From positions 164,356-196,355 of the forward strand of contig JAWAHN010000002.1 of NCBI GenBank assembly GCA_038889235.1: DNA of 32,000 nucleotides. The letters run 5' to 3'. Below the pieces are notes generated by a model. That model did not search any database. It worked only from the letters and a program-made list of their open reading frames with translations, and was not told where the DNA came from. Of this stretch, positions 1-32,000 are shown piece after piece. Made by a program: the position numbers and the translations under genes. The stretch's first letter is position 1, and every line of letters begins with the position of its first letter. This DNA is from Candidatus Jordarchaeales archaeon. GTDB taxonomy: Archaea; Asgardarchaeota; Jordiarchaeia; Jordiarchaeales; Freyrarchaeaceae.

Positions 1-1185
1 ACCGTCCTCGTAGAAGTGGGAGAAGTGTGCCATCATGGTTACTCCCGGATTTTTGGTCTCAACGGTCTTCTTAATCTCCCAGTAGAGTTCTTCGAGCTTA
101 TCGTAGGTCGCCGCGACGTCAACCGTGTCCGCTATTATATTGTATGACGACCTCAAGGGGTCAGGGTAGTACATGTCATATCTATGGTTCCACCAGTACT
201 CTGCAAGCTCCTTATCAACCTCCACACCACCCTCATTAAGACAAATTTCCGTGGCGATTCTCTCCTCTAACTCTACAATCTCCTTTAAGCCGTCAAATCC
301 CAGTATCAAGTATGATCCACCTTCAGGTATCTTTGCCCTCCCTTTAAGCGTAAACTGCGCGTCTAGGTAGTCGTAGAGGCGCACCACGCAGGGCTTTATT
401 CCCTTACGGAAGATTTTGATGACCGATTCTATTCCAGAGTGGAGATCCTTGAATATGAAAGCTTTAAACCTCCTCTCCTCTGGGAGAGGTTTTATCTTCA
501 ACGTCACCTCCGTTATTATTCCAAGCGTTCCCTCAGAGCCTATAAAGAGTTGCTTCAAATCCGGCCCCGTGGACGAGCGAGGTACTGGTTTCATCCTTAA
601 AATCTCACCCGTCGGTGTAACCACTTCGAGCCCAACAACCATGTCTTCAATTTTCCCATACTTCGACGAAAGTGACCCTGCAGAGCGACAGGCTACAAAG
701 CCCCCTACCGTTGAGCAGTACATTGATGCGGGGTAATGGGGGAGAGTGTAACCCATTTTATTTAGCTCTCTCTCTAAAACCTCTCCAAAGATTCCCGGCT
801 GCACGGTTACAAGTAACGACTTGTGATCTACGTTGAGTATCTTGTTCATCTTCTTTAGGTCTACTATTATGCCACCGTTTACCGGAATTGTTCCACCACA
901 GACACCAGCTCCTCCTCCGAAGGGTATCAAGGGGATCTTGAATCTATTAGCCAGCTTAACGATTTCCGAGACTTGCTTAGTGTTTTCAGGATGCACTATA
1001 AAATCTGGCTTCGGCAGCTCACCTCCACCTTTAATCCAAGGCACAAGTAACTGCCAAGTGTCACGTGAATAACACAGCGCATCGACCTCGTTGAAGTGAA
1101 CATTCTCTTTACCCACTATGCCGACCAGCTCTTCGTATATAATCTTCTTCTGTAACAGATCTCTTTTCCACGTGTTCAAACACAA
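1..1185 (-). CDS. Alkyl-dihydroxyacetonephosphate synthase (AGPS/YgcU)-like FAD-linked oxidoreductase, 3' end truncated by the window edge
   Basis: Not in the ORF track (no stop in window). Manual translation from TTG 1185 (alternative TTG 1179) gives an open frame of 395 codons to base 1: ...IYEELVGIVGKENV...PDFIVHPENTKQVSEIVKLANRFKIPLIPFGGGAGVCGG...HYPASMYCSTVGGFVACRSAGSLSSKYGKIEDMVVGLEVVTPTGE...VPRSSTGPDLKQLFIGSEGTLGIITEVTLKIKPLPE...AHFSHFYEDG. These are VAO/PCMH FAD_binding_4 motifs; PRxSTGPD and SxKYGxIED are typical of the AGPS-like branch. SD-like GGAGTGAGGGG just upstream. Confidence 0.88.
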   Translation of the reverse strand, partial: MCLNTWKRDLLQKKIIYEELVGIVGKENVHFNEVDALCYSRDTWQLLVPWIKGGGELPKPDFIVHPENTKQVSEIVKLANRFKIPLIPFGGGAGVCGGTIPVNGGIIVDLKKMNKILNVDHKSLLVTVQPGIFGEVLERELNKMGYTLPHYPASMYCSTVGGFVACRSAGSLSSKYGKIEDMVVGLEVVTPTGEILRMKPVPRSSTGPDLKQLFIGSEGTLGIITEVTLKIKPLPEERRFKAFIFKDLHSGIESVIKIFRKGIKPCVVRLYDYLDAQFTLKGRAKIPEGGSYLILGFDGLKEIVELEERIATEICLNEGGVEVDKELAEYWWNHRYDMYYPDPLRSSYNIIADTVDVAATYDKLEELYWEIKKTVETKNPGVTMMAHFSHFYEDG

Positions 1186-1191
1186 ACCCCC

Positions 1192-2412
1192 TCACTCCGA
1201 GTATATCCTCTTAGCCAGGAAAACTACGAAGTCGTCAACCGTCACGTTAATTCGTTTACGTGTAACACCCTCTGAAATGTTAATAGTGCAGAGGGGACAT
1301 GGCGTCACCAGGGATCCGATGTCAGACCTGGAAACCGCGTCAAGCCTCTTACTTCTTATCAGCGCGGAAACCGTCGGGTTATAGAACCTGAGCAAGCCAC
1401 CCGCTCCACAGCATTCACCGTCATCTTGTAGGATGACGTACTCAACATTTGGCAACGCCTCCAGTATTCTTTCAGCATAATCAATGGTGTATCTTCCAAC
1501 GTGCCTACCTAGGTGGCAGGATTGATGTAGCGCAACTTTAATTTTGTCGCCATTACGCGCCTTCTTACTTATCGCGTCAACACCAACCTCCTCAAACAGA
1601 AACTCGACTAAGTGTCTCACGCGGATGTCGTAGCCAAGCCGCTTAGCTGCCAACTTGAGCTCCGAAGTACACCCAGCACAAGTGGCGACAACCTCTCTCA
1701 CACCTATTTCCTCCATCTTCCCAAAAAAGTCCTGTTGCAGCTTGTCAGCCATCGCGACGTCCCCTGCAAGTCTCACCGGGAGGCCACAGCACTTCCAACC
1801 CTCTGGAATTCCGTAATATACTTCGAATGCCTCTAAGACGAGTTTTCCAGCCTCCTTAACCTCCAACAATTTAGCTTCAGCCTGGCACCCTGGAAAATAG
1901 GCTACCTGTCCCTCTTCCCTAAGAGGGACATCGCCTCTTAACGGTAACCCCAAAGCTTTAAGCCTCCACTCGACTCTCTCCTTCCTCTCCTCAGGGCTCA
2001 TAGGCTCAAATATGTAGCCGTATCTCGAAACGTTTTCCAGCAAGGATTTGAATTCTTCTGGCACTAGGTCGGGTCTTTGAACAAATATTTTCGCCCTAAG
2101 AAGCATAACCGCTTCCGGCACAGGAACATTTGTCGGGCACTTTTCCTGGCATCGTCCGCACAGCGTGCACATGTAGATTACCTCGCTCGCTCTCCAAAAC
2201 TCTCTGACATCTCTCGAGAGCTCGTCCGCTATCCCGCGTGGTCCAGGGTAAAACCTGCCTGTAGCCTCGAAAACAGGGCAGAATGTGAGGCACAACGAAC
2301 AATTCTGGCACTTCTCCACTTCACTATAAATTTCATCCTCATACAACGAGAAAACCACTATTTTCTCCTCTGCGAGCACTTTCTTTATGTGAATAACCTC
2401 TTTTCTCTCCAT
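1192..2412 (-). CDS. glpC: GlpC/HdrD-like Fe-S oxidoreductase (two 4Fe-4S motifs plus two CCG domains)
   Basis: CQNCSLCLTFCP and CTLCGRCQEKCP ferredoxin motifs; YFPGC, KCCG, CAGC, HQSCH, ECCGAGG and CPLC CCG-domain motifs; directly downstream of glpB. Confidence 0.85.
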   Translation of the reverse strand: MERKEVIHIKKVLAEEKIVVFSLYEDEIYSEVEKCQNCSLCLTFCPVFEATGRFYPGPRGIADELSRDVREFWRASEVIYMCTLCGRCQEKCPTNVPVPEAVMLLRAKIFVQRPDLVPEEFKSLLENVSRYGYIFEPMSPEERKERVEWRLKALGLPLRGDVPLREEGQVAYFPGCQAEAKLLEVKEAGKLVLEAFEVYYGIPEGWKCCGLPVRLAGDVAMADKLQQDFFGKMEEIGVREVVATCAGCTSELKLAAKRLGYDIRVRHLVEFLFEEVGVDAISKKARNGDKIKVALHQSCHLGRHVGRYTIDYAERILEALPNVEYVILQDDGECCGAGGLLRFYNPTVSALIRSKRLDAVSRSDIGSLVTPCPLCTINISEGVTRKRINVTVDDFVVFLAKRIYSE

Positions 2413-2425
2413 AACTCCCCCCCTT

Positions 2426-3748
2426 TTAGCTCGCCTGCATCGCTGCCTCCTCTCCTGCTATATAACCCGTAACTGCCGCAACGCCCATCCCGCTCTTCTC
2501 CCTCACATAGTTGTAACCTGAAATTATGGATCCCGCAACAAACAAGTTGTCGTATAGTGTTTTGTCACCCATAACGGGCTTCATATGTGCGTTAACCCTA
2601 ACACCGCAACCCATGAGGGGATGTCCTTCCGCAGGAAAGACCTCTTTAGACAGGAGGTGTGCTATTTTTCGCTTCCCCAACGGCTCTCCTTTCTCGTCGT
2701 AAAGTGGGAGTCCGAACACGGTTTCCCTTATTCTGTCCTCCTCTTCCACAAGTCCTCCTCCAACGAACTTCCCAGTTGCTAAAATATACGCCTCAGCTAT
2801 TGCGGTGAAAACCTTCTCTCCCGATTTAACTTTTAAGTTCACAACGCGCCCCCCTTCCTTTTCGAACCCGACAGCTTTATACCCCCTAAGGATTCTTACT
2901 CCTTTTTCCACAGCCTTCCTTTCAAGCGCGCTCATTAGTCTCTGAGCTGGCACTGACGGGGGCGGTGACAGCAGCTCGAACATGGTCACCCCTATTTCTC
3001 TTTCTAGCGCTTCCACGTTTCCCTGCGGCCTCCTCAACCCAAGTGTCGGGAGAGCTACGTGTGAAGCGCCACTTTCGGACACTATACCGCTAAGTTTCTC
3101 AGCCAACTCCATCTTAAACTCGTCCCCATCCATTACCCTCGCCAACTCTACAGTCGTCAGGTTTACTTCTCTTAAACTCGGGAAGGAAAGTCTAACACCT
3201 ACCACTTTTTCAATTTTGACGTTGAGTTTAGATGCAAAGTGTTTGAAACTCAAAGAGCAGAAGTTTGGGTTAAAGCTGGATAAGCCCTCAAATCCCACGA
3301 CGAGCAGCCTAGCTCCATCTAACTTCTCTAGCACCCCTCCCTTCATCGGCAACTGGTAAAAACAGGTAACCTTGAAGCTCCCCATAGTGTTTAGAAGCAC
3401 AACATTTCTATTGAGGTCTCCTCTTATCTCAGCTTCTCGGCCAGAAACCATCCTCGAAAGATACTCGACAGCTTCTCTAACAGCCTCGACAACATCCCTC
3501 TCACTCGAGATAACCGAGTAAGGGTGCGTCGGCGAGCATTCAACTGTTTGTGCTATTCCATCAATGGGGTTTAAAACTAAGCCTCCTCCTGGGGGACACC
3601 CCATGATATCGATGACTCCGGAGGACTGATAGCTGGCTCCTGAACCTTTTTCGATGACGACAACATCTAGTTTTTCGTCAGCCGCTCTTGTTGCAGCCAG
3701 TATACCTGCTAGCCCGCCGCCTATTACGATCACATCAGCCTCGATCAA
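2426..3748 (-). CDS. glpB: Anaerobic glycerol-3-phosphate dehydrogenase subunit B-like flavoprotein
   Basis: DVIVIGGGLAG FAD motif, SSGVIDIMG, PPSVPAQRL, ILATGKFVGGGL, NLFVAGSIISG, SGMGVAAVTGY; TTG start overlaps the glpA stop (TTGA). Confidence 0.9.
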   Translation of the reverse strand: MIEADVIVIGGGLAGILAATRAADEKLDVVVIEKGSGASYQSSGVIDIMGCPPGGGLVLNPIDGIAQTVECSPTHPYSVISSERDVVEAVREAVEYLSRMVSGREAEIRGDLNRNVVLLNTMGSFKVTCFYQLPMKGGVLEKLDGARLLVVGFEGLSSFNPNFCSLSFKHFASKLNVKIEKVVGVRLSFPSLREVNLTTVELARVMDGDEFKMELAEKLSGIVSESGASHVALPTLGLRRPQGNVEALEREIGVTMFELLSPPPSVPAQRLMSALERKAVEKGVRILRGYKAVGFEKEGGRVVNLKVKSGEKVFTAIAEAYILATGKFVGGGLVEEEDRIRETVFGLPLYDEKGEPLGKRKIAHLLSKEVFPAEGHPLMGCGVRVNAHMKPVMGDKTLYDNLFVAGSIISGYNYVREKSGMGVAAVTGYIAGEEAAMQAS

Positions 3749-5391
3749 GTAGCCGCTCCCCTCACAACATCCATTGATCCAACAGAAGCATACGCTGCCT
3801 GGGAAATCTCATACTCAATAAGCTGACTTCCTCTTAAAACGATGGAGTGCCCTTTCCACCTTTCCGCCAGAAATTCCTTAAGCTCTCTGAACGCCTCGTC
3901 AACCCCTAATCCCCTCTCCTCCGCCAGTATTGCCATCGCCTTGAACCCGCACGAGAACCCTTGACACGGACCCATACCCATCCTAGTTCTCCTACGCAGC
4001 GCGTCTAAAGTCAACCCCCACTCGTTTCTTATCACATACCTTAACTCGGCCTCCGTTACCGCTTCGCACAGGCATATGCTCGTGAGACGGCTTCTCTCTT
4101 TACTAGTCTCGGACAAGATGACGTTAGCCAGCGTGCCCTGCCTTGAAACGAGGCGCCCAGCTGTGTGTGGTGATATGTTGTGTTTCGAGGCCAGTTCTTC
4201 CACGTTAACCTTTCCATCTGCTCCGGGTAGTGGCTCCAAGTGAGTTCTACACTCAGCTTCGCAGCCAAGTTTTTCACAAACCAGATCTGTTATCTTTTCA
4301 GCCATAGCTCGGCATACTACCAGTTTTCCTCCTTCGACACTTATCAACCCTTTAACTCCATCCCTTTCCTCGTGGTCGACCACTCTGAAGTTCCTAGTCA
4401 CATCTCCCTCGGGTATCCACCACTGTGCAATTAGAGGTCTAACCCCGCACATAACCCTGATTATACGTGCTTTCCTTATGGATGGGACGGCCATCTCCAT
4501 GCTAGAAATTAGGTACTCTATTTCGTCGTACGTCGCCTCAGCCTCGTCCGGGCTCGTAAATATGTCTAATGCAGTCGTGCCCAAAATAGATCCAGTCTCA
4601 TGGGGGAAGAGGTATACCGTCCTACCATCTAATGCCTGGCATATTATCCCAAACCTCGTAATCCTCCTGTCAAAAATGACGTGTGCCCCCTTGTTGAGCC
4701 TCAATGTTTGTTTAATCCCAACCATCCTCGAAATCTCAGGAACCCACGCTCCCGCAGCGTTCACCACGATCTTACCTTTAACCTCATACTCCCTTCCAGT
4801 CATCCTGTCCTTTACCTTAACTCCATAAACTTCCCCGCCCTTGCACAGTATGTCGATTACCTCTGTGTAAGTCCTTATTTCTGCTCCATGCTGCTTAGCT
4901 GAGAGAGCTGTAAGAATCGTCAGCCTGAACGGGTCAATGAACATCTCGTCAAAATAAGCTGCGAGGATTATGTTAGGGCTCAACTTGGGCTCAAGCTCTC
5001 TAGCTTCTTGAGGCGTCAGAACTAGAACTGGGCTTGCCTGCCTTTTCTCAGTCAGAGTGCCATATTTTTCGACGAAGCTCGCCTTTCGCTTTATTTCTTC
5101 CTCGGTCAATATCGCAGTTATTATGGGAGTCCTAAAGACTATGTGGCCTGCTATGCGTGAAAGCGTCACTACTTCCGACGTACACATCTCTGAGAATTCC
5201 GGCTCCTGAAGAACATACTTTGTTCCTCCACTAATCATGCCGGCACAAGCTCCTGTGGCTCCAGAAGCCAGGTCTCCTCTCTCAAAAAGAATGGTTTTGA
5301 AGCCCCGCATGGCACAGTCTCTCGCGACACTAGTACCCGTTGAGCCTCCACCAATAACTATGACGTCGTACTCGTCCATGAAAACCACCAT
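3745..5391 (-). CDS. glpA: Anaerobic glycerol-3-phosphate dehydrogenase subunit A-like flavoprotein with C-terminal BFD-like [2Fe-2S] domain
   Basis: DVIVIGGGSTG, ARDCAMRG, IDPFRLT, VVNAAGAW, GVRPL, DHEERDG, GGKL; C-terminal CLCE...RRRTRMGMGPCQGFSC. Start probably ATG 5391 or 5379 rather than 5412, which overlaps the upstream stop. Confidence 0.88.
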   Translation of the reverse strand: MVVFMDEYDVIVIGGGSTGTSVARDCAMRGFKTILFERGDLASGATGACAGMISGGTKYVLQEPEFSEMCTSEVVTLSRIAGHIVFRTPIITAILTEEEIKRKASFVEKYGTLTEKRQASPVLVLTPQEARELEPKLSPNIILAAYFDEMFIDPFRLTILTALSAKQHGAEIRTYTEVIDILCKGGEVYGVKVKDRMTGREYEVKGKIVVNAAGAWVPEISRMVGIKQTLRLNKGAHVIFDRRITRFGIICQALDGRTVYLFPHETGSILGTTALDIFTSPDEAEATYDEIEYLISSMEMAVPSIRKARIIRVMCGVRPLIAQWWIPEGDVTRNFRVVDHEERDGVKGLISVEGGKLVVCRAMAEKITDLVCEKLGCEAECRTHLEPLPGADGKVNVEELASKHNISPHTAGRLVSRQGTLANVILSETSKERSRLTSICLCEAVTEAELRYVIRNEWGLTLDALRRRTRMGMGPCQGFSCGFKAMAILAEERGLGVDEAFRELKEFLAERWKGHSIVLRGSQLIEYEISQAAYASVGSMDVVRGAAT

Positions 5392-5401
5392 TGAGCTAGC
5401 T

Positions 5402-6862
5402 TTACTTCGCAACCTCAGAATAACTAGATAGCAGAAGTTTCATAAAAACAGGATGCATCTCGTCGTATACCTTCTTGTTCTCCAACCTAGGCTCTCTTAC
5501 CTCCACGAGTTTAACCATGGACTCAACAGCTTTTTCCAATGTCGGGAAAAGTTTAACGCCGATAGAGGCTAGTATGGCGGCTCCGAGCGCTCCAGCCTCC
5601 TCAACATGAGGGGCAACAACTCTCTTACCCGTTATATCTGCCTGTATCTGCCTCCAAAGCTTCGACCTAGCCCCTCCACCATCTACCCTTAATTCCTCAA
5701 CTGTTATGCCCATCCCGGAGATCATCTCTAAAAGTCCCCTTATGCCAAACCCGTTACTCTCCATTATGGCTCTAACTATGTGTTTCCTGCTGTGGGCAAA
5801 TGATAGGTTGTGGATAGACCCTTTGCCAAAGTTAAACAAAGGTATTATGATGAGCCCGTCTGATCCTGGGCTAACCGTTTCAGCTTCGTCTTCAAGTATG
5901 CTGTACGCGTCGACGCCGACATCCTCGGCCACTCTTTTCTCTAAGTGGCCGAAGTTGTCGCGGAACCATCTGAGTATCCTTCCCGTTCCCGGAATAACTC
6001 CCTCCAGAACCCACTTTCCTTCTATAACGTGGGGTAGCGTAAAGAGTATGCCGAATGGATCGTATATGGGCTTATCCAAGAGTACATCGATGAAGGTGCC
6101 AGTGCCCGTAGTAACCTTAGCTATTCCATGCTTCACAGCTCCCACTCCGACACATGAACACTGCTGATCTCCACCACCCAGAACCACAGGGGTACCTGCT
6201 TTAAGCCCGGTCTCCTTAGAAGCCTCACTGGTCACTTCCCCAATTACTTTCCCCGAAGGGGAAACGTCAACCCACTTGTCTAAGGGGATACCTATCTCAT
6301 CAGCTAACTTCTCATCCCAAGTGAGCTTTTCAACGTCAAATGGACCGTAGAAAGCGTTCGAAAAGTCCGACACAAAGGACCCTGCTAACTTGAAGTAGAA
6401 GTAGGAGTCAACGAACGAAAACTTGAAAGTTTCTTCGAATACAAATGGCAGATTATCCCTTATCCAAAGGACTTTTTTCAGACTCTCTCTTTGTCCTATT
6501 CTATCTTTCAACTTTTGTGCTGATTGCGAGGTACGAGCATCCATCCATGTAATCGCCCTATATAATGGCTTACCATTCCTATCTACAGGGAAAACTGTTG
6601 CTCTTTGTGTGCAAACACTAACAGCAGTCACATCAGCCGGAGAGACACGCGCATTCTTTAATGCGATCTGTATAGCCCTGCAAGCGGCATTCCACCATTT
6701 CTCTGGAACCTGCTCAGCCTGTCCTGGAAGCTCCGAAATTGTAGGATACTCCTCGTAACTGCCCCCTAGAATGAAACCATTAAGGTTAAATAGCAATGCG
6801 CGAACACCCGTAGTTCCTACATCAAAAACCCCTATTACCTCTCCCTTCCTTTCCAAACCCAC
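5402..6862 (-). CDS. FGGY-family carbohydrate kinase (glycerol kinase/xylulokinase-like)
   Basis: FDVGTTGVR, TQRAT, WMDART, GGDQQ, TTGTGTF, DGGGARS motifs; GTG start with GGTGAG SD; first gene of the glp-like operon. Confidence 0.9.
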   Translation of the reverse strand: MGLERKGEVIGVFDVGTTGVRALLFNLNGFILGGSYEEYPTISELPGQAEQVPEKWWNAACRAIQIALKNARVSPADVTAVSVCTQRATVFPVDRNGKPLYRAITWMDARTSQSAQKLKDRIGQRESLKKVLWIRDNLPFVFEETFKFSFVDSYFYFKLAGSFVSDFSNAFYGPFDVEKLTWDEKLADEIGIPLDKWVDVSPSGKVIGEVTSEASKETGLKAGTPVVLGGGDQQCSCVGVGAVKHGIAKVTTGTGTFIDVLLDKPIYDPFGILFTLPHVIEGKWVLEGVIPGTGRILRWFRDNFGHLEKRVAEDVGVDAYSILEDEAETVSPGSDGLIIIPLFNFGKGSIHNLSFAHSRKHIVRAIMESNGFGIRGLLEMISGMGITVEELRVDGGGARSKLWRQIQADITGKRVVAPHVEEAGALGAAILASIGVKLFPTLEKAVESMVKLVEVREPRLENKKVYDEMHPVFMKLLLSSYSEVAK

Positions 6863-6911
6863 TTCTCACCTGCGCCACATAACGTAGTAACCTTTCCTTA
6901 TCTGTGCTCTC

Positions 6912-6928
6912 ATTTATAACACTTTCTC
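6912..6928 (-). promoter_or_regulatory. Candidate BRE/TATA promoter of the glp-like operon
   Basis: Minus strand reads GAGAAAGTG-TTATAAAT, a purine-rich BRE-like stretch followed by a TATA box about 50 nt upstream of the kinase start. Confidence 0.5.
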
Positions 6929-7175
6929 AATACTTTCAAAGAAATTTTAGGTGTCGTCTCTAAGGAAAAGGAGAACTTACGCGTTTCAAAGGTTTCTCAC
7001 TTGCTAGCAGGTTTTTGGACGTGCCGGAGTTCTCCACTACCCTCGGTGGCTTACGCAGCTAAGCGAAGCATTAATCTTATCTTATCTAATTTTCCGGAGG
7101 TTTGCTTCCTCAAAGAGTTTAAAATGGATGTTTGATGTTAGATTCTTCGTAGAAATGAACGGTGGTTGACCTTCA

Positions 7176-8216
7176 TTGATGGACACGCTCTCCCTGCTCA
7201 AGAGACTTCTCTCTGTCCCCAGTGTCTCTGGTTTTGAAGATGAGTTCTCGGAGGTCATTGCCTCTCTTATAGAGAACTTTGTTGACGAACTAGAAGTAGA
7301 CAGGGTGGGAAATGTCATAGCAAAAGTTGGCGGAGAAGGCAAGGAAAGAGTTTTAGTGGATGCACACATGGACGAAGTTGGGTTGATAGTTAAAGCCATA
7401 GACGAAAACGGCTTCATTCGTTTCACAACTCTTGGAGGAATAGATAACCGGATTCTTCCTGCTCAGAGAGTTGTCATACACACCTCGAAAGGAATGGTCA
7501 AGGGAGTTATCGCTGCAATCCCTCCACACTTTACGTCTGAGAAGGAACGCGAAAGAGTGCTCAGTGTCGACGAACTCTTCATAGATATTGGTGCGTCGAG
7601 CATGGAAGAAGTACGTGAATCGGGCGTCCGCATTTCAGACCCGATATCTTTTGACTGTGATTTGGAGAAGCTCGTTGGAGGGCGCATCTGTGGTCGTGGC
7701 TTTGACAACAAACTAGGATGCGTTGTAGCAGTGAGAGCCCTCCACGAACTGCACGAGCAAGAGACTACTCCCAACGCTGAATTGTACTTTTCCTTCAGCG
7801 TGGAGGAAGAGAGAGGTCTCAGAGGAGCAAAACCAGCTGCTTTTAGAGTGAACCCTACACTTGCCATACCTCTCGATACGACTGGAGCAGCTGACTATCC
7901 AGGTGTTAAGCCATTCATCTCTACGGTCGTGTTAGGGAAGGGTCCTGTAATAAGAGCTGCGGACAGAGCTTTTATCGCAGACCGTTCACTGAAAGAATTT
8001 CTGATAAGAGTGGCTGAAGAAAACAAGATTCCCTACCAAGTCGGAGTGGTTATGGGAACCACAAACGCGACAGCAATACAACTCGCGAGGGAAGGCGTGG
8101 CAACCTGCCCGCTCTGTGTGCCTGTCCGTTACGCTCACTCTCCCGTTGAAGTAGCAGATCTCTCAGACATAGAAAATACCATAAAATTGCTCGTTAAGGC
8201 ATTAATTTCGATATAA
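7176..8216 (+). CDS. M42-family metallo-aminopeptidase (TET/FrvX-like)
   Basis: DAHMDEVG, LGGID, GRGFDNKLGC, VEEERGLRGA, YAHSPVE metal-ligand motifs; start may be ATG 7179. Confidence 0.92.
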   Translation: MMDTLSLLKRLLSVPSVSGFEDEFSEVIASLIENFVDELEVDRVGNVIAKVGGEGKERVLVDAHMDEVGLIVKAIDENGFIRFTTLGGIDNRILPAQRVVIHTSKGMVKGVIAAIPPHFTSEKERERVLSVDELFIDIGASSMEEVRESGVRISDPISFDCDLEKLVGGRICGRGFDNKLGCVVAVRALHELHEQETTPNAELYFSFSVEEERGLRGAKPAAFRVNPTLAIPLDTTGAADYPGVKPFISTVVLGKGPVIRAADRAFIADRSLKEFLIRVAEENKIPYQVGVVMGTTNATAIQLAREGVATCPLCVPVRYAHSPVEVADLSDIENTIKLLVKALISI

Positions 8217-8411
8217 CATTACCTCTCATTTTAAAGAAAAATCACCATTTTTACTCAATTGTTTACTATTTTTCAGGTTTGTTGTTCAAGATTTTACGGT
8301 CTTATTCCAGTAAATTTAAAAATAATTCCGTAATTTATTATATTAGTCCTCCTCTAGTTGTTGTGATGCGAGATTTCGTCATCGAAATATTTTCGCTTTA
8401 AAAATTGTAAG

Positions 8412-8951
8412 GTGTTGCACTTGAGCCAGGCAAAATACATTTTTAAAATAGTTGTCGTGGGGGATGGTGCGGTAGGAAAAACCAGTCTAATTAAGCGTTA
8501 TACTGAGGAGTCCTTTCAATCGGATTACATAATGACCATTGGAGCAAATTTTGCTGTTAAGAACGTTGAAGTTGATGGAATCTTAATAAAGCTTCAAATA
8601 TGGGACTTGGCTGGGCAGCCTCACTTTAAGGAGGTGCGCTCCTCATTCTATAAAGGAGCTGTAGGAGTCATGTATGTCTTTGACGTTTGCCGCCCAGAAA
8701 GTTGTGTTAACCTGTTAAACTGGAAAGAGGAACTCGTAAAGGTGTGCGGAGAGGTTCCAGGCGTCCTCCTTGCTAACAAAATAGATTTAGAAGAGCATCG
8801 GAAAGTCACTGTTGATATGGGAAAAGAGCTCGCCGCACGTCTTGGCGGGATCCCCTACTTTGAAACAAGCGCCCTAACAGGTGCTGGAGTGAGGGAAGCC
8901 TTCCAAAAAATTGCGGAACTCGCATACGAAGCGGTGACGAAGAAGAAATGA
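8412..8951 (+). CDS. Rab-like Ras-superfamily small GTPase (eukaryotic signature protein)
   Basis: G1 GDGAVGKTS, G2 MTIG, G3 WDLAGQ, G4 NKID, G5 ETSAL; RabF-like segments IGANF, KLQIW, FYKGA; no C-terminal cysteine. Confidence 0.95.
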   Translation: MLHLSQAKYIFKIVVVGDGAVGKTSLIKRYTEESFQSDYIMTIGANFAVKNVEVDGILIKLQIWDLAGQPHFKEVRSSFYKGAVGVMYVFDVCRPESCVNLLNWKEELVKVCGEVPGVLLANKIDLEEHRKVTVDMGKELAARLGGIPYFETSALTGAGVREAFQKIAELAYEAVTKKK

Positions 8952-8971
8952 TGTTAAAAATTTGCCTCCTC

Positions 8972-10153
8972 TTAGGATGAATGCTTCTTCATTTTCTCAA
9001 CGACGTCTCTCAAGTCGTCTAAGAACTCTAAGACATGCCTTTTCTTCACGTGCGGCATCACGACCACTCTTAAAAACTCTGGGAATTTTCCCAGAGCCCA
9101 ACCCCTTTTCCTTAACTCTATGTCTAGGTCGCATACGTCGATAACCTGCGACAAAACGCCCACTATGTTCATTGTGGGTTTCACCGGAATCTTCAATCCG
9201 TCTATTTCTTCAATCCCCTGCTCCAGCAGTTTTGTGTTTTTCATGCACCTCGTAACTATTTTCACGTAACCCTCAATCCCCAAATGTTTAAGTAAAGCCC
9301 ATGTTGCAATGACGGCTGCCCCTGAACGTGTTCCCAACAATATCGGATGATTGTATTTTCCCCCTGCTAGGTATGGTATTTCAAAACTATTTTCGTTGAA
9401 AAGTCTTTCATCCCGAAGCAGTAGACCTCCTGCAGGTATGGGAGCCATTCCCATTTTGTGCGGATCCACAGTCATCGAACAAACTCCTTCATTTCTGAAG
9501 TCGTAGCTTGGAACTCTGAAGCCTGCTCTCTCCAAGAAGGGTAAAACAAACCCACCGAACGCTGCGTCGACGTGCAGGTATATTCCCTTGTCCTCAGCTA
9601 TGTCGGAAAGAGCGTCTATCGGGTCGACTACACCTAGAGCGGTTGTCCCGGCTATGCCAACTAAGGCAAATGTGTCTTTTGTTATTTTATCTTGCACGTC
9701 ATCGACGTCAACACGGTATTCCTCGTCAAGTCTAGCTTTAATCAGTTTTAAGTCAAGCAAGTCTGCCGCTTTTTCAAAGGACGCGTGAGCTGACTCTGGA
9801 ACTATAATTGTCCTGCCACTCTTACCCTCTCTTCGTGAAATATTTCTGGCTATTCGAATCGCGGATATATTGGCTTCCGTTCCTCCACTTGTTATTATTC
9901 CCGCGGCATCGGGATTTCCTAGAAGCTCTCCTAACATGCCGATAACTTCTTTTTCCAGCTGAAAGGTTGCAGGGAAAAGCCCTGGGTCGCCCAGATTTTT
10001 CTCGATGTACTTGAAAAATATTTTCCTTGCTAGCGGATGCGGGGAAGTACACATGCTTCCCAATATTCTTCCGGAACGGTAATTCATATCCGATGCTAAT
10101 CTTTCCTCTAGTTCTCTTAAAACCTCCTTGGCGCTTATCCCTTTCAGTTCCAT
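8972..10153 (-). CDS. mfnA: Group II PLP-dependent decarboxylase, MfnA family (L-aspartate/L-tyrosine decarboxylase)
   Basis: ILGSMCT, NLGDPGLF, SGGTEAN, HASFEKA, HVDAAFGG, VDPHKMG (PLP lysine), GTRSG; last gene of the PoK-PPS-PanE run. Confidence 0.92.
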   Translation of the reverse strand: MELKGISAKEVLRELEERLASDMNYRSGRILGSMCTSPHPLARKIFFKYIEKNLGDPGLFPATFQLEKEVIGMLGELLGNPDAAGIITSGGTEANISAIRIARNISRREGKSGRTIIVPESAHASFEKAADLLDLKLIKARLDEEYRVDVDDVQDKITKDTFALVGIAGTTALGVVDPIDALSDIAEDKGIYLHVDAAFGGFVLPFLERAGFRVPSYDFRNEGVCSMTVDPHKMGMAPIPAGGLLLRDERLFNENSFEIPYLAGGKYNHPILLGTRSGAAVIATWALLKHLGIEGYVKIVTRCMKNTKLLEQGIEEIDGLKIPVKPTMNIVGVLSQVIDVCDLDIELRKRGWALGKFPEFLRVVVMPHVKKRHVLEFLDDLRDVVEKMKKHSS

Positions 10154-10159
10154 CGGCTA

Positions 10160-11080
10160 TCACGCCTTTCTCGCAAACTTCGCTTCTAACGTTTTAACTA
10201 TCGCGGTAACTGTAAAGTTTATCGGTGTTTTCACTCCATATTTTTCCCCATAAACTACTATCGCACCATTTATGTAGTCTATCTCTGTTCTCTTTCCTTT
10301 CTCCAGATCCTGAAGCATGGAGTTTTTGTTCCTAGCAGTCATTCTTGCAATCTTAACTGCTTTTTCGAAAGGTTTCTCCAAGAAGCGAATGCCGTGTTTA
10401 GTCGCAACCTCTTCTCCTTCAGAGATTATTTTTTTCATAACTTCTAAAAGAAGCTTGTTTTCAACTATTTCTCCGTTCCTAAGGCCAGTTATAGCCCCAA
10501 GGGGATTTATCCCGGCGTTAACGAGCACCTTTCCCCAAACTTCCCTTTCGATGTTGTTTGTAAACGCGGCGTTAAAACCCGCCATTCTAAGGAGCTCAAC
10601 AACTTTCTCTGCTCCTTCAGGGGGCGGGCCGAATGGTGGCCCTATGAAGCTTTCTCCTCTCCCAGTGTGTCTCACAACTCCCGGCTCTATGAGTTGAGCC
10701 CCCTCAGAAGTTATCCCTCGCAAGATGTTTTTCTCCCCTAAAACCTCAGCCGCCTCTTTCTCTGTGCCTAAACCATTTTGCATGCAAACAACTATGCTGT
10801 CTTTCCTCATCAAATGTTTAGCATCTGCAGCGGCGTTTTTAGTGTCATAGGCTTTAACGGTCAGAAAAACCACGTCCACTTTACCAACATCTAAAACATT
10901 GGTGAATGCTTCAACTTTAACCGTAAATGTTTCCCTTTCTCCCTCTATCCGCAACCCATTGTTTCTTATCGCTTTCACGTGTTTTTCTCGACCAATTAAT
11001 ACTACGTCTACGCCGGACTTTGCCAGCATTCCTCCGAAAAGGCTCCCTATAGCTCCTGCGCCTAGAACGGCGATTTTCAA
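10160..11080 (-). CDS. panE: 2-dehydropantoate (ketopantoate) reductase
   Basis: KIAVLGAGAIG Rossmann motif, LTVKAYDT, QNGLG, WGKVLVNAGINPL, SSMLQD-like NSMLQDLEKGKRTEIDYINGA. Confidence 0.95.
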   Translation of the reverse strand: MKIAVLGAGAIGSLFGGMLAKSGVDVVLIGREKHVKAIRNNGLRIEGERETFTVKVEAFTNVLDVGKVDVVFLTVKAYDTKNAAADAKHLMRKDSIVVCMQNGLGTEKEAAEVLGEKNILRGITSEGAQLIEPGVVRHTGRGESFIGPPFGPPPEGAEKVVELLRMAGFNAAFTNNIEREVWGKVLVNAGINPLGAITGLRNGEIVENKLLLEVMKKIISEGEEVATKHGIRFLEKPFEKAVKIARMTARNKNSMLQDLEKGKRTEIDYINGAIVVYGEKYGVKTPINFTVTAIVKTLEAKFARKA

Positions 11081-11148
11081 ATCACATCCCCAAAGGGGGA
11101 GAAGGGCGTTTCTCTAAAATATTTAACCACTTTGGCCAAAGTTTTAGG

Positions 11149-11958
11149 CTAGTCTGGATTTTCCAAGTACACTTCCGTAGACTCGGGTATTGTTCCCCCG
11201 GACTCCGCTATTGCTGTTAGTCTATCCCTTATTATCTTCAATACTTCCGCCAAAACTTTTCTGTTGTCGTATTCTTTCAGAATTTTTTCCAGTTGCTCTC
11301 TTGAGAGCTTTTTAAGTCTTCTTACCTCATTCACCAACAATGGCATGCATCTGACTATATTGTCGACTATTGTTATGTTTGCGTATTGTGCCGTCCTGCT
11401 GAGTGGGTTTAAATCTATTGCGATAACTGTTTTCCCCAGTCTTCTAAGTGCTTGCGTTCTGTCGCCATCCTCTATTGGGACCAAAACCACGTCTGCTATT
11501 AGTATACCTCTTCTGTCGACCACTCTTCTAACGCTTGATATTTCGGGAATTTCCCCATCAGCGGTTTCACCTACACCCAGAACTTCTTTTGCTCCTGCCT
11601 CTTCAAGAACCCTCTTTATAGCGTTAAGCCTTTCCGGGCTCCTGTAAAAAAGGTTTACCTCTATTTTTGCGTTGACTTCTTCAGCAAGTTCTACGACTTC
11701 TCTCGGGGAAAGGGCTGCCAGGTTGCCGTTAACGCTTATCACGGGGTATTTTGCTAATAGTAGTGCTGCTGCCGCGGCGCGTATTGCTTCCATGGCTGGG
11801 GGTTGTGTTTTCTCACCGAGTAAGTAGTCGAAAGCCTCTCCCCTGCCATGGGCTATTAGGCCTGCTTTAGCTACTATATTGTTTTCCATACCGTGTATGA
11901 TTTTGTGCCTTATTCTTAGGGATTCGGCTCTGGGGTGTCCTGGGGGTATTTCATCCAT
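11149..11958 (-). CDS. Archaeal phosphopantothenate synthetase (PPS)
   Basis: [65 protein letters not shown]; adjacent to pantoate kinase. Confidence 0.93.
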
Positions 11959-11982
11959 GTTCTCCTTTCCCCTTTTTTTAAT

Positions 11983-12927
11983 TTATAGCAGTCTTGCTCC
12001 CCTAAAATCAATCTTGCATATTTCAACAAAACCTTTGGGCATACATTCCTTGATTATTTTGTAAGCTTTTTTTGCATATTTACGGGTGGTGACGCAGAAA
12101 ACGCTTTCTCCGAGCATTATCATGCCGCAGTATTTGAATCCAGCTTTTTCAAGTTCAGAAACGGTTTCTTCCACTTTCTTTGTTGCTAATCCCGAACTTG
12201 CTGTGAACTCTTTCGCGAGTAACGCCATTTTCTCTACAGTGGCGTCTTTGAGCAGCTCGTCCACTAACTTTTCTCCCGCTTCATTTATTTTCTCTCTTTT
12301 ACCCTTATGCGAGATTACACTTTTCGTCTCTATTCCTCCTGTTGAACCACAGACTACGACATAGTTTTCCGGGACCGGTATATTATCCACGACACCGTAT
12401 CCTGGCGCCCCCTCCTTAACCCTTATTTCGACTCCGCCGATGTTTTGTGCCGTAACGTCTCCCAACCCGGTGAGATTCTCGATCTCCACTAAGTGCGCTA
12501 TTTGGCCCACTCTATTTTTTGTTAAACCGAGTTTTAGTGCGTCATTAAGTGCGAGAGCTGTACTGAAAGCAGCAGCACCGCTGGAACCAAAACCCGCATA
12601 TACGGGAACTTCGACGCTTTGCATTATAGTGACAGCGTAATTTTGCGAGTATTTCTCATTTGCTAGTCTTATCATTTTTTCTGCAGCGCTTCTAGTAACT
12701 TTTGGGTCCTCTATATGGGGTTCAACAAGTATCTTAACAGAGTTTTCTTCGGCAACCTCAACTTTAACCGTCGAGATAACTCCTCTGTCTAGGCACATGC
12801 CAGCTCCTCTAGAGCCTTTTTCTAACGGGTTTTTTGCTTCGTCGCGTATCTGAAAAAAGCATGTGATATGTGCCGGACAGAACGCCTTTGAAGTAGTCGT
12901 CAACTTGAGAACCTTCCCTTCCATCAC
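11983..12927 (-). CDS. Archaeal pantoate kinase (PoK, GHMP family)
   Basis: AFCPAHITCFF, GSRGAG, PVYAGFGSSGAAA GHMP loop, TGLGDV, GGVEIRVKEGAPG, MIMLGESVF. Confidence 0.92.
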   Translation of the reverse strand: MMEGKVLKLTTTSKAFCPAHITCFFQIRDEAKNPLEKGSRGAGMCLDRGVISTVKVEVAEENSVKILVEPHIEDPKVTRSAAEKMIRLANEKYSQNYAVTIMQSVEVPVYAGFGSSGAAAFSTALALNDALKLGLTKNRVGQIAHLVEIENLTGLGDVTAQNIGGVEIRVKEGAPGYGVVDNIPVPENYVVVCGSTGGIETKSVISHKGKREKINEAGEKLVDELLKDATVEKMALLAKEFTASSGLATKKVEETVSELEKAGFKYCGMIMLGESVFCVTTRKYAKKAYKIIKECMPKGFVEICKIDFRGARLL

Positions 12928-13140
12928 TCTTCAGCTAAAAATGCGCCACGTAAAAATATAAAAGATTTTTTTCCGAGAATTATCATTTCACATTCACTTT
13001 GAACACATCCCCCCATCAAAAGCTTCCTTTTAAGGGAATATAAAACCTCATTCATCGTACAACTATGTTTCTTTAATCTCATCCTTCTATCTCGAAAAAG
13101 AATAACTTTCGTTACTGTGCCTTCGCTAAGGGTGTTGTGG

Positions 13141-14118
13141 ATGCTTAATTTGAAATGCCAGGAGTGTGGGGCAGACGCCGTAATGTGTGAGAGCCACTAT
13201 GTTTGTCCAAACTGCGGTTTAGTTATCGAGCAACTCTTGGTTCCCCCTCTCTATCACGTTTCCTCAGATGAACCTATCAGGGGTGCATGGGTCTACCCCG
13301 AAACTCAAACAGGAAGCTACATTGACTACAAAGACGCCTTCACGTTTAAAGATCTAAAAGGAAACGTGTTACCTCCTCGCAGCCAGAGCATTTACAAGAG
13401 ACTAAAACTTAAAGCACTTCACGATAAAGTAAGAGTTCTTTCAGCAACACATTACAGGGCGCTTTATGCGCTTAAACGCGTAACAGAGAACCTTGGACTT
13501 CCAGTCATCGTAAGGGAACGTGCCGCGAAGATTTACCGCAGAATAGTTCGTGACACAAAAGTCAGCAATAATATTCTCCTTGTTGCCGCCTGTCTTCTTC
13601 ATGCTGTGAGAGAGCAGAAAAACTGTGCCCTTGTAACTTTAACTGAGATCACCGAGGCGTTTACCTCGCTTGGCTATAGAGTAACCCCGAAAAAACTACT
13701 GCGCGCGTCGTTCATAGTTCGAAAAATTGTAGGTGCGCATCAGAGATTACGTAGGAGCGAAGAATACCTTCCTAGAGCGATAAATACTCTGCTAGAGTCA
13801 GAAAGTGTCCTCCATAAATTGAAAGAAAAAAGACTAAATGTCACAGAGTACAAGGCGCAATTAACCAGTTTCTGCTCAAAGATTCTCTCTGAAGTGAAAG
13901 TTAATGAAAGAGGCGGAAGACGGCCGTACACTTTCCTAGCAGCAGTAATCTACTGCGCCGATAAACTTCTGGCGCTAAAGAGGGGTCACCCCCCTATTCT
14001 GACACAAAAATTGGTTGCAGAAATTTTGGGTGTAGCGGAATACAGCCTAAGAGACCACTACAATACTATCTTAAAACCAAGGTACGTTGTTAATACAACA
14101 TTAATAAGACAATTATAG
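13141..14118 (+). CDS. Divergent TFB/TFIIB-family transcription initiation factor
   Basis: Zn ribbon CQEC...CPNCG; cyclin repeat 1 (ENLGLPVIVRERAAKIYR) and repeat 2 (GRRPYTFLAAVIY...TQKLVAEILGVAEYSLRDHY). Start probably ATG 13141 (track gives GTG 13117). Confidence 0.8.
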   Translation: MLNLKCQECGADAVMCESHYVCPNCGLVIEQLLVPPLYHVSSDEPIRGAWVYPETQTGSYIDYKDAFTFKDLKGNVLPPRSQSIYKRLKLKALHDKVRVLSATHYRALYALKRVTENLGLPVIVRERAAKIYRRIVRDTKVSNNILLVAACLLHAVREQKNCALVTLTEITEAFTSLGYRVTPKKLLRASFIVRKIVGAHQRLRRSEEYLPRAINTLLESESVLHKLKEKRLNVTEYKAQLTSFCSKILSEVKVNERGGRRPYTFLAAVIYCADKLLALKRGHPPILTQKLVAEILGVAEYSLRDHYNTILKPRYVVNTTLIRQL

Positions 14119-14251
14119 AATACCACCTATTACCTATATATTTTATTTTTTCTTTAAACATTACTTCTTTTATGGTTTAAAAGTTTAAATATGCTTGCAT
14201 GGGTACTAAAATACTTGAACTGTTAACTAACGTTACCTTGGGGTAATATTA

Positions 14252-15550
14252 TTGATTTCTGAACATACGTCGAAGCAAATCATCGGAACTAAGAGTCAAA
14301 TTCTTAAGGGAAAAAAGATTGCTCTTTGTATAACAGGAAGTGTAGCCGCAGTTGAGTGTCCAATAATCGCTAGAGAACTAATGAGACACGGCGCTGAAGT
14401 ATACGCGGTGATGACGCCTGCCGCTACCAAGTTGATTTCCCCTGCTTTGATGGAGTGGGCCACAGGAAACCCTGTTGTAACTGAGCTAACTGGGATGGTG
14501 GAGCACATTTCTCTAGCTGGAGAACATCCAAATGCCGTCTCCCTTGTTCTAGTTGCCCCCGCTACAGCAAACACCATAAGCAAGATAGCTTATGGCATTG
14601 ATGACACTCCCGTGACGACTGTTGTTACAACAGCGATAGGTGCAAGAATTCCAGTAGTAGTTGTGCCAGCTATGCACGAGTCCATGTACCGCCACCCGAT
14701 AATACTGGAAAACTTAAAGCGCCTGGAAAGGTACGGGATAGAAGTCATAGGACCTCGTTTCGAAGAAGGAAAAGCGAAAATGGCCCACATAAACACCATA
14801 ATTGCGCGAGTCATAGAGATCCTTACACAGAAGAAAGATATGAAAGGATTGAAGGTCCTAATTACAGGAGGTCCCACAAGGGAGTATATTGACGCAGTAA
14901 GGTACATTAGCAATCCAAGCAGCGGCAGAATGGGTGTAGCGCTAGCCGAGGAGGCCTTCTCTAGAGGCGCGGAAGTGACCCTCATATATGGGCCTGGAAC
15001 GGTCGAACCCCCCAGCAATATTAAAGTTATTAGAGTTGAGACAACAAAAGAGATGCTGGATGCCTCCCTCTCGGAAATAAGCGAGAAATGCTATGACATA
15101 ATAATATGCGCTGCAGCAGTTGCAGATTACGCCCCAAAAAACAGGGTGAACGAAAAGATCCCATCTGGAAAAGAAAGTTTAGAAATCTCCCTTGTACCAT
15201 TACCAAAAGTGATTGACGCTATAAGGGTCGCTGCACCGAAAGCATTCCTAGTTGGCTTCAAAGCGGAATATGGAGTTTCGAAAGAAGAGCTAATTTCGAG
15301 GGCTATGAAGAAACTTAAAAACGCAAACTTAGACATGATTGTCGCCAACGACGTATCTAAACCAAACGCAGGCTTTTTTGCAGAGTCAAACGAAGTTTAT
15401 GTGATAGACAAGGAAGGAAACGTCCACCATATCCCACTTGCCCATAAAAGGGTTGTAGCATCAAAGATCCTAGATCTAATCCTCGAAAAACTCTGGGAGA
15501 ACAGAGGAAGAACACTCCCCGAAGAAGAACTAATTAAATCAAGCACATGA
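14252..15550 (+). CDS. coaBC: Bifunctional phosphopantothenoylcysteine decarboxylase/synthetase
   Basis: KKIALCITGSVAA, APATANTISKIA, PAMHESMY, LITGGPTREYIDAVRYISNPSSGRMG, AAVADY, LVGFKAE, IVANDV. Confidence 0.96.
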   Translation: MISEHTSKQIIGTKSQILKGKKIALCITGSVAAVECPIIARELMRHGAEVYAVMTPAATKLISPALMEWATGNPVVTELTGMVEHISLAGEHPNAVSLVLVAPATANTISKIAYGIDDTPVTTVVTTAIGARIPVVVVPAMHESMYRHPIILENLKRLERYGIEVIGPRFEEGKAKMAHINTIIARVIEILTQKKDMKGLKVLITGGPTREYIDAVRYISNPSSGRMGVALAEEAFSRGAEVTLIYGPGTVEPPSNIKVIRVETTKEMLDASLSEISEKCYDIIICAAAVADYAPKNRVNEKIPSGKESLEISLVPLPKVIDAIRVAAPKAFLVGFKAEYGVSKEELISRAMKKLKNANLDMIVANDVSKPNAGFFAESNEVYVIDKEGNVHHIPLAHKRVVASKILDLILEKLWENRGRTLPEEELIKSST

Positions 15551-15574
15551 ACTGTTTCGAGAAGAAACCCCTCT

Positions 15575-15847
15575 TCACTTCTTGGCGGCATCAGTTACCA
15601 CCTTAACAATATCTTCCACGTTAATGCCCACTAAAACAATTCCCCTCTCGCTGAGAAACCGCTTAATAACATCCTCCACCGCGTGAATAGCTACCCCCCT
15701 CAAAGCTTCTTCCAATACTTCAAGCTCTTCTTCGGGGTGGAAGTAAAAGTCGCCTGTTATCTTCGCACGCCTTATTACTCCCCCCTCCAATTCCACCTCC
15801 GCCTCTATCATTTTACCTCCAGGAACTTTCAGCCTCGAACTTCCCAA
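15575..15847 (-). CDS. Stand-alone lipoate-protein ligase C-terminal domain (LplB-like)
   Basis: KVPGGKMIEAEV...KITGDFYFHPEE.LE.LEEAL.G resembles the LplA C-terminal/LplB domain; 90 aa, no catalytic domain attached. Confidence 0.72.
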   Translation of the reverse strand: MGSSRLKVPGGKMIEAEVELEGGVIRRAKITGDFYFHPEEELEVLEEALRGVAIHAVEDVIKRFLSERGIVLVGINVEDIVKVVTDAAKK

Positions 15848-15859
15848 TCGCCCACCCTC

Positions 15860-16780
15860 CTATGCCACTTTTAACTGTACCAAGTCTCCTTCTCCAAATT
15901 TAACAGTCGTATTCTTATATGGAACCAATTTAACCATAGCTTTTTCGCTAAGACTTAGAAAGGCTGAAATCCCCTTCAAAGGTAACCCCTCGCACTCCAA
16001 AGAAACATCTCTTACTACGATTTTAACTCCATTACGCGCAAAGCCACACACCCATCCTATAACCGTTCCACCTAACATAACGTTTCCCCCTGCTCCTATG
16101 CTCTCTCCTCCAGCAAGTATGACGCCCCCTCTTCTATAGTAAGGGAGACCGCAGTCTAGTATTCCGAATCTCTCTCCAACCTTCACCCCCAACCCTTTCA
16201 CTCTTCCAAAACTTGCAGTACAACGATCATCGACATAAGCCAAGATGTATGTATCATTAATATCAATCACCTCTAGGAAAACGTTTTCCTCCTCTCTTCC
16301 CCCCTTGACTTCTCCATTAATGTTCAGAACTATCGGTAAAAATCCCTTAGCCCTAAAAACATAATCGGGATATTTCACCTCTATGTGGGCGTGCAAGCTC
16401 GTCCACGGGTCGAAAAAGCCGCTTCTTAATGGCTCCCCTACAAGATCCCCCACATTTAATTGATCCCCCTCTTCAACAAACGGTTTGACATGAAGTACTC
16501 TAACGATCAGGCTCGGGTTCTCCTCACTTCTAATGAGGATCACGTAGTCAAACTCGCTGTGTGGAAACCTCCTTAACGCAGCTGCCTTAATTCTTCTAAC
16601 GCCGACGACTTGCCCTGGCGTTAAACAGTAGAAAACGTGTTTATCCCCCAAAAGGTAGGCGTCTAATGCCCCCTCATAAGCGTGAGCATAATAAGGACTG
16701 TTAAATAGAGAAAAGTAATCAACATTAAACCTGTAGATCCTTATACCATCGCACGAAGCGACGAACTCTAAATTGCTCAT
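15860..16780 (-). CDS. Conserved archaeal hypothetical protein with M23/LytM-like metal motifs
   Basis: FSLFNSPYYAH...ALD and LHVKPFVEEGD...GDLVG...SG...HAHIEV resemble the M23 barrel-sandwich pattern; strong SD GAGGTGAG before ATG. Confidence 0.55.
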   Translation of the reverse strand: MSNLEFVASCDGIRIYRFNVDYFSLFNSPYYAHAYEGALDAYLLGDKHVFYCLTPGQVVGVRRIKAAALRRFPHSEFDYVILIRSEENPSLIVRVLHVKPFVEEGDQLNVGDLVGEPLRSGFFDPWTSLHAHIEVKYPDYVFRAKGFLPIVLNINGEVKGGREEENVFLEVIDINDTYILAYVDDRCTASFGRVKGLGVKVGERFGILDCGLPYYRRGGVILAGGESIGAGGNVMLGGTVIGWVCGFARNGVKIVVRDVSLECEGLPLKGISAFLSLSEKAMVKLVPYKNTTVKFGEGDLVQLKVA

Positions 16781-16862
16781 TTCAGCTCACCTCAGAACAA
16801 CTAATTTAAAGATCAAACGACACTTTTTCTTATTAGTTTCTCAGCGCCTTGGAGGGCAACTA

Positions 16863-17660
16863 ATGCACTATGACGCTGACTTCGAAAAAGAATTAGAGCG
16901 CCGCTTAGAACCATTAAGGAACCTAAAGAATTACGAAGCATGGCTTTCATGGTTTAAAAACGCTGAGAAGAGAGCCGAAGTTTACATATTGAAGATGAAG
17001 CCCTTCCTAAAACAAATTTCAGGATTGACAGTTCTCGACGTAGGTTGCGGGATTGGAGGAGCGTGCCTAGCACTCGCAAACCTCGCTAATCTAGTCGTCG
17101 GAATAGAGATAAACCCTCTCGCCATACCCCTTGCGAAGCTAAAAGCTAAAAAAGCGGTCAAGGGCGCAATCGACTTCATTTTAGCAAGCGGGTTAAACAT
17201 GCCCTTTAGACGAGGAAGCTTCAACCTAGTTATATGCAATGACGTCCTCGAGCACGTCGACGACAAAGACAAACTTCTGAAAGAAATAAATTCGGTCCTT
17301 GCAAAAAACGGCCACCTCTTTTTAACAACACCAAACAAACTCTACCCAGTAGAACCGCACACCGGAATGTTTGGGTTAACCCTTCTACCCAGAAGGATAG
17401 CTAACAAAATTGCCTCATTGAAGTTCAAAATGAACGCCGACCTTCCATCACTTGTAACATACAAGGAACTTGTCAAACTGCTCACAAAAAACAGTTTTTC
17501 ACATTTAATCAACCATCCAGACTGGTTGCTTTACGAAAACACACCACTGCTCAGAGGCTTGACCCGCGTTGCAAAAATAAGACCCTTCCTCTGGTTTTTA
17601 ACTTTATTCTCCCCCCTCTTCACCGTGCTTGCAAAAAAATGGTCAAGTAGTTCAAGTTAA
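16863..17660 (+). CDS. Class I SAM-dependent methyltransferase
   Basis: VLDVGCGIGG motif I, VVGIEIN, FNLVICNDVLEHV, GHLFLTTPN. Start probably ATG 16863 after GGAGGG (track start 16773 overlaps the divergent gene). Confidence 0.9.
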   Translation: MHYDADFEKELERRLEPLRNLKNYEAWLSWFKNAEKRAEVYILKMKPFLKQISGLTVLDVGCGIGGACLALANLANLVVGIEINPLAIPLAKLKAKKAVKGAIDFILASGLNMPFRRGSFNLVICNDVLEHVDDKDKLLKEINSVLAKNGHLFLTTPNKLYPVEPHTGMFGLTLLPRRIANKIASLKFKMNADLPSLVTYKELVKLLTKNSFSHLINHPDWLLYENTPLLRGLTRVAKIRPFLWFLTLFSPLFTVLAKKWSSSSS

Positions 17661-17670
17661 CTCACGCCAC

Positions 17671-18030
17671 TCAAAGCTCCCCTACGAATGCCGGAGGACT
17701 GGCAAGATGGATAACTGGAATAAACGTTGCCTTCGGGTCAACCTCAACCGCGTCAACAAACTCAACTTTCTCCTCCTGATGACCGATATAGCGTATGAAG
17801 TTCCCCTTTGGAGGCTTGTCATCGACGAAGTAGATGAAAAGCGGCAGTCCCCTAAGTTCGTAGTAACCAGGGAAACTTCCTATCAATGCACCGTAAACGT
17901 GCTTTCCACTTTTTTCGAAGTGGAATATGTGTGTCCCCCGCTCTCTACTCCACGCTACCAAAAACCTGACGAGGTCAGCCAGACTTTTGAGGCATAAGGG
18001 TACTGCAGGCTTCACAGCGACTTCACTCAT
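17671..18030 (-). CDS. Conserved hypothetical protein resembling the small uncharacterised 'cren protein' family of TACK archaea
   Basis: Pattern SLADLVRF...HVYG...YYELRGLP...FIPVIHL.SPP recalled from that family; ATG 18030 preceded by AGGAGGA. Confidence 0.6.
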   Translation of the reverse strand: MSEVAVKPAVPLCLKSLADLVRFLVAWSRERGTHIFHFEKSGKHVYGALIGSFPGYYELRGLPLFIYFVDDKPPKGNFIRYIGHQEEKVEFVDAVEVDPKATFIPVIHLASPPAFVGEL

Positions 18031-18124
18031 AGTTCTTCCTCCTCCTTGAGCGTACTTTACTCCCACCAGCGTGACAAAAACGTTTCTCTTCTCCAAACAA
18101 TTTCCTTTGTTTTTAGTCAGTCAC

Positions 18125-18376
18125 TCAGCTTTCTCCCTTAGAGCAGATGCACGTCATAGTTTCCATGACTCCGTCCATCTGTCTCACCACTCCGAAAACA
18201 AAGTCGTCGAGCTCCTCAACATTCCTTACATTAACTTTCACTATTATATCATAAATCCCGTAAATGAGGTCTGCACATTCAACATTTTTAAGCTCCCTCA
18301 ACTTTAAGAGAACTGGTTTCTCGTGTCCAGAAGCGACTTTTATCAAAATATAAGCACTTAAACCCACAACGAACAC
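18125..18376 (-). CDS. Stand-alone Lrp/AsnC ligand-binding (RAM) domain protein, no HTH
   Basis: AYILIKV...V...L..L.NV....LIYGIYDIIVKV.V.N.EELDDFV...VRQMDGV.ET.TCI is the AsnC C-terminal signature; 83 aa. Confidence 0.88.
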   Translation of the reverse strand: MFVVGLSAYILIKVASGHEKPVLLKLRELKNVECADLIYGIYDIIVKVNVRNVEELDDFVFGVVRQMDGVMETMTCICSKGES

Positions 18377-18640
18377 CCCCCTTACAAGCTCTTCACATGC
18401 ATTGAAGCAAATTGAACAATGAACATAAAAAAGCTTTTCTAAATTTCGAGCCTAAAGATACTCCACGACTCCATAGAGCCCTTACAGGCAACCTGTTTTT
18501 TACCTCATCTAAGGATGCTGTTAAGCGCGCCCTAAGCTTGCTTAAAACAAGCATTGAAAACTCTGAAATTGAAAGCTCACTAAAGTAAAAAGAGCTAACC
18601 GGCTGCAGACCGCCATGATGAAACGGGCAGTTTAACCTGC

Positions 18641-18970
18641 TTAAGATGCCAGCTTTACTCTTGGAATTATCGCTGCTCCTTTTTTCAAAGTGCTCCTTTC
18701 CCCGTCAGGGTCGACCTTGAAGCTTTCCCCTCTCACTTCTCCTCCACTTTCCCTTTTCTCTTCTCCGCACATTACGTTCACTCCACCCTCCACAGCCCCT
18801 CCCTCAGTCTCTAAATACTTAAACCCATACACCTCTTGTACTAAAGCCTCAACTTGCCTTTCGACCCTCAAAAGCCTTCGCTCTAAGTCTGATACCATCT
18901 CTAAAACAAGCTTCAATAAATTCTCGTCAACTTTCCCCTTACCCAGCCTGATAACCATGAAATCCCTCAT
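18641..18970 (-). CDS. Hypothetical protein with N-terminal coiled coil
   Basis: Heptad-like LVLEMVSDLERRLLRVERQVEALVQEV followed by a G/E-rich, probably disordered tail; codon and amino-acid style matches neighbours; start may be ATG 18958. Confidence 0.55.
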   Translation of the reverse strand: MRDFMVIRLGKGKVDENLLKLVLEMVSDLERRLLRVERQVEALVQEVYGFKYLETEGGAVEGGVNVMCGEEKRESGGEVRGESFKVDPDGERSTLKKGAAIIPRVKLAS

Positions 18971-19033
18971 CCCTAGATGAGTTCATTAAGAGGTAAAGGC
19001 GTTCTAGATAAAAAGTTAAGTATACCTCTAATC

Positions 19034-20383
19034 TTACACATTCACTCTTCCCGCCCTAGCAAAACAATATGCAACTGTTGTAAACCACATCACCGCCGTC
19101 ACAGCAATTGCACCTGTCGCATAACTTACTGGCGCGTCAATCAGCAGAGATGTAAATAATGCCATAGCAAGCTCCTCCTTTGCACCCCCGTAAAGGTACA
19201 TTTGCGTGAGAATCTTTGGAAGCTCATAGTGGGGGATGTACAAGTTTAAAAAGTAGTTAAAGTTAACCATTAGAACCCACCAGGAATGTTGCAGCGCGAA
19301 CTGCAAAACAAATGGAGCCAGGATTTTTGGGAAAACTGCAAGCGTTTTCAGGTAGCCGCCTGCAGCCATATCCAAACACAGGAAGGATCCTGCGACAATT
19401 AAGCCGAAAATTGAAAAGTTAAACTTGCGTGCTTTCAAACCCCTAACAGACCCTATTATGGTAACCAGTGAGATAATCCCCAGGCACACGTAGTTTATTC
19501 TCTCATAGAGTAAGCTTGGATTACTTCCCCAAACGATATATCGGGGAATCACTCCCGGAATATAGAGGTACGGCAATCCAATGTATGCAAACAGCAAGAA
19601 AAACACCGTTTCTAGTACAGCTATCGCCTTGTAGGGTGGCTTAGTCAAAGCGACTCCGAACGTTCTCGCTTCAAACTCTGCGGAGCCGGCGTAAAACAGC
19701 CATACAACCGACCCCACAGCCAATGCGTCCACTATGCACATAGTGATAGTGTACGTCACCACTATGTTATTCACCCATAAATCCCAGAACCAGTTGATAA
19801 TGAAAACATGCAATTTCTCCAAGTAGTATATTGAAACTAGATAAATGGGTCCTCCACATATCGCTGCAAACGTTATAAGAGATACAGCCAACTTTACAAG
19901 TCTTTTTTGTTCCCAAAACCACTCACTGGCGTTGAGAACTCTACCCGCGAGTATCACGCTTGAAACAACACTTAGTACTGGGAACAAGACGGGGAGTACA
20001 AAAAGCGCTACCAGAAGTAGTGTGTTAAAGCCATAGAAAATCCTGTACCTTAAAGGTATAATTGTGGTGGTCGTGTCAAGCAGCTGAAGCGTTTTAATTA
20101 TCCTCTCGTGGCTTATAACAGCGAAGAGGAGCCATGGGAGGGAGAAAAATAGGGGGGCAAAAATGTAGTTTATAGCCATGTTTAGCGGGTACATGTGTTC
20201 AACACACTGCAACATGGTGTGAAGTAGAGGATAGCTAAAAACTTCTATGTCGAATGGCAGAGGGTAGGGGCGCAGTTTGACAGGAGAGAATGCGAAGAGA
20301 ACCATGAAGTACAGTGGAGTTAAGAAAACTGACAGCGCCAGCATAAGTCGCGAAAAAACAAATCCTCCAACTTTAAAGCTCAA
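19034..20383 (-). CDS. Polytopic membrane protein of unknown function
   Basis: 449-aa ORF with roughly ten hydrophobic segments by eye; TTG start after a G-run SD; no recognisable transporter motif. Confidence 0.8.
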   Translation of the reverse strand: MSFKVGGFVFSRLMLALSVFLTPLYFMVLFAFSPVKLRPYPLPFDIEVFSYPLLHTMLQCVEHMYPLNMAINYIFAPLFFSLPWLLFAVISHERIIKTLQLLDTTTTIIPLRYRIFYGFNTLLLVALFVLPVLFPVLSVVSSVILAGRVLNASEWFWEQKRLVKLAVSLITFAAICGGPIYLVSIYYLEKLHVFIINWFWDLWVNNIVVTYTITMCIVDALAVGSVVWLFYAGSAEFEARTFGVALTKPPYKAIAVLETVFFLLFAYIGLPYLYIPGVIPRYIVWGSNPSLLYERINYVCLGIISLVTIIGSVRGLKARKFNFSIFGLIVAGSFLCLDMAAGGYLKTLAVFPKILAPFVLQFALQHSWWVLMVNFNYFLNLYIPHYELPKILTQMYLYGGAKEELAMALFTSLLIDAPVSYATGAIAVTAVMWFTTVAYCFARAGRVNV

Positions 20384-20556
20384 AAATTTTCCCCCCTGCG
20401 TTTTGCTAGAAGGTCGCTGTCAATTTTTAAATTCCTTTCTAGTGGTGCGCGTTAAACTTCCAAGCTAACATTACTTTTTATACCGAGAAAACAAAAAATA
20501 TTTTCGGTTTGCAATGCAATATTGCAGGTTTAAGGGGGCTTCTGGAGGAGGAATCT

Positions 20557-21057
20557 TTGCTCAAAAAGTTAGACGACGTGAAGAGAGAAATAAAAGAGTA
20601 CCTTAAAGTTTGCAAAGAATACATAAACCGCGTTATCAGCAGTGAGCCGGAAGTGAATTGGGGGGAAAACATAGTTGACGCATACAACGTTCTCTGGGAT
20701 ACTATACTGACGTGTTTAGACGATCTGAGGGAGTACATTCAAGCGCGCAAAAAGGTGGTTAGTGAGTTTGAGGCCCACATGTTCTGGGTTAAACAGGCCC
20801 TCGAAGCCGACAACGTTGAGGATGCCGCCTTCTACCTTAAACACGCCCTAGAAGATTTAATAGACATGAAAAGTTCAGTCCTTGTAGAAAAAGAGCTAGC
20901 GGACAGATTAGAGGAAGAGTTCAACACTATGCTAAAAGTAATGGAGGGCGTTAAGGCCGCGAGGAAGAGAGCCGAACTTTTCGAAGAAACTTACCCCAGA
21001 CTTGAAAAACTAGTCGAAGAAATGATACGAAAGCTTAAAGAATCTAATGATACCTAA
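20557..21057 (+). CDS. Hypothetical all-alpha/coiled-coil protein
   Basis: E/K/L-rich amphipathic helices throughout; TTG 20557 follows GGAGGAGG (track start 20509). Confidence 0.75.
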   Translation: MLKKLDDVKREIKEYLKVCKEYINRVISSEPEVNWGENIVDAYNVLWDTILTCLDDLREYIQARKKVVSEFEAHMFWVKQALEADNVEDAAFYLKHALEDLIDMKSSVLVEKELADRLEEEFNTMLKVMEGVKAARKRAELFEETYPRLEKLVEEMIRKLKESNDT

Positions 21058-21853
21058 CTTCCCCAAACCTTTCACGTAAAGCTCTGTTAGCTTCTTCCAT
21101 GAATCTCTTAGCAGCCTCACCCGGCCTCCTCGCTTCATAAACCGCGCGCCCAACTATTGCATAGTCTGCTCCCGCCCTGAAGACTTCTCCAATGTCCCCT
21201 CCCTGCGCAGCAACTCCGGGACTGAATATGAGCAGTTTGTCCAGCACTGTTTCTCGCACCTCCTTTACCACATTGGTTCTTGTTGCCCCCACTATTACAC
21301 CGTCAGCTCTCCATTCAACGGCTTTCTCGGCGAAAAACTTGTAGTATGTTTTTACGCTTCCATCGTCTAAGATTATCTTGCGCCCGTAGTTTTCCTCCGC
21401 CCCCTCATGGGACATGTAGACCAGTAGTATAACGCCCTTGCCACGTTTTCTAGCTTCGTCAAATAAGCCTTCCAGCCCCCCCTTCCAGCCGGCGAACGGG
21501 TTTGCTGTTAAAGCATCGAACCCTGCATCGAAAAAATGGGATGCAGCCCACCTGTTAGTGTGCTCGACGTCGTTTATTTTACAATCGATTATCGTCGGTA
21601 AACCGTAATTCCTCGCAGAATCCAGAATCTCCTGCAAATAGCCGTATAACCCTAAGGGAAGTAGGAGTTGGAAGTTAATTTTTAAGCCAGCCACGAAACT
21701 TTCAACATCGTTTAAAATCATTTTAGCCCTTCTGCAAAGTTCACGCGCATCCTCTTCACTTTTCACCTTTGTTGAAACATCCAAAGCCAGTACGATTCGG
21801 CTTCCCCTCTCTGCAGACGCTTTACCGATCATTTTCGAAAAATCGTTATGCAC
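21044..21853 (-). CDS. pyrF: Orotidine-5'-phosphate decarboxylase
   Basis: IVLALD, GLKIN, catalytic DxKxxD (DCKIND), DALTANP, FSPGVAAQGG, IVGRAVY. Confidence 0.93.
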   Translation of the reverse strand: MHNDFSKMIGKASAERGSRIVLALDVSTKVKSEEDARELCRRAKMILNDVESFVAGLKINFQLLLPLGLYGYLQEILDSARNYGLPTIIDCKINDVEHTNRWAASHFFDAGFDALTANPFAGWKGGLEGLFDEARKRGKGVILLVYMSHEGAEENYGRKIILDDGSVKTYYKFFAEKAVEWRADGVIVGATRTNVVKEVRETVLDKLLIFSPGVAAQGGDIGEVFRAGADYAIVGRAVYEARRPGEAAKRFMEEANRALRERFGEVRYH

Positions 21854-21887
21854 GCTTCACCACCATCCCAGAGGCGTCTTAAACGTC

Positions 21888-22358
21888 TCAGCAGTCATTA
21901 ACGAGTTTAAGTATGATTTCAATAACTTTTGGCATCGCCTCTTCAACCTCTCGTGAAAGATTAATGCCTATCTCCCTATAATTCTTCGGCTCCACGCCCA
22001 CCAAGAACAGTTCAGGTAAAACCTCCATTTCCCTCGCCACCTTAACCAGCATCTGGATGTCCACGTCGTGTGAAGACGTTAGGCTCTTAACACCACTCTC
22101 CTCTAACTCCTTGGCCCTCAATACATATACGTCGCCCGGTTTTCCTCCCCCAAGGACAGCGTCTATCAGAATAACTTTTTCAGCTTTCTCAAAAAATTCA
22201 AGCAAAAACAGCCCCCCAACACCCCCATCAACAACTTCAACACAGCTAGGTAAAGTGACCTCCCTCAGTTTATTTACAACGTGAATGCCAACCCCCTCAT
22301 CGCCAAGAAGATAGTTACCCACACCAATCACGAAAATCTTACGCAAAATCTCACCCAA
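21888..22358 (-). CDS. [NiFe]-hydrogenase maturation endopeptidase (HyaD/HycI family)
   Basis: VIGVGNYLLGDEGVG, VVDGG, ILIDAV, SSHD, LVGVEP; start may be TTG 22346 after GGTGAG. Confidence 0.92.
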   Translation of the reverse strand: MGEILRKIFVIGVGNYLLGDEGVGIHVVNKLREVTLPSCVEVVDGGVGGLFLLEFFEKAEKVILIDAVLGGGKPGDVYVLRAKELEESGVKSLTSSHDVDIQMLVKVAREMEVLPELFLVGVEPKNYREIGINLSREVEEAMPKVIEIILKLVNDC

Positions 22359-22475
22359 ACAGCAAGTTTCACCAGCTCAAAGAAAAATGCCAAAATAAAT
22401 ACCTTAAACCCTAATGAAGGAAGGATCGTAAAAAGGGTAGGCCAAAAAGATGGTAGGCAGCTAGAGGCAGCTAAC

Positions 22476-23087
22476 TTATTGATTTGACATAACCACTTTT
22501 TCGATGAAGTACCTATGTACCCTCGCGTCATCTGTTAGCTCAGGGTGAAATGCTGTAGCTAACACTTTTTCCTGTTTCACAGCTACAATTTTTCCATTAA
22601 AACTACACAGAACTTCGACTCCACTTCCAACCTCTAGAACTACGGGTGCTCTGATGAATATTCCTCTAAAAACGCCGCCTATAGCTGGTATTTCTAAGTC
22701 GACCTCGAAGGAGTCGTTTTGTCTTCCAAAATGGTTCCTCTCAACGACAATGTCGAGCACGCCGGCGGTAGGCTGATTGGTTTCCCCTAACACTCTATCT
22801 CTCACCTTCCGAGCCAGCACTATCATTCCGGCGCAAGTTCCAAAAACTGGAAATTCTTCCTTCATCTCTTTCAAATAGTCCATCACGCCTGTATGCTCCA
22901 TCATTGAGCCTATTACCGTGCTTTCCCCGCCCGGAATTATAAGTCCATCTACATCCTCTACTTCCCCTCTTTTCTTCACAACTCTGACTTCGCCTTGCAG
23001 CCCAGCTTCTTTTAGTGCCTTCCTGGTAATGTAAACGTGTTCCTCTATTGCTCCCTGAAACCCAAGCACTCCGACGATGGGTCTCAA
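22476..23087 (-). CDS. pdxT: Pyridoxal 5'-phosphate synthase glutaminase subunit
   Basis: [24 protein letters not shown] (catalytic Cys), RNHFGRQ, FIRAP, FHPE; overlaps the pdxS stop by 4 nt. Confidence 0.96.
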
Positions 23088-23989
23088 GCTTCAGCCCCCC
23101 TTTCCTGCATCCTCAACTCAAGCTCCTTGATATCCATCCCCATCATAGATTTCTTCTCATCTATCATCCTTTGAGCTTCAGCGACGACTTCCGGGTCATC
23201 CCAGAACGTCGTTGCTAAGACTATTGCCTTCGCCCTCTCCATTGGGTCTTCGGATTTAAAAATTCCTGAACCTACGAATATCCCGTCGCAGCCCAGGGAC
23301 ATCATCAGAGCAGCGTCTGCAGGTGTAGCTATCCCTCCCGCGGCAAAATTGACTACCGGAAGTCTCCCAAGTCTTCCAACTTCGTAGACAAGCTGGTAGG
23401 AAACCTTAAACTCGCGGGCTAAAGCGACTATCTCTTGCCAGTCTTCTTCTTCAACTATTGCTTTCACTCTCCTTATTTCATTCCTCATAAGCTTCATATG
23501 GCGAACAGCTTCAGCAACATTACCTGTCCCAGCCTCTCCCTTCGTCCTAATCATCGAGGCGCCTTCCTCTATTCGCCTCAATGCCTCACCTAGGTCTTTT
23601 GCCCCATTTACGAAGGGAACCCTGAAATCCCACTTCCAAATGTGCCTTTTCTCGTCAGCCGGGGTTAACACTTCAGATTCGTCGATAGCGTCAACGCCCA
23701 TTTCCTCTAGGACCCTTGCTTCATAGACATGCCCGATTCTACACTTAGCCATAACCGGTATTGAAACGTGGTCCATTATTTCTTCGATAATTTTTAAGCT
23801 TGCAGTCCTGGCAACCCCTCCAGCTTTCCTAACATCGTAAGGAAGCTTGTCGAGCGCCATCACGGCCACGGCGCCTGCGTCCTCAGCTATCTGCGCCTGC
23901 TCAACATTAGTGACGTCCATTATCACGCCATGTTTTTGCATTTTCATGAAGCCTCTTCTCACGCACACTGTTCCAACAACGGGATTCAC
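23084..23989 (-). CDS. pdxS: Pyridoxal 5'-phosphate synthase lyase subunit
   Basis: [74 protein letters not shown]. Confidence 0.97.
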
Positions 23990-24144
23990 GTTCTTACCTC
24001 CTAGTATTAAACTTATTTCTTTAGTGAAGTTATTTCTTCAATAGAGATATAAAAGTGTTTTCGAACTTAAGAGTAGCATTTTTATCCAGGGTAGCGGAGT
24101 ATATGTTTCCAACAACCACCATCAACTCAAGGAAGTGTTAAAGC

Positions 24145-26145
24145 ATGATTCTCTCTTGTGAAAAGCTCTTCGAACCAATAACAATAAAGGGCGTTACATT
24201 GCGCAATAGGGTAGTCATGCCAGCAATGCACTTGGGTTATGCCGAAAACGGATATGTGACGAAGAAACTGATAGATTTCTATGTTGAGAGAGCGAAGAAC
24301 AAAGTCGGCCTGATAATAGTGGGTGGTTGCTACATAAACAAGCACGCGATGGGCGCCCCATCGATGATAGGGATCTCAGACGACCGCTTTATTCCAGGGC
24401 TAAAGGAGCTCGCGGAGGCGGTAAAAGCTCATGGAGCCAAAATAGCCGCTCAGCTCTATCACTCCGGAAGGTACTCCTTTTCCATGATTATAGGAGACCG
24501 AGCCCACGCGCCATCCTCGATAATGTCCAAGCTGACCCGAGAAATTCCGAAGAGGATGACGCTAGACGAGATCGAAAGAACTATAGAAGATTATGGTGAA
24601 GCTGCAAGGAGAGCCAAGGAAGCAGGTTTCGATGCTGTTGAAATTCTCTCCTCGGCCGGGTACCTTATAGGCCAGTTCCTTTCCCCTCTGACAAACAGGA
24701 GAACAGACAAGTATGGCGGGAATTTAAGACAACGGATGAACTTCGCTCTGGAAGTTGTTGAAAGAGTGAGAGAAAAAGTGGGGACAAACTTTCCCATAAT
24801 ATTCAGAGTCGGCGGAGATGACTTCATGGAGGGAGGCAATGATCTACACGAGATGAAGGTGTTCGCAGCTAAACTTGAAGACGCAGGAGTAGACGTGATA
24901 AACGTCACTGGAGGTTGGCACGAAACAACAGTTCCGCAGCTAACTATGAACGTTCCCCGAGGGGCATACGTGTACCTTGCTGAAAACATTAAGGATGCCG
25001 TAGGAATACCGGTGATAGCTTGCAATAGGATAAATGACCCATTGCTAGCAGAATACATCCTCAGACGCAAAAAAGCCGACCTAGTTGGTATAGCTAGAGG
25101 GCTTCTAGCAGACCCCGAGTTTGTAGTAAAAGCCGCTGAGGGGCGGTTCGATGATATAAGGCCGTGCATTGCTTGCACTCAGGGATGTTTTGACAGCGTC
25201 TTCATGCTACAACCTGTAACATGTCTAGTTAACCCCGCAGCGGGCAGGGAGAAAGAATTCGAGCTTAAACCTGCAGTTAAGCCAAAGAAAGTTTTAATAG
25301 CTGGCGGCGGCCCTGCGGGCATGCAGGCAGCCATAATACTGAAGAAGAGGGGTCACGACGTCACAATTTACGAGAAAACGGACAAGTTAGGCGGCCAATT
25401 AATACTGGCAAGTGCACCGAAGGAGCGAAGCGAGTTCAAAGCCTTCATAAACTATCTCCGTAGACAGGTCGAAAAACTCGGAATAAAGGTGGTTTTTGGA
25501 ACGGAGGTTACCCCTGAACTTGTTGAAAGGGAAAAGCCGGACGTCGTAATAGTGGCGACTGGGGCTAGACCTATAAAGCCAAAGATCCCTGGAATAGATA
25601 AGAAAAACGTGGTGTACGCTCACGACGTGCTTGCTGGAAAAGTTTTCGTCGGAGAGAAAGTAGTCATAGTTGGCGGCGGGGGCGTTGGATGCGAAACAGC
25701 CCTTTACTTAACGGATGAAGGGTCAATAGATCCAGAGACTATGATTTTCCTCCTAGAGCGAAGGGCTCTGTCGTTTGAGAGGGCGCTAAAACTCCTGAGA
25801 AAGAGCAGGGACGTGGTTATCGTCGAAATGACGGATAGAATAGCGAGAGACGTAGGTCTAACGACAAGGTGGACAATTAGGCAAAGCTTGGAGCTGAGAA
25901 AAGTGAGAATCGTAACTAATGCTAGAGTGGATGAAATAACCGATGAAGGCGTAATTGTCAACAACGGAGAACAGTTCTTTGAAGCCGACACCGTGGTGAT
26001 AGCTGTTGGATCAGAGCCAAACAACGAGCTTGTTAAACAACTTGAAGGAAAAGTAGCCGAGTTATATGCTGTAGGCGACTGCGTAAACCCCAGGAAAGCG
26101 CTTGAAGCGATACGTGAAGCTACAGAAGTCGCCATGAAAATATGA
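24145..26145 (+). CDS. fadH: 2,4-dienoyl-CoA reductase (FadH)-like NADH:flavin oxidoreductase (OYE barrel + 4Fe-4S + FAD domain)
   Basis: NRVVMPAMH, AQLYHSGR, GYLIGQFLSP (Tyr), GGWHE (His), CIACTQGC...CLVNP Fe-S motif, IAGGGPAG, VVIVGGGGVG; the Tyr/His pair matches FadH from memory. Confidence 0.82.
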   Translation: MILSCEKLFEPITIKGVTLRNRVVMPAMHLGYAENGYVTKKLIDFYVERAKNKVGLIIVGGCYINKHAMGAPSMIGISDDRFIPGLKELAEAVKAHGAKIAAQLYHSGRYSFSMIIGDRAHAPSSIMSKLTREIPKRMTLDEIERTIEDYGEAARRAKEAGFDAVEILSSAGYLIGQFLSPLTNRRTDKYGGNLRQRMNFALEVVERVREKVGTNFPIIFRVGGDDFMEGGNDLHEMKVFAAKLEDAGVDVINVTGGWHETTVPQLTMNVPRGAYVYLAENIKDAVGIPVIACNRINDPLLAEYILRRKKADLVGIARGLLADPEFVVKAAEGRFDDIRPCIACTQGCFDSVFMLQPVTCLVNPAAGREKEFELKPAVKPKKVLIAGGGPAGMQAAIILKKRGHDVTIYEKTDKLGGQLILASAPKERSEFKAFINYLRRQVEKLGIKVVFGTEVTPELVEREKPDVVIVATGARPIKPKIPGIDKKNVVYAHDVLAGKVFVGEKVVIVGGGGVGCETALYLTDEGSIDPETMIFLLERRALSFERALKLLRKSRDVVIVEMTDRIARDVGLTTRWTIRQSLELRKVRIVTNARVDEITDEGVIVNNGEQFFEADTVVIAVGSEPNNELVKQLEGKVAELYAVGDCVNPRKALEAIREATEVAMKI

Positions 26146-26304
26146 ACCAACCTTCCCCCCCAAATTTCTCTCTTCCAAACCCGGATTGTATGGTGAAGCA
26201 AATTAAGAGAGAAAAAATTAAAATTTGAAGCGATACTTTTTCATTAACAATGCCCGCTTTGAAAAAAGTCTCAAACTTACGTCAATCGCGAGGAGGTTAA
26301 TGAA

Positions 26305-27384
26305 TTGGGGAAAATTAAAGTAGCCATCGCAGGTCTTGGAAACTGCGCATCTGCATTAATCCAGGGTGTATACTATTATAGAAATGCGAAGAAGGGAGAC
26401 AAGATTCCCGGGCTAATGCACGTTGATTTTGGAGGGTATTACCCCCGAGACATAGAGTTTGTTTGCGCTTTTGACGTCAACAAAAACAAGATTGGGCGAG
26501 ACATTAGTGAAGCCATATTCGCTGAGCCGAATTGCGTCGCGAAGTTTGCTGATGTTCCAAAATTGGGCGTAGAAGTGCTTCCCGGACCAATATCTGATGG
26601 TGTCGCCCCCCACATGAAGGATGCCTTTTACACTTACGATCCAAACGAACTAGAAGCTGTTGACGTCGCATCAGCCCTCCAAGATTCTGGAGCCGAAATG
26701 TTGGTGAACTTCATTCCCGTCGGCAGCTACGAAGCAACTAGAATATATGCACAGGCGGCAATAGACGCAGGATGCGCCTTCGTAAACTGCATCCCCGAGT
26801 TTATAGCATCGGACCCCGAGTGGGCTAACAAGTTCGAGAGAGCAGGGTTACCCGTGGCTGGAGACGATATAAAGAGCCAGGTGGGAGCAACTATACTCCA
26901 CAGAACCCTCGTAGATCTTCTCGTAAGTAGAGGTGTGAAAATAGAAAGCTCCTATCAGCTAAACATAGGAGGAGACACGGACTTCCTGAACATGACTGTT
27001 GAAGAAAGACTGAAAGCCAAACGCATAAGCAAGACTGAAGCTGTTACAAGTCTTGTACCCTACGACTTCCCGGTGAGGATAGGCCCATCTGACTACGTCC
27101 CCTTCCTTGGAGATAAGAAAGTGTGCTACATACGAATTGAAGGTAAGAAATTCGGGGACGCACCTATAACAATTGACGTTAAACTGGTTGTTGAAGACTC
27201 ACCAAACAGCGCAGGAGTAGTCATAGACGTTATCCGTGCAGTCAAACTTGCACTGGACCGAGGAATATCAGGACCCCTAATAAGCATATCATCTTATGCC
27301 TTCAAGCATCCACCAGTGCAAGTTCCTGACCATATAGCCCGCCAGTGGGTTGAAGAATTCATAGAAGGAAAGAGGGAGCGCTAA
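26305..27384 (+). CDS. ino1: myo-Inositol-1-phosphate synthase
   Basis: KVAIAGLGNCASALIQG, AFDVNKNKIG, NFIPVGS, GDDIKSQVGATILHR, YQLNIGGDTDFLNM, KRISKT, EDSPNSAG. Confidence 0.96.
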   Translation: MGKIKVAIAGLGNCASALIQGVYYYRNAKKGDKIPGLMHVDFGGYYPRDIEFVCAFDVNKNKIGRDISEAIFAEPNCVAKFADVPKLGVEVLPGPISDGVAPHMKDAFYTYDPNELEAVDVASALQDSGAEMLVNFIPVGSYEATRIYAQAAIDAGCAFVNCIPEFIASDPEWANKFERAGLPVAGDDIKSQVGATILHRTLVDLLVSRGVKIESSYQLNIGGDTDFLNMTVEERLKAKRISKTEAVTSLVPYDFPVRIGPSDYVPFLGDKKVCYIRIEGKKFGDAPITIDVKLVVEDSPNSAGVVIDVIRAVKLALDRGISGPLISISSYAFKHPPVQVPDHIARQWVEEFIEGKRER

Positions 27385-27397
27385 AACAGATTTTTGT

Positions 27398-28570
27398 TCA
27401 AGTCTCAGATTGCCCAAGCCTATTGTAAACTGATTTAACTATTTCCCTAAGTTTTTCCATACATTGTCCTGGGGTAGGGGCAGTAACCTGAACGCTGCAC
27501 ACAGGTGTCCCAGCTCCTACAACCTCCCCCGGCCTTGTTATATCGTAGAGGAATGGTATGTCCCTCAGGTCTGGGACTACCGCTTCTCCCTTAGAGTAGA
27601 CAACCCCTTTCGCTGCGAACCCCTTTACTTCAATCCTTCCCGGAAGTTTTCCGTAAAATGCATCAATGTGTTTTTCAACAATATTTAACCCAGTTACCAT
27701 GGTTACACACTCAATCGTCCCCTGAAACCTGGGATTAACCTCTATGAATACTGGTTCTCCACCCCTTAGTACAAAATCAACACCATTAGAACCCACAAGC
27801 CCCAAGAACTCGCATATCTTCTCAGCTACTTTAGCTACGCTTTTACGGGTCCTTTCCGACTCGTGAGGAACTATATTCCCACAATAGAGGAATTCTCTAC
27901 CCCCAAGCCAAGGGACCCCCACCAGCTGCCTATTCACCGTCAAAGTAACAGCTCTCCTACCATCACATAGCACAGATGCACTTAGATCTTCTCCCTTAAC
28001 ACGCTCTTGAACAAGCACTCTTCCCGCTCCCGCACAGCGCTCGAAGAGTAACTCTACTTCCTCCTTGCTTCGAGCCAAGTGCACCCCAAGTCCCCCTCCC
28101 CCCGCTTCCCTCCTCACGACGACAGGGAAGCCCAACTCTCGAGCAGCAGCAACAGCCTCACGCCGGTCCTTCACAACATGTGTTTCTGGAACTTTAACCC
28201 CTCTCTTTTTCAACTCCTCGTAAAGCTCAATCTTCAATCTGGCCCTTTTGACCCTTAAAGGGTCATTTCCAATTATCGGTGCAATGCTTCCTATTTTTTC
28301 TAAGCAATCCCACCTGTCGTCCAACCCGCTTCCTATGAGGACACCATCAACGTGATGCTTTTGAGCCATAGATTGAACTAACTCTACGGCGACGTCGGCA
28401 AAGCTGGCATGTGCGCCGGCGTAATCCCTGATTACGACGATATCGTCAACCCACTTGTAAATGTCAATGTCCCCCCAATAATCTATAGCAAAGACACGAA
28501 ACCCACACATTTTCGCTTGGGCCGCTATAGGCCTTGCATTAAAACCAACGACAAGCAACTTCTCCATCAT
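27398..28570 (-). CDS. ATP-grasp fold ligase of unknown specificity (COG2232/MJ0776-like)
   Basis: LLVVGFNARPIA...AIDYWGD.D N-terminus, GGGGLGV loop, VQERVKG, GSNGVDFV, IEVNPRFQGT. Confidence 0.85.
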   Translation of the reverse strand: MMEKLLVVGFNARPIAAQAKMCGFRVFAIDYWGDIDIYKWVDDIVVIRDYAGAHASFADVAVELVQSMAQKHHVDGVLIGSGLDDRWDCLEKIGSIAPIIGNDPLRVKRARLKIELYEELKKRGVKVPETHVVKDRREAVAAARELGFPVVVRREAGGGGLGVHLARSKEEVELLFERCAGAGRVLVQERVKGEDLSASVLCDGRRAVTLTVNRQLVGVPWLGGREFLYCGNIVPHESERTRKSVAKVAEKICEFLGLVGSNGVDFVLRGGEPVFIEVNPRFQGTIECVTMVTGLNIVEKHIDAFYGKLPGRIEVKGFAAKGVVYSKGEAVVPDLRDIPFLYDITRPGEVVGAGTPVCSVQVTAPTPGQCMEKLREIVKSVYNRLGQSET

Positions 28571-28838
28571 AAAACCCTACAATAGATCGCTTCTACTCAA
28601 TCAAAACACTACCGCATAAAAGAATTTATCCTCCTTTCACACAGCCCTCCCCACGGCATGTCTTTCTCGAAAGATAATCAAGGATATGTTCCTCTCCCCC
28701 CAGCCATTCCTCCAAGTTCTCGGAAACCCGGAGTGCCTTTTTCACATGTTCTCAGCAAACTTACCTCGTCACCCATCACCTTTCAACGCTTCAAAAAGGG
28801 TTAAAAAATACCTCTAACTGTTTCCTCCAAATTATTAG

Positions 28839-29573
28839 GTGGTTTGCTTGGAGATAGTGTTCTTAGGTACCGCTGCAAGCATTCCAACCCCCACGAGAAG
28901 CTTACCATCTATCTTGATAGATGAAGAGATGCTAGTGGACTGCGGAGAAGGAACCGCACAAAAACTCCTCTCAACAAAGCTACTAGACTCCGTTAAGCGC
29001 TTAATAATAACCCACAGCCACCTGGATCACTCAGGCGGGATAGCCACTCTAATTTGGACCATGTGGCTTCATGGGAGGAAAGAACTCCTGCTCATTAGCG
29101 GTCCAAGTTACATTGAAGACCTAGTTTCCTCTCTTTTGAAGAAATTCGGAACCCCACTAGATAAATTGACCTTCAATATCAGCTATCCAGAACGTTTCAC
29201 AGACATACAATTTGCTCCCGTAGACCATCACCCTGAAACATTCGCCTTAAGAGTTGAGAAAAGAAACATCAAGGTGTGTTACTCAAGCGACACAGCCCCT
29301 TGCAGTTCACTAGTTCGCCTAGCTCACCGCTGTGACCTGTTAATCCACGAAGCCTCATTTCTAGACGAGGAAAAACAACTCGCACACGCACTTAAACACA
29401 GTACAGCCGGCGACGCCGGCAGAGTGGCGCAAGAAGCAGAAGCTAAAAGGCTTGTACTTTTCCATTGGCCTTGGAAATTAGAGGGAAGAGAGCACCTTTT
29501 AGTGGAAGAAGCCGAACAGTTTTTCCACGGAGAAGTTATACTTGCACGAGATCTAGAATCTCTCTCATTATAA
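28839..29573 (+). CDS. RNase Z-like metallo-beta-lactamase hydrolase lacking the exosite arm
   Basis: FLGTAASIPTPTR, LVDCGEG, ITHSHLDH, YSSDT, LIHEASF, HST, LFH motifs; only 244 aa. Confidence 0.88.
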   Translation: MVCLEIVFLGTAASIPTPTRSLPSILIDEEMLVDCGEGTAQKLLSTKLLDSVKRLIITHSHLDHSGGIATLIWTMWLHGRKELLLISGPSYIEDLVSSLLKKFGTPLDKLTFNISYPERFTDIQFAPVDHHPETFALRVEKRNIKVCYSSDTAPCSSLVRLAHRCDLLIHEASFLDEEKQLAHALKHSTAGDAGRVAQEAEAKRLVLFHWPWKLEGREHLLVEEAEQFFHGEVILARDLESLSL

Positions 29574-29705
29574 CAATTTCTATGGGTAATTACGACCTAT
29601 AAAAAATTTTAAATATTCCCTCACATCCTTCAGCACTAAGGCACATACTTCCAATCATTCTCTTCACGTACGTATATCAAAATGAAGGGGGGGATCATAA
29701 AATCG

Positions 29706-29720
29706 TTGTAATTTTTACAA
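29706..29720. promoter_or_regulatory. Palindromic candidate Lrp operator TTGTA-ATTTT-TACAA
   Basis: TTGTAA-N3-TTACAA inverted repeat about 150 nt upstream of the Lrp gene; fits the 15-bp TTGYA-W5-TRCAA pattern described for Sulfolobus Ss-LrpB. Confidence 0.55.
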
Positions 29721-29872
29721 TATTACCGACAAGAAATTACTATATTCGCAATAATGGGCGTGATTTTATCAGAAAAAATTAATAAGAAAAAGCTTAAGAT
29801 GATGAATGAAATCGCGCTCATCGTTACTACTACAATTAAAGACAACGCGTATTAAGGAGGAATAATCGAAAT

Positions 29873-30358
29873 TTGAAAAGAAGTAGGGTGAAGTTAGATC
29901 AGCTGGATAAGAAAATACTCGAGGCAATGTGTAAGGATGCGCGCAAACCTCTCAGGAAGGTAGCTGAGGAACTTGGCGTATCTGAACCGACACTGTACAG
30001 TAGAGTTAGAAGTTTACAGCGGAAGGGTATCATCAGGCAGTTTACAGTAAAACTAGACATGGAAATGTTGGGATACGTGACTAACGGCTTTGTTTTAATC
30101 AATGTTGACCCGGCAAAAGAAGAAAAAATCGTGCAGTTTCTAGCTGAAATACCGGAAATCGTGGAAATCCACAGACTCCTAGGCGAAAACGACATCATGG
30201 TGAAAATAGTTTGCAAAGACGTGTCTGAAATGCGCAAGCTTCTGCTCGAAAAAATAAGGGAGCTTGATGGCGTAGAGCTCGTTAAAGGCTTCCTCTGCAT
30301 AAAAACTGATAAAGACTCGTATAACGACTTAATCTCAAAGTTCAAGAAAGAGCAATAA
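29873..30358 (+). CDS. Lrp/AsnC-family transcriptional regulator
   Basis: LDQLDKKILEAMCKDARKPLRKVAEELGVSEPTLYSRVRSLQRKGII HTH plus C-terminal RAM domain (HRLLGENDIMVKIV). Confidence 0.95.
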   Translation: MKRSRVKLDQLDKKILEAMCKDARKPLRKVAEELGVSEPTLYSRVRSLQRKGIIRQFTVKLDMEMLGYVTNGFVLINVDPAKEEKIVQFLAEIPEIVEIHRLLGENDIMVKIVCKDVSEMRKLLLEKIRELDGVELVKGFLCIKTDKDSYNDLISKFKKEQ

Positions 30359-30402
30359 TAAGATTGCTGTAACAATAAAAGGTTTGGAAGGAGGGTCTTC
30401 TT

Positions 30403-30825
30403 ATGTCCTTTTCCAAGGATGAAATGCTGGAAGCCCTAAAGTCTTTTGCCCTTGATTTAATTGTTAAAACGCAAGATTTCCTCAACAAGCTGGGGCAGGC
30501 AAAAAGTTACTCTGAAATGTTAGGGCAAGTTTTAGCGTTGCGCGTCCAAAAAGCCTTCGGAAAAGATAAAGGTCATGCTATACTATACCTAAACCTCCTC
30601 TTAAAAGCATTGGGTATGCCTATCTTCCAGCAAGACGGAAAAAAGTATCTATTCGAATGTTTGAGCGAAGAATGCCCCCTGATGAGAGCCGCTATTGTGA
30701 CGCAGACCACCTTTAACCACGATTTCTGCATGCTATTTTTAACGAGCTACCTCACCAACTCTGGTTTCTCCGTTAAAAGTCGCCCTCCCTCAGACAAGGA
30801 AAAGGGAAGGATTGAAGCAAAGTAG
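30403..30825 (+). CDS. Hypothetical protein, possible V4R/H-NOX-like small-molecule-binding fold
   Basis: Helical N-terminus followed by YLFECLSEECPL...HDFC..F..SYL Cys pattern reminiscent of V4R-type domains; fold call is tentative. Confidence 0.5.
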   Translation: MSFSKDEMLEALKSFALDLIVKTQDFLNKLGQAKSYSEMLGQVLALRVQKAFGKDKGHAILYLNLLLKALGMPIFQQDGKKYLFECLSEECPLMRAAIVTQTTFNHDFCMLFLTSYLTNSGFSVKSRPPSDKEKGRIEAK

Positions 30826-30921
30826 CTTCGAACCCCCCAGCAAATTTTCCCCTTTCTCGTCGTTGGCAATACTTTTAACTAGTCGCCTTCAAGTTTGAGT
30901 GTCTTCTAGTTGGGAGCAGGT

Positions 30922-31729
30922 GATGTCAATGGGAAATGGGCGAGTATTCAATTACCTTTTGAAGGTGCGCTCCGAGGAAGGCGTTGTCCACCTGACCCTA
31001 ATAGACCCCGACCCTCTCAAACAACCTCCAGAAGTAGCTGGAAAAATAGCTAAGTATGCGTGCGATGCGGGTACAGACGCGATAATGGTCGGTGGCTCAA
31101 CGGCCTTCGGTATACTCGACGAGACTATTGAAAAGATAAAAGGGGTAACAGATTTGCCCGTAATCCTCTTTCCGGGAAACGTCTCCGGCATTTCTAAACT
31201 TGCCGACGCGATATTTTTTATGAGTGTTTTAAACTCGAGAAACCCCTACTTCATAACCAAGGCTCAAGCTTTGGGAGCTTTTGCCGTCAAATTATACGGG
31301 TTAGAAGCTATAGGGATGGCTTACTTAATTGTTGAACCGGGAGGAACAGTTGGATACATGAGCGAAGCGAACCTGCTTCCCAGAAACAAGCCCCAGATAG
31401 CTGCGGCGTACGCGCTGGCAGCCCAGTACATGGGCTTCAAACTAGTTTACCTCGAAGCAGGTTCAGGGGCAAGCGAACACGTGCCATGCGAAATGATTTC
31501 ACTGGTATCTAAGACGATAGACATACCTCTCATTGTGGGCGGGGGTATTAGGACGGAAGATGAAGCCGCGAGAGTAGTTGAGGCGGGGGCAGACATGATA
31601 GTGCAAGGAACAATCGCTGAAGAAACTGCCTTGAAGGATAAGGGTGTCACTCTTAAGAAAGCTATAGAGTCTGCGAAGAAAGCTGGAGCAAAAAGGCTTG
31701 CGAACAACGACAAAAGGTTTTCTACATAA
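30922..31729 (+). CDS. Geranylgeranylglyceryl phosphate (GGGP) synthase, archaeal group II type
   Basis: HLTLIDPD, DAIMVGGS, PVILFPGN, FMSVLNSRNP, YLIVEPG, VYLEAGSGA, VGGGIR; start probably ATG 30922 or 30928. Confidence 0.95.
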
Positions 31730-31753
31730 AAAGGTTCTTTAGTGAGTGCGCAT

Positions 31754-31770
31754 AAGGTTTTTTAAACCTT
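31754..31770. promoter_or_regulatory. Palindrome AAGGTTT-TTT-AAACCTT abutting a TATA-like box upstream of chorismate mutase
   Basis: 7-bp perfect arms with a 3-nt spacer, directly followed by TTATAATT (31771-31778). Confidence 0.4.
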
Positions 31771-31814
31771 TTATAATTTAATCGAAGCTTCCAAGAAAAA
31801 GGGGAGCAGGAGAA

Positions 31815-32000
31815 TTGTCTGACGAAAAATTGCTTAGAGAACTGAGAAGTAAGGTTGACGCCATCGATGAGAAGCTTATCGAGCTACTCGCAGAGCGAAT
31901 GAACCTCATAAAAGAAATAGCGCACGTAAAGTCCCGTCTCAAACTCAGCATAAGAGATGTGCAAAGAGAAGCCGAAATAATGTCTCATATCGAAAAACTA
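31815..32000 (+). CDS. AroQ-type chorismate mutase domain, truncated by the window edge
   Basis: Not in the ORF track. TTG 31815 after GCAGGAG gives MSDEKLLRELRSKVDAIDEKLIELLAERMNLIKEIAHVKSRLKLSIRDVQREAEIMSHIEKL, the LR..ID.ID..L..LL.ER...K....RD..RE signature. Confidence 0.9.
   Translation, partial: MSDEKLLRELRSKVDAIDEKLIELLAERMNLIKEIAHVKSRLKLSIRDVQREAEIMSHIEKL

Follow-up and report, generated by a model that had tools for sequence, protein, structure and literature searches.

Four described systems come closest to the locus analysed here. GlpK–GlpABC, as in E. coli and Haloferax, and the FngABC/GlpABC family (Schut et al. 2026) combine a kinase with GlpA (FAD, 2Fe-2S), GlpB and GlpC (2x4Fe-4S, 2xCCG), in that order. 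In anaerobes, G3P/DHAP-type couples (about -190 mV) depend on flavin/Fe-S or bifurcating machinery; relatives of FngA and GlpA have been proposed to act on polyols besides glycerol (Schut et al. 2026). The second is the ygc cluster of E. coli K-12 (ygcNOPQRSUW, yqcE and ygcE), in which the flavoprotein YgcU (Q46911) is grouped with an FGGY kinase and dedicated electron-transfer proteins. The third comprises GlcDEF glycolate oxidase and two-subunit D-lactate dehydrogenases, where an FAD_binding_4/FAD-oxidase_C flavoprotein works with a ferredoxin-like/2xCCG protein. The fourth is alkyl-DHAP synthase (AGPS) of eukaryotes and myxobacteria, compared below with the flavoprotein of the operon.

The operon of an anaerobic Asgard archaeon of the Jordarchaeales shares the gene order of the first system, but its kinase is not of the GlpK type, its GlpA is altered and a second dehydrogenase module is appended. 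We give an even chance to the reading that it serves to oxidise glycerol, or a small soluble polyol close to it, under anaerobic conditions, with one kinase and two flavin/Fe-S dehydrogenase modules.

Organisation of the operon

The window is the whole stretch of DNA analysed, 32,000 nt long (G000:C2:164356-196355). Its edge truncates gene 5 and excludes gene 6, and both were read from the genome sequence beyond it. The features are as follows.

6912..6919, minus strand: TATA-like box TTATAAAT, preceded by a purine-rich stretch; both seen in the sequence itself
5402..6862, minus strand: gene 1, FGGY-family carbohydrate kinase, 486 aa, FGGY_N and FGGY_C domains
3745..5412, minus strand: gene 2, GlpA-type FAD/[2Fe-2S] catalytic subunit, 555 aa from TTG, DAO, DAO_C and Fer2_BFD domains
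2426..3748, minus strand: gene 3, GlpB-type flavoprotein subunit, 440 aa, FAD_binding_2 domain
1192..2412, minus strand: gene 4, GlpC-like Fe-S subunit, 406 aa, Fer4_8 and two CCG domains
1..1185 (in full G000:C2:164101-165540), minus strand: gene 5, AGPS/YgcU-clade VAO-fold flavoprotein, FAD_binding_4 and FAD-oxidase_C domains
G000:C2:162976-164094 (261-1379 nt before window position 1), minus strand: gene 6, Fe-S protein, 372 aa, Fer4_8 and two CCG domains

All five ORFs of the first-pass annotation were found on the minus strand at the same positions, with families checked against Pfam and NCBIfam. The co-oriented, tightly spaced layout it described was confirmed, but the count was not: the operon has six genes, encoding the FGGY kinase, GlpA, GlpB, GlpC, the VAO-fold flavoprotein and a CCG Fe-S protein. 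The kinase and GlpA genes overlap by 11 nt if the TTG start is used or are 10 nt apart if translation begins at the alternative ATG at 5391; the junctions that follow are a 4-nt overlap (GlpA/GlpB) and gaps of 13 nt (GlpB/GlpC), 6 nt (GlpC/flavoprotein) and 6 nt (flavoprotein/gene 6). The single TATA-like sequence previously noted before the operon is separated by about 50 nt from the GTG start of the kinase, which is immediately preceded by GGTGA, and is the presumed promoter; the upstream neighbour, an M42 peptidase gene, is divergent. At the downstream end, a convergent Get3/ArsA gene follows gene 6. The same window carries a gene for GGGP synthase, which marks the organism as a maker of G1P-based ether lipids.

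Kinase and GlpABC-type subunits

The kinase falls far under every NCBIfam equivalog cut-off (score/cut-off in bits: LsrK 288/528, XylB 280/380, GlpK 225/590). Aligned with E. coli GlpK, it retains Arg83, Trp103, Asp245, Gln246 and Phe270, while Ala stands at the position of Glu84 and the Tyr135 loop is missing; both changes recur in three Asgard kinase orthologues. Judged by sequence, gene 1 thus encodes an FGGY-family enzyme that appears non-canonical as a glycerol kinase, in line with the altered active site proposed for it before.

The GlpA-like protein is 37% identical to E. coli GlpA and scores 455 against TIGR03377 (GlpA), near the cut-off of 553. Its HSGARY motif reads SGGTKY, an active-site change already seen in the first reading of the sequence, and similar S-G/S-G-x-K-Y variants are present in three other Asgard orthologues. 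The GlpB-type protein passes the cut-off of TIGR03378 (204 against 174). The GlpC-like protein combines a 2x[4Fe-4S] ferredoxin-like domain with two CCG domains, and its top NCBIfam matches (TfrB, LdhH and GlpC) are each under their cut-offs.

A simpler account would be plain glycerol catabolism: gene 1 would be a divergent glycerol kinase, GlpABC would oxidise sn-glycerol-3-phosphate to DHAP, and the flavoprotein/CCG pair would be a co-transcribed passenger dehydrogenase, for instance for a D-2-hydroxy acid (D-lactate from a methylglyoxal bypass, or glycolate). The GlpA and GlpB scores favour it. A search of the Jordarchaeales genome found no canonical GlpK elsewhere, so gene 1 could be the glycerol kinase of the organism. 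A published analysis of Atabeyarchaeia reads the orthologous genes simply as GlpK and GlpABC, which also speaks against our preferred reading. The kinase, however, lacks two glycerol-contacting elements, and this account, which we consider unlikely, meets further difficulties in the flavoprotein and in its neighbourhoods.

Flavoprotein and Fe-S partner

Gene 5 encodes 479 aa in full, of which the first 395 lie inside the window. Entries of AGPS (EC 2.5.1.26; 2uuu and 4bby), a VAO-fold enzyme, lead its PDB matches both by sequence and by fold; they score 238 and 219 bits, whereas D-lactate dehydrogenase reaches 163. Among Swiss-Prot folds, its predicted structure (pLDDT 81.8) is closest to E. 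coli YgcU, which is of the same size and matches over the full length (TM 0.89/0.88, 33% identity); the C-terminal ~500 residues of eukaryotic AGPS come next. In a quick tree the protein clusters with YgcU, apart from E. coli GlcD and from two GlcD-like paralogues in the genome. Equivalents of Arg419 and Tyr578 (the positions of the R419H and Y578F mutant entries) and of His615-617 (the HHH loop) are retained, as is the H-x-S-H motif of the Dictyostelium enzyme. Together, these results uphold the earlier assignment to the AGPS clade.

A GlcD or D-lactate dehydrogenase type is ruled out: besides its separate clade, the protein scores 267 against the GlcD profile (cut-off 568), and in alignment with mouse D-LDH it has Tyr in place of the GNFH His and His in place of the GEHGIG Glu, both of which we take to be metal ligands in D-LDH. 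The active site is thus of the AGPS type and not of the metal-dependent D-2-hydroxy-acid type, which weighs against a passenger dehydrogenase, although the pairing of a VAO flavoprotein with a CCG protein is indeed that of GlcD/GlcF-type 2-hydroxy-acid dehydrogenases.

The gene 6 product has an N-terminal ferredoxin-like Cys domain followed by two CCG domains; its Cys pattern is invariant across 19 orthologues, and it is a paralogue of the gene 4 product (29% identity over 334 aa). The predicted complex of the gene 5 and gene 6 products reached an ipSAE of 0.92 (best of three controls, 0.00), a level attained by 58 of 80 solved complexes and 2 of 110 mismatched pairs, a mark that applies roughly here, where the alignments were self-made. 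At least 93% of the contacts are common to the runs, the partner pLDDT is at least 91, and the Fe-S domain of gene 6 (residues 6-82) is docked on the FAD-binding domain of gene 5. The gene 6 product is therefore predicted to be the electron-transfer partner of the flavoprotein. We know of no solved structure of such a flavoprotein/CCG complex.

The first-pass annotation had suggested an ether-lipid pathway, in which the kinase would phosphorylate a mono-O-substituted glycerol, GlpABC would oxidise C2 to yield an alkyl-DHAP analogue, and the AGPS-like enzyme would remove or exchange the substituent via a flavin-N5 adduct. The retained AGPS residues and the AGPS matches are what this route would predict, the substrate-site motifs of the kinase and GlpA are non-canonical, and the host makes ether lipids. 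The order of kinase, GlpABC and AGPS-like enzyme also suits the chemistry, so that part of the proposed complete route for an O-substituted glycerol is reasonable, but nothing indicates an O-alkyl or isoprenyl substituent. Of 150 diverse prokaryotic representatives, 127 carry the Arg/Tyr/HHH signature, which is thus not specific to ether-lipid enzymes. Nor does exchange or removal of an acyl or alkyl group fit the partner: a redox-neutral exchange needs no conserved Fe-S electron-transfer protein, eukaryotic AGPS has none, and an invariant partner of this kind implies net redox. Unlike eukaryotic AGPS, the gene 5 product has no counterpart of the first ~85-160 residues and lacks an insertion between its residues 280 and 294. 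A search of the 95%-complete genome for a PlsC/GNPAT-type acyltransferase (PF01553) found none. We regard the ether-lipid route as quite improbable. The related idea of a forerunner of eukaryote-type ether lipids loses ground: identity to eukaryotic AGPS is 27-31% for the Asgard protein, while Myxococcus AGPS is reported to be ~42% identical to its human counterpart, and an origin in Myxococcota is reported for the plasmalogen genes FARAT and PEDS1.

Gene neighbourhoods and proposed reactions

The pairing of an AGPS-like gene with an FGGY kinase, pointed out before for E. coli ygcU/ygcE, was confirmed there and recurs in Enterococcus, Roseibium and Mesorhizobium, in each case without GlpABC; this recurrence argues for a functional link and not for a passenger. 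Among the neighbours in these four bacteria are sugar ABC or MFS transporters. LacI regulators and ABC transporters are present in Mesorhizobium and Roseibium, glycerol dehydrogenase in Roseibium and Enterococcus, and the GlpP antiterminator in Enterococcus and E. coli. The E. coli cluster, unlike the Asgard operon, has an SDR and transporters, and ETF (YgcQR) and FixCX-like YgcNO take the place of the CCG subunit. One further homologue carries a PfkB sugar kinase in the same chain, and its operon also encodes a DeoC aldolase, a GPI-type isomerase, a ROK kinase and an ABC sugar transporter; another is fused to a HAD sugar phosphatase. Flavoprotein and CCG protein form a single chain in some homologues, P0172 among them; the gene of one metagenomic fusion of this kind directly precedes a GlpA-like gene, and homologues of ~900-1000 aa carry a second, GlcE-like FAD_binding_4 domain followed by a Fer4 and CCG gene, a GlcDEF-like layout. 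The bacterial relatives are located in soluble sugar or polyol operons, unlike AGPS and contrary to the ether-lipid route.

Most likely, then, the gene 5 product is no ether-lipid enzyme but a redox enzyme whose substrate is a small, glycerol-like compound carrying phosphate. In the soluble-polyol reading that we prefer, the non-canonical FGGY kinase would phosphorylate the polyol, and the GlpABC-type complex, judging from its family, would oxidise the hydroxyl adjoining the phosphate-bearing carbon to give DHAP or a DHAP-like ketol phosphate. For the third step, whose partner and redox role are supported, we infer that the flavoprotein works on this ketol phosphate or a sister intermediate. 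Its Arg/Tyr/His site would, as in AGPS, activate the carbon beside the DHAP carbonyl at flavin N5, with a net two-electron oxidation in place of acyl or alkyl exchange. From FAD, electrons would enter the [4Fe-4S] domain and CCG clusters of the gene 6 product before reaching a further acceptor. Genes 5 and 6 would form a two-subunit dehydrogenase with the architecture of GlcD/GlcF or Dld/Fe-S pairs and an AGPS-type catalytic centre, whose bacterial counterpart may be YgcU with ETF and FixCX-like proteins. Two further points weigh against this preferred reading: the fully conserved AGPS catalytic residues are also compatible with non-redox substitution chemistry, and if the substrate were plain glycerol, we know of no metabolic rationale for oxidising DHAP further.

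Alternatively, the two dehydrogenases could be stereo-complementary, GlpABC acting on sn-glycerol-3-phosphate and the AGPS-like/CCG pair on sn-glycerol-1-phosphate, the archaeal lipid backbone, both yielding DHAP. AGPS-type active-site residues bind a DHAP moiety, and the kinship with AGPS would then go back to an ancestral site that formed DHAP at flavin N5; two parallel flavoprotein and CCG modules with paralogous Fe-S subunits, in a host with G1P-based lipids and GGGP synthase, are consistent with such a division of labour. The module of flavoprotein and kinase is, however, widespread in bacteria, which to our knowledge are not known to metabolise G1P, and we hold this explanation to be highly improbable.

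Jord-, Atabey- and Thorarchaeia share the gene order, as do further Asgard lineages, a point that the first reading of the locus had left to be checked. Among 20 Asgard loci from many families, the flavoprotein and CCG genes are adjacent in 18, the FGGY kinase is part of the cluster in 16 and GlpABC is adjacent in 11. Several lineages have kinase, flavoprotein and CCG genes without adjacent GlpABC. Such loci count against our order of steps, in that the flavoprotein may take the kinase product directly and not after GlpABC, but these genomes do carry distant DAO-type homologues elsewhere, which blunts the point. In one lineage the place of GlpABC beside the triad is taken by a Pyrococcus FngABC-type set (DAO and Fer2_BFD, Pyr_redox_2 and a small ORF), so a DAO-type dehydrogenase and the AGPS-like pair co-occur despite the change of dehydrogenase type.

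Six-gene operon with two flavin/Fe–S modules

The five consecutive minus-strand ORFs that the first-pass annotation proposed as an operon at positions 1-6862 of the window are indeed there, with close junctions and an upstream box, and their families were confirmed.

Operon genes inside the window, each called from its ORF and family matches
5402-6862, minus strand: FGGY kinase (gene 1)
3745-5412, minus strand: GlpA-like DAO/BFD protein (gene 2)
2426-3748, minus strand: GlpB-like flavoprotein (gene 3)
1192-2412, minus strand: GlpC-like protein with 2x[4Fe-4S] and 2xCCG (gene 4)
1-1185, minus strand, crossing the window edge: FAD_binding_4/FAD-oxidase_C protein (gene 5)

At the junctions, one gene pair overlaps by 4 nt and two pairs are spaced by 6 and 13 nt; for the kinase and GlpA genes, the choice of start decides between 10 nt of spacing and 11 nt of overlap. 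A TTATAAAT box is located ~50 nt upstream of the kinase start, and the next gene upstream of the operon is a divergent M42 peptidase gene. Reading the contig beyond the window edge gave the full gene 5 protein (479 aa) and, starting 6 nt past its stop, a co-oriented sixth gene of 372 aa, after which a convergent Get3/ArsA gene closes the unit. Gene 6 combines a ferredoxin-like Cys domain at its N-terminus with two CCG domains, has TfrB, LdhH and GlpC as its best NCBIfam matches, and is paralogous to gene 4, the GlpC-like one (29% identity). The operon thus contains two modules, each of flavoprotein(s) plus a CCG Fe–S subunit, behind one kinase; this six-gene organization is strongly supported.

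The gene group is a real feature, and it is conserved. Homologues of gene 5 are closest in Jordarchaeales (85% identity), followed by those of Jordarchaeaceae, Atabeyarchaeia, Njordarchaeum and Thorarchaeota. With these matches and a Ras-like GTPase gene in the window, the organism is an Asgard archaeon, in agreement with the first-pass annotation. Of 301 genomes sampled from the phylum, 200 have a homologue at E ≤ 1e-60, the weakest matches being possible paralogues. We compared the gene neighborhood in 20 Asgard loci taken from many families. The flavoprotein and CCG genes adjoin in 18 of the 20, and in one further locus the CCG gene lies 3 kb off; an FGGY kinase is found inside the cluster in 16 and GlpABC adjoins in 11. 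Gene order is kept in relatives, with Atabeyarchaeia and Thorarchaeota genomes repeating the full six-gene arrangement. Several Asgard lineages have the kinase, flavoprotein and CCG genes alone, one of them with a Pyrococcus FngABC-type set and an MFS transporter next door in place of GlpABC, and such triad-only genomes carry distant DAO-type homologues elsewhere. The invariant core is the flavoprotein and CCG pair, usually with the kinase; a DAO-type polyol-phosphate dehydrogenase often accompanies it but can be replaced. A xylose-isomerase-like TIM-barrel gene beside the Atabeyarchaeia cluster was considered as an EryC-type clue and dropped, as other loci do not have it. The GlpA orthologue of one sampled genome (G154, locus L039:13075-14678) is in two pieces, 13075-14040 and 14046-14678, which may reflect a frameshift, a stop or an assembly error.

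The AGPS/YgcU-clade flavoprotein and its predicted partner

Gene 5 matches the Pfam families FAD_binding_4 and FAD-oxidase_C at 1e-42 and 4e-41, which places it in the VAO-type fold. Its AlphaFold model (pLDDT 81.8) has AGPS entries as best PDB fold matches in Foldseek (TM 0.87-0.88 to 4bby and 5ae2), and its closest solved sequences are the Dictyostelium and guinea-pig AGPS (238 and 219 bits), with D-lactate dehydrogenases next (163 bits). Among Swiss-Prot fold matches, E. coli YgcU (Q46911) comes first, at 33% identity and TM 0.89/0.88 over 484 of 484 residues; the eukaryotic AGPS proteins follow at 27-29% identity and match only by their C-terminal ~500 residues. The score against the GlcD model TIGR00387 is 267, below the cut-off of 568. 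In a quick maximum-likelihood tree of prokaryotic sequences, made without eukaryotic or Myxococcus AGPS, gene 5, YgcU and further proteins with the HHH signature form one clade (SH-aLRT 96), to which neither E. coli GlcD nor the GlcD-like paralogues of the same genome belong; the relation to the eukaryotic enzymes was judged from PDB and Swiss-Prot scores. A grouping with GlcD, the outcome that would have contradicted the AGPS assignment of the first-pass annotation, is not what we observe, and the assignment of gene 5 to the AGPS/YgcU clade is strongly supported.

Recovery of the C-terminus missing from the window showed that the AGPS catalytic His motif is kept. In the alignment to 4bby, where the Arg and Tyr positions were located through the deposited R419H and Y578F mutant entries, Arg269, Tyr399 and His436-438 of gene 5 correspond to Arg419, Tyr578 and the His615-617 HHH loop of AGPS (guinea-pig numbering). 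In the alignment to mouse D-LDH, a Tyr and a His of gene 5 stand at a His and a Glu that are metal ligands in that enzyme. Residue 437, the middle His of the loop, is His here and in most prokaryotic representatives and Gln in most of the 40 aligned Asgard orthologues (consensus SHQHGVG); His436 and His438 are invariant in that alignment.

For the complex of gene 5 with gene 6, the predicted ipSAE is 0.92; none of three controls scored above 0.00. The mark applied is attained by 58 of 80 solved complexes and by 2 of 110 mismatched pairs, a calibration that is only rough with own alignments such as those used here (40 and 19 sequences). Contact agreement between prediction runs was at least 93% and partner pLDDT at least 91. 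In the predicted complex, residues 6-82 of gene 6, its Cys-rich N-terminal domain, sit on the FAD-binding domain of gene 5. The prediction supports, but does not prove, binding between the two proteins, and the status of gene 6 as the predicted partner is strongly supported. A natural fusion also exists: in P0172, a representative of one homologue cluster, an AGPS-like flavoprotein is fused to Fer4 and CCG domains, with a GlpA-like gene directly after it. Considering the predicted complex, the adjacency and this fusion together, a two-subunit dehydrogenase is the most economical reading. The conserved CCG Fe–S partner argues, indirectly, against a redox-neutral acyl/alkyl exchange.

Bacterial relatives and the ether-lipid reading

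An exhaustive profile-free search with gene 5 retrieved 2,925 cluster representatives at E ≤ 1e-30, and the identical R...H-S-H...Y...HHH signature is present in 127 of the best 150 of them. With so many prokaryotic carriers, the Arg/Tyr/HHH signature is not specific to ether-lipid enzymes. Other fusions are found among these relatives, to a PfkB sugar kinase (P0184, with neighbors encoding DeoR, a DeoC aldolase, a GPI-type isomerase, a ROK kinase and an ABC sugar transporter) and to a HAD sugar phosphatase (P0267). Many relatives of ~900-1000 aa (P0122-type) combine the AGPS-like unit with a second FAD_binding_4 domain, as in GlcD plus a GlcE-like part, and a Fer4 and CCG gene comes after this double-FAD form; the three-part layout resembles GlcDEF, but the active site is of the AGPS type.

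The Asgard loci, the fusions and the bacterial clusters, taken together, show the YgcU-type genomic pairing of the flavoprotein with a sugar kinase (FGGY or another) and with its own electron-transfer partner. Among cultured bacteria, clusters with the flavoprotein were seen in Mesorhizobium (FGGY kinase, flavoprotein, a degenerate CCG-like protein, LacI and an ABC transporter), Roseibium (LacI, flavoprotein, FGGY kinase, a UgpC-type ABC transporter, glycerol dehydrogenase and an SDR) and Enterococcus gilvus (glycerol dehydrogenase, a GlpP antiterminator, FGGY kinase and flavoprotein). In E. coli, ygcU stands with an ETF (ygcQR), the FixCX-like ygcNO, the GlpP-like ygcP, transporters, an SDR and the FGGY kinase ygcE. 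The module, in which a full AGPS catalytic apparatus is paired with an Fe–S electron-transfer subunit and a sugar-type kinase, occurs in many bacteria, the unassigned E. coli ygc genes being a variant. Taken together, the breadth of the signature, the fusions and the bacterial contexts indicate that the signature marks a large, uncharacterized protein family that resides in soluble carbohydrate/polyol operons with dedicated electron-transfer partners. On the Mesorhizobium plasmid NZ_CP083953, a "hypothetical protein" gene after the AGPS-like gene (L040:10464-11588) weakly resembles the C-terminal CCG region of gene 6 (E 2e-10); as the CCG and CPxC cysteines are lost in the aligned stretch, it may encode a degenerate, cluster-less partner.

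The first-pass annotation read the operon as a candidate ether-lipid (alkylglycerol) catabolic or remodelling pathway, and we regard that interpretation as possible but unlikely. In this alternative, an archaeal route would phosphorylate a mono-O-alkyl or mono-O-isoprenyl glycerol, oxidize it to an alkyl-DHAP analogue and cleave or exchange the ether bond, the Fe–S subunit keeping or resetting the flavin redox state or driving reductive cleavage. Improbable as we hold it to be, such a route would be the first of its kind in ether-lipid catabolism and would supply a prokaryotic precursor to the enzyme that eukaryotes use for ether lipids. In favor of it stands the conserved catalytic apparatus; against it stand the redox partner, the presence of relatives in sugar operons, and two absences. 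Residues 14-18 of gene 5 align to residue 84-162 of the eukaryotic AGPS entries, leaving the first ~85-160 AGPS residues without a counterpart (479 aa in gene 5 versus 584-658 aa in AGPS), and this N-terminal region of the eukaryotic enzyme adds to its lipid tunnel and membrane face. The two longest AGPS-like representatives (P0219 and P0147) are no nearer to solved AGPS than the Asgard protein. No PF01553 acyltransferase, which could make acyl-DHAP in the GNPAT/FARAT role, was found in the genome (2.14 Mb, 95%-complete); for a fatty-alcohol source, the search with PF07993 (FAR) is uninformative because it matches in 14 of 14 control genomes.

The window itself encodes a GGGP synthase (PcrB family, 217 bits; 30899-31729, plus strand), 24 kb from the operon, so the organism has the canonical archaeal ether-bond enzyme. 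Its own ether bonds are the work of this enzyme, which we count against an ether-lipid role for the operon. Inositol head groups are probably present, given a myo-inositol-1-phosphate synthase gene at 26305-27384 (plus strand). An Asgard forerunner of eukaryotic ether lipids, the other form of the earlier proposal, is not currently supported: gene 5 is 27-31% identical to eukaryotic AGPS, whereas Myxococcus AGPS was reported to be ~42% identical to the human enzyme, and FARAT and PEDS1 were traced to Myxococcota in a study where AGPS itself gave no phylogenetic signal.

Kinase, GlpABC and the chemistry of the module

The kinase scores under every NCBIfam equivalog cut-off, including that of the GlpK model TIGR01311 (225 against 590), and no canonical GlpK was found among the four FGGY kinases of the genome. 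Glycerol contacts in E. coli GlpK are Arg83, Glu84, Trp103, Tyr135, Asp245 and Phe270. The Asgard enzyme keeps Arg83, Trp103, Asp245, Gln246 and Phe270, has Ala at Glu84 and lacks the Tyr135 loop; three other Asgard orthologues share the loop deletion and also lack Glu84 (Ala, or Asp in Thorarchaeota). The three-subunit GlpABC architecture is complete, with GlpA (DAO and BFD 2Fe-2S), GlpB (FAD) and GlpC (2x4Fe-4S and 2xCCG). GlpB exceeds its cut-off (204 against 174), GlpA falls below its own (455 against 553; 399.5 against 425) and the GlpC-like gene 4 is far under. Identity to E. coli GlpA is 37% for the GlpA subunit, whose SGGTKY stands in place of HSGARY in the E. coli enzyme and of HGG(L/I)RY in the solved G3P-oxidizing 3da1 and 2rgh. 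The changes that the first-pass annotation noted in the kinase and in GlpA are present at the level of sequence.

We hypothesize that the non-canonical kinase would phosphorylate glycerol or a small polyol, that GlpABC would yield a DHAP-type ketol phosphate, and that the AGPS-like site may then activate the carbon beside the carbonyl for a net oxidation whose electrons go to the CCG subunit. In the bacterial clusters these steps may be swapped, with glycerol dehydrogenase or SDR acting first and the kinase second, which would also give a ketol phosphate. To our knowledge, no member of this flavoprotein/CCG/kinase family has a known substrate, and our literature searches turned up no functional study of YgcU or of archaeal AGPS homologues. 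A published analysis of Atabeyarchaeia named these genes GlpK and GlpABC, predicted anaerobic glycerol use and was silent on the two downstream genes (flavoprotein and CCG). FngA/GlpA-family enzymes were shown to be flavin/Fe–S systems, possibly bifurcating, many of which appear to use polyols other than glycerol (Schut et al. 2026). With the module solved, a large orphan family would have an assigned function, the evolutionary source of AGPS chemistry would become visible, and the current "GlpK-GlpABC glycerol use" reading of Asgard genomes would be corrected or extended.

Elsewhere in the window, two minus-strand ORFs of 449 aa (19034-20383) and 306 aa (15860-16780) gave no Pfam match. A Ras/Roc/Arf-type small GTPase of 179 aa, typical of Asgard genomes, is encoded at 8412-8951 (plus strand). 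It is followed at 8972-15550 by a coenzyme A biosynthesis cluster (PLP decarboxylase, ketopantoate reductase, phosphopantothenate synthetase, GHMP kinase and Dfp), inside which lies a gene for a TFIIB-repeat protein (13117-14118).
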